Source: an uncultured archaeon
GTDB lineage: Archaea > Asgardarchaeota > Lokiarchaeia > Sigyniarchaeales > SOKP01
Direction: 5' to 3'
DNA length: 64,000 nucleotides
Assembly (NCBI GenBank): GCA_964486045.1
Contig: CAZALK010000019.1
Location: 28,976-92,975 of the forward strand
Below, in pieces: positions 1 to 64,000 of this stretch. A program made the translations under genes and the position numbers. Every line of letters starts with the position of its first letter. Position 1 is the first letter of the stretch. The notes beneath the pieces were generated by a model. It worked only from the letters and a program-made list of their open reading frames with translations, did not search any database and was not told where the DNA came from.

Positions 1-1
1 C

Positions 2-727
2 TCAGATAATCCTAATGATTATCTCGCAGGATTTCCATGGCATCCTCATCGGGGAATAGAAACAATAACTTATATGCTTCACGGTAAGGTGGAACATGGT
101 GATAGTTTAGGTAATGGAGGCGTTATTGAAGCAGGTGACGTTCAATGGATGACTGCTGGATCAGGCATAATCCATCAAGAAATGCCTAAAAAAGGGAGAA
201 AAGATACATTACTTTGGGGATTTCAACTCTGGGCAAATCTTCCCACCTCCCATAAAATGATGGATCCAAGATATCGAGATATTAAAAAAACTCAAATCCC
301 AGAGATCTCATTAAATGACAATAATGTAAGAATTAAGATAATATGTGGTGAAGTAAATGGAATTAAAGGGCCGGTACAAGATATAATTACTGATCCGGAG
401 TATATAGAGGTGACGATTGACCCTAATTCAGAATTTATTCATCGTATTAATACTGATTATAACACGTTTGCCTATACAATTGAAGGTGAAGGATACTTCG
501 ATGATAGAAGAGAAGAATTATTTGGGAAGGAAACACTGTTAATATACCAAAAAGGGGATTCTGTAAAAATTTGTACAGATAATGAAAAAGTTAGATTCTT
601 ACTAGTGTCAGGGAAGCCATTAAATGAGCCTGTTGCTTGGCGTGGCCCTATTGTAATGAACACTGAAGAAGAATTAAGGTTTGCCTTCAACGAATATCAA
701 GATGGTACATTTATCAAGCATAAATGA
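2..727 (+). CDS. Pirin family protein (5'-truncated by window edge)
   Basis: Frame is open from position 2: GFPWHPHRGIETITYM..HGDSLGN..GDVQWMTAGSGIIHQEMP..GFQLWANLP, with C-terminal EPVAWRGPIVMNT. Confidence 0.95.
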   Translation, partial: SDNPNDYLAGFPWHPHRGIETITYMLHGKVEHGDSLGNGGVIEAGDVQWMTAGSGIIHQEMPKKGRKDTLLWGFQLWANLPTSHKMMDPRYRDIKKTQIPEISLNDNNVRIKIICGEVNGIKGPVQDIITDPEYIEVTIDPNSEFIHRINTDYNTFAYTIEGEGYFDDRREELFGKETLLIYQKGDSVKICTDNEKVRFLLVSGKPLNEPVAWRGPIVMNTEEELRFAFNEYQDGTFIKHK

Positions 728-825
728 TTAGTCATTATCTCACCTGAGTTCTTGACTATGTAATTGTATAATTTTAAATGATCAGAGTTTTTCCAATTAT
801 TTAAAAACATAAAGATGGCAACCTA

Positions 826-1095
826 ATGGGAGAAGAAGTCTCGTCTGAATTAAAGGAAAAAATTAATAAAAATGTAGAAAAAGTATTTGAGAAGTGGATT
901 GAGAAAGCTTCTAAAGGCGAATCTATAGAAGGATTAATTAAAAGTCTAATGGTTGAAAAAATTATGAATATCCTTGGAGTTGTAATAAAAAGAACTTTAG
1001 TAAAGAAACTAGCTAAAAAAGCAGTAAAAAGGAGAGTAGACAAATTCTGGGATAAAAATAGGGAAATGATTATGACGAAAATTAACCTTCTGTAA
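826..1095 (+). CDS. Small helical hypothetical protein
   Basis: 89-aa Lys/Glu-rich ORF co-oriented with neighbours, followed by a T-tract. Confidence 0.7.
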   Translation: MGEEVSSELKEKINKNVEKVFEKWIEKASKGESIEGLIKSLMVEKIMNILGVVIKRTLVKKLAKKAVKRRVDKFWDKNREMIMTKINLL

Positions 1096-1185
1096 CTATC
1101 TTTTTTTTTCAATTTATTTATTGATCTCATAATCATTTACTAAAATTCAAGTAAAAGACAATATTTTCTATTCTATAGGTGATCA

Positions 1186-2043
1186 ATAATATTTCAAAAT
1201 GATTTTAAGGTTTTTGATGCGCATCTTCACACATATGGCGTGTTTCTTGAGCATAATGAAGATATTATTCAATACATGGACAGATTTAATGTAGAAAAAG
1301 CTATTATAACAACAATAAATAGATCAAAATACCACATTAAACAAAAAGAAGCAGTTTCTCAAGTAGATAAAGGAAATGAAATTAATATATTTATGGATAG
1401 ATTTAAGGAATTAATGCTTCAAGGTCAACTAGATCATTCTGATGTCAAGATGGTTGCTAAAAAAGCTCCTGAGAGATTTTATAAGTTTTTCTGGTTTAAT
1501 CCGAATATTGATCAAGAAAAAGAAGAAAAAGATTATCAAATTTTAGAAAATCACTTTAAGGAAGGTTTTTGTGGTGTTAAAATTCATTCGGGTTTTCATA
1601 GGATTAACATACCGAAGGATATTGTAAAATTAGTTTCTTTTATGCAAGAATTTGATAAAAACCTAATTTTATACATTCACTCCTTACCAAAAACATCCTT
1701 TTTTAAAGGAGTATCTACGAAAGATATATCTAATTTAGCTAAAAGCTTTCCAAAATTAAGAATTATTGTTGGCCATGCTGCAAATACTATGTCGTATGCT
1801 ATGGAAGTAGGTATGACTTTAAATTATGAAAACATATTTTTTGAAACCTCTTGTTCAGTCTCATTCGGAATTTACAATCTAATAAAAATTATTGGTCATG
1901 AAAAAATTCTCTTTGGTTCTGATTCACCAACAGCTTCTACACTCCCCATTGAAATTGAAAAAATAATGTCATTACCAAGAATTTCAAAAGAAATAAAGCA
2001 AGATATCTTATTTAATAATGTACATCGTCTACTAAATACTTAA
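1186..2043 (+). CDS. Amidohydrolase family (TIM-barrel metal-dependent hydrolase)
   Basis: FDAHLH metal motif is in frame upstream of the GTG at 1240; GVKIH, YIH, IVGH, FETS, ILFGSDSP; start probably ATA at 1186 or 1189. Confidence 0.88.
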   Translation: MIFQNDFKVFDAHLHTYGVFLEHNEDIIQYMDRFNVEKAIITTINRSKYHIKQKEAVSQVDKGNEINIFMDRFKELMLQGQLDHSDVKMVAKKAPERFYKFFWFNPNIDQEKEEKDYQILENHFKEGFCGVKIHSGFHRINIPKDIVKLVSFMQEFDKNLILYIHSLPKTSFFKGVSTKDISNLAKSFPKLRIIVGHAANTMSYAMEVGMTLNYENIFFETSCSVSFGIYNLIKIIGHEKILFGSDSPTASTLPIEIEKIMSLPRISKEIKQDILFNNVHRLLNT

Positions 2044-2319
2044 ATCTAACAGCAGATTTATTAATATCATAGTCATAAATCGAACTCTCGGAATTTTTTT
2101 GACTAATTTCTAATGGTAAAACTCTCAAAACAAATTAATAATCCAGATTTTTCTCAATTGCCAAATATATTAATCAATTAATTTTGTATCAAATTGTTAT
2201 TAAAGTTTGAGATATTCTAATTAAATACTATCATTTATTTCTATTTTAATAATAAATCAATTAAAAGATTAATCCTATTTTTTTATAATTATAAAGAAAA
2301 AATTACTAAGGATGATTAA

Positions 2320-2895
2320 GTGAGTTATTTAAGGGATAATAAAGTCTGGGAGGAAGAAGAAGAATTAAAGTGGGATGTAATAGAAATATCTAAAGTTGAC
2401 GACAAAATTATTAGAACCTTAATCGAAAAAATGTCTTTGGATTCGTCTGATTTATCAGATAGTTTTTTTATCGCTTTTGAAAGTCTTTTGAAAATTGGAA
2501 AGAGAGCTGAGCAAGTGATTGATTCTTACATTAAGGAGACTAATGAGATACATAATTTTAAAGTAGATATTTTTAATTTCTTATTAGATTTCATAAAAAA
2601 TAACACAATTGAATTTATATTAGTACCTCAACTTTATAATCCTGATTTCATAGCTAGAGCTCGAGCAATCTTTAAAATTGAACAAGCAGGTGATCAAAAA
2701 TATTTAAAGTTTATAATGCCATTGCTAAACGATCCTGACGATTCAGTTCGCTGGGCAGTAATAAGATGTTTGGATAGATTAAATATGGTAAAAAATCCGA
2801 TAGTTTGTAAAGAATTATTGATCTTTCAAGAAGTTGAGTTAAATCCATATATAAAAGAAAAATTAAGGGAGATCCTCAAAGTACGAAGGAATTAA
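2320..2895 (+). CDS. HEAT-repeat protein
   Basis: LYNPDFIARARA and LLNDPDDSVRWAVIRCL PBS-lyase/HEAT-like repeats. Confidence 0.8.
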   Translation: MSYLRDNKVWEEEEELKWDVIEISKVDDKIIRTLIEKMSLDSSDLSDSFFIAFESLLKIGKRAEQVIDSYIKETNEIHNFKVDIFNFLLDFIKNNTIEFILVPQLYNPDFIARARAIFKIEQAGDQKYLKFIMPLLNDPDDSVRWAVIRCLDRLNMVKNPIVCKELLIFQEVELNPYIKEKLREILKVRRN

Positions 2896-2929
2896 AGTAG
2901 CATCTAACATATACACAAGATTTGTCATA

Positions 2930-3967
2930 TTAATAAGCCAGATCCTTAATGAATTTAATCATATAATTTTTTAGAATTGGTGTTAAGTCATTTTTCCACG
3001 CATGCCCATCTAATCTTCTTGCTTTATTTACTCTGCTAAAGCTAGTCATAATATTAAATAATGTACGTCTTACACTTTCTATTGGATTTACTCGTCTAAA
3101 TTTCTCCGATAAGGCTGAAGTTAAATCTTCTGCAAGATTTTTAACCAACAGTTCTCTAAAATCGTCAAAATTATAAAGTTTTCCAAATTTGAAGTACGAT
3201 GACAAAAATTGGGATACTGCATTCTCAATTTCTTTTTGAGAAATCTCTATTTTTCTAACACAATATGTCTTAATCAGGCGTTCTAATAATAACCCGTTAA
3301 AATTTTCCTCAATTTTTGCCTTTTCAAAACTAGTTTTCTTAAATTTTAATTCTTTTCTCTCTTTTTCTTCCTTTCTTGAAAATAAGACATTTTCATAGTC
3401 TTTTACGATAATAACTGATAACGCGGATCGTAATATTATTACGTTCGTGTTTATTTTTTCTATTCCCTGAAAATGAGTCGGGACATTATGAATATGCTTT
3501 TCTAATATATCTTTTATATTGAGATTCTTTGATTCATAGGGACTAAAAAAAATTTCATATAATGCACTAAAATTATATTCTCGGATATCTTCTCTAAGCG
3601 AATTTCTTATATACTTATCATATTCTAAAAAGAATCGAAAAATACAATCATCAACAGCTAAACTCAAATTGTGGGAAGGATATTGTGCCCGAATAAGGTA
3701 CTTTTTGTATTCTAACCGGATTTTTTGGGCTCTTATCCATTCAAATGCCAGATCTAACTGTTCTTTGCCTTCGGCAATTTTGTCTCTAAAATATAACAGG
3801 GTTTCATAAACTTCATTATAATTAGAACCGATGGATTGGTTTATTAAAAATCTTGCAATAATTTGACTTGGACCTAAATTCTTAAATTGATTCTTAAGTC
3901 TTTCGTAATACCTTAATAGTCTATCCTTTTCTATCTTATACAGTTTCTCAAAATTTGATTCTTCCAT
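2930..3967 (-). CDS. Hypothetical alpha-helical protein
   Basis: 345-aa ORF, 8 bp downstream of 3976..5043, so probably co-transcribed. Confidence 0.8.
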   Translation of the reverse strand: MEESNFEKLYKIEKDRLLRYYERLKNQFKNLGPSQIIARFLINQSIGSNYNEVYETLLYFRDKIAEGKEQLDLAFEWIRAQKIRLEYKKYLIRAQYPSHNLSLAVDDCIFRFFLEYDKYIRNSLREDIREYNFSALYEIFFSPYESKNLNIKDILEKHIHNVPTHFQGIEKINTNVIILRSALSVIIVKDYENVLFSRKEEKERKELKFKKTSFEKAKIEENFNGLLLERLIKTYCVRKIEISQKEIENAVSQFLSSYFKFGKLYNFDDFRELLVKNLAEDLTSALSEKFRRVNPIESVRRTLFNIMTSFSRVNKARRLDGHAWKNDLTPILKNYMIKFIKDLAY

Positions 3968-3975
3968 TCTAACTG

Positions 3976-5043
3976 TTAAACCTCAAGTTCAGAATCATCT
4001 TTGTTATCATGAACATCCGCTATTTGATTAAGTTCTTCATTCGAAATGGTACCCCATATCACATCTTCAAATTCTGGATTTATAGATTTGATAACTTTTC
4101 TGAGATTTTTCTTTCTATCCAAAATAGTTCTTAATATTTTTCTATAGTAAGACATGTTATGGTTTTCTTCGGTATCCTGACTTTGTTGGACTAATATAAC
4201 GCCGTAACTTTTAGAAATACTGTTTTCTATGACAAATTCTTCAAAATACACAACTTTTTTATTTTCATGACTGAGTTTGATCAATCTAATATTCGGATAT
4301 ACTCCTTTTTTATTATAAAGATCCAATGTATCACTTATCAGATGCTCATAATAATCCGGTAAAATTGACATAACATAAAACGATGGAATAAGATCTAAAT
4401 ATTTTTTTCTGAGTGGGTCATTTTTATCAAACGTAAAGAGATTTGAAACTCTTAAATCTTCAGAATTTTTCCTTTCTATTACTCCTACGCAATAATATTG
4501 TTGTCGTTCTTCCCAATAGACTTTCCTGGAAGCTCCAAGAGAATACTCTATAAGATTCATTCCTCGATATAATTCATGATGAAGAAATCGGTCTAAATTG
4601 AATCGAGAACCTAACAAATTTTCGTTTACGATTTTACCTTGGAGAATACTAGGATGGATATATTTTGAAATTTCATCATGTATCAGCTTAATATCTTCAG
4701 TAAAAGGAGTGCTTATTAATGTGAAAAGGTTTGTACTCCCGTCTAATGTTCTCATTGAAGAATTAAGAGCAAAAAAAGACTGAATAACAGATGCATCGTA
4801 AACTTCAACATCTGATAATGATAATGAAGACTCGATAAATTCAATTATCCAATTATTTCCTATACCACTAGCCGCTGTTAAGAATACAGGCCCTAGAAAT
4901 TTAAATGAAAGCATTTTCAATTCATTTTTTTTCTCTTCACTAAAATTTTCAGAGCTTTTAATATTTTCAAATACTAAATTATCCTCATCAGCGAAGAAGA
5001 GTCCTAAAATAATTTCTTCGTTCTGCATTATCCTTATTCTCAC
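3976..5043 (-). CDS. Hypothetical protein, possibly two longin/uDENN-like domains
   Basis: 355-aa ORF; two segments with a beta-beta-alpha-beta-beta-beta-alpha hydrophobicity pattern (fold call is inference). Confidence 0.6.
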   Translation of the reverse strand: MRIRIMQNEEIILGLFFADEDNLVFENIKSSENFSEEKKNELKMLSFKFLGPVFLTAASGIGNNWIIEFIESSLSLSDVEVYDASVIQSFFALNSSMRTLDGSTNLFTLISTPFTEDIKLIHDEISKYIHPSILQGKIVNENLLGSRFNLDRFLHHELYRGMNLIEYSLGASRKVYWEERQQYYCVGVIERKNSEDLRVSNLFTFDKNDPLRKKYLDLIPSFYVMSILPDYYEHLISDTLDLYNKKGVYPNIRLIKLSHENKKVVYFEEFVIENSISKSYGVILVQQSQDTEENHNMSYYRKILRTILDRKKNLRKVIKSINPEFEDVIWGTISNEELNQIADVHDNKDDSELEV

Positions 5044-5376
5044 AGAAAAGGTTTAATATAAATCCTATTATAAGATAATTCCCATAGTTTTAAGTTTAAG
5101 TTTTTCAAAAAAGATTCTGGATTCCCCTTTTGACTTCAAAAGAAATCGTTTTAGAAAGAAAAAATCTGAAACTAAATTTTCAAATTTTGTGGTAAAATTC
5201 AAAATTCTCAATATTTCCATATATTATGTATGTGTTGATGGTTAAACAAAAAAATTTCAGATTATATTTATAAGAATTTGTTTCCATTAAGATAATAATT
5301 GAGTGGTATAATAATTTAAAAATATATTAACTCACAAAATAATTAATATATCTAATGAAATTTAGGATTTGTAAAA

Positions 5377-5907
5377 ATGTCTCATTACGATTTCACCTTT
5401 AAGATTCTTCTTTTAGGGGATGCATCGGTTGGTAAAACTTCGTTTACCAAACGCTATTGTTACAACATTTTCAACCCAAGTGAGAGATTGACTATAGGTG
5501 TTGACTTTCATGTTAAAACTATTGAACTGAATGATAAAAAAATAAAACTTCAAATATGGGATGTTGGGGGAGAGGAAAGATTTAGATTCCTTTTACCAAC
5601 ATACTGTTTAGGTGCAAATGCCGCATTTCTATTATATGATATAACACGACCATCTACCTTGGATAATATCTCAGAATGGATGACAATAGTTAGACAAAAA
5701 GGTGGACCTATCCCCATTATGCTCGTTGGTTCTAAAATAGATCTTTCAAAGATTTCTAGACAAGTTCCAAGAGATTATGGGATTCAAATTGCCGAAAAAA
5801 ATAAAATGGCTAGCTTTGTTGAAATTTCAGCTAAGGATAATGTTAATGTTGATGATGCTTTCAACGTACTTACAGAACTGACATTAGAGGGAACTAATAA
5901 TAGGTGA
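5377..5907 (+). CDS. Rab-like small GTPase (Asgard eukaryotic signature protein)
   Basis: G1 GDASVGKTS, TIGVDF, KIKLQIWDVGGEERFR, G4 SKID, G5 EISAK; no C-terminal Cys prenylation tail. Confidence 0.95.
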   Translation: MSHYDFTFKILLLGDASVGKTSFTKRYCYNIFNPSERLTIGVDFHVKTIELNDKKIKLQIWDVGGEERFRFLLPTYCLGANAAFLLYDITRPSTLDNISEWMTIVRQKGGPIPIMLVGSKIDLSKISRQVPRDYGIQIAEKNKMASFVEISAKDNVNVDDAFNVLTELTLEGTNNR

Positions 5908-5911
5908 TGTA

Positions 5912-6874
5912 ATGGAAGCGGGTTTATATTTGTCACTTAGTCAGTTGTTTGATTCCATCGGTATTATCGAAAAAGGGATAGAAAGAATTTACCATTATCT
6001 CTTAGATAATAAAAGAATTGATAATCTCAAGGAAGTGTGCAATCAGTTTAATCTCTCTTTAAAAAGAGGATATAAGATCTGTTCAGTACTCAGTGATTTA
6101 AATCTTGTCCAAATTTATGACAGACCAATGAAGATTCATTTAGCGACTCCTACATTAGAATTATGGCAAAATTTAATTCATCAACGAGTTGAAAATCTAC
6201 AAAATCAATTTCAAGAGAAGAGAGATAAATGTGAAGTTGCTCTTAAATCGTTTATTAATAAATACAAATTAGAAGAACAAGCTCCCCAAGAACCAGTTGA
6301 GTTTATTAAGTATGATCTACGGAATCTTGATGAATCTTATCATGCGCTTTTAGCTCAAAAAGAATGTAAAATCGCTATTGGCATAAAATATAATAATCCA
6401 TTAATAGATTACATCCATGAAGATTGGCGTAAAACGATATCCGAGGATGTTCAAGATTCTGTTGGACTTGGGATGAACAGGATCAAAGAAAATATAGCGA
6501 AGATAAATATCAAGGTTATCTTTAATTCTGAAGTGATTAAAGAATTATTATCAAGTAAAGAATTTGCTCTCCTTATTGAGCATGTTGAACCCTTTAGTAT
6601 GCAATTCAAGAGTATTTCTATTCATGTTACTGACGAGGATTTTAGTAATTTTAGTCTCACTGATGAGGAGATTATACAGCCAAGTTTCGATCCAACTAAC
6701 ATTTTAATCGGGATTTATGTCTCTAGAAATAAAAATATATATCAAATTTTCAATGATAAATTTGAAGAGATATACGATAAGGGAATCCCTTTAAATCAAT
6801 TTTTAACTCAAAATGAAGATATAACAACCAATTCTCTTAATGAAACACAAGCTTTTGTACTGTGCGTGATGTGA
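5912..6874 (+). CDS. TrmB-like transcriptional regulator (wHTH, coiled coil, effector domain)
   Basis: IERIYHYLL..LKEVCNQFNLSLKRGYKICSVLSDLNLV resembles the TrmB HTH; coiled coil follows; 4 bp after the GTPase. Confidence 0.6.
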   Translation: MEAGLYLSLSQLFDSIGIIEKGIERIYHYLLDNKRIDNLKEVCNQFNLSLKRGYKICSVLSDLNLVQIYDRPMKIHLATPTLELWQNLIHQRVENLQNQFQEKRDKCEVALKSFINKYKLEEQAPQEPVEFIKYDLRNLDESYHALLAQKECKIAIGIKYNNPLIDYIHEDWRKTISEDVQDSVGLGMNRIKENIAKINIKVIFNSEVIKELLSSKEFALLIEHVEPFSMQFKSISIHVTDEDFSNFSLTDEEIIQPSFDPTNILIGIYVSRNKNIYQIFNDKFEEIYDKGIPLNQFLTQNEDITTNSLNETQAFVLCVM

Positions 6875-6907
6875 TTTTACCCGATATTGATAAAAAAGAG
6901 TCAAAAA

Positions 6908-8464
6908 TTATTGCTCTCTTTTTTGTTTTGCTATTAAAGCTTTTCTAAACTTTTCAAGCATTGCTCTTGGTGTAACTGTGTAATCTTCTTGTCGTTCAAA
7001 TCTTTTTAAGTTTTTCTTAATTCCAAACAAGTATTTCGCAATATCTTTAAGCTTCTCTAGTGGATATCTTCCCATCATAGTAATAGTCTCCATTTGGGGT
7101 GACCCTCCTCCATGAAGCCCAGCAACTTGCAAAAGGCCTGCAATATCAGAACATCCAATGCATTCAATTCCTTTAAAGCATTTTAAAACATTTTCAGGAC
7201 TTACTCTTGGATTTCTCTGCATATATTTCATCGCTAATGGACCTACTTCTTTATCATAGAATGTATCAAGGTATGGCAATGTTGCCATTAATCCACCTGC
7301 TAAATCCGCCAATATTTTATATTCTTCGTATATTCGCTCCCCTGCAAGTTTACGTCCTGCATTCGTAAGTATCTCATCTGGAACTTGAGTACCAGATGGA
7401 GCTTTTTCAGAATGAAGAGCACTTGATTCACCAGCAGCAAAAACTAACTCTGCGGTCCCTAAAATATGGGAAATCTTATCTTTTACATGGGAAGTGCTTT
7501 GAATTCCATTATATTCTGCAACCAGAGCAGAAGCACTGGCTAACACTTCTGACATTGCTGCTTTACAACCAGTATAAGAATGACGATGATAATGTGCAAA
7601 CATTAAAGCTAAAAATCCCGCATAAGGTGTTTGTTTATGATCTGCATGACCGTTTAAGAAAATTCTCTCTTTTGGGATAAAAACATCATCAAATATTATA
7701 AAAGTCTCACAGTCTCCTAAAGCTAAAGCTGCAGATTTCATATGCTCTGGAACATTTTTAGGTTGATGGAAATATGCGGGTCTTACCAGTAGTTTTACCC
7801 CCTCCCAATCAGCGGGAATGGCAAACGCAACTGCATAATCATGATCCTCTGGCATCATCATTCTACAGGGAACCACAATAATCTCATGCACATAGGGTGT
7901 ATTGGTGATACAACATTTTGCACCTCGAACTACAATTCCATCCTCTCTCGTTTCCACAATCCGTAAATATGCATCTGGATTTTCTTGTTGAGAGGGACGT
8001 TTTAGACGATCACCTTTCACATCAGTTGACGCGCAAGAACCTGCTAAATCATTTTCTTGAAAATATTTTAAGAAATTATTGAAATTTTCATAATATTTGG
8101 TGCCTAATGATTGATCACATTCATAAGTAATGACAGAAAGAGCATTAAGGGCATCTATTCCCATGCATCTTTGAATACAACCTGAAACTCTATGGCATAA
8201 AACTCTCGTCATTCTTTGCTTTTTAAACAAATCTTCTTTATTCTGATGGATGTGGCAAAATCTATTTATCTTTTCTCCAGTTAAGTGTGAGGTTGCCGTA
8301 CATAGATCTTCAAATTTTTTATCGTGAGCAAGGTTATATGTCTCGCGCAAGATATTAATCCCACCTCTTATTCGAGGATCATCTCGACCAACCAGTTCGT
8401 CTGCTATCCATATGTTCTTTTTCATCGAGTAGAGTGACTCAAGATATTCTTCAAAAGTTTTCAT
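6908..8464 (-). CDS. abfD: 4-hydroxybutyryl-CoA dehydratase / HpaB family
   Basis: CIQRCMG and HRHSYTGC ([4Fe-4S] ligands), TDVKGDR, DGIVVRGAK, HGGGSP. Confidence 0.85.
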   Translation of the reverse strand: MKTFEEYLESLYSMKKNIWIADELVGRDDPRIRGGINILRETYNLAHDKKFEDLCTATSHLTGEKINRFCHIHQNKEDLFKKQRMTRVLCHRVSGCIQRCMGIDALNALSVITYECDQSLGTKYYENFNNFLKYFQENDLAGSCASTDVKGDRLKRPSQQENPDAYLRIVETREDGIVVRGAKCCITNTPYVHEIIVVPCRMMMPEDHDYAVAFAIPADWEGVKLLVRPAYFHQPKNVPEHMKSAALALGDCETFIIFDDVFIPKERIFLNGHADHKQTPYAGFLALMFAHYHRHSYTGCKAAMSEVLASASALVAEYNGIQSTSHVKDKISHILGTAELVFAAGESSALHSEKAPSGTQVPDEILTNAGRKLAGERIYEEYKILADLAGGLMATLPYLDTFYDKEVGPLAMKYMQRNPRVSPENVLKCFKGIECIGCSDIAGLLQVAGLHGGGSPQMETITMMGRYPLEKLKDIAKYLFGIKKNLKRFERQEDYTVTPRAMLEKFRKALIAKQKREQ

Positions 8465-8817
8465 AATTAGAATAATATCTTACATTAAAAAAAATTAATT
8501 AACTGAGTTTTAAGAGTTTTCAAATTTTTTTATTATTTTTAGTAACATCAAAAAGAGATTTAACTTCTACAAACCTGGAAAAGAATATTTTGTAAGATAA
8601 TTAAATTAATTCATATATTCATTTTTATGACGAATAGTACTATTTTTATTAAACGATTTTTAAATAAAATTTATTTAACTGAAAAAGATTCATTGATTGC
8701 TAAAGTTCTGTTTATTTTATAAGTATAAATCTAAAAAACTGTAAAACTTTTTCAAAAAGCTTTTTAATGTACAATCGATAGCATTATTAATATCTTAAAA
8801 ATATGGAATTTTGAATA

Positions 8818-10146
8818 ATGGATAACCGTATATATCTTTTGGATGTAACTAATAGAGATGGAGTTCAAACAAGCCGTTTAGGTTTAGCTAAATTAGAAAA
8901 AACTGTTTTAAACATTTTATTAAATAGGATGGGAATATTTCAATCCGAGATCGGCTTTCCAACAACACTTCACGAAACTAATTATATTAATGCCAATTTA
9001 GAGCTTGCTAAAATAGGAGTACTTCACCCAATGAAACTGTCAGGATGGATGCGAGCGATTGAGTCAGACGTGGAAAAAGCTATGGAACTCACACAGTTGG
9101 AACATATCAATTTATCAATCTCTACATCCAATCAGATGATAAACGGTAAATTCAAGGGGAAATATGATGGTAATGACATCATCAGAATGATGGTGGAAGC
9201 TGTAAAAAGAGCAAATGATTTAGGGATAAAAACAATTGGTGTAAATGCGGAAGACGCTAGCAGAACTTCACTGGAGTTTTTAATCAAATTTTCATTAGCC
9301 GCAAAAAAAGCAGGAGCTCATCAAATCCGATATTGTGATACATTAGGGTATGAAACTCCCTTCCGAATTCATTTCCGTATGAAAGATCTTACAAAAGCTG
9401 TAGATTTACCAATGGAATTACATTGTCATAATGATTTAGGTATGGCTGTTGCGAACTCAATTATGGGTGCTAAAGGTGTTCTTGAAGAAGGTCAAGATGC
9501 ATTGATAAACACTACAGTTAATAGTATGGGTGAAAGAGCGGGTAATGCTGACTTAGCCTCTACAGCGTTAGCTTTAAAGCACGGCGCTGAAATTGAAGAA
9601 TTGGGGATGGTAGATCCACGAATAGATTTATCAAAGGCATGGAAGATTGCAAATTATGCATCCCATGCATTTGGAGTTCCTATTCCAGTTAATCAACCGG
9701 GTGTAGGAGATAATGCTTTTGCTCATGAATCGGGAATTCATGCTGATGGTGCTCTTAAAGATCACAAAAATTATGAATTATATGACTACGATGAATTAGG
9801 AAGAGGAGAAACGATAATGATTGAAACTGGGAGAAAAATAACTACAGGAGAATATTCCGGGATTTCTGCTTTTATGCACAGTTATAATCATTTTAATATA
9901 CAATTTAAAGACGATGAGGAGGCGAGACAGATTTTAGAACTTGTGAGATATGCTAATGTACATAAACAACGACCCTTGGTAAAGGAAGAGTTTATCTTTA
10001 TCGCAGAATATCCGAAGATTGCAAAACAAATATTAACTATGGCCCCCCCAGATATCTCAATAGATCGACCTCATTATGAGATTGCTAAAAAAAGGTTAGA
10101 AAAAAGAACTGAGGAAAAAAAGTTAAATGTTGTAGTTAGGGATTAA
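8818..10146 (+). CDS. Homocitrate / Re-citrate synthase-like DRE-TIM metallolyase
   Basis: DVTNRDGVQ, NAEDASR, CDTLG, HCHNDLGMAVAN, GERAGNA, HESGIH; no LeuA regulatory domain. Confidence 0.88.
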   Translation: MDNRIYLLDVTNRDGVQTSRLGLAKLEKTVLNILLNRMGIFQSEIGFPTTLHETNYINANLELAKIGVLHPMKLSGWMRAIESDVEKAMELTQLEHINLSISTSNQMINGKFKGKYDGNDIIRMMVEAVKRANDLGIKTIGVNAEDASRTSLEFLIKFSLAAKKAGAHQIRYCDTLGYETPFRIHFRMKDLTKAVDLPMELHCHNDLGMAVANSIMGAKGVLEEGQDALINTTVNSMGERAGNADLASTALALKHGAEIEELGMVDPRIDLSKAWKIANYASHAFGVPIPVNQPGVGDNAFAHESGIHADGALKDHKNYELYDYDELGRGETIMIETGRKITTGEYSGISAFMHSYNHFNIQFKDDEEARQILELVRYANVHKQRPLVKEEFIFIAEYPKIAKQILTMAPPDISIDRPHYEIAKKRLEKRTEEKKLNVVVRD

Positions 10147-10259
10147 TCAAGCAAATATTTCCCAAAATGTTCCTCTAAAGTTCGTTTCTTATTATTTATT
10201 TTTTTAAAATTTAAAAGAAAAAAATTTGGTAAATATTAAAATTCAAGATTACACCCGAT

Positions 10260-10685
10260 TTAGTCATATCTCCTGTACGTTGCCAATAACCAAACGAAGC
10301 CGGCTAGTCCGACAACTGTTGCCACTACTGTAATGTAATTTGGCCAATATGACCAAAATGTAGAATCAGAAGCTGATCCAATCACTGCAGTGATACCTGC
10401 TGCTGCCATTATGCTTAAAACTACTAAGCCCATTCCCAATGCATATTCTTCTTCTCTGAACAAACCAATACCCGCTACTAGACACCAAAATCCTAACAGA
10501 ATTGAAATTATCCCTTGAGTACCAAAAATAGAGAGCGCTTCATCACCTGGATTCAACCATGTTGGAAGTAAAATACCTGCCCAAGCTAATAGTTCCGTAA
10601 CAGCTTTCAGAATAAACAGTAGGCCAATGATAATCATTAAAAAATTTAATAATTCATTTGAATCTTTTTTTTCTTTATCATTCAT
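10260..10685 (-). CDS. Small 4-TM membrane protein
   Basis: Four hydrophobic segments in 141 aa. Confidence 0.8.
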   Translation of the reverse strand: MNDKEKKDSNELLNFLMIIIGLLFILKAVTELLAWAGILLPTWLNPGDEALSIFGTQGIISILLGFWCLVAGIGLFREEEYALGMGLVVLSIMAAAGITAVIGSASDSTFWSYWPNYITVVATVVGLAGFVWLLATYRRYD

Positions 10686-10840
10686 AATAAATTCAACTTT
10701 TATTGTTTATAGAAATTCAAAGTCAAAGATAAAAACAGATCCCTTTCATATAAATTTAATGAGTATGGGATCATAATCCCTCTCTATCAACTTTCAGAAT
10801 TTTAAATGATAATAAAGATAATACTAATATCTTTTTTTTA

Positions 10841-11875
10841 ATGATCTATAATAAAATTACCTTAATTTTTTGCAATAAAAGTGGATGTATGAAAGATTTA
10901 TTGATTTTAGAGAAGATTAAACACAATTTTCTTAATAGAGGTTTGAATAAGGAAAAAGCTGCTGACCTATTAATTTCCTTAATAGAAGGTAGTGATAATA
11001 CAAAAACTCGAGTATACAGTATCAAAACTTTAGAAATGATCGGCTTTCGAACGAAAAAAATCTTTAACACCCTCGAAAACTATTTAATATCTGATCAAGA
11101 TGCATCTTTAAGGGCTGCTGCTGCTGAATATATAATTCTTAATTATTTGGAAGAAGGTATAACCCCATTAAACTGGGTTATTCAACATGATAAGTCTCCT
11201 TTAGTTTTAAAAATATTTTATGACTTTGAAAGTAAATTTGATGAGGGAAATTTCGGTCTAATTTCAGAAGAATTACGTTTAAGAAATAAAGAATTTGCTT
11301 CGGGTTTAGGTATCTCTCATGAAGAATCAAGGTTTTTCTTAGATTTAGAAGCATTATTTGCTGAAGATAAGGGAGATTATGAGTTGGATCCAGAAAGCTA
11401 TAAAAACTTCCAAAATTTAGCTGATTTTAAAGGAGGTGAACCTTGGCTTATAATAAACAATAAACACGTTGAATTTCTGAATTTTAATTATTACAAGTGG
11501 AAATTTGTCAAAGATAATCTCGATCTCGTATTTTCTCTTTCAAAATTAATTGACCTTGATTTTTATATCAATTCACTTAAGAAATATAGTTATCAATATC
11601 TCATGATATCTACAATCCCTGAATCAATTGGGTCTCTTAATTATTTAAAAAAGCTAATACTACGAAAAAATGGTCTTGAGAAGATTCCATTTTCAATTAA
11701 AAACCTCTCCCTTCTTAAAGAATTAGATTTGAGTTATAATGAACTTGAAGAAATCCCCCAATTCATAAAAAAAATTAACTCACTAGAGAAATTAAATGTT
11801 AAACATAATAAGATCCGAAATATCCCTGATTCTTTGCGAGGATTTCTAAATTCACTAGAGAATTTCTCTTATTGA
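10841..11875 (+). CDS. HEAT + leucine-rich repeat protein
   Basis: LISDQDASLRAAAAE HEAT; C-terminal IPESIGSLNYLKKLILRKNGLEKIP-type LRRs (3-4 repeats); start may be the later ATG (MKDLL). Confidence 0.9.
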   Translation: MIYNKITLIFCNKSGCMKDLLILEKIKHNFLNRGLNKEKAADLLISLIEGSDNTKTRVYSIKTLEMIGFRTKKIFNTLENYLISDQDASLRAAAAEYIILNYLEEGITPLNWVIQHDKSPLVLKIFYDFESKFDEGNFGLISEELRLRNKEFASGLGISHEESRFFLDLEALFAEDKGDYELDPESYKNFQNLADFKGGEPWLIINNKHVEFLNFNYYKWKFVKDNLDLVFSLSKLIDLDFYINSLKKYSYQYLMISTIPESIGSLNYLKKLILRKNGLEKIPFSIKNLSLLKELDLSYNELEEIPQFIKKINSLEKLNVKHNKIRNIPDSLRGFLNSLENFSY

Positions 11876-12014
11876 TTATATAAAATACTATTACTTTTTA
11901 TTGAATTAGTTCTTATCTCATTCAATAAAACCTAGATTTTGTTTTGATATGAGAGCAAATAGTTACCTAAATCTAAAAATCAAGATTAATTCATACTCAA
12001 TATATTATTAAATT

Positions 12015-13685
12015 GTGATTATTATGGTAGATGTTAAAAAAATTAGTGGTGGCGAGATTGTAACTAAGTGCCTATTAGAAGAAAACGTTAAATATATATT
12101 TGGGATTGTCGGGGGTCAGCTCTTAACAATTTATGATGCTATTTATCGGTGGGGTCGTGAAAAAGGAATTAACACCGTTATGTTTCGACATGAACAAGCT
12201 GCAGCACATGCAGCCGATGCGTGGGCTAGGGTTACTAATACACCAGGAGTGTGCATGGGAACAGTTGGTCCTGGAGCGATGCACTTAGTTCCAGGTGTGG
12301 GGGCTGCTTGGGCCGATAATATCCCTGTAATTGCAATAGTGGCCCAAATACATAGTCGAGATTATGATAGATTCATGTACCAGTCAGGATTAGACCAAAC
12401 AACAATGTTTAAGCCTATTACTAAATACCAAAAAACTGTCCGTAAGATACAAGAAATACCTGATGCGGTCCGTAAAGCTTTTCGAGAAGCCACTGGAGGA
12501 CGTCCTGGCCCCGTCTTATTAGAACTGCAAGAAGATGCATTAATTGGAGAAATTGAAGAAGAAAAGGTCTCAATTCTTACTAAATATCAATACCGGGCAG
12601 TTGGAAAGCCAGCAGTTGATAATCAATTAATAAAGGATTCTCTCAACTTACTGTTAAACGCGAAAAATCCTTTAATTATCTCAGGTGGAGGAGTTGCTCG
12701 GGCTGAAGCAGAGAAGGAGATACAAGAATTTGCAGAGTATTTGCAAATCCCTGTAATAACTACTTTAATGGGAATTGGTACAATCTCAAATCAATCAAAA
12801 TGTCATTTAGGAATATCGATAGGAGCTCAGATGACAATGGGACGTGAAGCTGATGTGGTTTTAAGTCTCGGTAATAAGTTTTCTTTTGTATTGGGACACG
12901 GTGCAGAGCCCGTATGGAAGGATTCACAAAAATTAATACAAGTTGATATCGATCCTGGCATGATTGGGCGAAATAAACCTGTTTCCTTAGGAATTGTGGC
13001 TGATTGCAAATCATTTTTAACTCAAATTCTTAATGAAGTAAAAAATACGGAGAGAATCGAGACAAGAGAATGGTTAGAAAATCTCATTAACTCAAAAAAG
13101 CAAAATGAAATGGCAATGAAGAAAGTAGCATCAAGTGATCGCATACCTATCACCCCAGAAAGGATGGTAAAAGAAGTGTTGGAGTTTATTGATGAAGATG
13201 CAATAGTAATAATAGATGGTGGGAACATCTCCGGGAAAGCTTATGCACAACTTCATTTATATAAAGATAGGAAACCTTTATCGACGCTTCAAGCAATAGG
13301 TATGGGGCACCTAGGAACTTCAGTGCCTTATGGTATCGGTGCTAAACTGGCAAAACCAGAAAAACAAGTGATATCCATTTCGGGGGATGGTAGTTTTATG
13401 ATAAATATACAAGATTTAGAAACAGCAGCTCGTTTGGGCCTAAAAAACTTGATCTTTATAGTAGCTAACAACAACGCATGGGGTATGATTAAGACAGCGC
13501 AGCAATTTATGTATGAAAAGCGATATATAGATGTAGACCTCCCTGAGTTTGATTATGGTAAATGTGCTGAGTCATTTGGATGTTATGGTGAATCTGTATC
13601 TGATCCCAATGAATTAAAAAATGCTCTTGAACGTGCTAAAAATTCTAACAAACCAGCAGTCATTGATGTAAAAACTGAATATTAA
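12015..13685 (+). CDS. TPP-dependent enzyme (ALS / ILVBL-HACL-like), copy 1; C-terminus shorter than its paralogues
   Basis: RHEQAAAHAADAWAR, GPG, GDGSF..NNNAWGM TPP motif. Confidence 0.92.
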   Translation: MIIMVDVKKISGGEIVTKCLLEENVKYIFGIVGGQLLTIYDAIYRWGREKGINTVMFRHEQAAAHAADAWARVTNTPGVCMGTVGPGAMHLVPGVGAAWADNIPVIAIVAQIHSRDYDRFMYQSGLDQTTMFKPITKYQKTVRKIQEIPDAVRKAFREATGGRPGPVLLELQEDALIGEIEEEKVSILTKYQYRAVGKPAVDNQLIKDSLNLLLNAKNPLIISGGGVARAEAEKEIQEFAEYLQIPVITTLMGIGTISNQSKCHLGISIGAQMTMGREADVVLSLGNKFSFVLGHGAEPVWKDSQKLIQVDIDPGMIGRNKPVSLGIVADCKSFLTQILNEVKNTERIETREWLENLINSKKQNEMAMKKVASSDRIPITPERMVKEVLEFIDEDAIVIIDGGNISGKAYAQLHLYKDRKPLSTLQAIGMGHLGTSVPYGIGAKLAKPEKQVISISGDGSFMINIQDLETAARLGLKNLIFIVANNNAWGMIKTAQQFMYEKRYIDVDLPEFDYGKCAESFGCYGESVSDPNELKNALERAKNSNKPAVIDVKTEY

Positions 13686-13901
13686 TTATTTGGTATAATA
13701 TCAAATATCTGGTTACACCTTACAAATTTAATAGTTTTTATGAATTTTTTTTTCTTCTATTTCTGCTAAAATCTGTTAATCAATGTTTTATGCATTTCCA
13801 TTCAATTCTGGAAAATCATAATTTTTTAATTACTTGTCGATTAGTTAATTATATAAATCTTAAAATGAAGATTAATATCAAATTCGTTATCCTTTTAAGT
13901 T

Positions 13902-15623
13902 GTGACTAAAATGTCTGGTAAAAAAATTTCTGGTGGGGATGTACTAATCAAGTGTCTTGTAGAAGAAGATGTTAAATATATGTTTGGCATTCCAGGAGGA
14001 CAATTATTAACCATGTATGATGCAATCTATCGGTGGGGGAGAGAGAAAGGAATTGATACAGTCATGTTCCGTCACGAACAAGCAGCAGCACATGCGGCTG
14101 ACGCCTGGGCAAGAGTAACAAACAAGCCTGGTGTATGTTTTGGAACGGTTGGTCCAGGGGCGGCACATCTCGTCCCTGGGGTTACAGCAGCATGGGCCGA
14201 TAATATCCCTGTTGTATCAATAGTACCTCAAGTTGATATTGCGTTAGAAGATACTTTTACATTGCAAGGGAATTTAGATCAAGTTTCATTATTTAAACCT
14301 ATTACAAAATATCAAACAAGCGTAAGAGAATTAAAAAAAATTCCAGATGCAGTTCAAAAAATATTTCGAGAAGCAACGGGAGGACGACCGCAACCAGTAT
14401 TGTTAGAAATCTTTCCAGATGCTCTCGTTGAGCAAATTAATGAAGAGGAAATCCCAATTCTAAAGAAAGAGCAATATAGAGCTTTTAACAAACCTGCTAT
14501 TAGTAAAGAACTAATCAGCAAATCATTACACATGCTAAAAAACGCCAAAAAACCATTAATTGTTTCTGGTGGGGGTGTAATGAGGGCAGAGGGTTGGGAT
14601 GAATTAAAAGAATTCGCAGAATATTTACAGATCCCTGTTATGACTACAATCATGGGAATTGGTACAATGGAATTTTCTTCAAATTGTTATCTTGGAGCAG
14701 CAATGAGTAGTACAATTTTTCAGGCAACTAGTCAAGCTGATATGGTTTTGGCTCTAGGTTGTAAATTTGGGTTTTCTTTGGGTCATGGAAGGGCTCCAAC
14801 TTGGCCTAAAAACCAAAAGATGATACAGGTTGATATCGATCCTGGGATAATTGGCTTCTCTAAACCAATTACCTTAGGCATTCAAGGAGATTGTAAAATG
14901 TTTCTAAAACAAATTCTTGAGGAAGCGAAGAAGACAAATAATATTGATAAACGAGAATGGTGTGATTCTCTTAGTGAAAAAAGGAAAAGCGTGAATGAAT
15001 CGAAGATGAGAGTAGCATCAACTGATGAAATACCAATAGATTCCCAAAGAATGATTAAAGAAGTATTTCAATTTATGGATGAAGATGCTATTTTAGTTAT
15101 CGACGCGGGGAATACGGCATTTTTTGCTCTAGAACAAATAGATTTCTACAAACCCAGAAAACCTCTCTCATCACTTCAAGCCATTGGTATGGGACACCTT
15201 GGTGTATCTGTACCCTATGGTATTGCAGCAAAGTTGGCAAAACCTGAAAAACAGGTAATTTCAATTTCAGGTGATGGGGCTTTTATGATGAATATACAAG
15301 ATTTAGAAACTGCTGTTAGACTTGGTTTGAAAGACTTAATATATGTTATTGGAAATAACAGTGCATGGGGGATGATTAAAGTCGGGCAAGAATTTGGGTA
15401 CCAAAAGCGTTTCATAGATACAGATTTTCCAGATTTTGATTTCGCAAAGTGTGCAGAAGGTTTTGGGTGTTTCGGGGAAACTATTACAGATCCAAATCAA
15501 CTTAAACCTGCTCTTGAACGGGCAAGAAGTTCAAATAGACCAGCAGTGTTGGATGTTAAAATAAAATACTCTACGCCTGATATTCTAATGTTAATGTTTA
15601 CATTGGGTATTTATTTTAGATAA
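13902..15623 (+). CDS. TPP-dependent enzyme (ALS / ILVBL-HACL-like), copy 2
   Basis: RHEQ, GDGAF..NNSAWGM. Confidence 0.92.
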   Translation: MTKMSGKKISGGDVLIKCLVEEDVKYMFGIPGGQLLTMYDAIYRWGREKGIDTVMFRHEQAAAHAADAWARVTNKPGVCFGTVGPGAAHLVPGVTAAWADNIPVVSIVPQVDIALEDTFTLQGNLDQVSLFKPITKYQTSVRELKKIPDAVQKIFREATGGRPQPVLLEIFPDALVEQINEEEIPILKKEQYRAFNKPAISKELISKSLHMLKNAKKPLIVSGGGVMRAEGWDELKEFAEYLQIPVMTTIMGIGTMEFSSNCYLGAAMSSTIFQATSQADMVLALGCKFGFSLGHGRAPTWPKNQKMIQVDIDPGIIGFSKPITLGIQGDCKMFLKQILEEAKKTNNIDKREWCDSLSEKRKSVNESKMRVASTDEIPIDSQRMIKEVFQFMDEDAILVIDAGNTAFFALEQIDFYKPRKPLSSLQAIGMGHLGVSVPYGIAAKLAKPEKQVISISGDGAFMMNIQDLETAVRLGLKDLIYVIGNNSAWGMIKVGQEFGYQKRFIDTDFPDFDFAKCAEGFGCFGETITDPNQLKPALERARSSNRPAVLDVKIKYSTPDILMLMFTLGIYFR

Positions 15624-15667
15624 CTAGTTAAAAGGAAAAGGTAAAATAATAACAAATATCAAATCAT

Positions 15668-17392
15668 TTGGTGAAAAATTTGGCAGAAGAAAAGAAGATG
15701 ATAAATGGGGGGGACGTATTAATAAAATGTCTCCTTCAAGAAAATGTTAAATATATGTTTGGTATACCAGGTGGACAATTTCTTAATATGTATGATGCTA
15801 TATATAAATGGGGTAGAGAAAGCGGCATAAACACTGTATTATTTAGACATGAAGCATCTGCGGCTCATGCAGCTGATGCTTGGGCAAGAGTAACAAATAC
15901 TCCGGGAATTTGTTTTGGAACAGTAGGCCCGGGTGCTTTAAACTTAATGGCAGGTGTGGGCGCAGCATGGGCAGATAATATTCCCGTAATTGCGATTGTA
16001 TCACAAGTAAACTCGAAATTTCAGGATTCATTTACATTACAGGGAAACTTGGATCAAATTACTCTCTTCAAACCTATAACAAAGTATCAGAAAACCGTTC
16101 GGAGATTAGAGGTAATTCCCGATGCAGTTCATCAGGTGTTTAGAGAAGCTACAGGCAACCGCCATCAACCAGTCTTACTGGAAATATTTGAAGATGCCTT
16201 TCTTGAAGAAATTGAAGAAGAAAGATTGGAAATTCTTGAAGTTGAGAGATATCGTGCTATTACAAATCCAAGTATAAGTAGTGACTTAATAACAAAGACC
16301 TTAGATCTCTTGGCTAACGCAAAAAAACCCGTGATTATTTCCGGAGGTGGAATTGCACGAGCAGAAGCATGGAATGAGTTAAAAGAATTTGCAGAATATA
16401 TGCAGATTCCTGTAATTACATCTGTGATGGGTATTGGAACACTTACAAATAAATCAAAATGTTTAATAGGTGCTTCAGTAGCAGGTCCTTCCTTAAGAGT
16501 AGCACCAGAAGCCGATGTTATATTAGCTCTTGGATGCAAGTTTTCATTTACCTTAGCTCATGGAGAAGAACCCTTTTGGAAAAACACTCAACAACTAATT
16601 CAGGTGGACATTGATTCTTCAATAATAGGTAGAGCTAAACCGCTTACTTTAGGGATTGTTGGTGATGCAAAACAGTTTTTAATTCAAAGTATTGAAGAAG
16701 TAAAAAAAATCGATAAAGTAGAAAGAAGGGAATGGTTGGAAGAACTTGTGATAGTACGACGAAAAACTCAAGAAAAAATGAACAAAAAGATTATGAAAGA
16801 TAAAACTCCAATTATCCCCAAAAGACTGATAAAAGAAATATTGGAAACAATTGAAGAAGATGGTATACTTATTATAGATGGTGGAGATATTTCAACAAGT
16901 ACGGTTGAACAAGTTGATTTCTATAAAGACAGATCACCTTTATCGACTCTTGTAGCTGTTGGTATGGGGCAATTAGGCACCGCAATTCCCTATGGAATCG
17001 GGGCTAAATTGGCGAAACCGGACAAACAAGTAGTAGCTATAGCAGGTGATGGTGCCTTTTTGATTAATGTTCAAGATTTAGAAACAGCTTCAAGATTAGG
17101 CTTAAAAGATCTCATCTATGTAGTAGCAAATAATAGTGCTTGGGGTATGATCAAATCTGGTCAAAATATTTTCATGGGTAAGAGGCATATTGATGTTGAT
17201 CTCCCCGAGTTTAATTATGCTAAGTGTGCGGAAAGTTTTGGTTGCTACGGAGAGGTTGTTACTGATCCTAATGAAATCAAACCTGCTTTTGAAAGAGCCA
17301 AAAATTCTGGAAAACCAGCAGTTTTAGATGTTAAAATTGCCTTTGATACACCTGATTCCACTAAATTGATGGCAAGTATGGGGATTCTATAA
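15668..17392 (+). CDS. TPP-dependent enzyme (ALS / ILVBL-HACL-like), copy 3
   Basis: RHEA, GDGAF..NNSAWGM. Confidence 0.92.
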   Translation: MVKNLAEEKKMINGGDVLIKCLLQENVKYMFGIPGGQFLNMYDAIYKWGRESGINTVLFRHEASAAHAADAWARVTNTPGICFGTVGPGALNLMAGVGAAWADNIPVIAIVSQVNSKFQDSFTLQGNLDQITLFKPITKYQKTVRRLEVIPDAVHQVFREATGNRHQPVLLEIFEDAFLEEIEEERLEILEVERYRAITNPSISSDLITKTLDLLANAKKPVIISGGGIARAEAWNELKEFAEYMQIPVITSVMGIGTLTNKSKCLIGASVAGPSLRVAPEADVILALGCKFSFTLAHGEEPFWKNTQQLIQVDIDSSIIGRAKPLTLGIVGDAKQFLIQSIEEVKKIDKVERREWLEELVIVRRKTQEKMNKKIMKDKTPIIPKRLIKEILETIEEDGILIIDGGDISTSTVEQVDFYKDRSPLSTLVAVGMGQLGTAIPYGIGAKLAKPDKQVVAIAGDGAFLINVQDLETASRLGLKDLIYVVANNSAWGMIKSGQNIFMGKRHIDVDLPEFNYAKCAESFGCYGEVVTDPNEIKPAFERAKNSGKPAVLDVKIAFDTPDSTKLMASMGIL

Positions 17393-17411
17393 CATAATTT
17401 CATTTATTTTC

Positions 17412-17437
17412 ATCCTTACCTTAATCCTTACCTTAAT
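17412..17437. repeat. Tandem 12-bp repeat (ATCCTTACCTTA x2)
   Basis: atccttacctta atccttacctta at. Confidence 0.8.
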
Positions 17438-17457
17438 ATTAATCGAAGTATCTTAAT

Positions 17458-17615
17458 ATGAAAGGAGTAATATTTGAGAGAAAACGCAAGATTTCAATTG
17501 AGGATGAGTTAATTAAACCAAAAATCTTATAGGAATGAATAAAGTGCTTCAAATATTTGAAAAATTAGCCAATCCTCTGCATAGTGAATTAAAATTGATA
17601 GTTGATTTGAATAAA
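17458..17615 (+). pseudogene. Relic of a Zn-dependent (MDR) alcohol dehydrogenase: N- and C-termini only
   Basis: MKGVIFERKRKISIEDELIKPKIL* (17458-17532), then MNKVLQIFEKLANPLHSELKLIVDL from 17535; these resemble the start and end of MDR enzymes. Confidence 0.5.
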
Positions 17616-17722
17616 CACGTAATTTTCTTTTTTTTTACAATTTTTTGATAAAATTATTTTAAGTATTGAATTAAATACTAAGTATAATTCAAATGTGATA
17701 TTAATAACAAAGAGATTTTTCC

Positions 17723-19003
17723 ATGGTAAAGATGAAAGGACAAGTTCAATGTATAAATGACGAAATTTTGGAAAAGATGAATTTAAAAAATCGGTATAGT
17801 TTTCTGAATAACAATTTAATGAGTATTTTAAAACCAGAGCACTTTAAATTTTTAAAACAAACTCAGAAATTTTTTCTTCGTTTTGAGGAAAAAAATAACA
17901 TTACTCATAATGAAGATTTTTACTCTTGGATTCCTGAAATTGGAAGGGAAGGATTGGTTACAAGGATGAGTAGCTTTAAGGAATTAGGATTAAATTATGA
18001 ACAATACGGAATGACAACAGAATTCATGAGATGCCTTGCAATTGATTTTTTTGATCCTCAATTAGCAATGGGAATTGGGGCGAATGTTTTATGTGTGAAT
18101 CCTCTGGTGGCTCATCATGAAAATGTAGAAGAACGATTGAATGCACTTAGAGAATTGGTGACTGGAGAGAAAATTGGGTGTATCTGCATTACTGAGCCTG
18201 AACGAGGTTCGGATGCGGTCCATATGTTAACAACCTGCAAGGAAAATACGGATGGCAGTTTTATTGTGAATGGAGAAAAAATATATCAAACGAACGGGGC
18301 GAAAGCTGATTTAGCGGTAGTATACGCAGTTTCAGAGGAAAACAATGGAAATACAATGGCTCAATTTTTAGTCGATACTTCCTGGGAAGGATGGAGTGTT
18401 GAAAGATTAAATATCCCTTGGACTCCCAGAGTATATATCGGAAAGGAAACGTTCAAGAACTTAAGAGTCCCGGCCGAATATGTATTAGGGAAACCAGGTC
18501 GAGGAAGAGACCATCTTTTTGAAGGTTTGAACTTGGAAAGATTAGGGATTGTACTCCTCAACGTATCAGAGGCATGGAATGCCATTTCTCATGCTGTTAT
18601 ATATACAAATATGAGAAAACAATTTGACAAAGAAATACTAAAATATCAAGGAGTCGGTTTTCCTTTAGCAGATATGTGGGCAAAAACGATGAGTCTCACC
18701 TTAGCAGCGTTACATATTTGTCAAATTATTGATGAGAAAATTGAACAATTCGGGACACTTCCACGAAATATTAATTTAGCTCTTGTAACAACTGCCTCAC
18801 AATTAAAATCTCAGAGTGCTAAATTAACAGAGCGAGTTTGTTATGGGTGCGCAGATCTGATGGGGGGTGCTGGATTATGTGACAATACCTTAATGAGTGA
18901 CTTACTTGGTATTTCTAGAATCCACCAAGTTGGTGGAGGAACTTCCCAAATTCAGAATCATATTATGAGTCTTGCTTTACGACAATTATTTAAACTTTTA
19001 TAA
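17723..19003 (+). CDS. Acyl-CoA dehydrogenase
   Basis: CITEPERGSD, VNGEKIYQTNG, RKQFDKEI..YQGV, MGGAG, GGGTSQIQ. Confidence 0.93.
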   Translation: MVKMKGQVQCINDEILEKMNLKNRYSFLNNNLMSILKPEHFKFLKQTQKFFLRFEEKNNITHNEDFYSWIPEIGREGLVTRMSSFKELGLNYEQYGMTTEFMRCLAIDFFDPQLAMGIGANVLCVNPLVAHHENVEERLNALRELVTGEKIGCICITEPERGSDAVHMLTTCKENTDGSFIVNGEKIYQTNGAKADLAVVYAVSEENNGNTMAQFLVDTSWEGWSVERLNIPWTPRVYIGKETFKNLRVPAEYVLGKPGRGRDHLFEGLNLERLGIVLLNVSEAWNAISHAVIYTNMRKQFDKEILKYQGVGFPLADMWAKTMSLTLAALHICQIIDEKIEQFGTLPRNINLALVTTASQLKSQSAKLTERVCYGCADLMGGAGLCDNTLMSDLLGISRIHQVGGGTSQIQNHIMSLALRQLFKLL

Positions 19004-19054
19004 TGCAATTTTTAATGGATTTACATGAATAATAGATAAGAAAGGTGTAATAAT

Positions 19055-19876
19055 ATGGAAATAGAAGATTTAACTGAAGTTATATATGAAAAAGAGGAAA
19101 ATGGAATTTGCACCCTTACATTTAATATTCCTAAAAGGAGAAATGCGATGTCTGTAGTTACCTTTCTTGAAATTGAAACTGTACTTGATGATATGGAGAA
19201 AGACGAAAATGCACTGGTGTTAATAATTACTGGATGTAAAGAAGCAAATGCTTTTTCATCTGGTGGATATTTTAATATGAAATACATAACATCGGTCTCT
19301 CCTGAAATTATGAAGGATGTTGATTTAATGGATATCGCCCAAAAAAGGACATGTATGAAATTTTGGAATTTTAAGAAGCCTGTAATCGCAGCAATTAATG
19401 GTTTAGCTGTGGGTATAGGTATTACAATGCCATTGATAGGAGCAGATTTAATATATATGGCTGAGGATGCATGGATTGGTTTCTATTTCATCAAACGAGC
19501 TGTTATTCCAGAATTTAGTTCTTCTTTTGTATTACCTTTTTTGGTAGGATTTCATAAAGCTAAGGAACTAATGTATTTTGGAGATAAAGTCACTGCTCAT
19601 GAAGCAGAAAAATTGGGATTAGTAAACAAGGTTCTACCTTCAGATGAATTAATACCTTATGTTAGAAAACAAGCTTTAAGATTGATCCCTCCCAACAGTC
19701 CTAGTTTATCACTAACTAAAATTAAACAAATTATGCATAGTAATTTTAAATCTATTGCCTCAAAAACCTTAGATTTGGAAAATCAAGCGCTTAGGGAGTT
19801 ATTTGAAACTCATGATTTTCGTGCAGCAACACAATCACTTATCACCAAAAAGGATCCCATTTTCAAAGGAAAGTAA
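19055..19876 (+). CDS. Enoyl-CoA hydratase/isomerase (crotonase)
   Basis: AFSSGG, KPVIAAINGLAVGIG, AEKLGLVNKV. Confidence 0.93.
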   Translation: MEIEDLTEVIYEKEENGICTLTFNIPKRRNAMSVVTFLEIETVLDDMEKDENALVLIITGCKEANAFSSGGYFNMKYITSVSPEIMKDVDLMDIAQKRTCMKFWNFKKPVIAAINGLAVGIGITMPLIGADLIYMAEDAWIGFYFIKRAVIPEFSSSFVLPFLVGFHKAKELMYFGDKVTAHEAEKLGLVNKVLPSDELIPYVRKQALRLIPPNSPSLSLTKIKQIMHSNFKSIASKTLDLENQALRELFETHDFRAATQSLITKKDPIFKGK

Positions 19877-20007
19877 ATCAACTCATTTTTGAAAGGTTTA
19901 AACTATTATTTATATTTCATCGAAACTCTTATTAAATGTGGTTGATTTTAATATTTTTATTTTAAAATGTTTATGAATTAGTATTAATTAAGGAGTAAAT
20001 CGATATT

Positions 20008-21690
20008 ATGAATACAAACTGTAAATTTGTTTTTGTAACAGGTGGAGTAATGTCTGGGATTGGAAAGGGTGTTGCCACTGCTAGCATTGGGAAAGTTCTT
20101 CAATTCCGTGGATTTAAAATTTCAGTTGTTAAAATTGATCCATATTTAAATGTAGATCCCGGAACTTTAAACCCAATAGAACATGGAGAATGTTTTATCA
20201 CGGAAGAAATATGGGAATTTAAACCCGTATTTGAATCTGATGAAAGAACATATAGAATTTCTGAAATTGATCAAGATTTTGGCACATATTCTAGGATATT
20301 AGGTATCGAGATGCACCCCTCTCATAATATAACCTCAGGGCAAATATATCTTTCAACAATTCTTCGTGAAAGGAAAGGCAGATTTTTAGGAAAAACTGTT
20401 CAAATAATACCCCATGTTACCAATATTATTAAGGAAAGGTTGATGGAGATTGCTGAAAATGAAGAATTAGATGTGTTATTAATTGAATGCGGGGGAACCG
20501 TGGGTGATTTAGAATCAAGCATCTTTTTAGAGGCATTCAGGCAAATTAAATTAGAATCCCCTAAACATACTGCTTTCATTCATGTTACCCTTGTACCTTA
20601 TTCGCGAGCAGTTGGACAGCAAAAATCTAAACCTACTCAACATTCAGTAAAATTACTTCAAAGTATTGGATTACAACCTGATATAATTATAGGTCGAAGT
20701 GAAAAACCTTTAGATCCAGAAATCAAACGGAAAATATCATTATACTCAAATGTTCCAGATAACGCAGTAATCTCAAATCCTGACCTAAAAATTATCTATG
20801 AATTACCATTATTTTTTGAAGAACAAGGATTGGGAGATCAGATTTGCGAGCTTATTGATCTAAAAGCAAAACTCGTATCTTATAATGAGGTTACTAATTA
20901 CTCTGAATGGGTTAAAATGGTTGATTTATTCAAAAATGCTAAACAGACTGTAAAAATAGCCATGCCTGGTAAGTATTTTAACATTTCTGATTCCTATATT
21001 TCCATTAATGTTGCATTAGAAGATGCAGCAGCCCATCATGGGTATAAAACTGAATTGAAAATGATTAATATTGATGAAACAACAAATGTTGGGGATGAAG
21101 TAGCTGATTGTGATGGGATTCTACTCACTCCCGGATTTGGGGAAAGAGCTGTAGAGGGTATGATTTCCTCTGCAGAATATGCTATGGAAAATAAGGTTCC
21201 ATTTCTGGGTATATGCTTCGGAGCTCAATTATTTTTTGTTGGATTCTGTAGAAAATATCTCGGACTCAAAGGTGCCAATTCAGTAGAAATCAATCCAAAC
21301 ACACCATTTCCAGTAATAGATCTCTTGGAAAACCAAAAAAGCATAGTTGAGAAAGGAGGTACAATGAGATTAGGCGCAAATAAGATTATTATAGAAGAAG
21401 ATACAAAATTATTTGAAGCATATAAACAAAAAGAAATTCTAGAAAGATTTAGGCACCGGTTCCACATTCAAGAACGATTCATCACTGAAGAGGCAAGAAA
21501 TAAGGGTTTGACTATTTCAAGTCGAGATGAAACGGGTGAAATTATTAACAGTATAGAATTAAAGAGGAAGGATCATTGGATGGTCGGCACTCAATTTCAC
21601 CCAGAATTTAAGTCAAGACCATATAAGCCTTCCCCAGTATACTTCGACTTCATCAAAGAGTGTATTAATTATAAGAACTCTAAAAAGTAA
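20008..21690 (+). CDS. pyrG: CTP synthase
   Basis: GGVMSGIGKG, KIDPYLNVDPGT, GGTVGDLES, KSKPTQHSV, GICFG, QFHPEF. Confidence 0.98.
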   Translation: MNTNCKFVFVTGGVMSGIGKGVATASIGKVLQFRGFKISVVKIDPYLNVDPGTLNPIEHGECFITEEIWEFKPVFESDERTYRISEIDQDFGTYSRILGIEMHPSHNITSGQIYLSTILRERKGRFLGKTVQIIPHVTNIIKERLMEIAENEELDVLLIECGGTVGDLESSIFLEAFRQIKLESPKHTAFIHVTLVPYSRAVGQQKSKPTQHSVKLLQSIGLQPDIIIGRSEKPLDPEIKRKISLYSNVPDNAVISNPDLKIIYELPLFFEEQGLGDQICELIDLKAKLVSYNEVTNYSEWVKMVDLFKNAKQTVKIAMPGKYFNISDSYISINVALEDAAAHHGYKTELKMINIDETTNVGDEVADCDGILLTPGFGERAVEGMISSAEYAMENKVPFLGICFGAQLFFVGFCRKYLGLKGANSVEINPNTPFPVIDLLENQKSIVEKGGTMRLGANKIIIEEDTKLFEAYKQKEILERFRHRFHIQERFITEEARNKGLTISSRDETGEIINSIELKRKDHWMVGTQFHPEFKSRPYKPSPVYFDFIKECINYKNSKK

Positions 21691-21703
21691 GGATAAAAAT
21701 TGA

Positions 21704-24589
21704 TTAAATTTCTTCAAATATGGTAACTTCTGACATCTTCATCAGCAAGTTAATATGACCTGTGAATTCATCATCCGAGCATAGAATTATTAATTCTTTC
21801 TTGATAATTTCTGCACTATCGTTTTTTTCTCTAAACTCAAAAGGTGAAAGTATCCCAGAAGAACTCTTCTCTTGTAATTGTTTAATAATTTTATCAATTT
21901 CTTGATTAAATTCTGTTAAATTTCCTAAATTATCAGCTAAAGCTGATGGAAGACTTGAATGTATTTTTTTTAGAGAGTTTGAAAAAGTTAGAAGTTTCTT
22001 AGAAAATTGGAGTCTTGTTTCTAAAAGATCATAAATTTTTTCTGATTCGTTAAGAAGTCTAAACATCGTTTCATAAAACTTAAGATCGTTTTTATCTCTA
22101 GTAAGAAATTTGGTAAGGTTCACAACCTTCTGAGAGGCATCAAAATCTTCAAAATTTTCATATTCTTTAATCTTCTTTTCAGTTTCTTTAATATCAAGAT
22201 GAACTTGTTCTAATTTTTGGTTGCTCAGATATCTGTCTAATTTCATTATTTTCCTCTGATATTCCTGTTCATTAAGAATGAGACTAGTGATTTCAAAAAC
22301 TTCTGGTAAAGGAGTATATAAATACTTCATTATTGATTTGTATATCGAATGTTCAGTATTTGCAATTTTATTTTCAAAAAACTCAATCGTATCCATGTTT
22401 TGGCTCAATTCTACCAAGAATTTAAAGAATTTTCTCAAGCTGAGCATATTTTTTTGGGCATCAAATGCTATTGAATACATCTCTTCAAAGTATTTTTTAT
22501 AAAATCTCACTGCTAACTCAAGTTTTTGCAGAAAACCGTTTACAAGAGGTATAATTTCTCCTGAAAGACTAGACTTCTTATATTCTTTTCCTATATCTTT
22601 TAAGCGTTCTTCTTCACGATACGTAATTATTTTAATAATTAACTCTGGAAAATCCTTAGTGACTATATCATAGGTTTTAATAAAGTAACCTTTTTTGCTT
22701 AGTACAGGAACTATCGTATTTATTGTCATTGTTCGTTGCTGGATAGCTTTTAGATCTTCTTCAAGGATTTTGTTAATATGATCGTCAATATTTTGCTTTT
22801 TCTCTTTATTAGCAATTTGTCTATCTTTCAGTAATTGCGTAAGTCTTATTGATCTAATTTGAGCATTTCTTCCCCCAAACATTTCAATAAAAATTGACCC
22901 CAGAATTCTAAATGCTAAAGCTCCTGTTAAGGAACGATCCTTCTCCTCCTCAATCAAAATTTGATTTGTCAGCATATTCAATAATCGAAACGTAAATGAT
23001 TTCTCCTTCTCTCTAGGAAATTCTGAGAGCCGTTCTCTATATTGTTCATGAATCTGGTCTTCAGGGAACTTATTTTTCCACAAAAAGTCTAAAATTCGAT
23101 CCCCTTCTGGATTCGGGAGAATTTCTAAAAATCTTGGAATGATTTCGGCAATCGCTTTAGCCCAACTAAAATGTTCTTTTGACAATGGAATTTCTTCATG
23201 GTAATCAGCCAATAAATCATGAATTAATCCCCCTTTATCAAACACTTTAGGTCCATCATATTTACCAAGAGTATGAACAAGGATCTCATCAAAATTTGGA
23301 TCTGAAGACAATGGCATTCTTATCTTGATCTTCTCTAAGAAGGCTTTATAAAGATCAAACAAACTCCTAACTTTATGATTAGATCTATTAATTATGAATT
23401 GGTTTATCTCAGCATTATTTAGATCGTTTAATTCTACTAACGAATTGGAAAATATAATAGCCCCATTAAACACTAACTCCACTGCTTCTGGTTCATGGTA
23501 TGAAGCAGATTCTGAAAATTTAAATAGAAATTTTGCTAAATCAGAGCCTAGATATTCTCTATGTTGTTCGGGCATTTGATTTATAGATTCTAACAGTTCT
23601 TCATTTAACATTTCAATCATATCTTGCCCAACTATCATAGCATATTTTTTCTCTGCCCGTTTTAGGAAAGCTTCAACATCCGAAAATTGAACACGTTTTT
23701 CTTCTTCTCCTAACAAATGAGTTAATATATCTTCTAAGCTATCACTAGATTCTAGTAGATTATTCTCTTTAACAGCCTCTAGGAACGCTTTAAATAAATC
23801 CAATAATGTAAATAATTTATTATTACTTCTTTTTATTATCTCTTGATTTATCTGATCCGATGTTTTTCCATTAGAATTAGCGATAGATTTGGTGAACACC
23901 ACCACATGATTTAACATTCTACTTAACGTTTCCGGTACTAAATTTTCTATACTCTGCGAGAACTTGAATAAATATTTTGAAATTTCAGAACTAAAATAAT
24001 CCCGTAATTTTTCATCAACCTCAGAAAGAGCTTTAATAATATGTACTGAATAATAATGTGATTTTTCCTCCCCTATTTTAAGAGTAAAATTTTTCTCTGC
24101 TCTTTTTATAAATAACTCTATATCATTAAACTGAGTTACCTCTGTTTTACTACCAAATAAAGTTGAGAGAATCTCTTCGAAACTTGCTTGATTCTTCATA
24201 ATTTCGCTATTCATAGCTTTTTCAACGAATACACGCATTAAATCTAAGAGATTTCGCGTCTTGTTATCACTTCTCTTAACCAAAAGCTGATTTACTTGGT
24301 TTCTATCCTTATTGAGTAAACCCTTAAGCGATTTGGCAAATATTAAAACATGGTTAAGTACACTCTCAATAATTTCAGGAGATAAGTTTTCAAGGTCTCG
24401 AGATAAATTAAACAGATATTTCGGGATTTCTGAGCCAACTGTTCGTCGAAACTTTGCAGGAATTTCATTTGTAGCCTTCTTTATTTCCCCGAACATTAAA
24501 TTTGTTGTTTCTTCTCCAATTCTATCTTTAAATGGTTTTTCCGCTCTTTTCAAAAAAACTTCCATCTTTAAAACACACTCACAGTTCAA
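21704..24589 (-). CDS. Large helical protein with three 148-aa N-terminal repeats and a coiled-coil C-terminus
   Basis: E.F.KRAEK at residues 10, 158 and 306; true start probably ATG at 24565. Confidence 0.85.
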   Translation of the reverse strand: MNCECVLKMEVFLKRAEKPFKDRIGEETTNLMFGEIKKATNEIPAKFRRTVGSEIPKYLFNLSRDLENLSPEIIESVLNHVLIFAKSLKGLLNKDRNQVNQLLVKRSDNKTRNLLDLMRVFVEKAMNSEIMKNQASFEEILSTLFGSKTEVTQFNDIELFIKRAEKNFTLKIGEEKSHYYSVHIIKALSEVDEKLRDYFSSEISKYLFKFSQSIENLVPETLSRMLNHVVVFTKSIANSNGKTSDQINQEIIKRSNNKLFTLLDLFKAFLEAVKENNLLESSDSLEDILTHLLGEEEKRVQFSDVEAFLKRAEKKYAMIVGQDMIEMLNEELLESINQMPEQHREYLGSDLAKFLFKFSESASYHEPEAVELVFNGAIIFSNSLVELNDLNNAEINQFIINRSNHKVRSLFDLYKAFLEKIKIRMPLSSDPNFDEILVHTLGKYDGPKVFDKGGLIHDLLADYHEEIPLSKEHFSWAKAIAEIIPRFLEILPNPEGDRILDFLWKNKFPEDQIHEQYRERLSEFPREKEKSFTFRLLNMLTNQILIEEEKDRSLTGALAFRILGSIFIEMFGGRNAQIRSIRLTQLLKDRQIANKEKKQNIDDHINKILEEDLKAIQQRTMTINTIVPVLSKKGYFIKTYDIVTKDFPELIIKIITYREEERLKDIGKEYKKSSLSGEIIPLVNGFLQKLELAVRFYKKYFEEMYSIAFDAQKNMLSLRKFFKFLVELSQNMDTIEFFENKIANTEHSIYKSIMKYLYTPLPEVFEITSLILNEQEYQRKIMKLDRYLSNQKLEQVHLDIKETEKKIKEYENFEDFDASQKVVNLTKFLTRDKNDLKFYETMFRLLNESEKIYDLLETRLQFSKKLLTFSNSLKKIHSSLPSALADNLGNLTEFNQEIDKIIKQLQEKSSSGILSPFEFREKNDSAEIIKKELIILCSDDEFTGHINLLMKMSEVTIFEEI

Positions 24590-24847
24590 AAAATTAGTGA
24601 AAATTATCTTTATGTAATTGTTCTACACTTAAACCTAATCAGATATATAAATAACCTACATCATAAATTTAAATTTATGTTTCTCGGCATTTATCCCACT
24701 TGAATAGACAACTTATATTCATATTCAGATAAAATTACTTTTAAAATTCTGATTTTTAATCAAAAATTTTAAAAAAAGTGGGTAAATTAAAAATAGGAAA
24801 AAACAAATGGAAAAAAAGTATTTAATCAGAAGAAGTGTACATTCAAA

Positions 24848-26605
24848 TTAGTTATCTAAAGTGGTTACATCTGATTCTCCATGTCCCAATGCAATTTCTG
24901 CCTGCATTGAAATGGGAGGATTTACACACCAAATAAAATGACCATCTTCAATCTTTATCTTATGAGGTGTTTTACGCATACACTCATTGGTTCTTGCTTC
25001 TGATATACACCGAGGATTAAAGGTACACCCAGGAGGAGGTGCTATAGGGCTTGGAACTTCTCCCTTAATTACAAACCGTATTTCTTTATTACTAGGGTCG
25101 AGTTCGGTTCTAGATTCTAAAAGAGCTATTGTATAAGGGTGTGTAGGTCTAGAGAAAATTTGATCAGTTTCTCCAATTTCAACAAATTTGCCAAGATACA
25201 TAACGGCAACTCTATCAGCAATATGATTGACAACAGCTAAGTTGTGAGTTATAAACATAAAACCATACCCGTAAGTCTTCTGCAAATCTTTTAGTAAGTT
25301 AAGAATCTGAGCTTGAACAGATACATCTAAAGCAGAGGTAGGCTCATCTAGTATAATTAACTCAGGATTACTTGCTAGAGCTCTCGCAATAATTATTCTT
25401 TGTTTTTGACCACCAGAAAACTCATGAGGGTAACGATCCATGTGCTCTCGTTTTAATGATACCTCATCTAGCAATTTTAAGACACGTCTTCTTATTTCAT
25501 ATCCTTTGGTAATACCTAATAAATTTTTCAATGGTTCTGCTAATATATTAACAATTTTCATTCGAGGATTCAGAGAAGCATCAGGATCTTGATAAACAAT
25601 CTGTATTTTTCGCCTTAGAAATTTTGGATAATCGTCAGGGATGGTTTCATTATTAAATATAATTTCCCCCACTTCTTTTGGTATTAATCCTAAGATTGCA
25701 AGGGCAACCGTAGTTTTTCCGCAGCCACTTTCACCTACTAATCCTACTGTTTCCCCAGTTTTGATGTCAAAACTGATTCCATCAACAGCTTTAACAGAAC
25801 CAAATGATCTTTTGAGCATTCCTCCAATGAGAGGGTAATATACCTTTAAATTATTTACTTCTAATAATATTTTACCATGTTCAAGAATAGTAAGATCTCT
25901 AATATCTTCAAAAGATAATCTACTTTGAAAGATCAGTTTTAAAATAATACTTGCAATTATTGGAACCGGAATGCCAAAAAGTAAATTCAATGCAAAACTA
26001 CCAACAAATAACCTTCCTTGGTTAGCAAAAAGAAAATTTGCGAAAATAATACCAGGAATAACAGATAAAAAAATAATAATATTTCTTTCTTTTACAAACT
26101 GTATCTTATCTCCCCAATTCACATTAAAAACAGTAATACCAATCATAATGATAACAAGAAAGTAGAACATCATGCCAGAAGTCATCCAACTCTGACTTTG
26201 ATTACCACCTTGTGTCATTATGAACATATTTTCAAACATTATTCTAATGACAAATCCCGTCAAATAAATTAAAGCTTGTAAAATTGCGGTAAACAATAAA
26301 GATTCTTTAATATCTTTTTTATACCACAAATGTACTACATATGACGAAATTACTACTAAAAGTGCCACTCTTAAAAGATCCAAAATTAAGTTGTTTCCAA
26401 GAGTAATCTGGATTACAACTTCAAGACTTAAATTTATTAAAGTCCAAAACGAAACTATTTTTATAGCTGTACGGGCTGAATCATCCCACTCCTTCTTTCT
26501 AGCAGATCTTCTTATTAATAAAAATCCAATGAGTAATAAAAGAACATTAATGATGATAGTAAGCGTCAATTCTCCAATTGTTAAATTACCTATAATTTGC
26601 AGCAT
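24848..26605 (-). CDS. Oligopeptide ABC transporter ATPase (OppF/DppF-like) with N-terminal polytopic membrane domain
   Basis: GESGCGKTT, FSGGQKQR, LDEPTSALD, HPYT, GCTFNPRC Cys tail; about 230 hydrophobic N-terminal residues. Confidence 0.92.
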   Translation of the reverse strand: MLQIIGNLTIGELTLTIIINVLLLLIGFLLIRRSARKKEWDDSARTAIKIVSFWTLINLSLEVVIQITLGNNLILDLLRVALLVVISSYVVHLWYKKDIKESLLFTAILQALIYLTGFVIRIMFENMFIMTQGGNQSQSWMTSGMMFYFLVIIMIGITVFNVNWGDKIQFVKERNIIIFLSVIPGIIFANFLFANQGRLFVGSFALNLLFGIPVPIIASIILKLIFQSRLSFEDIRDLTILEHGKILLEVNNLKVYYPLIGGMLKRSFGSVKAVDGISFDIKTGETVGLVGESGCGKTTVALAILGLIPKEVGEIIFNNETIPDDYPKFLRRKIQIVYQDPDASLNPRMKIVNILAEPLKNLLGITKGYEIRRRVLKLLDEVSLKREHMDRYPHEFSGGQKQRIIIARALASNPELIILDEPTSALDVSVQAQILNLLKDLQKTYGYGFMFITHNLAVVNHIADRVAVMYLGKFVEIGETDQIFSRPTHPYTIALLESRTELDPSNKEIRFVIKGEVPSPIAPPPGCTFNPRCISEARTNECMRKTPHKIKIEDGHFIWCVNPPISMQAEIALGHGESDVTTLDN

Positions 26606-26677
26606 TTTAGATCGTCTCTCTTTTTTAAAATTTGTTCAAATTTTGTTTTTATTCCACTTTTTATTAAATCTTAGTTT

Positions 26678-29600
26678 TCATTTTTCAATTATTTGGCTCT
26701 CTGCTTTTTTTATTGATATCTCAGCAAGATCTTTATACTGAGGATCATAAAGATGACAAGCTACGAAATACTCGGGTTCTATTTCTAAGCTTCTAGGAAT
26801 CTCTGAATCGCATGGTTCAAAACAGTATTGACATCGTGGATGAAATCTGCAACCTGAAGGTGGATATATCAAGTTTGGTACTGTTCCGGGTATAACATCA
26901 AGTATTTTCCTCCTTTTTCCTACAACTGGTACAGCTGCTATAAGACCTCTAGCATAAGGATGATAAGGTGTTCTGAATAATTTTTCTATATCGCCGTATT
27001 CAACTATAAACCCGCAGTACATTACAGCAACGCGATCACACATTTTTGAAATAATTCCTAAATCATGAGTAATAAACAATATTGAGGTATTATATTTTTT
27101 CTTCAAGTCTTTCATTAATTTTAAAATCTGATTTTGAATTGTGACATCTAACGCGGTAGTTGGTTCATCCGCTATCAATAATTTAGGACTGCAAGCTAGT
27201 CCCATAGCAATCTGAACACGTTGGCGCATTCCTCCACTTAACTCATGTGGATACCTATCAAATATTAACCGTGGTGTTGGTATATTTAAATCTTTAAGCA
27301 TTTTTTGACTTCGTTTTCGAGCAACACTATAAATACTTGTGTTTTTTTTCACAGCTTCCACCAATAATTCATCTTCCAAATGCAATTGATACACCTCAGA
27401 GATTTGATCACCTATTTTAAACACCGGATTTAAGGAGTTAAGTGGATCTTGAAAAATCATGGTAATTTTACTTCCACGATAACGCAGAAATTCATCATCA
27501 GATTTTTGATGTAAATCTTCCCCTTCAAAAAAAACCTGCCCACTTTTTATTTCACCTGGAGGACGAACTAGTTTAAGGATAGATAAAGCAGTTACAGATT
27601 TTCCACAACCAGTTTCTCCTACAAGACCGAGAGTTTCACCTTCCTTGATTTGAAAAGAGACACCCTCAACAGCTTTTACAATCCCCTCTTCTGTGTTAAA
27701 ATAAGTTGTAAGATTTTTAACATCTAAAATAATTTTATTTCCATTGCCCACAGAGGTTGGTAGATCAATTTCCTCAATATCTTTTAGAGCTTTTCGGAAC
27801 TTTTCCATCACTGTTTTAGATGTATCTGGTGTAAATTTTATTCTTAAGGAAACAAAAACCGAGAGAATATAAATTCCAGTGGCGACGAACATTGAGATAC
27901 GAATATCATGTATTGTGAAAAACATTATAGAGAAAATATTTTGAAAAAATCCAAATATTCCCCCTCCGACAAGATCTCCAACCTTAAGGTGTTTTAAAGC
28001 AATTGTTATCATAAGCATTATAATTTGAGTACCAATTGCAAATCTTAAAGAATCAAGAAATTTCCTTTTATAAAGTTTTAAAACCAAAACTGTCCCAATA
28101 ACTATATTAATACCAGTAATTAACAAATCACTTAGCACAGCGATCCACCCTAAAGTTAATGGTACCAGTAATGCTAAAGATATTAATAATGTCTCAAGAA
28201 CTAAAAAGAGCCTCAATGGCAGATTGATAATAAGCCACGCAAGACTAATGCGAGCCGCTTTTTTTTTTGATTTATTCCACATTTTTACCGATCCCGCATA
28301 CCATCTTACAATTCTAGAGCCTACAAAAAACAAAATGGTTGAAAGAAGTACCACATTTGTAATAAACATAATGAATGGGTCATTTAACCAAACAAAAAGA
28401 TACAAATAAATTATAAAGAATGGTCCAATCCAAATCCAAAATGTTATTATCCCACCAAGTAAAATTGAACCTCGTAGCAACATTTTCGGAACACGATTAT
28501 GGACAGAATTCATCCTATCAAATAGTAAAATAAGGAAAAAATCACCAAGAACTAAGAAAAAAGCACAAGAAACGCTAAGAAAAAGAACTTCTGCTATTAG
28601 ATTTGGTCTTAATAGTATTGAAATTGCATAAGTTAATATCATAACACCCCATAAAAGTGCCGTAAGAATAGTATTGAACTTGTTATCAAATATCCTCTTT
28701 GATACTACTATTTCTTCGTCTGATAAATTAGATTTATTAAATTTCTTGATAAAATAAATATAAAATTTAAAAGAAATACCTTCTGGAAGTCGGATTGATC
28801 CCTCTCCCCTCTTAGTATCAGGAGTGGAGTCCTGGTATTCCAAGATGCTTTCTGTTTCATTATTATTGCCTATCTGTTTTTCTAATTCTAATTGTAAAAG
28901 TTGTTGAACTCGTTTTGAACTTTTTTCACTACTTTCTGGCAAAAACTTGGTTTTAAGGAGGTTGAAAAAGAAAATTATATATAAACCTGAAACTACAAGA
29001 ATTGTTACACGAATATCTTGCTTAAAAATGACAATTCCTAACCATCTATTCAAATACAATTCAAATATAATTTGTTGAAATGACCACAAGCCAAATACGA
29101 TCAACCCACTATAATACATTGAACTTTTAATAATACTTTTTGCAACCCGTTTATCAGTTGGCAGAGATCTGTTAACTATTGTGGTAATGAAAAAGTCAAT
29201 CGCAAGTGTTGCAAACGTCCATAATATACCAAGATTAAAAACATCTGGGGTTTCCATTGGAATGTTAAGAATCGGAATTGAAAGGAAAAATGCAGCGGCA
29301 ACCCATGTAACCACCATTAAATAAAAAAAGAATTTTCTAAAATTAAGATATGCTGAATCATCCTCTCTTGAAATTCTGGAAAAACCATACTTATTTATTA
29401 ACGGTTTATGTAAAAAATAAAATACCGTCACCATCAAAGCAAAAAAAAGGAGATCCTCGTTAAAAATTCTAAATATTGGACTAAATAATCCCAATACTTC
29501 AAAAAGAACTCTAATCCCAAAAATGATACCAAAGCTAATTAAACAAGTAACCAGGGAACCCTTTTTCACAATACTTTTTGTTGTTTTCTTATCTTTATAA

Positions 29601-29704
29601 AATAGATTTAAACTAAAAAGTAGAATTATTAGTAATCCGATTAGCATGCCTCCAACTTCTATTAAAGAATATCCAAAATTTGGAACATATGTTTGAAATA
29701 TCAT
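26678..29704 (-). CDS. Oligopeptide ABC transporter ATPase (OppD/DppD-like) with very large N-terminal membrane domain
   Basis: GETGCGKS, LSGGMRQR, ADEPTTALD, GCRFHPRC; about 620 residues of multi-TM N-terminus. Confidence 0.92.
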   Translation of the reverse strand: MIFQTYVPNFGYSLIEVGGMLIGLLIILLFSLNLFYKDKKTTKSIVKKGSLVTCLISFGIIFGIRVLFEVLGLFSPIFRIFNEDLLFFALMVTVFYFLHKPLINKYGFSRISREDDSAYLNFRKFFFYLMVVTWVAAAFFLSIPILNIPMETPDVFNLGILWTFATLAIDFFITTIVNRSLPTDKRVAKSIIKSSMYYSGLIVFGLWSFQQIIFELYLNRWLGIVIFKQDIRVTILVVSGLYIIFFFNLLKTKFLPESSEKSSKRVQQLLQLELEKQIGNNNETESILEYQDSTPDTKRGEGSIRLPEGISFKFYIYFIKKFNKSNLSDEEIVVSKRIFDNKFNTILTALLWGVMILTYAISILLRPNLIAEVLFLSVSCAFFLVLGDFFLILLFDRMNSVHNRVPKMLLRGSILLGGIITFWIWIGPFFIIYLYLFVWLNDPFIMFITNVVLLSTILFFVGSRIVRWYAGSVKMWNKSKKKAARISLAWLIINLPLRLFLVLETLLISLALLVPLTLGWIAVLSDLLITGINIVIGTVLVLKLYKRKFLDSLRFAIGTQIIMLMITIALKHLKVGDLVGGGIFGFFQNIFSIMFFTIHDIRISMFVATGIYILSVFVSLRIKFTPDTSKTVMEKFRKALKDIEEIDLPTSVGNGNKIILDVKNLTTYFNTEEGIVKAVEGVSFQIKEGETLGLVGETGCGKSVTALSILKLVRPPGEIKSGQVFFEGEDLHQKSDDEFLRYRGSKITMIFQDPLNSLNPVFKIGDQISEVYQLHLEDELLVEAVKKNTSIYSVARKRSQKMLKDLNIPTPRLIFDRYPHELSGGMRQRVQIAMGLACSPKLLIADEPTTALDVTIQNQILKLMKDLKKKYNTSILFITHDLGIISKMCDRVAVMYCGFIVEYGDIEKLFRTPYHPYARGLIAAVPVVGKRRKILDVIPGTVPNLIYPPSGCRFHPRCQYCFEPCDSEIPRSLEIEPEYFVACHLYDPQYKDLAEISIKKAESQIIEK

Positions 29705-29725
29705 CCGTTTAATTTTCCCTCATAT

Positions 29726-30736
29726 CTATATATGTAATCTAGGATCTAATGCATCCCGCAAACCATCACCTATTAGCATAAAACCAATCGCAGCTATTGC
29801 GATAAAAATTCCTGGCCAGAAAAGAGCCCACGTCGCGCTAGTCACATCTCTTCCATAATTAATATCCGTTCCCCAATCTGCAACAGTCGCATCGCTTAAT
29901 CCTAAATATGCTATGCTTGCAAAACCTAAGATTGCACCTCCCATTGATCCAAAGAAACCAACAATGATCGGTGACAGCGCATTCGGTAGGATATGTTTAA
30001 ACATAACCTTAAACTTCGCCGCACCACTAGTTATTGCTGCTCTGACATAAATGTTCTGCCTTACTTGTAAAACTAAGGCTCTCACCCATCTGGCACTACT
30101 TGGTATAAAGAATATACCATAGAGAAGCAGAAGATTATATAAATCTTGCCCTACCATAGGAGAGATAATTATAATAAGAATTAATAAAGGAAACGCGAAC
30201 CAAAAATCAACAAAACGCATGATAATCGAGTCAACGACTCCACCAAAATATGCTGAAATTGTCCCAACTACTATCCCACCTGCCGTAGAAATCAAAACTG
30301 GAAGTGCTGCTGCTGTAAGTGCTGTTCTAGCACCCCAAATTAATCTACCAAGAATATCGTACGCATATTTTGTCGTGCCTAACGGGTGTTCTGGAGATGG
30401 TGGCGCGAATGGTGTTCCACCCGGAGGAGTATAAGGTCTAGATAATAGTTGTAATGAGTATGGAGTAAGCCAGGCAGAGAATACAGCCAATATAGCTAAG
30501 AACAAGATCATTGCGATTCCCGTAATTGTTAACGGTGTAAGAAGGCGTCTAAATAGTTTTCGTTTGGATTTTATTTTACCTATTTCAAATTCAGTAGAAC
30601 TGAATTCAGGTTCTCGCCAACCAGGTATTAAATAGAACTTTAAATATTTTTTAATTTTCCCTTTATTCAAAGAAGGGAAACGTTCCTCAGTTAGTGATTT
30701 TTCAATTTGAATTTGGGTCATTTGATCACATTTCAA
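29726..30736 (-). CDS. dppC: Oligopeptide ABC transporter permease (OppC/DppC)
   Basis: HPLGT..DILGRLIWGART, YVRAA..GA..KHILPN EAA-type loop. Confidence 0.92.
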   Translation of the reverse strand: MKCDQMTQIQIEKSLTEERFPSLNKGKIKKYLKFYLIPGWREPEFSSTEFEIGKIKSKRKLFRRLLTPLTITGIAMILFLAILAVFSAWLTPYSLQLLSRPYTPPGGTPFAPPSPEHPLGTTKYAYDILGRLIWGARTALTAAALPVLISTAGGIVVGTISAYFGGVVDSIIMRFVDFWFAFPLLILIIIISPMVGQDLYNLLLLYGIFFIPSSARWVRALVLQVRQNIYVRAAITSGAAKFKVMFKHILPNALSPIIVGFFGSMGGAILGFASIAYLGLSDATVADWGTDINYGRDVTSATWALFWPGIFIAIAAIGFMLIGDGLRDALDPRLHI

Positions 30737-30740
30737 TTTT

Positions 30741-31805
30741 TTAATAGATTATTCGGGGATCGATAATTGTGTAAGCAACATCCGCTATGAGCGTTCCTGA
30801 AATTATTAGAATTGTAGAAAATACTAGAAAACCGTTTATTATCAAATAATCACCGGCTTGTATAGCTACTAGGAAATAATACCCCATACCTGAATAATTA
30901 AACGTAACTTCTACGAAAAGAGACCCTAAAAGTGCTGCGGCAGTTCCTCCTATAATAAGATGGCTTGTAGGGAGTATCCCGTTTCGTAGAGCATGTTTAT
31001 TTATTACATCTTTTTCTTTAACACCCTTAGCACGCGCAGTTCTAACATAATCCTGATCCAACACATCTAACATACTAGATCGCATTTGCCGAGTGACACC
31101 AGATAAAGATACAAAGATCATACAAAACACAGGGAGAATCAAATGCAGAAGAGTATCCCACAAATAAATTTGATCATTATATATAATACTATCAATAAAT
31201 CTAAATCCTGTACTAGCTCCTCCAGTAGGAACTGGATTCGCCAAAGAAGGATTGTTTGAAAATACAACTGGAATATAAAATCCACCATAAGAAAAATTTC
31301 TCACCGTAATGCCAATACCTATTTGTACAAGTGAAGCAATATAGAATACTGGAAATCCTGCTCCGAGGATGGCTATACCTCGAATTAGGCTATCCTTTGG
31401 TTTATTTCTATCTTTTGCTGAAGTAACTCCTAATTTAATGGAAATGATAGGAACGATAATAATCGAAAATAGCATTAATTCAATAGTTTTTGGAAAAATT
31501 GTTGCGATAACATGAATTACTTTTTCCCCAGGTAACACAATAAATGATTCACCCCAATCTCCAGTAAAGAAGTTTTTGAGATATATACCAAGTTTTACAT
31601 ACCATGGGTCATACCACCCAATTCTTCTCAATTCTCTTTCAAAAACGTTTCGGTCCATTACACCCGCAAGTTTATTCAATTCGGGACTTACAGACATCAA
31701 ATGAGATAAAATCCAAGTAAAAATTAACACTGCGATTAAAATAGGAAACATCAGTAATATTCGCTTAAAGACATATTTCATCATGTTCCGTGCTTGGCGA
31801 GCCAT
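30741..31805 (-). CDS. dppB: Oligopeptide ABC transporter permease (OppB/DppB)
   Basis: GDWGES, HLILP, RSSMLDVLDQDYVRTARAKG, IIDPRI. Confidence 0.93.
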   Translation of the reverse strand: MARQARNMMKYVFKRILLMFPILIAVLIFTWILSHLMSVSPELNKLAGVMDRNVFERELRRIGWYDPWYVKLGIYLKNFFTGDWGESFIVLPGEKVIHVIATIFPKTIELMLFSIIIVPIISIKLGVTSAKDRNKPKDSLIRGIAILGAGFPVFYIASLVQIGIGITVRNFSYGGFYIPVVFSNNPSLANPVPTGGASTGFRFIDSIIYNDQIYLWDTLLHLILPVFCMIFVSLSGVTRQMRSSMLDVLDQDYVRTARAKGVKEKDVINKHALRNGILPTSHLIIGGTAAALLGSLFVEVTFNYSGMGYYFLVAIQAGDYLIINGFLVFSTILIISGTLIADVAYTIIDPRIIY

Positions 31806-31912
31806 TTTTTTACCCCATTTATGATACAGTTTAAACCATATTTTTATTTTCTGAAATATGGTTTAAGAAAAAAAGAAACTTATTTAACAATTACGGTTTT
31901 TTTTCAAGATAT

Positions 31913-31924
31913 TTACGTTCGTAA
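31913..31924. promoter_or_regulatory. Palindromic operator candidate TTACGTTCGTAA in the divergent dppB/SBP promoter
   Basis: TTACG-TT-CGTAA; identical copy at 35345. Confidence 0.6.
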
Positions 31925-32038
31925 TGCAGTAAATTTGAAAACTTTAAATAGTTAATTGTCGTAACCTTATATTAACTTTACTAAGTAATGATTATTTAGT
32001 AAAAATATCTAAACTAAAAGAATTAAAGCTTTTAATAA

Positions 32039-34495
32039 GTGATAAGGAGAAAAAAAAAAATGAAAAAACTTTCAAAGTATTTAGCTTTTTTCTTATTGAT
32101 ATCTTCGATAATCATGCCAGTTCTTCCGGCCATTGCTGCACCTGTAATTGCAGCACCGATTACGTTTAGAAGTTCATCTTCAGCACAGATTGTTACAGGA
32201 AACTGGGATCCATGGTCAACTGATGGATATAACATTCTAATGACATACCGTGCTTACGCTCTGGAATTTCCTATGTCGGGATATGCTGACTATTGGGGAG
32301 GTCTTAGACCAGGCATCCCAAAAGAGGATGAATGGTGGCCAATCCTCGCTACCAGTTGGGAAACAACATATCGAGTAGGAAGCAATAATTCATTGGGCTT
32401 CAATAACTCTGGTGGAAGAGAAGCAATCACATTCTACCTCAGAGATGGAGTAAAATTCCATGATGGATCAGATTGGAATGCCAGTGTTATGAAATGGAAT
32501 ATCGATAGAGCGTATGTAATCTCAGGTAATTTGACCGGTAATGCAAATGGAATATACGATCAGAGAAATACAGCAAACATCTGGGATCCAGAATCAGATT
32601 GGTCTCAATATTACGACGAAAATTGGAATTTATCTGAATATGATGCCCCAGCTGCAACATCTGCTCCCTGGTCACCACCCGACCCAACTAGATATTCATA
32701 TTACTATCTTAGCGATCCTGACGGAGTTAGCCCAATAATTGCTAACAATTCTAACCCATACGGAGGTTGGGATTCTGTTGCACTTAATTTTATACATTGG
32801 GCTCCATATGATCAGATTCCGATGGTCAGATGGGTAGAAATAATCGATCCTACCGGACCTGATGGGGTTTCAGGCGGAACAGTCAAAGTTCATTGGAACA
32901 GTTATAACACCTATGGAATGGAAGGAGCTGTATGGACTCAAATGATGTCAATGGCGGCTTATGAGGCTGATTATTCTGACACAGCTATTTATGGGTATGC
33001 CAACGGCAATGATTTGATTGGTACTGGACCGTATAAATATGTTGAACATGATGAATTAGCAGATCGAGGTGTAATGGTAAAATTTGAAGATTATTGGAAC
33101 AGAACAGCCCTTGAAGCTGATGGTTGGTATGATGTCGAGCGATACGAGCTTGCTCAATTCGCACCAGGTGATTTAGGGAAAGATGCGCGAAATGCCGCAT
33201 TGCTTACTCACGAGATAGATTATGCCTATGATTCAATGACAATGCCTATCGATTACGCTGCTGTAATGGCTGACCCTAACATTAACTATTTTGAAGATTA
33301 CGTCTCAGAATATCAAACACAGATCACATTGAATTCTATCAATGAAACATTTTGGGGTGGTGGAAAGAATATCGGCTGGCCTGATTGGTGGCTAACTAAT
33401 TTTTCATATGTTGACCCTTATATTTTAAGTGTCTATTATGCCCAAGAGCAAGGAACCCCAAAAGCGCAAGGAATACCTATTGCCCTTCGCGAAGCACTTA
33501 CGTATGCATTTGATTATGACACAATGATAGATGTCGATTTGAGAGGTAGGGCAGTTCGAGGAACCGGCTTGGTAGGTGCAGCTAATATATTTAAAAATGA
33601 TAGTATAAATCTACCAACAACGAATCTCACCCATGCCCGACTAGCTTTACTTAACCAAAATGGCTCAGATCCACGTTCATTAACGCATGAATGGTGGCCT
33701 ATTAATTTTACAAAACGTTTGGAAGATGAAGGGTTGACCATCGCAAGTTCTGACACAGCCTGGAAAGCCACTGCAGCCTCGAATCCTATATTTACAGTTA
33801 ACTTTTACTGGGATCAACAACATCAAGAGTTAGCAGATCAATTCGAATTGGCTTGTAATCTGCTTGGAGTCGCTATAGTACAAGACGCAGATAATAAGGT
33901 TCCAGCCGGTACCAGTATTTGGAGTCACGCAGTGAGTTCTTATTGGACGAAAACTCTCGATGGAGTATCTTCGATTTGGTCGGCATCGGCTTGGGTTATG
34001 GATTATCACATGCCTATGACTATTCCAGAAGGATGGATCGCTGCAAATTATGGAGATCCCAATAAAGGGTCTTGGCGCAATTGGCCAGGGACTGTAACAG
34101 AATGGTGGCCAACATGGAACTTCGGATTTTCCTATGATACGGATATTGATAACTGGTTAGCTGTTATGTACATGTCAGAACCAATTCGTAAGAAAGAATA
34201 TATCGGTAAGATCGCTAACAAAGAGCAGAACGAGTTATTTCCGATGATCTATGCGTACCAGACTAAAGGTGGAGAAGCCATGTGGGCTAACTGGGATACG
34301 TGGTGGGTACTTGATAGGGATAATAGACCTGCTGGTCACTGGGGAGGTATCTCAGCGCAATTCCTGAGTTACACTCCAGGTGCTGGTGAGTTTCCTCTAA
34401 TTCCAGGCGCTCCATTACTTCTTACATTGACATTTACTGCAGCTTCGATGCTTGGTATTATCTATACTATAATGAGAAAAAAGAAACGTAATTAG
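32039..34495 (+). CDS. ABC transporter substrate-binding protein (family 5) with signal peptide and C-terminal IPG-TM-basic anchor
   Basis: LRDGVKFHDGSDWNA, IGTGPYK, LREALTYAFD; C-terminal LIPG+TM+RKKKRN; many NxS/T sequons. Confidence 0.92.
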   Translation: MIRRKKKMKKLSKYLAFFLLISSIIMPVLPAIAAPVIAAPITFRSSSSAQIVTGNWDPWSTDGYNILMTYRAYALEFPMSGYADYWGGLRPGIPKEDEWWPILATSWETTYRVGSNNSLGFNNSGGREAITFYLRDGVKFHDGSDWNASVMKWNIDRAYVISGNLTGNANGIYDQRNTANIWDPESDWSQYYDENWNLSEYDAPAATSAPWSPPDPTRYSYYYLSDPDGVSPIIANNSNPYGGWDSVALNFIHWAPYDQIPMVRWVEIIDPTGPDGVSGGTVKVHWNSYNTYGMEGAVWTQMMSMAAYEADYSDTAIYGYANGNDLIGTGPYKYVEHDELADRGVMVKFEDYWNRTALEADGWYDVERYELAQFAPGDLGKDARNAALLTHEIDYAYDSMTMPIDYAAVMADPNINYFEDYVSEYQTQITLNSINETFWGGGKNIGWPDWWLTNFSYVDPYILSVYYAQEQGTPKAQGIPIALREALTYAFDYDTMIDVDLRGRAVRGTGLVGAANIFKNDSINLPTTNLTHARLALLNQNGSDPRSLTHEWWPINFTKRLEDEGLTIASSDTAWKATAASNPIFTVNFYWDQQHQELADQFELACNLLGVAIVQDADNKVPAGTSIWSHAVSSYWTKTLDGVSSIWSASAWVMDYHMPMTIPEGWIAANYGDPNKGSWRNWPGTVTEWWPTWNFGFSYDTDIDNWLAVMYMSEPIRKKEYIGKIANKEQNELFPMIYAYQTKGGEAMWANWDTWWVLDRDNRPAGHWGGISAQFLSYTPGAGEFPLIPGAPLLLTLTFTAASMLGIIYTIMRKKKRN

Positions 34496-34721
34496 TAATT
34501 TAAAGGCAAAACAATTTTAAAATTAAATTTTATCTTTTTTTTTTTACTTTTTTTTGAAGGACTCTGAAATCTCAAGCTTTAATTTGTTGTGTAATAAACT
34601 AAAGATGTAGGATTTAGACCATTGATGGTGTGTGATATGTTAAAACATTTACAAAAATAGTTAATATATTTATGTTAATAAATTCTATTCCCTTGTGGTT
34701 TTATTCTAAAGATAAAATCAA

Positions 34722-35237
34722 TTATATCACTTTTTTCGCTAGCACGAATTGTTTAGTTTTCATTCCACAAACTGCTCCAGAAATAGCTACACCAAATATA
34801 ATTATTATATCCAAATACCCCTCGATACGGGTAAATTTTAGGATAATAGGTTCGCTACTAAATCCAAACATTATCGCATAGAATATGAATCCTTCTGCGA
34901 TAACTAAGGGTACTAACCAAATTGAAGCTTTAATTCCATAGTGAGGAATATCTTCTTTATAAGTCAATAAAAAGCACACAAAAAATAACAATAAGGCAGG
35001 TAGAAAGAAGTTTCTAATATAGGTGGTATACGTCCAAAAGAGGATGGTTTTATCCATATCCACAAAAGAAATCCAATCACCTAATGAATCAGTCATCATA
35101 GTATTCGCTATTATTCCGTAATACCCCAAGAGAACAACAATGTAAGCCAATATTACACCCCCTTGTCTTCCCCAATCTATTTTAATATGTCCCTTTTCAT
35201 TCCCAGTGTTCAATTCGATTTGACTGTCCGCGTCCAT
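34722..35237 (-). CDS. 4-TM membrane protein of unknown function
   Basis: Hydrophobic 171-aa ORF. Confidence 0.8.
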   Translation of the reverse strand: MDADSQIELNTGNEKGHIKIDWGRQGGVILAYIVVLLGYYGIIANTMMTDSLGDWISFVDMDKTILFWTYTTYIRNFFLPALLLFFVCFLLTYKEDIPHYGIKASIWLVPLVIAEGFIFYAIMFGFSSEPIILKFTRIEGYLDIIIIFGVAISGAVCGMKTKQFVLAKKVI

Positions 35238-35344
35238 AAAGCAAAAACACCTATTTTGGTATTAATTAAAACAATAAATTTAACTTGTAAAATTATTATA
35301 GAAATTTAAATTCTTTTCATTTCTGATGATAAGTAACCTATTTT

Positions 35345-35356
35345 TTACGTTCGTAA
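35345..35356. promoter_or_regulatory. Palindromic operator candidate TTACGTTCGTAA
   Basis: Extends to TTTTACG-TT-CGTAAAA; upstream of 34722..35237(-). Confidence 0.6.
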
Positions 35357-35368
35357 AATTATCAAATT

Positions 35369-37177
35369 TTATTTTAAGAAATCATGTGTTTGAGTATCCC
35401 AAGTAGAATTTCTCGATTTTCCACTATCCCACTCTTCTTTCAGAAACCTCTTAAGCAATGTAGTATTGTGGACATTTGGTAATTCTTCTTTAAATTCGAT
35501 GAACCTTGGTACATGAAAATAGGCTAGATTATGATACAAGTGATCACTGAGTTCTCTATGAGTTATAGAACTATTTTTCACTTTAACAGCAACAATTTTG
35601 AAATCAATCTTTGAAACATTTCCATTAGAAATAGGAATAACAGAAGTTTCAATAATATTTGGGTGAGACTTTGCCATTCGCTCAATATCTCTGGTAAAAA
35701 TCGTATCATTGCCTTTTTGTATAACTTCTGTTCTTTTTCCTTTGAAATAGATGTATCCCTCATAATCTTTATAACCGAAATCGCCTGAATTAACCCAATT
35801 ATTCTCTCCTATTGTAACATCTTCATTTTCTGGTTTTTTATAGTATTCAAATACAGCCCCTGATTTTCTTCGAACAATTATTTCCCCAATATTATTAGGA
35901 CCAGGAGGTAACTCATTTCCTTCTGAATCTACAATTTTCAATTCGATGAAATCTAATGGTTTTCCAATTGAACCGATTTTGCCACCTTTAGATCCGATTT
36001 TATTCATTGTTATGCCAATCCCTTCATAATGCGACCAACACTCGTATAAAAAAATACCAAACCTTTTTTCAAATGCATTCCACAAATCTATTTCTGTCCC
36101 AAATCCAAAGGCGAATTTGATAGAATGAACGCGGTCATTTACTTTAGCTCTTTTATCCAATAGATCTGTTAAATAACCTCCAAAATAACAAAAACAAGTA
36201 GGTTCATATTTTTTAATTTCTTTCCAAAAAGTTGAAGGATTAAAAGCTTCTGTGATTATTATTGATTTATTATAAAATAGTGAGGGTATTATTGCAAAAA
36301 TATGGGTAACCCCATGAGACAATGGTAATGGGCAATAAATTTTTGCTATTTCATTTAAACCTATTTTATTTAATTCAAATCCTATTGTTATACCAGCTAA
36401 AACAACATTCCTATACAAAACTCCTTTGGGTTTTCCAGTGCCACCTGAAGTATATAGTATTTCAATAGGATCGTCATTATATATATTAATATTAGGATTT
36501 TTTACATTTGAAGTAAAAATCACCTGAAAGTTTTTGTATTTATTATTAAAATTGAAATCTGAAGGTGCATTTCGAATCAAAATTTTCTTTATTTTATGTA
36601 GTCTGTTTTCAATCTTCTCAAAATTTGCTAGAAATTCATAATCCAAAATTAAAATTTCAGTATCACTGTCATCCAGTATATGTTCTAATTCATATTTTTC
36701 CAATGAGTTATCAAGAGGTACAAAAATACCTCCTGCTTTAGCTATACCAAACCAAGTAAAAATGAAATCTGGGCAGTTATTCATCAGCAATGATACTATT
36801 GGCTTTTTTAAATCCAATTCACCCATTAATTCTAAAATCCCATGTGCAACTCTATTTGAACTTTTATTTATCTCTTGATATGAATAAACTTCATCCTTAA
36901 AGTAAAGGAATGGTTGATGTTTATTTTCTACAGCCTTAATTTCTAATAATTTTGGAAGTGTCGCATTTTCAATACCAAATTCTCTTAGGATTTTAGAACG
37001 ATCGTCATTTCTGCTTATTATCAAAGATTCATCTTCTATTTCAATTATTACTTCTTCATCATCATGAAATGGAAATAAACCGTCTTTATAGACCTTGCTT
37101 GGAATGTAGATCCAAGCACTTTTATAACCACCATTACCAGATTTTTTAGTAGTAATTTTTCCCTTGGCTTCTCTCAA
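35369..37177 (-). CDS. AbrB/SpoVT-like domain fused to a degenerate CaiC-like acyl-CoA ligase
   Basis: N-terminal KSAWIYIPSKVYKD..FPFHDDEEVIIEIEDESLII; YTSGGTGKPKGV, SGDFG, VPRFIEF. Confidence 0.8.
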   Translation of the reverse strand: MREAKGKITTKKSGNGGYKSAWIYIPSKVYKDGLFPFHDDEEVIIEIEDESLIISRNDDRSKILREFGIENATLPKLLEIKAVENKHQPFLYFKDEVYSYQEINKSSNRVAHGILELMGELDLKKPIVSLLMNNCPDFIFTWFGIAKAGGIFVPLDNSLEKYELEHILDDSDTEILILDYEFLANFEKIENRLHKIKKILIRNAPSDFNFNNKYKNFQVIFTSNVKNPNINIYNDDPIEILYTSGGTGKPKGVLYRNVVLAGITIGFELNKIGLNEIAKIYCPLPLSHGVTHIFAIIPSLFYNKSIIITEAFNPSTFWKEIKKYEPTCFCYFGGYLTDLLDKRAKVNDRVHSIKFAFGFGTEIDLWNAFEKRFGIFLYECWSHYEGIGITMNKIGSKGGKIGSIGKPLDFIELKIVDSEGNELPPGPNNIGEIIVRRKSGAVFEYYKKPENEDVTIGENNWVNSGDFGYKDYEGYIYFKGKRTEVIQKGNDTIFTRDIERMAKSHPNIIETSVIPISNGNVSKIDFKIVAVKVKNSSITHRELSDHLYHNLAYFHVPRFIEFKEELPNVHNTTLLKRFLKEEWDSGKSRNSTWDTQTHDFLK

Positions 37178-37214
37178 ATGATCACAACTTTGTCTTTTTT
37201 TAAGAAAGACATCT

Positions 37215-37226
37215 TTACTACCGTAA
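37215..37226. promoter_or_regulatory. Operator candidate TTACTACCGTAA upstream of the AbrB-ligase gene
   Basis: TTAC-N4-GTAA, 9/12 identical to the 31913/35345 sites, about 38 bp before the start. Confidence 0.45.
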
Positions 37227-37415
37227 TTTTATTGAGTAATAATAATAGCTTTAAAATCTTTTCCATTGTTTTGAATTATATATCAACAAAATTTGACACA
37301 AGTTTGTATTAATGTTCGAGATATCATAACGAACTTAAAACTAATACAAAAACTATGGTTTTTAATTAAAAAAAGATGACATTAAATAATTTATGAATAA
37401 ACTGGGGTTCAAAAA

Positions 37416-38066
37416 TCATAGTTTTTTACCAATGGCAATTCCCTCATGAATTGCTTCTAACATCCTTCGAGCCTGTGAACAATCTCCTATCGAATGTATA
37501 TTTGGAAGCTTCTCTTTTAACGTATTGAGTAATTTAATATTAGGTTCCATACCTACAGCTACACCCTTATATCCTGCTTCAGCGCATAGTCTTGCTGAAT
37601 CTCCAAATTTTTTAACTAACTCTTCCACTTCCTCAGTGGTTAATTCTCTTGGCATTTCACCTCTTCCATTAAAACCCGGAAGAGGGGAAGGTGCTACATG
37701 TTGCATTCCTGTCAAGCCTGAATGACAGTATCTACCTTCATTAGATAATTCCATAACCGCAACAGACCCATTATTGTTAATTGAATCTGATAATTTCTGT
37801 AACCCTTGTAAGTACTTGTCGTCATCAGTAGCAATCATACCTTTACCTGCCGTACTTCTAACAGAATAATCTACAATGGCCAATTCTATTCAGATAAAAC
37901 CTGCGCCTCCTTTAGCTCTTTCTGCATAATAATCTACATATTTGTCAGTAACCTATCCATCGTGGCCAAATCTTGAATTCATAAGCGCCATCATTATTCT
38001 ATTGCTAATTTCCACATCTCCAATCGTAATTGGTTGGATTAAATATTTTACATCCTCTGAAATCAT
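37416..38066 (-). pseudogene. NADH:flavin oxidoreductase (OYE / 2,4-dienoyl-CoA reductase type) pseudogene
   Basis: MISEDVKYLIQPITIGDVEISNRIMMA..DG*VTDKYVDYYAERAKGGAGFI*IE (stops at 37953-55 and 37890-92); barrel joins directly at GYKGV to the terminal AVGMEPN..IGDC..AIHEG. Confidence 0.9.
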
Positions 38067-38204
38067 AATTTTACTTACATTTATGTTTTATTTACAGATT
38101 TCAATGTTAATTTTATTAAAGATTTCTAATAATTATTATTATACGTTTTTCATTATTTTTACTAATATTTAATAATTCATTTTGAAAAATTTAGATTGTT
38201 GTGA

Positions 38205-40475
38205 TTGTACATGGCAAAAAGCGAAGATGTTAAGCTTATAAGGACTGTATGTCCAGCTCATTGTGGAATTGATGGCTGTGGAATAATTGCTCACTTAAAA
38301 GGAGATCATATAGTTAAATTGGAACCTGCTGATTTTCCAAACGAAAAAGATCGAAGGATATGTCTCAGAGGGTTAACCAGTTTAGAGATTACTTATCACT
38401 CAGATCGTATTCAATATCCAATGAAACGAATAGGTGAAAGAGGTGAAGGGAAATTTGAAAGAATATCATGGGAAGAAGCGTATGATTTAATTGTTTCTAA
38501 GTTTAAATCTATATCTGAAAAATATGGATGGAAATCGATTGGATGGGTTTTAGGCGGTCCTGGGGCAGGGACCACAAAATTTGGTGCATACCTTAGATTA
38601 GCTAGCTTAACTCAAAGTACACGTGTGAGTGCGTGGGGATATGGGGATGCGGGGTTACCTTGCGGAAGTAGGATAATTTTAGGGCATCAATTTCCTTATT
38701 TGTATTTACATGGGGAATTTTGGCAAAGAAAATATCCTGAATTACTTGTAATATGGGGTACGAACCCTGCTGAATCAATGCCTTTACAAAATATGAGAAA
38801 GGTCTTGGATGCCAAAGAATATGGAACTCAAGTGATAGTCATAGATCCTCGATTCACAGTTACTGCATCAAAAGCAGATGAATATATCGGATTAAAACCT
38901 GCTACAGATAGTGCGTTAGCACTAGGAATTATGAATGTTATATTTCAAAATAATTTATATGATAGAACTTTTATCTTAGAACATACAAATTGTCCCTATC
39001 TAGTGAGAATTGATACTGGAAAGATGTTACGGGGAAAAGAGATTGATGCTCAAAAGGCAGATGCATATGTGATATGGCATGAACCTTCTAACTCTCATAA
39101 AACCCTATCTCGGACAAACGTTAAGGAAGCGAATCTTACCGGAACTTACAACATAAACGGAATTGAATGTAAAACAGTGTTTCAGTTATTAATGGACTTA
39201 GCAGGTGAATATACTCCAGAAATAACTGAAAAAATTACAGGAGTAGATAAAGAACTTATCATTAAACTAGGAAAAAGAATAGGTAATTCAAAAAAAATTA
39301 ATTTCTTAACTCATATGGGTTTCACGAGAACTTATCATGGAGATATTTCTCTGAGAGGTGTAATTTCTGTAGCTGCAATTACTGGAAATATAACTACATC
39401 AGTAAGTTCTGGTAATATCCCCGGTATTCTAAATTGGAATCCGTTCTTGAAGGCAATTCCCGACAAGCCTAGCTTTCATAGAATGGGTATTCTCAATCTT
39501 TATGATGCGGTGATTTCTGGGAATCCATATCCTATTAAGGCTCTTTGGTTTGCTTTCATCAATTTTTTGAACCAATGCGCTAACTCTAACAAAATTATTG
39601 AAAAATTTTACCCTAGTGTAGAGTTTATTGTACAAACTGAACTATTTATGACTCCTTCTGCGCGATACGCTGATTTATTGCTTCCAGTGTGCAGTTTCTT
39701 AGAATTTTCAGATTTTATAGCTCAGCCCTATCCGTATGCCCAACTTCAACAGAAAGTAATTGAACCATTATATGAATCTAAATCTGATGTTACTATTGTT
39801 GCTGAGCTTGCTCAACGTCTTGGATACGGGGAATATTTTAAGGGTGGAGAAGAGGGGATGATAGACATTATTATGAAAACTCGCTCTTTTGAAGGAACAT
39901 CTCGGGAAAAGTTAAAATCTCAAGCATATATGTTACCACCACTTCCAGAAGGGGCTACATTTCCTATGAATTTCAGAACACCTTCGGGAAAAATCGAATT
40001 ATATGCAGAGCAGTTAGTAGAAGATGGAGAGGCCCTTCCGGTTTATTTGCCACCAATAGAAGCTCCAATTACTTCAGGTAAAATGAAATATCCTTTAACT
40101 CTAGTCAATGGTCATACTCGATTTCGTACACATTCCATGTTTGCGAATGTGAAATCTTTATTAAACTTGAATCCTGAACCTATTGTTGACATTAATCCAT
40201 TTGATGCTGAAAAACGAAATATATCTAATGATGATAAAGTTACTGTTTTTAATGATCGAGCTCGAACTACACTTCGGGCTAGAATTACTGAGGGAATCCG
40301 ACCGGGAGTACTTAATATTACTGAAGGTTGGTGGATAGAACAGTTTGAAGAGGGAAGCTTAAATCACCTTACTCACGATATCATTAATCCAGTGCAAGAT
40401 AAAGTCTATGAACCAAATATGCATATGAATGATGTTGCAGTTGAAATCACTAAGAATGAGGGTGCAAAAAAATGA
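38205..40475 (+). CDS. Molybdopterin (DMSO reductase family) oxidoreductase catalytic subunit, no Tat signal
   Basis: CPAHCGIDGC..CLRG FeS motif, WGTNPAES, VIDPRFT, ADLLLP, TPSGKIE, RTHSMF. Confidence 0.93.
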   Translation: MYMAKSEDVKLIRTVCPAHCGIDGCGIIAHLKGDHIVKLEPADFPNEKDRRICLRGLTSLEITYHSDRIQYPMKRIGERGEGKFERISWEEAYDLIVSKFKSISEKYGWKSIGWVLGGPGAGTTKFGAYLRLASLTQSTRVSAWGYGDAGLPCGSRIILGHQFPYLYLHGEFWQRKYPELLVIWGTNPAESMPLQNMRKVLDAKEYGTQVIVIDPRFTVTASKADEYIGLKPATDSALALGIMNVIFQNNLYDRTFILEHTNCPYLVRIDTGKMLRGKEIDAQKADAYVIWHEPSNSHKTLSRTNVKEANLTGTYNINGIECKTVFQLLMDLAGEYTPEITEKITGVDKELIIKLGKRIGNSKKINFLTHMGFTRTYHGDISLRGVISVAAITGNITTSVSSGNIPGILNWNPFLKAIPDKPSFHRMGILNLYDAVISGNPYPIKALWFAFINFLNQCANSNKIIEKFYPSVEFIVQTELFMTPSARYADLLLPVCSFLEFSDFIAQPYPYAQLQQKVIEPLYESKSDVTIVAELAQRLGYGEYFKGGEEGMIDIIMKTRSFEGTSREKLKSQAYMLPPLPEGATFPMNFRTPSGKIELYAEQLVEDGEALPVYLPPIEAPITSGKMKYPLTLVNGHTRFRTHSMFANVKSLLNLNPEPIVDINPFDAEKRNISNDDKVTVFNDRARTTLRARITEGIRPGVLNITEGWWIEQFEEGSLNHLTHDIINPVQDKVYEPNMHMNDVAVEITKNEGAKK

Positions 40476-41056
40476 GTAATAATAAACTCTTAGGTATGGT
40501 TATTGATCAAGAAAGATGTATCGGATGTGAAGCTTGTAGTATAGCATGTAAAGTTGAAAACAACTCAGTTGATTATTGGATAAAAGTAGAAACTCAGGGA
40601 GGTGCTAATAAAGATACTCCAGGAGGAAGTTTCCCAAACTTAACAATGGAATTTCTTCCTAAATTATGTAATCATTGTGAAAATCCCCCTTGCGTCGATT
40701 CTTGTCCAGAAGATGCTCTTCAAAAAAGAAATGATGGGATTGTGATCTTAGATCAAGAGTTATGTTCAGGATGTCAGGCTTGTTTAACTGCCTGTCCTTA
40801 TAATATCATAGTATTTAATGAGAATGATAATGTTGTTGAAAAATGCCACTTTTGCGCTCATAGAGTTGATCAAGGGCTTGAGCCGTTTTGTTTGATTTGT
40901 TGTGAAGGTCAAGCGATACACTTTGGAGATTTAAATGACGCCAATAGTGTTGTTTCAAAACTAATATCTGGGAATAATATTTTTCAACTAAAAACTGAAA
41001 AGGGTACAAATCCAAGCGTTTATTATTCCCCTCCCAGACCAAAAAGAAGATTATAG
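40472..41056 (+). CDS. DmsB/NrfC-like 4x[4Fe-4S] subunit
   Basis: CIGCEACSIAC, CNHCENPPCVDSCP, CSGCQACLTACPY, KCHFC; ATGA overlap. Confidence 0.95.
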   Translation: MSNNKLLGMVIDQERCIGCEACSIACKVENNSVDYWIKVETQGGANKDTPGGSFPNLTMEFLPKLCNHCENPPCVDSCPEDALQKRNDGIVILDQELCSGCQACLTACPYNIIVFNENDNVVEKCHFCAHRVDQGLEPFCLICCEGQAIHFGDLNDANSVVSKLISGNNIFQLKTEKGTNPSVYYSPPRPKRRL

Positions 41057-41227
41057 ATACAATTGGTCTGGTTTTTTATTATTTATTTTTAATTTATTCA
41101 ATGAAAATGTCAGCAATTATATTTAAAGAAGTAATTTAAAAGTCTTTCCAATATTCAAATGTATTGTTTATTTGGTTAGCTTTTACAGCTTAAGAAAAAA
41201 AATAGGAAAATAATAAAAAATTGTAAT

Positions 41228-42535
41228 CTATTTTACATCTTCATTTTCAATTATCATTGCAGTTCCTTGACCCCCACCGCAGCACATTGTAGCCAGACCA
41301 TATTGAGCGTTTTTCTCTTTTAGGATTCTCGCCAAGCTTCCAACTATTCTTGGACCTGTTGCCGCGATTGGATGACCAAGAGCAATTCCACCACCTTTAA
41401 CATTAACATCATCTAATCTGTCGTCTAATCCCATCTCATGAACCCAGTTAAGACCTACAATAGCAAATGCTTCGTTGATTTCCCAGTAGGCAATGTCATC
41501 AGTTGTTAATCCCGCATGTTTTAGTGCCATCCACGATGCTGGAACTGGGCCTCTCCCCATAACTGTAGGATCTACCCCTCCGAAACCAATTGAAACTATA
41601 CGCGCTAATGGGTTTAAGTTATGCTTTTTCATTGCATCTTCAGACATTAGCAATAATGTTGCTGCTCCTGCGTTAGTTGGACATGAATTCCCTGCAGTTA
41701 CTAATCCCTGTTCGGTTTCAAATGCTTTAACATATTCTTTTTTGGTCATTAGTGGCCTGTAGTATCCGCCAGCCCAACCAGGTTTACTTAGTGCTCTCAA
41801 ATCTTTTGTTCCTTCGTAAGTAGCATTTTTTCTGACTGAAGTATCATGTTCAATTAACATTGGGGTATTCTCATCACCTTCGGAATGTGCCATTACAGGG
41901 ACAATTTCACCCTTGAAAAAGCCTTCCTCTTGAGCTTTCGAAGCTAATTGATGACTGCGAACAGAAAACCTATCATTATCCTCTTTTGTAAAAATACCCG
42001 CATTCATTTCTGAGAGTTTTTGAGCCGTCTGTAGCATTGATCCCGTACAACGGAAATCAACAACATCATCTACAAAAAACTCATGACCTTTCCTCATAGC
42101 AGGGGGGATCTCTCTAGATGTTGGGGGTTTTGATCGTGACATAGTAGCGTTATTTTTTCCCGAAGCTATAACAACATCAGAATATCCTAGTGCAATATTA
42201 TTATACGCTATAGAAGCACAGGTCATTCCTGAACCACACTGCCTATCTAATGCGATAGATGATACTTTCGTTGGAAATTTAGATAAAAACATTGGATATC
42301 TTCCCCCAAGGGTTACGTATTCATAATTAAAATGAGTCGCTCCTATATAAAATTCATCCACATCTTCAGGTTTAACTTTATCTTTTAATCTATTATCAAA
42401 CATTTCATTTAACGTTAAGGCAGTTAATTCATCAGGCCTTAAATTTCCTAAAACGTCTCTGGGTGGTTCTCTTGGGCGAGATCTTGAAAATGGAGTTCTT
42501 ATAAAATCTGTAATATAAACATCTCTTATTTTCAT
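41228..42535 (-). CDS. Thiolase (acetyl-CoA C-acyltransferase), catalytic residues intact
   Basis: DRQCGSG, NEAF, GHPIAATG, CCGGGQG. Confidence 0.93.
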   Translation of the reverse strand: MKIRDVYITDFIRTPFSRSRPREPPRDVLGNLRPDELTALTLNEMFDNRLKDKVKPEDVDEFYIGATHFNYEYVTLGGRYPMFLSKFPTKVSSIALDRQCGSGMTCASIAYNNIALGYSDVVIASGKNNATMSRSKPPTSREIPPAMRKGHEFFVDDVVDFRCTGSMLQTAQKLSEMNAGIFTKEDNDRFSVRSHQLASKAQEEGFFKGEIVPVMAHSEGDENTPMLIEHDTSVRKNATYEGTKDLRALSKPGWAGGYYRPLMTKKEYVKAFETEQGLVTAGNSCPTNAGAATLLLMSEDAMKKHNLNPLARIVSIGFGGVDPTVMGRGPVPASWMALKHAGLTTDDIAYWEINEAFAIVGLNWVHEMGLDDRLDDVNVKGGGIALGHPIAATGPRIVGSLARILKEKNAQYGLATMCCGGGQGTAMIIENEDVK

Positions 42536-42578
42536 TTTTTTTTAACCTCTTCTTATTATTTGTATTTCATATTTAATT

Positions 42579-43913
42579 TTAAATATCTAAATTCTCAATT
42601 ACTACTGCAGTACCTTGCCCGCCACCACATGACATAGCAGCAAGTCCATATTTTGCTTTTTTCTCTTTAAGAATTCTTGCTAATGTTGCCGTTATTCTCA
42701 GCCCTGTAGCGGATGCTGGATTCCCTATTGCTATTGCTCCTCCATGAATATTCATTTTGTTTTCCCAATCAATCCCTAATTTATTGGCAGCATTAAGTGC
42801 TACAATGCTAAAAGATTCATTGATTTCCCAGAAATCGATATCTTGGACTTTTAAGTTTGCATGCTTTAAAGCCATTTGAGAAGCCGGTACTACGCCTCTC
42901 CCTCGTACAGTTGGATCTACTCCTGCAAACCCAATTGAGATAACTTTCGACATGGGTTTTAAGTTGTATTCTTCAAGTGCTTTTTTAGACGCTAATAAAC
43001 AAAGTGAAGCTCCATCACAAAGAGGAGAACTATTCCCTTCCGTTATAATACCTTTTTCTGTTCCAAATTTTGCGATATATGCATCTTTGGCGAATATAGG
43101 ATTTTTATAACCACCTGCCCATCCTGGAGTGCTTAGAGGGGGTGTATTAGCAATATCATCTAGTGTAATTGCTTTCTTTATAGAATTATCTTCTTCAATC
43201 TCAATTTGGTTATCAGATTCGCCTGCTTTATGACCTTTAACTGACATTATTTCTTCTTTGAAATATCCATTCTCTTGAGCTTTTTCTGCTAAATTTTGAC
43301 TTCGTGAGCTAAATGTGTCCATTTCATCTTTTGTGAAAAGATCTGCCTCCTCCTCTACAAGTTTCTGAGCTGCTTGAAATAATGACCGACTTGTTTTCCA
43401 ATCATATAAATCATCATTATACCACTTACTTTCTGGATCAAGCATTAGTTTATCAGGAGGCCATCCAAATACTTTCACTTTTCCATCGTAAGTATGGAGT
43501 GGTACCCTTGTAAATTGATCAAAACCTATAGATGCCACCACATCGGAATAACCCATTGAAATATTTGCAAAACCAACGTGTAAAGTTGCCATCCCGGAAC
43601 CGTCTTGTTTGTCAAATACCGTTGCAGGCACATGAAAAGGAAAATTTGCCATAAAAATAGGAATTCTTCCCCCAAATGTCCCATGCTCATGCTGTAATAA
43701 AGCACTGCCTACCAAAACCTCACTAACATTCTCACGCTTGAGTGTACTACCTTTATTAGGTATTTTATTGTCAAACATGTCTATTAAAACACGAGCTGCA
43801 AGTTCTGGACCCCATTGTTTACTAAAAACAGCATCATCGGGTTCCAGAGGATTTGATTGAGAAAATGGTGTCCTTACATGGTCTACTAAATATACTTCTT
43901 TTGCTTCTTTCAT
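42579..43913 (-). CDS. Thiolase-like protein lacking the nucleophile Cys and catalytic His
   Basis: DKQDGSG, NESF, GNPASATG, SCGGGQG. Confidence 0.9.
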   Translation of the reverse strand: MKEAKEVYLVDHVRTPFSQSNPLEPDDAVFSKQWGPELAARVLIDMFDNKIPNKGSTLKRENVSEVLVGSALLQHEHGTFGGRIPIFMANFPFHVPATVFDKQDGSGMATLHVGFANISMGYSDVVASIGFDQFTRVPLHTYDGKVKVFGWPPDKLMLDPESKWYNDDLYDWKTSRSLFQAAQKLVEEEADLFTKDEMDTFSSRSQNLAEKAQENGYFKEEIMSVKGHKAGESDNQIEIEEDNSIKKAITLDDIANTPPLSTPGWAGGYKNPIFAKDAYIAKFGTEKGIITEGNSSPLCDGASLCLLASKKALEEYNLKPMSKVISIGFAGVDPTVRGRGVVPASQMALKHANLKVQDIDFWEINESFSIVALNAANKLGIDWENKMNIHGGAIAIGNPASATGLRITATLARILKEKKAKYGLAAMSCGGGQGTAVVIENLDI

Positions 43914-44156
43914 ATTTCATTTTCTCTTTTTAGTTTTAAATATAAAGAATATAATGTTGAAATTTAACGATTAAATAAATATTTTCATATCAGTATAACT
44001 TGTTATAGTGGTTTTTTATTCAACAAATTTTGCTAAAAATTAGAAAAAACAGCAATACAGTTATCTAACTAAAAAATAAAACTTTATTATCATATCAATT
44101 TTAATAAGATATTGAATACATAATGACCTAATAAAAAAATTATTGGATGATAAAAA

Positions 44157-45284
44157 GTGAGTGAAGCTGACTATAAAAAAGCTCTTAATGTAATATTTAA
44201 ATCAGGAGGATTTCGATTTCCTTTTTCAGAAACTATACATGAAATTCTAAAAATAACTATCAAAGATGAAAATCTAGATTTCATAATGGCTTTTGAAAAC
44301 CAGAAATCTCAAACAATGGAACAACTTAAGGAGAGCAGTGGTTTATCAGAAGAAGAGATCTTAAAAAAATCTGATGCTGTAGCAAAAATGGGAGTAATAA
44401 TCAACCAACCCAATAGTCAAGGGGTTATGGTATATCAAATGTTCCCGTTTCACAGGCAATTTGAATATATTTTTATGCAAAACCTCGAAAAAACTGACGA
44501 AAATTATAAGATAGCACGATTATTTGGTAAATTGAATGAAGAACATGATGGCATAGTTCAATCTCAATATGATAGATTTAGTGCTGCATTGAATAGCATG
44601 CCACCCCAGGATCGCACTATCCCGATATTAAAAAATTTGGAATCAGGGGAAGAGATAAATATAATCGTAAATGAAGAATTAGAAGTCCCAACAGAAAAAA
44701 TATTACCTACTCAACAAATTAGAGAACTTATTGAGAAATATGATGATATTGCTGTAGGAAATTGTTATTGTCGTAACCATCAGGAACTTCTAAATAATCC
44801 CTGCAAGATGATTGAAATAACTCCAAGTTGTATGACCTTAGGGAAATCAGCAAGGCATACTTCTAATCACGGATTCTCAAAATTAGTGTCTAAAGAAGAA
44901 GCATTGGAAATCTTGAAAAAATGTGAAGATGCGGGATTAGTCCATAAAGCCTATCATAAGTACGGTAATTCATCAGCCGAGGAAGTCGCAATCTGTAATT
45001 GTTGTAACTGTTGTTGCTTGACTGCACGGGATGCCTTAATTTTTCCTGTAGTCAATGAAACAAATTATTTAGCTAGCATCGATGAGGATTTATGTACAGG
45101 ATGCGGTATCTGTGTAGACTTGTGCTATAATAAGGCTATTGAATTGAATGATGACGATAAAGCGGAAAGGGAGGAAGAATTCTGTGCTGGATGTGGTGTG
45201 TGCGCATATCATTGCCCTGAAAACGCAATCTCTCTTATTGAAGGTCCAAGAATGGTAAGAATGCTCCCCCCACGTAAAAATTAG
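44157..45284 (+). CDS. Fe-S protein (HTH-like N-terminus, Cys-rich core, 2x[4Fe-4S] ferredoxin domain)
   Basis: CYCR, ICNCCNCCC, CTGCGICVDLC, CAGCGVCAYHCP. Confidence 0.88.
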   Translation: MSEADYKKALNVIFKSGGFRFPFSETIHEILKITIKDENLDFIMAFENQKSQTMEQLKESSGLSEEEILKKSDAVAKMGVIINQPNSQGVMVYQMFPFHRQFEYIFMQNLEKTDENYKIARLFGKLNEEHDGIVQSQYDRFSAALNSMPPQDRTIPILKNLESGEEINIIVNEELEVPTEKILPTQQIRELIEKYDDIAVGNCYCRNHQELLNNPCKMIEITPSCMTLGKSARHTSNHGFSKLVSKEEALEILKKCEDAGLVHKAYHKYGNSSAEEVAICNCCNCCCLTARDALIFPVVNETNYLASIDEDLCTGCGICVDLCYNKAIELNDDDKAEREEEFCAGCGVCAYHCPENAISLIEGPRMVRMLPPRKN

Positions 45285-45388
45285 ATTCTATACTCTTTTT
45301 TATTTCTTTTTTTGTATCTCATTTTCATTCCTTAGAATTCTACAAATCAGTGATGCAGAACTTGCTGTTTGAATTCAAATTATTTTAG

Positions 45389-45412
45389 GTAAGACTTTAA
45401 TAAAAGTCTTAC
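45389..45412. promoter_or_regulatory. Inverted repeat, probable TA autoregulatory operator
   Basis: GTAAGACTTT-aata-AAAGTCTTAC, 12 bp before the antitoxin start. Confidence 0.75.
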
Positions 45413-45424
45413 TTCTTTTATTTT

Positions 45425-45661
45425 ATGACTAAATTAAAAGTTGGACCAAAGGGGCAAATTACTTTAATTAAAAAGCTGAGAGATAAATATGGTATTGAAC
45501 CAGGCTCCCTTGTGGAAGAAATTGAAGTTGATGATGGTATATTAATCAAACCAATAGAATCTTCCTTAAAAAGGTGGAAAAATCTAAAGGAAAAAGTGAG
45601 TAAGAAATGGCCTTCAGATATCTCTTCTATACAAGCAATTCAAGAGGATAGAACAAAGTGA
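45425..45661 (+). CDS. vapB: AbrB/MazE-family antitoxin (VapB)
   Basis: KVGPKGQITL.KKLRDKYGIEPG..GILIKP; overlaps the toxin start. Confidence 0.9.
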   Translation: MTKLKVGPKGQITLIKKLRDKYGIEPGSLVEEIEVDDGILIKPIESSLKRWKNLKEKVSKKWPSDISSIQAIQEDRTK

Positions 45662-46071
45662 AAGGGGTAGTTGTAGATTCTAATGTTTTCATTGCATCTT
45701 TGATAGAAGATGATAAGTTTTACATGGTAAGTATCGATTTCATTGAAAAAATGAATATAGAGGAGTTAACTTTTCATATATCAATGATAATCCCAATAGA
45801 AGTGTCCTGTGCCATTGCAAGAAGAATTGGTGCAAATGAAGCTAAGGAGAGTGAAGAAATTATCCATAATTGGATTAAGGAGAAAAAAATTATTGCTTAT
45901 GAATTGAATGAAAAGAGGATGAATGAATCCCAAAATTATGGAACCAAATATAAATTAAAAGGAATGGATGCAATCATTGTCCAATTAGCTCTTGAATTAA
46001 ATCTTCCTCTGATAACCTTTGATAATGAGATAATTGAAAGAGCATCGGATATTCAATTTTTCAAAGCTTAG
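45658..46071 (+). CDS. vapC: PIN-domain toxin
   Basis: VVDSNVF, IEV, LKGMDAIIV, LITFD. Confidence 0.92.
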   Translation: MKGVVVDSNVFIASLIEDDKFYMVSIDFIEKMNIEELTFHISMIIPIEVSCAIARRIGANEAKESEEIIHNWIKEKKIIAYELNEKRMNESQNYGTKYKLKGMDAIIVQLALELNLPLITFDNEIIERASDIQFFKA

Positions 46072-46174
46072 CTACCAAGGTTTTACACGCGAATTTTAAA
46101 ATAATATAAATAATAGAAAGATGATTTTATCTATAAAGCAGTAAAAGTAAATATTAAATACGGAAGGATTTTTA

Positions 46175-46579
46175 ATGGATGAATTGAGAATTAAACGTTA
46201 TCGCGATAAAATAAATCATATTGTGGATTATATAAAGGACTTAACAGGAGAACCTAAAAATGAGCTTGAAAAACGAGGGATATTCTATTCATTACAAACA
46301 TCTATTGAAGCGATTATAGATTTAATCGCAATCCTTACAAAAGACTTGGGGATTCAAGTAAAGGATGATAATATAAACATAACTGAAATTGTTAAAAAAA
46401 GAAATCTAAAATCTGAACTAGGAGAGAATTTGAAAAAAGCTAATGGTATGCGAGATATAATAGTCCATCGTTACAATGATTTTGAAGAAGAAATTATTTT
46501 AGAATCTGTTGAAGAAATTAAAGATCTATTACCAAAATGGATAGAGGTGGTGGAGGAAATCCTGAATGAGCTCTCGTAA
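46175..46579 (+). CDS. HEPN (DUF86/HepT-like) RNase toxin
   Basis: LQTSIEAIID, RDIIVHRY (RxxxxHxY). Confidence 0.92.
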   Translation: MDELRIKRYRDKINHIVDYIKDLTGEPKNELEKRGIFYSLQTSIEAIIDLIAILTKDLGIQVKDDNINITEIVKKRNLKSELGENLKKANGMRDIIVHRYNDFEEEIILESVEEIKDLLPKWIEVVEEILNELS

Positions 46580-46964
46580 GATTGAAAATTTAGCGGAAAC
46601 CTTAAATCCATTAAAGGGAAAATATGAAGTAGTCCTTTATGGATCACAAGTAGAAGGAGGAGTTCGACCAGATTCAGATATCGATATTGGAGTGATAACT
46701 CGTGAAACCAATATCAAAACTAATATTGAAACACAAAAAGAGCTATTGGGGATGTTTCCTCTTGATTTTGATGTCAGAATATTTGAATTATTTCCAATTT
46801 ACATTCAGATTTCAATAATAGAGACTTATCAAGTTATATTTGGTGATATCTTAGAAATTTCAGAATACTTCTATTCTTTTCGGAAAAAATGGGATGATTG
46901 TAAACACCGGATTTTATCAAACCAGTTCTCAAGCCACCGTGAAAGGTTAAACTTAAATAAGTAG
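46566..46964 (+). CDS. Minimal nucleotidyltransferase (MNT/MntA-like) antitoxin
   Basis: LYGSQVEGGVRPDSDIDIG (GSx10DxD). Confidence 0.92.
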   Translation: MSSRKIENLAETLNPLKGKYEVVLYGSQVEGGVRPDSDIDIGVITRETNIKTNIETQKELLGMFPLDFDVRIFELFPIYIQISIIETYQVIFGDILEISEYFYSFRKKWDDCKHRILSNQFSSHRERLNLNK

Positions 46965-47085
46965 ACTTTTCCTTATTTAGATTTTAACTGGTTTTAAAAA
47001 TCTCATTTACAACATTCTCGAAAGAGCATTGATTATTTAACTCATTAAATTCGATTATTTACTCGGGGATGAGGTTCATTGAAAT

Positions 47086-47331
47086 TTGAAATTTTTACTT
47101 GATGAAAATGTTCCTCAATCGATCAAGAAGATAGTTACTAATCTTGGACATAATGTGATAATATTAAAAGATTTCAATAAGTTAGGAGCAATAAATGGGG
47201 ATGTTGCAGAATTAGCAATTAAGGAAAATGCAATAATAATTACATTTGATACTGATTTTTTAATCTTAAAGAAAAAGATCCAACCTCAGATATTGATTCA
47301 GTCATCTTTTAGTTTTGACCTATTTTTTTAA
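47086..47331 (+). pseudogene. DUF5615/Mut7-C-like PIN protein, probably truncated
   Basis: KFLLDENVP..LGH..ENAIIITFDTDF, followed by a divergent tail; only 81 aa. Confidence 0.7.
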
Positions 47332-47385
47332 GGATATTAGATTTTTCCCTAATTTGAATTGGATGATTTTTTAATGAAAAATAAG

Positions 47386-47409
47386 AAGTCTTTTTACCTT
47401 AAAAGACTT
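47386..47409. repeat. Inverted repeat (hairpin/terminator or operator)
   Basis: AAGTCTTTT-tacctt-AAAAGACTT between convergent genes. Confidence 0.55.
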
Positions 47410-47484
47410 TGCGACCAGCTTGTTATATCATAATCTTGAAATGATAAATCACTGAAAAAAAGAAAAAAAATTAAATTTAAAGAC

Positions 47485-48312
47485 TTATTCTACAATGGCA
47501 TAAGCGTTTCCTAGGACTACGGTGTTATCTTTTCGAACTTGAACTATGTAACGGCCGTTATCCTTCCAGCCTTCTGTTATGAGGGTCTCTCCAGGGAACA
47601 CGACACCTTTAAATCTTGCACTGAACTCTTTAAAGCGAGAAACATCCCCATCACATAGTCCATTAACAATAGCACGTGTAGCAATCCCGTATGTACATAA
47701 ACCATGAAGGATTGGTTTTGGTTGACCTGCCATTTTAGCAAAGTTCGGATCTATATGTAGTGGATTAAAATCTCCACTTAGTCTATAAAATGCTGCTTGA
47801 TTTGTACTAGTCTGATAAGAAATGCTAAAATCGGGTTCTACTCCGCCGGGAGGATTTATGGGCTCAGTTTTTGGTCCTGGATCTCCACCGAATCCTCCTG
47901 ACCCACCAACGAAAAAGGCATACCTTGTATCAAATATATGCTCACCCTCAGCTGAATGTCCGGTTATTTTTGTATATATGACAGCAGCTTTCCCTTTATC
48001 GTATATGTGTTCTATAACGGCTTTTGTATTTATTGTTCCGTTAGGTTTAAAAGGCACATAAAGACGGATTAATTGCTCACCATGTAATAATCGGACAAAA
48101 TCAGTTCCCGGTGGGAAAAGTAGCCCGCTTCCAGCTACTATCGTTGCAAAACTCGGAAACACTTTCATACCATCTTTTACTCTTTCATAAACAAAGGATA
48201 AATCTTCTGCTTGTGCCCCAATTCCCAAATTATACAAGGCACTCATTTTCCAATCATATGTAAATGTTCCCTCTCTTGTTTGTCCTACTGAATTTACATC
48301 TATTTTTGACAT
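47485..48312 (-). CDS. MaoC double-hotdog (R)-enoyl-CoA hydratase 2 (MFE-2-like)
   Basis: YRLSGDFNPLHIDP, PILHGLCTYG, LLHGEQ. Confidence 0.93.
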   Translation of the reverse strand: MSKIDVNSVGQTREGTFTYDWKMSALYNLGIGAQAEDLSFVYERVKDGMKVFPSFATIVAGSGLLFPPGTDFVRLLHGEQLIRLYVPFKPNGTINTKAVIEHIYDKGKAAVIYTKITGHSAEGEHIFDTRYAFFVGGSGGFGGDPGPKTEPINPPGGVEPDFSISYQTSTNQAAFYRLSGDFNPLHIDPNFAKMAGQPKPILHGLCTYGIATRAIVNGLCDGDVSRFKEFSARFKGVVFPGETLITEGWKDNGRYIVQVRKDNTVVLGNAYAIVE

Positions 48313-48446
48313 TCCTATTTTTCACTTATTTTTATAAATTGAATTTTATGAGTAATTATACTAAATACAGATCAAATTAAAAATAATTTCTAAAAAATGG
48401 TTATTATAAAAAGGTAAATAAAAAGGAGTTAAAAGGTAAATTTTTA

Positions 48447-49304
48447 TTACTCTACAATAGCATATGCGTTACCTAATACTATTGCTCCTCTTTCGGTCTT
48501 CACTTGAATGATATAGCGACCATTATCTTTCCAACCCGAAGTTGTCAGAGTTTCACCAGGATATACCTCGCTAGTAAATCTTGCTTTAAATTCTTTAAAA
48601 CGTGCAACCTCGCCATTACATAAACCTTCTACTATAGCTCGAGTTGCATGACCATAAGTACATAAACCGTGAAGGATTGGTCTATCAAATTTTCCACTTC
48701 TTTTAGCAAATACTGGATCCAAATGAAGAGGGTTATAATCTCCTGAAAGGCGATAAAGCGCGGCTTGGTCTACACTTGTCTTATATGGTACGCTAAAATC
48801 AGGCTCTTTTCCCTCAGGAGGATTTAAAGGTTCAGCTTTAGGACCACGGTCTCCACCCCAACCACCTTCACCAATATAGAAGTGAACGTATTTAGCATCG
48901 AAAATATGTTCTCCATCAGGTGTTCGACCCGACATTCTAGTATGAACAACAGCAGCTTTCCCTTTGTCAAATATATTTTCGCATACGCCTTTGACTTTTA
49001 TTTCTCCTTCAGAAGGAAAGGGTTTAAAGAGTTTTATCATTTGTTCTCCATGGATAAATCGAGCCCCGTCAACTGGTTTATTACTAAACCTTGGGAATCC
49101 TACTCCTGCTACAATACATGCATAACTTGGGAAGACTTGTACACCCCCTGGTGTTCGTTCGTAGACATAAGGTAAATCTGTGGCTTTAGCACCAATCCCA
49201 AGGTTATAAAGTATTAGATCTTTCCAAACATATTTAAAGGTCCTTTCTTCAGTTTCTTTTCCTATAACATCTAAATTTAAACTTGTCATATTTAGATCTC
49301 TCAA
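48447..49304 (-). CDS. MaoC double-hotdog (R)-enoyl-CoA hydratase 2 (MFE-2-like)
   Basis: YRLSGDYNPLHLDP, PILHGLCTYG. Confidence 0.93.
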   Translation of the reverse strand: MRDLNMTSLNLDVIGKETEERTFKYVWKDLILYNLGIGAKATDLPYVYERTPGGVQVFPSYACIVAGVGFPRFSNKPVDGARFIHGEQMIKLFKPFPSEGEIKVKGVCENIFDKGKAAVVHTRMSGRTPDGEHIFDAKYVHFYIGEGGWGGDRGPKAEPLNPPEGKEPDFSVPYKTSVDQAALYRLSGDYNPLHLDPVFAKRSGKFDRPILHGLCTYGHATRAIVEGLCNGEVARFKEFKARFTSEVYPGETLTTSGWKDNGRYIIQVKTERGAIVLGNAYAIVE

Positions 49305-49411
49305 AATTATTGAATATTATAATTAGTTTTTATCTCGAATAATTAATTAATCATTTCAATTAAACGTTATTTTTGTTTAATCGCTCTGGAGTTTAAATAA
49401 TGAGAGAAATT

Positions 49412-49531
49412 TTATAAAAAACTTTCTAATACAGCATAAAGTACATCATCTTTCCAAGGATATTTAAAAGTTCTTTCAGTGTTCTTCACAGCAACAACAT
49501 TTAAATCTAATTTATTCTTATTTCTAATCAA
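49412..49531 (-). pseudogene. 5' fragment of a third hydratase-2 gene
   Basis: KLDLNVVAVKNTERTFKYPWKDDVLYA aligns with SLNLDVIGKETEERTFKYVWKDLILYN of 48447..49304. Confidence 0.8.
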
Positions 49532-49583
49532 ATTTCAATCATTTTAATTTCTTGATTGTTAATAGCATTTCAGATATCACAAT

Positions 49584-50477
49584 TTAAATAAAACCACTCC
49601 TTTTTAAGCCTTCTATTAACCACTTTATATTCATTTCTAAACCATCTAATAAGTTATATTCCATAATTTTTGAATTAGGAATGTAGGTCTCAAAATATTT
49701 AAGAGAAATTTCTCTACTTGAAAGGTTTTCGCGATACCATTGAATTATCGAATTTTTCGATTTAAAGTGAAAATCTTCCATGTCCTTTAGGAAAATTTCA
49801 AAATCTCCTTCTGTCCATACTCCAAAATGGGCTAATGAAATAGAATCCAACTTATCTTTCATATCTCTAAGTTTCTGAAAGGTTTTAAGTAATTCTGATT
49901 CGTTAAACTCAGGAGGCATAAAAGCTGGCTGAACATACGTATATCCTGATTTATTGCTAACGGCATCCCCTGCAAAAATATTTCTGTTTTTTGCGTCTAA
50001 AAGTGCGATAGAATCCATTGTATGCCCAAAGAAATTAATTACTTCTAAAGTCAGACCATTTAAATCAATTATATCGCCTTCTTTTAGAAGTGTAACATTA
50101 TTTATCGGCTCCACCGTGGCCTCAAACACATCATTCATTGCTGCGGGATTCTCTAAATTTTCAAGTGCATTTTCTGATGCCAGTACTTCGATATCAATCT
50201 CTTTCATTAATGCTTTTAAGGTATGTAGTCCTGCTGTATGATCCCAATGCGCATGACTTAGCAAGATCTTATGGATCGGGTAAATATTGTACTCCTTTAA
50301 CTTATTAACTATTTTTTGTGCTTGATCTGGAGTTGAAGTGTCAATTAGCATTCGTACCCCCTTATTTTCAATAATATAAAGAGCTAAACCTCTTGGAGCT
50401 CCAAATAAAAAACCATCAACTAAATAACTATTATCGTTAAATCTCCCATCTTTATAGATATAAACCAATTTGATCAC
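49584..50477 (-). CDS. MBL-fold metallo-hydrolase
   Basis: SHAHWDH, GHT, AGDA, LAHFG. Confidence 0.92.
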   Translation of the reverse strand: MIKLVYIYKDGRFNDNSYLVDGFLFGAPRGLALYIIENKGVRMLIDTSTPDQAQKIVNKLKEYNIYPIHKILLSHAHWDHTAGLHTLKALMKEIDIEVLASENALENLENPAAMNDVFEATVEPINNVTLLKEGDIIDLNGLTLEVINFFGHTMDSIALLDAKNRNIFAGDAVSNKSGYTYVQPAFMPPEFNESELLKTFQKLRDMKDKLDSISLAHFGVWTEGDFEIFLKDMEDFHFKSKNSIIQWYRENLSSREISLKYFETYIPNSKIMEYNLLDGLEMNIKWLIEGLKRSGFI

Positions 50478-50559
50478 TCCTTTAATTGGGATACACTTAA
50501 TAATCTAAGAATTGAATAAATATGAAAATAAAAAATAAAAAAAAGATAAATTTAACCCT

Positions 50560-51513
50560 TTAAGGTTTCATTAACTCGTCCCCACCAGCAGCACCTTCAC
50601 GTTTTGAAGGCAAATCCTTCATTAATTCTGGAAATCTCTCCGCTAAGATTTGAGGAGTAAAAGGTTTCCAATTATTTGATATTTTCTTTACAGCTCGCCA
50701 ACCTCTATAGACCCAGACTTTATCAGCTATGCATCGAAATACTTCCCCATTGATACCTTTAGCTTCGTCAGTAGCAAGATATGCCACCAGTGGTGCAAAG
50801 TGTGAAGGATTAAAGATGTCAAAACCATCAGCGGTTTTAGATTTAAACATTTCACTCATTCTAGGAGTTAAATCAGTTGTCATCCGGGTTCTAGCACTTG
50901 GTACAACACAATTTACAGTTGCGTATTTCGTAAGTTCTCGAGAAATTATTACTGTGAATGTTGCAATACCCGATTTAGCAGCACCATAATTTGATTGTCC
51001 TACGTTTCCATAGAGCCCAGAATCAGAAGCGGTATTAATAATTCTACCAAAATTTCCTAATGACTCATCAGATTTGCCTTTTTCCCTAAAATAAGCGGCA
51101 GCATGCCGAGTAAGATTAAAAGTACCTTTTAAATGAACAGCTATTACTAAATCGAACTCTGCTTCAGTCATATTAAAGATCATTCTATCTCTTAAGACTC
51201 CAGCATTATTCACGACAATATCAAGTTTTCCAAACTCAGCAATTGCTTGATCTATCATACCTTTTGTCTTATTATAGTCAACCACGGAGTCGTAATTAGC
51301 GATAGCTTTCACTCCAAGAGCTTTACATTCCTCTACAACAGAGTCGGCGATCTTGGTATCCTCTTCCACATGACTTGCACCACCACCTAAATCATTAATG
51401 ACTAGATTACAACCTTCTTTTGCCATTGCCAAGGCTTCTTCCCGACCTACACCACGGCCTGAACCTGTTATTAAAGCTACTTTACCATCTAACATTCCCA
51501 TATTTATAATCAC
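50560..51513 (-). CDS. SDR, HSD17B4/MFE-2-like 3-hydroxyacyl-CoA dehydrogenase
   Basis: TGSGRGVGRE, VINDLG, NNAGVLRD, VHLKG, SGLYGNVGQSNYGAAK. Confidence 0.9.
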   Translation of the reverse strand: MIINMGMLDGKVALITGSGRGVGREEALAMAKEGCNLVINDLGGGASHVEEDTKIADSVVEECKALGVKAIANYDSVVDYNKTKGMIDQAIAEFGKLDIVVNNAGVLRDRMIFNMTEAEFDLVIAVHLKGTFNLTRHAAAYFREKGKSDESLGNFGRIINTASDSGLYGNVGQSNYGAAKSGIATFTVIISRELTKYATVNCVVPSARTRMTTDLTPRMSEMFKSKTADGFDIFNPSHFAPLVAYLATDEAKGINGEVFRCIADKVWVYRGWRAVKKISNNWKPFTPQILAERFPELMKDLPSKREGAAGGDELMKP

Positions 51514-51602
51514 TTTCTTTTTTTATTATCACTTTCTTTTGTTGAAAATCATTTTAGGTTAAAAAATTAACCTTTTACTTTAAATTTTTCATATTTTTAA
51601 AC

Positions 51603-52403
51603 TTAAATACCAGCATTGATTGTAATCCCACCATCAAGAAGGATTTTTGCACCTGAAATATAACTTCCTGCTTTTGACGCAAGGAAAACAACTGTTCCTT
51701 TAATATCATCTCTATTTCCAAATCTATTTAATGGAGTTAGATTCAATAAAGGAACTCCAACCATTTTAAACATCGGACTGTTTTTATCTTGGAGGAATTC
51801 CATCATTCCTTCCTCCATGTCACCGGGAAGGAGTGCATTAATCCTAATATTATATTTTCCCCACTCAACAGCTAATGATCTTGTCATTCCAATAACCCCA
51901 ACTTTTGATGTTGCATACGCTGTCATGCCACTTGAGAACCCGACCTGACCATTTAAGCTCGAGATGTTAATAATACTCCCACTTTTTTGCTTTATCATCA
52001 TTTTTCCAATTTCACGACAGCACAAAAAAGTTCCTGTTATGTTTGTATCAATAATTTTTTTCCATCGTTCTAAGGTATATGTTTGAGACTGCCCCATATC
52101 AGATACTCCTGCATTATTTACAAGAATATCACATTTACCATAATGTTCCTTCATTGTTGTTGCCATTTTATTTACATCATCTTCACTTGTGACATCACAC
52201 TTAATAGAGATACAATCTCCTCCTATCTTTCTTAGTTTTTCTACAGCATCATGTAGTTTGCCATGGATATTTCTTCCACAAATTGCTATATCTGCTCCTG
52301 ATTCAGCTAATCCTTCAGCTGAAAAGTATCCTAATCCTTTTCCACCACCAGTTACTAAAGCAACCTTCCCATCAAGGTTAAATAAATCTGATATATGCGT
52401 CAT
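51603..52403 (-). CDS. SDR oxidoreductase (gluconate 5-DH / KduD-like)
   Basis: TGGGKGLG, NNAG, YATSK, DGG. Confidence 0.9.
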   Translation of the reverse strand: MTHISDLFNLDGKVALVTGGGKGLGYFSAEGLAESGADIAICGRNIHGKLHDAVEKLRKIGGDCISIKCDVTSEDDVNKMATTMKEHYGKCDILVNNAGVSDMGQSQTYTLERWKKIIDTNITGTFLCCREIGKMMIKQKSGSIINISSLNGQVGFSSGMTAYATSKVGVIGMTRSLAVEWGKYNIRINALLPGDMEEGMMEFLQDKNSPMFKMVGVPLLNLTPLNRFGNRDDIKGTVVFLASKAGSYISGAKILLDGGITINAGI

Positions 52404-52607
52404 AAAATCATCTTAGGAAGGATACTATTAAAAAATTTGGTATATAAGAAAAAAAAAATAAAACGATTCTATGTACAGAGAACGAAAAACATTAATCTAT
52501 GAATTTGTCATACAATTCAAAGAACCAACACAGAAGACTTCATTAATCTCCCCGGAATCAGTAAGATCTGCTGTTAAAACAGCATATTCTAATACTCTCT
52601 TAGAGAT

Positions 52608-54119
52608 CTAACTTATTAACAAATTCTGTTGTTTTTCTATACTCTTGTAGGGTAAAGAAAAGTAGAAAGTACTACCTTTATCTCTTCCCTCTGATTCTAC
52701 CCAAATATTTCCACCATGTAACTTTAAAATTTTTTTTGAAACATATAAACCTAAGCCAGTTCCATCGATTAATACATCTAATTTTTTTCCATATCTCTCA
52801 ATTTTTCCAAATTTTTTGAATAATCGATCTTTTTCATCTACTGTAATCCCCACTCCATTATCTTGTATCGAAACAATAATTGTTGAATCCTTTATTTCTG
52901 ATTTTATCTTTATTTTTCCACCCTTTGGAGTATTATTTATGGCGTTACTTAATAAATTAGATATGACTTCATATATTTCTTCTTTTACAAATTCTCCATA
53001 AAGGTCTTCATCAATATCTAATTTTAGTGAATGATTTCTTAGTTGTAGTAAAGAACTTAAATCTCTTATGCATTTGTTAATAAGAAAAGATAGATTTTCT
53101 GTTTTGGGATTGAGGGTATAACTAGGAGAATCTAAATGAGAAGTTATTAATAATTTTTCAATTTTATCTTGCAATCTTTCGTATCCTCTCTCCATTTCTT
53201 CCAACCATACAATTGTATCTGAGTTTAATTCTTGTCTTTTTTGGTTTAACATAAGATCAAGATACCCTTTCATCACAACTAAAGGTGTTTTCAATTCATG
53301 AGATACTCTGTTTAAAAATTCAGTTTTTAGGCTACTAATTTCTCTTAATTTTTGTTCAACTTGTTTCAATCTTGTTATATCATGAAGAATAACTAATATC
53401 GATTTACCCCCATCTGGATTATTTAAGGAAGTTCCAACAAAATCAAAGGTCTTTTGAATATTTTTTAAATTGAATTCCTCTCTAACAATATTTCCTGATA
53501 AAATGTTGTTTTTTTTACAATTAGGACAATAGCTTGATCTATCAAATAAATATTGAAAGCATTTTTTTCCTTCATAGCTACCAAATTCCTTGATAAACGC
53601 GGGATTTACATACTCAATATCATAATGTCCGTTGATTATTAAAACCCCATCTTGAAGTGACTCAAGAATATTCATCAGATTATCACGTTCATTCTTATAT
53701 TTTTCTTCAGATTTTTTTAATTTTTTCTCTATTTTAAATCGTTCAATAGCATATAAAATTGAACGGGATAAAACCACCTTATCTAATTCACCTTTAACCA
53801 AGTAATCCTGAGCTCCTTTTTTAACTGAAGCAATCCCATGTTCTTCATCATCCAAACCTGTTAAGATAATTATTGGAATGTTAAGATTTTTGTCTAAAAG
53901 TGTAGACAATGATTCAGTTTTCTTACTATCAGGTAGGGATAAATCTAATAAAATTAAATCAAATGGGGTTCTTTCAAGTAGATTAATTGCTTCAGTAAGC
54001 CTTACACTAAATTTTAAGTTAAAAACAAAATTCTTAATATTTTTAAGGTACTCTTCAATTATGCGAGCATCACCGATATTGTCTTCAATCACTAGTAAAC
54101 CTATGCTTTTGGATATCAT
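52608..54119 (-). CDS. Hybrid REC-PAS-histidine kinase
   Basis: IEDN..LLDLSLPD..DYLVK receiver; SHELKTPL; NLLSNA, DNGVG, GTGLGL. Confidence 0.93.
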   Translation of the reverse strand: MISKSIGLLVIEDNIGDARIIEEYLKNIKNFVFNLKFSVRLTEAINLLERTPFDLILLDLSLPDSKKTESLSTLLDKNLNIPIIILTGLDDEEHGIASVKKGAQDYLVKGELDKVVLSRSILYAIERFKIEKKLKKSEEKYKNERDNLMNILESLQDGVLIINGHYDIEYVNPAFIKEFGSYEGKKCFQYLFDRSSYCPNCKKNNILSGNIVREEFNLKNIQKTFDFVGTSLNNPDGGKSILVILHDITRLKQVEQKLREISSLKTEFLNRVSHELKTPLVVMKGYLDLMLNQKRQELNSDTIVWLEEMERGYERLQDKIEKLLITSHLDSPSYTLNPKTENLSFLINKCIRDLSSLLQLRNHSLKLDIDEDLYGEFVKEEIYEVISNLLSNAINNTPKGGKIKIKSEIKDSTIIVSIQDNGVGITVDEKDRLFKKFGKIERYGKKLDVLIDGTGLGLYVSKKILKLHGGNIWVESEGRDKGSTFYFSLPYKSIEKQQNLLIS

Positions 54120-54316
54120 ATTTTGAGTAGGAAATCCTTTAATTTATGTGTTTTTTTCGAAAAATTTGATTATAATAAAGATTCATCTTTTGTGATATAA
54201 AAAATAGTTACAAGAATGTGAATTCATAATGGGAGCAAGAATTTATAATATTTCGTTTTTTGAATTTTATTGTTAAAATGATTTTTCTATAAAACTTAGG
54301 TTATTAAAAGTAAATA

Positions 54317-54772
54317 TCATTTACCAGTACCATTTGGTAATTTTACTATTGTAAACCAAAAATTTTCAATAGACAAAATTACTTTAAGAAATTGATTTAA
54401 ATCAAGGGGTTTTGTTATATAACAATTAGCATATAAATTGTAAGATTTTAAAATATCTTCTTCTGCTTCAGATATAGTAAGGACAACAACAGGAATTCTT
54501 TTCAGGTCATTATCTTTCTTGATTTCAGCCAAAACTTCACGACCGTCTTTTTTAGGCAAGTTTAAATCAAGGAGAATTAGATCTGGACGAGGTTTTTCTG
54601 AAAATTTGCCTTCTTTTTTTAAAAAAGCTAATGCTTCTTCACCGTCCATAGCTATATGTAAATTATTGGAGATTTTACTATCCTTCAGCGCTTCTTGTGT
54701 TAAACGGATATCTCCGGGACTATCTTCTACTAGTAAAATTTCTACAACTTTAAATTCTTCACTTAAATCCAT
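54317..54772 (-). CDS. Single-domain response regulator (Rcp1-like)
   Basis: [36 protein letters not shown]. Confidence 0.95.
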
Positions 54773-54906
54773 AATTTCACTTAATTAAATATAATATATA
54801 TTATTTTTTTTTTTAATGTAATATATACTATATTTTTGGCAGTAAAGTGCGTAATTAATGAATCTGAAATTATTTTCACATATTGTGACATTTTTTAATT
54901 ACTTGA

Positions 54907-57027
54907 TCACAATTTTTTAAGAGGAATTACAAATTTAAAAGTAGAACCCCTTCCAACTTCAGATTCAACCCAAATACGACCATTTAATCTCTCCATAATT
55001 CTTTTACAAATAGCTAAACCAATACCAGAACCAGGATATTCATCTCTATTATGTAGACGTTGGAAAATAGTGAAGATTTTTTTAAAAAATCTTTGATCAA
55101 TCCCAATCCCATTATCCTTAACTGAAAAAATCCACTTGTTTTTTGTTTGTTGAGCCGAAATATGCACTTGGGGTAGTTCTTTACTTCGAAATCTTAAAGC
55201 ATTACTAATTAAGTTTTGAAATAATTGCATTAAATGTGTTCTATCTGCAAATAAACTTGGCATTTCACCATAAGTTATTTTTGCACTCGTTTCTTTAATT
55301 TTTATTTGTAAATTCAAGATTATATCTTCTAAAACATGCTCTAAATTAACTATTTTAAAGGGTTCTCCACGGGTTGTTATTCTTGAATAAGCTAAAAGGT
55401 CGTTAATAAGCGTTTGCATCCTACGAGCACCATCAACTGCGTAGTTGATAAAATCATTTGCATCATCATCAAGTTTATCTTTATATTTCTTTGCTAAAAG
55501 TTGTGTAAAACTTATTACCATTCGTAAAGGTTCTTGTAAGTCATGAGAAGCAACATAAGCAAACTGCTGTAATTCTCGATTTAAACCTTTTATGTTCTCC
55601 AATTTGTTGTTTAGTTCTAGTTCTGCTTCCTTTTTTTCGATAATTATTTTTAAACGGTATCCAATATCATCAATTAAAGATCTTTCTTCTTCAAGAAAAG
55701 GCTTATCTTCAAAATAGTAGACCTCAATCTCCATCAATTTTTCATTTACAATTACACTAGAAGACAATTTCCATTCAGTTTCTTTGAAATTATTTGTTTT
55801 AAACTCTGTATTATCAAAATTTATTCTTGCACATGTTATTTCTGGAAATTGCCATGCAGGGGGGATCAAATCTAGGGTCCCTAGTAGTATTGCTTCTTGT
55901 GATATTTCTGGTTTCTCAATAAGCTTAGACAATTCATATAAACAAGTTATTTCTTTAACTCTCTCCATAAGATCACGTTGAGCTTCTTTTAATTTATCTT
56001 TAACTCTTCTTTGTGCGTTGATCAAATATTGGCTGAATATACCAGCAAATATCATTAAACTGATTGGGATTAGATGCACAAAAAGCTCGTGAGGATCAAT
56101 TGTAAATATATCTTGAAAGAGGAACTCAGTAGTAAGGAAGATATAGTTGTCAAGTAATCCCTCTATAAGTAAATAAAAAGCTGAAAAAACAAAACTTAAA
56201 ATTACAGAAATATTATTTTTTACAATGCTAAGTTTTTCTTTTGATTGTCTTCCTGTTTTCTTTATATCAGTTATATCACGTAAAATCGATTTAAGATAAT
56301 ATTTACCGCTCATTTTTATTGATTTGGCATTTACTAATATATCTCTAATTTCACCATTTTTTCTTATGTACTGTGTTTCAAAAATGGCTGAGCCGTTTCT
56401 AATAACTTTATCGATGTGGGCTGAGTATTCTTTAGAATTTTCCATGAGATCAAAATCGGGAATTCTTAAGGTTTTAAATTCCTCACGCGTATAACCAAGA
56501 TTTTCATTCATTTGATCATTAAAATCAACGATGTCTTCTGTTTCTGCATCAATGAGTATAATTGCATCAGCAGCTTGTTCAAATAATAATTTATATTTTT
56601 TTTCTGTATCCTTTGAAGTTTGTTCCGCATTCTTGCGCTCGGTGATGTCTATTGCATATTCGATCAACTGAACGACATTCCCATCTTCATCCAAAAGTGG
56701 ATAAGTTTGAATTTCATAAAATCTGGCATTTTCCTCTTTATCATAATGTACATGTTCTACTGTACAAGATTTTTTAGTTTTTATCACTTCTGTAAGAGGA
56801 CATACACATGGATATTCGCACGGTTTATCACGATTGTGAGCAAGGCTGTAGCAAAATAATTTATTGTCGAAAACCTCAGAAGAACCCGTAGAATTAGCTA
56901 ATTTAATCGTATAATCCCCAACATTTATTACTAAGAAGGGATGCGGAAGTGATTCTATAATGTTGTTAAGAAATACATTTTGTTTTCTAAACTTTTCTTC
57001 AGTTTCTCTTAATTTTTGTTCTGACAA
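54907..57027 (-). CDS. PAS-PAS-2TM-histidine kinase (Cph1-type HisKA)
   Basis: FAYVASHDLQEPLR, QLFQNLISNA, FQRLH, GSGIGLAIC. Confidence 0.93.
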   Translation of the reverse strand: MSEQKLRETEEKFRKQNVFLNNIIESLPHPFLVINVGDYTIKLANSTGSSEVFDNKLFCYSLAHNRDKPCEYPCVCPLTEVIKTKKSCTVEHVHYDKEENARFYEIQTYPLLDEDGNVVQLIEYAIDITERKNAEQTSKDTEKKYKLLFEQAADAIILIDAETEDIVDFNDQMNENLGYTREEFKTLRIPDFDLMENSKEYSAHIDKVIRNGSAIFETQYIRKNGEIRDILVNAKSIKMSGKYYLKSILRDITDIKKTGRQSKEKLSIVKNNISVILSFVFSAFYLLIEGLLDNYIFLTTEFLFQDIFTIDPHELFVHLIPISLMIFAGIFSQYLINAQRRVKDKLKEAQRDLMERVKEITCLYELSKLIEKPEISQEAILLGTLDLIPPAWQFPEITCARINFDNTEFKTNNFKETEWKLSSSVIVNEKLMEIEVYYFEDKPFLEEERSLIDDIGYRLKIIIEKKEAELELNNKLENIKGLNRELQQFAYVASHDLQEPLRMVISFTQLLAKKYKDKLDDDANDFINYAVDGARRMQTLINDLLAYSRITTRGEPFKIVNLEHVLEDIILNLQIKIKETSAKITYGEMPSLFADRTHLMQLFQNLISNALRFRSKELPQVHISAQQTKNKWIFSVKDNGIGIDQRFFKKIFTIFQRLHNRDEYPGSGIGLAICKRIMERLNGRIWVESEVGRGSTFKFVIPLKKL

Positions 57028-57297
57028 ATTTAATCTTACTCTTTTAATTCTTGAAAATTTAACTCCTTTGAAGGATTAAATGAACAGAATTTAATAAATT
57101 AATAAATAATAATATAAAAACAACCCCGATTTTATATACTTTTGTCAAATTTGATGCTTTAGCTATTTTTCATGAAGATGCGAATAGAATAAATAAATTT
57201 GATATATTTAGGTTTAATTCAAAACTGTATTTTTGATATAAGATAGAAAAAAAAATGAATAAAACGTTTCTAATTAAAGATATCTAAATGTGTTTAT

Positions 57298-58575
57298 TTA
57301 TGCATCAAGATTTTCTATCAAGGTTGCGACACCTTGACCTCCACCGACACAAGCATTTGCTATACCGTATTTAGCTTTCTTATCCTTTAAGATTCTTGCT
57401 AAAGTTCCGGTAAGTCGTACCATTGTTGCTGCTAATGGATGGCCAATCGCAGTAGAACCGCCCATTACATTAACCTTTTCCATTGGAATACCAAGTTTAT
57501 CCATACAATTTAAAGCCACAATACAGAATGCTTCATTAATCTCCCAATAATCAATGTCATCTGCAGTTAAACCAGCATATTCCAAAGCTTTTTTAGATGC
57601 GGGTACTGGTCCTCGTCCCATTGTTGAGGGGTGTACTCCTGCCCAACCAATTGATACTATTCTAGCCATGGGTTCAAGTCCTCTTTGTTTTGCTTCCTCT
57701 GCTTCCATTAAACATGCAGCAGTAGCTCCTGCATTTAAGGGAGAGGAAGTGCCTACAGTTATAACACCCTCTTCTGTTCCCTCTCTTTTTACATAACCAT
57801 CTTTGCCCCCATTCTTTTCCAAGTAAAACGGTCTAGATAATCTAGGTAATTTCGCATGACTTTCCATACTAGATTTTCGCACATTCATGTCTTTATCAAC
57901 TATCATCGGAGTATTAACATCTCCTGCTACATGCCCTTCAATCGGAATTATTTCACCTTTAAACCACCCAGCTTCATGAGACGCAAGAGCTAAGTTATGA
58001 CTTCTTACACCCAGTGTATCCATATCTTCTTTAGTAAAAATTGGCACTTCTTCCTCATACAGTTTTTGAGCTGTTTGTAGCATATTAAAAGATGTTCGCA
58101 TTTCATATTCTGGATGATAAAATTTACTATTTTTATCCATCATTTTTAAGCTGGGCGAGGTTCCTACGCCCCTAATTCTTGTCATGTGCTCAAATCCGGT
58201 GGAAAGTACAGCTTTACTATTACCGGTCATCAATTCCATTATCCCAATATGCATCCCCGAACCAGCAGATCCACACTGCCTATCTATTGAGAATGAAGGT
58301 ACCCTCACCGGAAAACCAGCTAAAAAAAGAGGAGTCCGACCACCATACGTCCAGTTCTCTAAAACACCCGCAGCGACACCTACCGAAACTTCATCAATGT
58401 CACCTTTCTGTATGCCTTTATCCGCCAAACTATTATCAAAAAACTTTACCAACAACTCAGCAAGTAGCTCATCCCCTCTTATCTCACCGAACACATCCCT
58501 TTCTGGTTGCTTTCCCCTTGAACGAGAAAAAGCAGTTCGGGCGTAATCAATCAACCATACTTCATTCAAATTCAT
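57298..58575 (-). CDS. Thiolase (acetyl-CoA C-acyltransferase)
   Basis: DRQCGS, NEAF, GHPLAAT, CVGGGQG. Confidence 0.94.
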   Translation of the reverse strand: MNLNEVWLIDYARTAFSRSRGKQPERDVFGEIRGDELLAELLVKFFDNSLADKGIQKGDIDEVSVGVAAGVLENWTYGGRTPLFLAGFPVRVPSFSIDRQCGSAGSGMHIGIMELMTGNSKAVLSTGFEHMTRIRGVGTSPSLKMMDKNSKFYHPEYEMRTSFNMLQTAQKLYEEEVPIFTKEDMDTLGVRSHNLALASHEAGWFKGEIIPIEGHVAGDVNTPMIVDKDMNVRKSSMESHAKLPRLSRPFYLEKNGGKDGYVKREGTEEGVITVGTSSPLNAGATAACLMEAEEAKQRGLEPMARIVSIGWAGVHPSTMGRGPVPASKKALEYAGLTADDIDYWEINEAFCIVALNCMDKLGIPMEKVNVMGGSTAIGHPLAATMVRLTGTLARILKDKKAKYGIANACVGGGQGVATLIENLDA

Positions 58576-58772
58576 ATCATTTTCACACTTTATAATATAT
58601 ATTGTAGGATGAAGTCTTTCATTAAAATTAAGGTTTTTTTATATATTTTCTATCAGACCTTAAAAATGTCACAGATCTTTATCTTAGATGTAACACAAAC
58701 AATAAAGTGCATTAAGCAGTAAACTTATATCTCGGTCCTGAGGATTTGTTCTCAATTATTAAAATAAAAAAA

Positions 58773-59681
58773 TTAGAAGATTAATTTCCCTTCAATATAT
58801 TTTGAGATTGATTTAAAAGAAGTTATAAACTCGTCTAACTCAAACACATCTGTTATCTTATTAGCCCATACGTTGCTATAAGCGAAGTTGTATTTAATCT
58901 TTTCATCGAATTTCTTAAGAAGTAGGTAGGCGACCAATTCAGCTAGAATTTCGTTTTTAGCGTAATCTTTTGAAATATGCCCAGCTATTCCCAGCAATGA
59001 GATAGAGATATGATGCCCGGTTTCATGTAGAAGACTGTGAGAAGATTTCTCATAAAGGATTATGTTGTGAGAAAGTGGATCATATGCCCCTTTTAGCCTT
59101 TGGGACTTGAAATCCTCTTCTATTTTTATCTTAGGAAAATTGGTTGCAACAAAGTTAAAGGCTGTGCTATAATCGATCTCGGAGTTTTGCATAATTTTTT
59201 CGTCAATTTGCTTTTGTTCTTCTATATAATTTTGATACTCCGTTGTCTGCCACATATCAAAAACGTTACCTACTTTAAAGAAGTTTATCGTCTTCTGCTT
59301 TTCCTCTTCTTCTGGTTTACTCTCCATTTCTTTTTGAACTTTTCCAAACATTGGGATTAGAATTTGATACGATTTTGAGTTTTTTAGGATTTGTATGTCT
59401 TGTTTTTTCCAGTTTTGAAATCCGTTAAGAATTCCAACAAATTTGTTGTCTCCTCTTCTTTCTGCTTGAGCCAACACTAAACAAGTATTTCTTAAGCTAT
59501 ATTGGTGCATTTGCTTGTAATTTGCGACAATTCCAATAAAATCTTTAATGGTTTTTTTCTCCATAAATTGTTTATAGAGGTCTTCAAGGTCTTGTTTTTG
59601 TGCTTCCTTCTTTGTCTTGTACTGTTCTTTTTGTTCGGGTGTGAATGTTCTTTTTCCTTTGGTCTTGCTTTGTGCTATCAT
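58773..59681 (-). CDS. ArdC-like protein (ssDNA-binding N-domain + zincin-like HExxH domain)
   Basis: YSLRNTCLV..GFQNWKK..ILIP..FFKVGNVFD..QT; GAYDP; LLHETGH; EILAELVAY. Confidence 0.8.
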   Translation of the reverse strand: MIAQSKTKGKRTFTPEQKEQYKTKKEAQKQDLEDLYKQFMEKKTIKDFIGIVANYKQMHQYSLRNTCLVLAQAERRGDNKFVGILNGFQNWKKQDIQILKNSKSYQILIPMFGKVQKEMESKPEEEEKQKTINFFKVGNVFDMWQTTEYQNYIEEQKQIDEKIMQNSEIDYSTAFNFVATNFPKIKIEEDFKSQRLKGAYDPLSHNIILYEKSSHSLLHETGHHISISLLGIAGHISKDYAKNEILAELVAYLLLKKFDEKIKYNFAYSNVWANKITDVFELDEFITSFKSISKYIEGKLIF

Positions 59682-59816
59682 GAGGATAAGAAATTAAATA
59701 TCACTAATATTTGTGAAGGGACAGAGGAATTAATAATGCATCCCCTTTATAAATCCTTAATTTAATAATCTGTTTCTCTCCTCTCATTAAAATAGGCTTC
59801 TTGCTGTTAAATATAC

Positions 59817-59984
59817 ATGACTGCCAATAATAAAGGATGTGGAATAAGCTTTACTGCTAAAAATGGGAATTCAATTAGTTCTTGCTATGATAATCCGAAG
59901 ACTTTAGAAATTGATTTGAAAGCGTTTTCTTCTGAGGTTATCGATAACAAGACTCAAAAGAAAATTGATGAATTCCTATCCTAA
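59817..59984 (+). CDS. Small hypothetical protein (55 aa, not in ORF track)
   Basis: MTANNKGCGISFTAKNGNSISSCYDNPKTLEIDLKAFSSEVIDNKTQKKIDEFLS*. Confidence 0.5.
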   Translation: MTANNKGCGISFTAKNGNSISSCYDNPKTLEIDLKAFSSEVIDNKTQKKIDEFLS

Positions 59985-60052
59985 CTTCCTATAACAAAAT
60001 AATTTAAAAGAAAATTGATGAATTCCTATCCTAACTTCCTATAACAAAATAA
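59956..60052. repeat. Perfect 47-bp direct repeat (59956-60002, 60006-60052)
   Basis: AAAAGAAAATTGATGAATTCCTATCCTAACTTCCTATAACAAAATAA twice, period 50. Confidence 0.95.
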
Positions 60053-60071
60053 AACCCTAAGTGATAAAACA

Positions 60072-60251
60072 ATGAGCTTAAACATAAACCCAAAAAAGTT
60101 AGTAGAAAGACAATTAAGCAAATATCATTATGAAAAACGATTAAGCAAAGCTGAAAAGATTAAGATTGTCTTCTCTAATATGGAATTTAATATTAGAATG
60201 TATGAGAAACATAAAAAGCGTAAAAAAATAGATACGATAAGAAAGAATTAA
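60072..60251 (+). CDS. Small basic hypothetical protein (59 aa, not in ORF track)
   Basis: MSLNINPKKLVERQLSKYHYEKRLSKAEKIKIVFSNMEFNIRMYEKHKKRKKIDTIRKN*. Confidence 0.45.
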   Translation: MSLNINPKKLVERQLSKYHYEKRLSKAEKIKIVFSNMEFNIRMYEKHKKRKKIDTIRKN

Positions 60252-61072
60252 ATTATAATCAGTGGACTTTAATATCTCAAATTGAATCTATTAAGAACAA
60301 AAAGTAACTTCCTTTTTCTTTTTTTTTCCTTCCTGTACTAATGCCAAAAATCTTTGTTCAAAGCATGAAACAGAAACAAAATGATAAAATCCCTTATAAT
60401 ACCAAGTTTAAAGAAGAACATGGGGGATTTAATATAGAATGATGTTCCCGTTTTTCTTCTCCCATTTAATATTAATTCTAAGTTTATTAGGTAGTGAACT
60501 AATTTCATAAAAAGGGAGAAAAACCACAAAAAAAGAGAAATTTGAAAATCTTAGTTATGATGTGCTTTTGATTGAAATGCTGTCTTAAAGCGTGAGAGGA
60601 TCACAGAAGTAAATTCATAAATTCTTTATTAGGTGCATTAGGAAATTAAAAAATGTAGAAATAAAAAAAAATTAGTTATTGGTGGGTGAATTCATTCATA
60701 TATTGTATTTAATGTATGAATTCCAATCTTTTATGAAACATTGCTCATCTGCGTGGTAAGCTTCTTCGAGACGTACCTGGTCAGATTTTTTTCAGTTTAT
60801 TTTGGAAAAAAAAAATGTAGAAGATTATAAAAATTCAGAGAAGCTTTAAAACCAATCTCAACAAACCTATATAAAGAAAAACAGTTTTAATTAGACTCTA
60901 TATTTACATTTTTTTATTTAAATATTCAGAGCATGAAACTTTAGATAAGGTAATAATAAAAACCTTAAAAGTGACTATCACCACTAAAAAAACTGTGGAG
61001 GGATATGGCTTAAAACATGAGTGATAATAAAGGTATTATACTAAAATATCTTACTTAAAATAGGGGATAATA

Positions 61073-62245
61073 ATGGCAATATTTGGAGGTGAAGAAGCTT
61101 CTCAAGAGTTTTTTATTAATGATTATCTATATGTAAAACTAATTAATGAATGGACAGAAATTTTTGTACGTGGTAAGTATATGTGGTATTGTAATAGGTT
61201 ATTGTTAAACATCTCAAAGAAAAAAACCGAAGCTTCCGACCACATCTGGACTAGTGATGAAGCTTCTACTTACCTAAAAAGTACTAAAGACTATCATCCA
61301 GATTTAACCCCAGAGACAAGGTTCTGGGCAACATGTAGTAATTTGCAAGTGTGGGCAGAAAATAATTATGATACGCGACTTCTCCATCGTAGTTTATCAT
61401 TCTCACTCTTAAGAGAATTATATAAGGCAGGGGATCCTTTAGCTATTAACAAATATAAAGAAGAAATAGCCCTAAGAATACTTGCGGGATATGAACCTGT
61501 CATTGAGTATCTTATACAAGAAGATTATCTAAAAGCTTTTTCTACTGAAGAGTTGGAAGTCATTAGAGAAGATGTAAATTCTCATTCATCCTTTCCTTTA
61601 AAAGTGTTAGAAAGGTATCTTGAATATAGAAATAATTCGCTCGAGCTTGATCTTGAACTTCTTCGATTTATTCTTAATTTTCTCCTTCATGTAAGAGTAG
61701 GAACTTACAAAACTAAAGATTTGAAAACACGAGACATTCCTATATATCGTATAATTCATATTCTTAATTTTATTCAAGACTATCCTGAGCATCAATTAGT
61801 ATCTAGAAGTGGAATACAGATTAGAATCACTAGCCCAAAAAGATTTGAAGTGGTAGCCTCTCCGTTGTATGGGGTATTCTCTCTCACACAGCGTATGGTA
61901 CTTTACTTCTATTCTGCTCGCAACAAGCATAGGTATATACACACCCGGTGGATGTGTGATGAATTACAACGTCAAATGGGTAAATTATTCTATAGAATTG
62001 CATGGCTTGATGATGAACTCACCCCAGATGGAATCTATATGGGTAAGAAACTTGAGGAGATTATAAACAATGTTCTTAAAGGTATTATTTCTCTTGAAAC
62101 TGCAACTCAAAAAATTCAAGATCATCACACGTTTTTGAGGACCCATAAATTTCCCCTACCAAGTAAGAGTTATGATGTTCAGTCTCCCCTAGAGTTTTTT
62201 GGTATGTGGTGTTATTCATTAAACAAATATCTTGGTCTGGAGTAG
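61073..62245 (+). CDS. Protein with Lokiarchaeal-type N-terminal domain and unique C-terminus
   Basis: FINDYL.VKL..CNRLLLNI..PETRFWATCSNLQVWAENNYDTRLLH..GDPLA..KEEIA. Confidence 0.8.
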   Translation: MAIFGGEEASQEFFINDYLYVKLINEWTEIFVRGKYMWYCNRLLLNISKKKTEASDHIWTSDEASTYLKSTKDYHPDLTPETRFWATCSNLQVWAENNYDTRLLHRSLSFSLLRELYKAGDPLAINKYKEEIALRILAGYEPVIEYLIQEDYLKAFSTEELEVIREDVNSHSSFPLKVLERYLEYRNNSLELDLELLRFILNFLLHVRVGTYKTKDLKTRDIPIYRIIHILNFIQDYPEHQLVSRSGIQIRITSPKRFEVVASPLYGVFSLTQRMVLYFYSARNKHRYIHTRWMCDELQRQMGKLFYRIAWLDDELTPDGIYMGKKLEEIINNVLKGIISLETATQKIQDHHTFLRTHKFPLPSKSYDVQSPLEFFGMWCYSLNKYLGLE

Positions 62246-62266
62246 AAGGAAGGTGAAACTGAGATT

Positions 62267-63322
62267 ATGCTAAATATGCCAAATGTTTTTAAAATAAATG
62301 AATTCATAACGATGAGGTTAGAAGGGGGGAGGTCAAACGTGTATGTAAAAGGAGAACTGTTTAGACAGTGTAAGTACTTATTACTAAATATTCCGTTACA
62401 AGATGATAATACAATTGAAAAAATAGATTCAATCGATCAAGCGGCTCTGTTACTTGATCATTCAATGGAGCATAGAGGCAATAACTATTCGATACCTCCT
62501 GAGATGGAATTTTGGGGGCATTGTAGCAATATGCAGACATGGGTGGAGCATAACTATGATACCCGAATTTTTCATCACAACTTAGCATTTCCCTTACTTA
62601 AAAAACTTACAGATGTTGGGGATCCTCTAGCCAAAAAGGTGTTTAAAGAAGAAATAGCTCATAGGCTTGAACAAAAATACATTCCTGTAATTTATTATTT
62701 AATAGGTATGGGATATTTAAAATATCTATCCGAAGATGAAATTAACTCACTCGACGAGAGTGTTATATCTCTGATCTCAGAATTAAAATCTCGATTAAAA
62801 ATCCAAAACAGCCTAGAAGACTCACGACCTTTGCCTACACCAGAGACTCAAGATGGTATAGTGATGGATTTAGAAGGGATCGAACGATTACTCGAAAACC
62901 AAGGATATCGAACAGCGATTAGGGAGCTTGAACGGTTCTACAATTTGACTCCTAAGCATTACCTAATCACCCAAAAATTAAAAAATTTCATCGAATTTTT
63001 TTCTTTAGAAGAACTTAAGGATGTCTTTAAGAATATTGGTCTAAAGAATCAAAAATTTTTGCAACTTATTAACAAACTTATTCATAGGAAGAAAATTATT
63101 GGGAAGGTAAAGGAAGGAAGACGTATAACTATTACAGAAGAATTGGTAGGTTACCAACCAAATAATTTAAAACTTTTATGTGAGATACGAGAACTATATA
63201 AAAGCAATAAACTTTATTGGAAGTATTATAAAACCTCAATTGTCTATTTTCTTTCCAAATATAGAAGAAGGAATCGTTTCCTTATGGTGTTTAAAAAAGA
63301 TTTTGAGAAAGATTTACAATGA
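62267..63322 (+). CDS. Paralogous protein with the same N-terminal domain and a different C-terminus
   Basis: FKINEFITMRLE..QCKYLLLNIP..PEMEFWGHCSNMQTWVEHNYDTRIFH..GDPLAKKVFKEEIA; GGAAGGTGA RBS-like site upstream. Confidence 0.82.
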   Translation: MLNMPNVFKINEFITMRLEGGRSNVYVKGELFRQCKYLLLNIPLQDDNTIEKIDSIDQAALLLDHSMEHRGNNYSIPPEMEFWGHCSNMQTWVEHNYDTRIFHHNLAFPLLKKLTDVGDPLAKKVFKEEIAHRLEQKYIPVIYYLIGMGYLKYLSEDEINSLDESVISLISELKSRLKIQNSLEDSRPLPTPETQDGIVMDLEGIERLLENQGYRTAIRELERFYNLTPKHYLITQKLKNFIEFFSLEELKDVFKNIGLKNQKFLQLINKLIHRKKIIGKVKEGRRITITEELVGYQPNNLKLLCEIRELYKSNKLYWKYYKTSIVYFLSKYRRRNRFLMVFKKDFEKDLQ

Positions 63323-63455
63323 ATAAAATAAGTATATTTACAATCTCGGTTGAAAACGTATGAAAGAATGTAAGATTAATGGAAGAAAAAGATTAGCCGA
63401 AATTAAACCTTACCAGAAATTGAGCTGAAATTCTCAAGTATAATTAGAAAAGTGC

Positions 63456-63716
63456 GTGAATAAAATGGAAAAAAGAAGAGAAACCTATAAAAATCCAGAA
63501 GAATACTTACCTCAAACTTTTGGGTTGACAATACATTATATAACTCAAGAAGATGGAGTAGATGTGTACGAGTTTGATTTTCTCGATTTTGAGGGAAAAA
63601 GTGTGTGGAATTGCATATCTAAACACAAAGGCTATCACGACTTAATGAGAGCTGTAATTGAGATAAAAAGCAAGTGTGAAAATGAAATTTTAATTCTGTA
63701 TCTTTCGGACCAATAA
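63456..63716 (+). CDS. Small hypothetical protein
   Basis: 86-aa ORF, co-oriented with upstream genes. Confidence 0.6.
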   Translation: MNKMEKRRETYKNPEEYLPQTFGLTIHYITQEDGVDVYEFDFLDFEGKSVWNCISKHKGYHDLMRAVIEIKSKCENEILILYLSDQ

Positions 63717-63758
63717 AAAAAGGAAAAGAATGGAGAATTTAATTCTACAAATCCTCAC

Positions 63759-63995
63759 CTATCCTTCTTTAATTTTGTTATGACATCGCTTACAAACTGT
63801 AATGAGATTTTTAGGATCAAGGCATGTTTCTGGATTATAACTAGCACTTACTCTGTGGTGTACTCCGTTAGAAGGACTGCCACAAATACGGCACTTGTCT
63901 TTATCTCTTTCTAGGATATCAGTCTTTCGGACATTCCATTCTGGGGTGTTGTAGAAAAGCTTGATTAGATTATTTTGCCTTTCCAATTTGCTCAA
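63759..63995 (-). CDS. HNH endonuclease (5' end probably beyond the window)
   Basis: ILERDKDKCRICG..VHH..NLITVCKRCH. Confidence 0.88.
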   Translation of the reverse strand: MSKLERQNNLIKLFYNTPEWNVRKTDILERDKDKCRICGSPSNGVHHRVSASYNPETCLDPKNLITVCKRCHNKIKEG

Positions 63996-64000
63996 GGTCT

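Follow-up and report, generated by a model that had tools for sequence, protein, structure and literature searches.

The window analysed here, a 64,000-nt stretch of a Lokiarchaeia contig, carries at positions 35369..37177 (minus strand) an ORF of 602 aa in which, from the frame itself, its homologues and its profile matches, an AbrB-like domain is fused to a CaiC-like ANL body. The ORF has a TTG start, at the residue at which its homologues also begin, and internal stops are absent. Residues 81–438 match Pfam AMP-binding (E 8e-52), and the top NCBIfam matches are CaiC-type ligases (PRK06155, PRK08008), all well under their cut-offs (251 versus 722 bits). The alignment-based model of the full-length protein (pLDDT 88.7) has the two-subdomain ANL fold (Foldseek E 2e-38, TM 0.85 by target, against anthranilate-CoA ligase): a large N-terminal subdomain, aa 81–478 (35744..36937, minus strand), placed by Pfam, the model and Foldseek, and a small C-terminal subdomain, aa 482–595 (35393..35734, minus strand), placed by a profile match and the model. 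Pfam, NCBIfam and the model agree with the in-frame fusion to a full CaiC-like ANL fold that an earlier note on this DNA had described. In public annotation, members of the family go under the names of AMP-binding protein or carnitine-CoA ligase. The homologues place the genome in Lokiarchaeia/Promethearchaeota.

Conservation within the protein is highest in its N-terminal domain, aa 1–58 (37004..37177, minus strand), an AbrB/MazE-like swapped-hairpin domain as judged from homologues, modelling, fold searches and dN/dS. It is modelled (mean pLDDT 86) as a β-β-α-β-β unit, two β-hairpins (strands 7–12 and 19–24, and 43–48 and 51–56) being joined by a short helix (27–31) and a loop; the β1–β2 loop and adjacent residues are nearly invariant. 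Prediction as a homodimer gave a score of 0.47 against 0.00 for the best control, with contacts agreeing to at least 94 % between runs and pLDDT of at least 69; 20 of 30 solved pairs attain the score mark used, as does one of 23 single chains, and resemblance to solved AbrB dimers may contribute to the score. The predicted contacts (β1–β3', β2–β2' and β4–β4') follow the order of strand pairing in the VapB2 barrel (PMC3326315). Neither the whole protein nor its first 58 aa matches Pfam AbrB (PF04014), and at loose thresholds five of 69 family members match Pfam MazE_antitoxin weakly (best E 8.5e-4). In fold searches the 62-aa domain was closest to 5itj (an archaeal histone-like protein), VapB, SpoVT, AbrB, C56 and MazE, but at weak scores (Foldseek E of 0.5 or more, Z of 3.9 or less, rmsd 2.5 over 46 residues), which are typical of such a short chain; an ESM Atlas feature search and a PDB sequence search with the domain returned no usable match. 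We take the domain to belong to the AbrB fold, and the earlier note's reading of the first ~56 aa as AbrB/SpoVT-like agrees with the modelled swapped-hairpin dimer and with best fold matches that, at weak scores, are AbrB-fold proteins. Stand-alone relatives of the domain number several hundred proteins of 55–90 aa, and 22 of 60 match Pfam MazE_antitoxin at loose thresholds. Such AbrB-like proteins (P0136–P0270) have a D-S-x-F-P-F motif, fall mostly under Pfam thresholds and are common in Bathyarchaeia; one of their loci (L163) adjoins an IS605-type TnpB gene.

The first search returned at least 120 homologues of 47–83 % identity, full length in nearly all cases, and the fusion is present in 168 of 177 full-length homologues. 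The family comprises about 170 proteins forming a single clade, monophyletic with respect to unfused ligases (support 100/100). Among 400 genomes of the phylum the N-domain occurs in 600-aa frames only within Lokiarchaeia and in short frames outside the class, and a scan of all GTDB species yielded 58 fused loci, every one archaeal, the next matches being unfused bacterial ligases of 27–34 % identity. Some NCBI records of fused proteins are labelled as other Asgard groups and one as crenarchaeal. The gene is found in 52 of 151 Lokiarchaeia genomes, in several of them in two or three copies. Pooled dN/dS comes to 0.115 in the N-domain and to 0.18 in either ANL subdomain, so that the fusion is neither peculiar to a single genome nor relaxed. 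By these ratios the family is under purifying selection; with dN/dS at or below 0.22 in every pair compared, and so many full-length homologues, a pseudogene or an assembly artefact was ruled out.

Within the ANL body, the alignment indicates that the residues of the chemistry drift while those of the adenosine pocket are held almost invariant. The roles of motifs A3, A7, A8 and A10 were taken from published work (PMC10510592), and the comparison set was the 24 nearest unfused ligases, 27–34 % identical and mostly from anaerobic bacteria. When five catalytic features were scored (P-loop, A4 His, A8 Arg, A8 G-E-N and A10 Arg/Lys), all 24 unfused ligases kept five, 60 fused proteins kept three or fewer and the protein studied here kept one. 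Its motifs, at aa 242 (A3), 380 (A5), 480 (A8) and 566–574 (A10), read as the earlier note had quoted them. The A3 phosphate loop (36425..36454, minus strand), of pattern (S/T)(S/T)G(S/T)TGxPK, is intact in 44 of 177 fused proteins against 24 of 24 unfused ones; here it is broken by Gly246 in place of Thr, with Lys251 kept. The A8 hinge Rx(D/K)xxxxxxG and its loop (35702..35740, minus strand) are broken by Lys481 (for Arg) and Asn490, and G-E-N, which here has become N-D-T, survives in four of 177 fused proteins compared with all 24 unfused. At the A10 basic position 573 (35459..35461, minus strand) the protein has Thr, and its lineage has E, L, F, M, T and others; Lys or Arg is present in 21 of 177 fused proteins versus 24 of 24 unfused relatives. 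Since the parent-type ligases carry Arg there in 21 cases and Lys in three, the residue lost was a basic one, most likely Arg: the loss noted earlier stands, but a ‘catalytic Lys’ was the wrong parent state. The A5 region (36023..36043, minus strand) is altered as quoted but is weaker evidence of erosion, for Glu385 is invariant, Trp381 is kept and intact fused members read W-S at 381–382; His383 occurs only in the clade of our protein. Failing three motifs (A3, A8 and A10), the protein is on sequence grounds outside the active CaiC-like ligases, although A10 and A5 are variable among intact relatives also, so that sequence alone is no proof of inactivity. The ribose-binding A7 motif of active ligases, (S/T)GD, is retained as S-G-D (35780..35788, minus strand), and the near-invariant residues among the 177 family proteins are Glu385 (177), Lys251 (175) and Asp466 (173). 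Acyl-pocket positions are fixed inside clades and different between them (Arg292 in 33/33 clade-B proteins, His383 in 16/16 clade-A proteins), which suggests different ligands. Separately, a widespread group of CaiC-like ligases has Arg for Lys at A10 with the other motifs intact (G000 C4:225883, 227702 and 231671; L096–L116), a substitution of which we found no description in the literature.

Just downstream of a BRE/TATA-like element recognized by eye (37250..37264, minus strand), at the inferred transcription start, lies a TTAC-N4-GTAA palindrome (37215..37226), identified from the upstream alignment and pattern counts as a candidate self-operator; in that alignment both the element and an extra TTAC half-site (37236..37239, minus strand) are conserved in the protein's clade. 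Pattern searching placed a second copy (35345..35356) 5' of the gene for a 171-aa membrane protein with no Pfam match (34722..35237, minus strand), upstream of its BRE/TATA-like element, and a third (31913..31924) between the divergent genes for a family-5 solute-binding protein (32060..34495, plus strand) and an operon of oligopeptide-type ABC permeases and ATPases (24848..31805, minus strand). By position and palindrome, all of these genes are candidate regulon members. At the membrane-protein and solute-binding genes the palindrome stands about 10–25 nt upstream of BRE/TATA, and archaeal activators bind just upstream of these elements. A fourth match in the window (54343) is inside a coding region and was taken as chance. 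A TTAC-N3-GTAA variant at about 31965–31985, downstream of the solute-binding gene's TATA-like element and conserved at three other loci (L041, L042, L066), may be a second, weaker site, and elsewhere in the same genome (G000 C20:75954-79864) two more palindrome copies accompany a duplicated promoter region and two permease genes, flanked as at 31913, and are possible in-trans targets or an assembly repeat.

Across the family, a perfect palindrome occurs in 30 of 48 upstream regions of the regulator gene, mostly 30–55 nt from its start, versus six among the 476 other ORFs at these loci and 14 among 4800 shuffles; this enrichment is specific to a spacer of 4. Other intergenic sites number 47 at spacer 4 against 4, 12, 4 and 1 at spacers 2, 3, 5 and 6, and paired sites and half-sites are frequent at these loci. 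In the protein's own clade the palindrome precedes the membrane-protein gene in 10 of 12 cases and the solute-binding gene in eight of 10; homologues of the membrane protein have a perfect site in seven of nine cases directly behind the regulator and in none of 21 elsewhere. Twelve clade-B self-promoters have degenerate sites only, and in 20 of 21 clade-B loci the palindrome stands before an operon of DUF2284, corrinoid and RACo genes, often with CoA-transferase genes close by. A DUF2284-corrinoid operon that lacks the regulator gene has no palindrome; a further genome (G125) has a palindrome before DUF2284 and no detected regulator, on a contig that ends 390 nt past the DUF2284 gene. The palindrome also lies upstream of divergent and of catalytically intact members. 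These loci are related, so the counts overstate their independence, and the switch of neighbours between clades is a stronger argument than the counts. The tracking of the regulator gene by the palindrome supports, independently, the predicted DNA binding. No genome-wide excess of the palindrome was seen in the organism's own genome (109 sites, against 75–145 for other spacers), which rules out a global regulon and makes the predicted one small and local. With a more stringent pattern, 33 same-genus genomes that have the gene yielded 34 sites, versus five in 21 without it (control pattern, 60 versus 45), but this pattern was derived from these very loci and some genomes of another genus that lack the gene have four sites, so it was not counted as evidence.

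Other features of the neighbourhood deserve mention. Directly upstream of the regulator is a broken NADH:flavin oxidoreductase (OYE) gene (about 37416–38070, minus strand) with an in-frame stop near its start and a large internal deletion; relatives have intact 643-aa copies in the same place (L066). Genes for a DMSO-reductase-family molybdoenzyme and a 4Fe-4S subunit (38205–41056, plus strand) point away from the regulator and keep their place next to it in seven loci; no perfect palindrome is present before them in the window. A beta-oxidation-type cluster (41228–43913, minus strand; 44157–51501; 57298–58575), syntenic in another locus (L035), encodes tandem thiolases, a ferredoxin-like protein, two MaoC-type hydratase-like proteins and dehydrogenases. 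The oligopeptide-type ABC ATPases (26678–29704 and 24848–26605, minus strand) are fused behind multi-pass membrane regions of about 660 and 260 aa without Pfam matches, and small PIN-like, HEPN-like and nucleotidyltransferase-like genes in a row (45658–46964, plus strand) look by eye like toxin–antitoxin modules. The DUF2284, corrinoid and RACo/AcsV operon, conserved at L059, L067, L078 and 18 other loci, includes no obvious methyltransferase and is often found beside genes for two subunits of a CoA-transferase; the partner that is missing may be DUF2284.

Erosion marks the 60 fused proteins with three or fewer features, in contrast to the 24 complete unfused ligases, but the earliest-branching fused members are not eroded. 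Three fused proteins found in a search seeded with divergent members (P0273, P0312 and P0327) have all five catalytic features, as has a fourth in another genome (G004). When trees were built with the motif columns left out and rooted on unfused ligases, these proteins branched earliest, the eroded fused proteins forming a single clade (97/87) with P0273 as its sister (96/92). Placing the intact fused members with bacterial ligases was rejected (AU p 5e-35), and the AU test of the four as a grade versus a clade gave p 0.14. Intact members lead or adjoin clusters of beta-oxidation type, encoding an NMO-family oxidoreductase, a short-chain dehydrogenase, enoyl-CoA hydratase, a ChsH2-type OB protein and thiolase. 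The four are candidates for the state of a bifunctional ancestor, and the simplest history from these sequences would be fusion to a working ligase, after which the A8 loop, A10 and the P-loop were lost in that order, the later steps being less resolved. Tentatively, the family could form a series from enzyme to regulator, in which early ligases, still active, used the acyl-adenylate or acyl-CoA they produced to control the catabolic operon of which they were part, and later members lost CoA transfer, adenylation and ATP binding in turn and became sensors for unrelated operons, acting as self-repressors and activators through the AbrB fold; we regard this as possible rather than likely.

We hypothesize that the 602-aa protein is a one-component transcription regulator with a pseudo-ligase as its sensor, and consider this probable, DNA binding, lost activity, ligand and direction of regulation all being inferred. 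Two AbrB-like domains would interlock as a swapped-hairpin barrel on TTAC-N4-GTAA, the regulator most likely being a dimer or tetramer. The ligase body, presumably no longer making acyl-CoA in this lineage, would be retained as an effector-binding module, and a ligand in the pseudo-active site would move the small subdomain, as in the ANL rotation between half-reactions, and so alter DNA binding. Self-repression would act through the site that overlies the inferred start on the downstream side of TATA, and control of a small number of neighbouring uptake or catabolic genes through sites immediately upstream of BRE/TATA, a placement like that of activators. The retained residues are consistent with adenosine and an acyl group, and the effector has a chance a little short of even of being the carboxylic acid of the pathway accompanied by an adenine nucleotide, for example AMP. 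Acyl-CoA is a less likely effector, and some other compound more doubtful still. The first is favoured over acyl-CoA because the derived proteins are probably unable to make acyl-adenylate, because such intermediates are seldom free, and because the entry of acyl-CoA depends on the A8 loop, which would have been lost first.

Could the protein instead be a bifunctional trigger enzyme, still adenylating or ligating an unusual acid with non-canonical residues while also regulating transcription? The completeness of the four early-branching fused proteins would suit this reading, as would a parent family that itself deviates from the textbook A10 Lys and a whole ANL fold that is under purifying selection and models well. 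We nevertheless think it unlikely, for the variety of residues at position 573 in the protein's lineage and the near-complete loss of G-E-N among the fused proteins are joined by Glu or bulky residues in the P-loop of many members; a conserved substitute basic residue is absent, Lys576 occurring in unfused ligases too, and where a few close relatives have Lys573, they are nested within Glu-bearing proteins and their P-loop is broken. It also seems improbable that the ANL body of a DNA-binding regulator serves for oligomerization, steric effect or protein docking and senses no small molecule. The near-invariant residues are those of the adenosine pocket, and the acyl-pocket residues, fixed within clades, differ between clades with different neighbours, which argues against such a role; for it are the common paired sites and half-sites, and the fact that AbrB dimers usually depend on a further domain for their pairing on DNA. 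Least credible, indeed very improbable, is that some other regulator owns the palindrome, the N-domain not binding this DNA and serving only to dimerize the pseudo-ligase: the link between palindrome and gene is correlative, and only one of four stand-alone relatives of the N-domain has a one-mismatch palindrome upstream, but no gene family other than the regulator is common to all loci, the site tracks the gene across clades whose neighbour genes are unrelated, as far as the earliest branches, and is gone from the same neighbour genes where the regulator is not adjacent, and the β1–β2 loop is almost invariant.

A one-component regulator with a pseudo-ligase sensor has partial parallels. The partner domain in SpoVT is a small GAF domain, and BirA is an active biotin ligase fused to a winged-helix DNA-binding domain, with its acyl-adenylate product as co-repressor. 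BirA may serve as a model for the intact early members, although its ligase fold and DNA-binding domain are unrelated to those described here. SpoVT of Bacillus subtilis (PDB 2w1t) resembles our protein in layout, with a swapped-hairpin N-domain and a C-terminal sensor-type domain. AbrB, MazE, VapB2 and Sso7c likewise have the swapped-hairpin N-domain, the antitoxins pairing with toxins, and VapB2 dimers bind palindromic self-operators (PMC3326315); unlike our protein, none of these or SpoVT has a 540-aa enzyme fold. The CaiC-like ATP-dependent acyl-CoA ligases are the source of the C-terminal body, from which the protein differs by its extra N-domain and the loss of four of five catalytic features. 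As a proposed enzyme-derived one-component regulator, it would by analogy work like BzdR of Azoarcus sp. CIB (PMC3602430) and, in archaea, PspR of Haloferax mediterranei (PMC10948481), and belongs to neither family. BzdR is bacterial and joins an XRE helix-turn-helix to a shikimate-kinase fold, whereas the protein here is archaeal and joins an AbrB-type barrel to a full ANL fold, in a family where natural intact intermediates appear to survive. PspR is an archaeal repressor that originated from a metabolic enzyme (PEP synthetase-like), as proposed here, but its enzyme fold and DNA-binding domain are different and it lacks the AbrB fusion. FadR of Sulfolobus acidocaldarius (PMC6449355) acts at a small number of semi-palindromic sites to regulate a local gene cluster for lipids and beta-oxidation, a regulon as small and local as that predicted here; it differs in its TetR fold, in not being enzyme-derived and in an acyl-CoA ligand that has been shown experimentally.

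No description of an AbrB–ANL regulator was found in the literature, in which subscription journals were thinly covered, and this agrees with the earlier note, which knew of no characterized regulator of this architecture. If our reading is confirmed, the ANL adenylate-forming fold would join the few enzyme folds that transcription factors have taken over as effector domains, here paired with an AbrB barrel, in a lineage-specific Asgard archaeal regulator with a predicted operator and regulon. The current annotation of the family as ligases would inflate ligase counts in metabolic reconstructions of Lokiarchaeia. Judged by its sequences, the family looks like a record of the conversion of an enzyme into a gene regulator that senses a metabolite. 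Intact members exist alongside partly and fully eroded ones, with one operator in common, so that the route by which an enzyme gains a DNA-binding domain and then loses its activity, which for BzdR has only been rebuilt artificially, would become testable with natural proteins.
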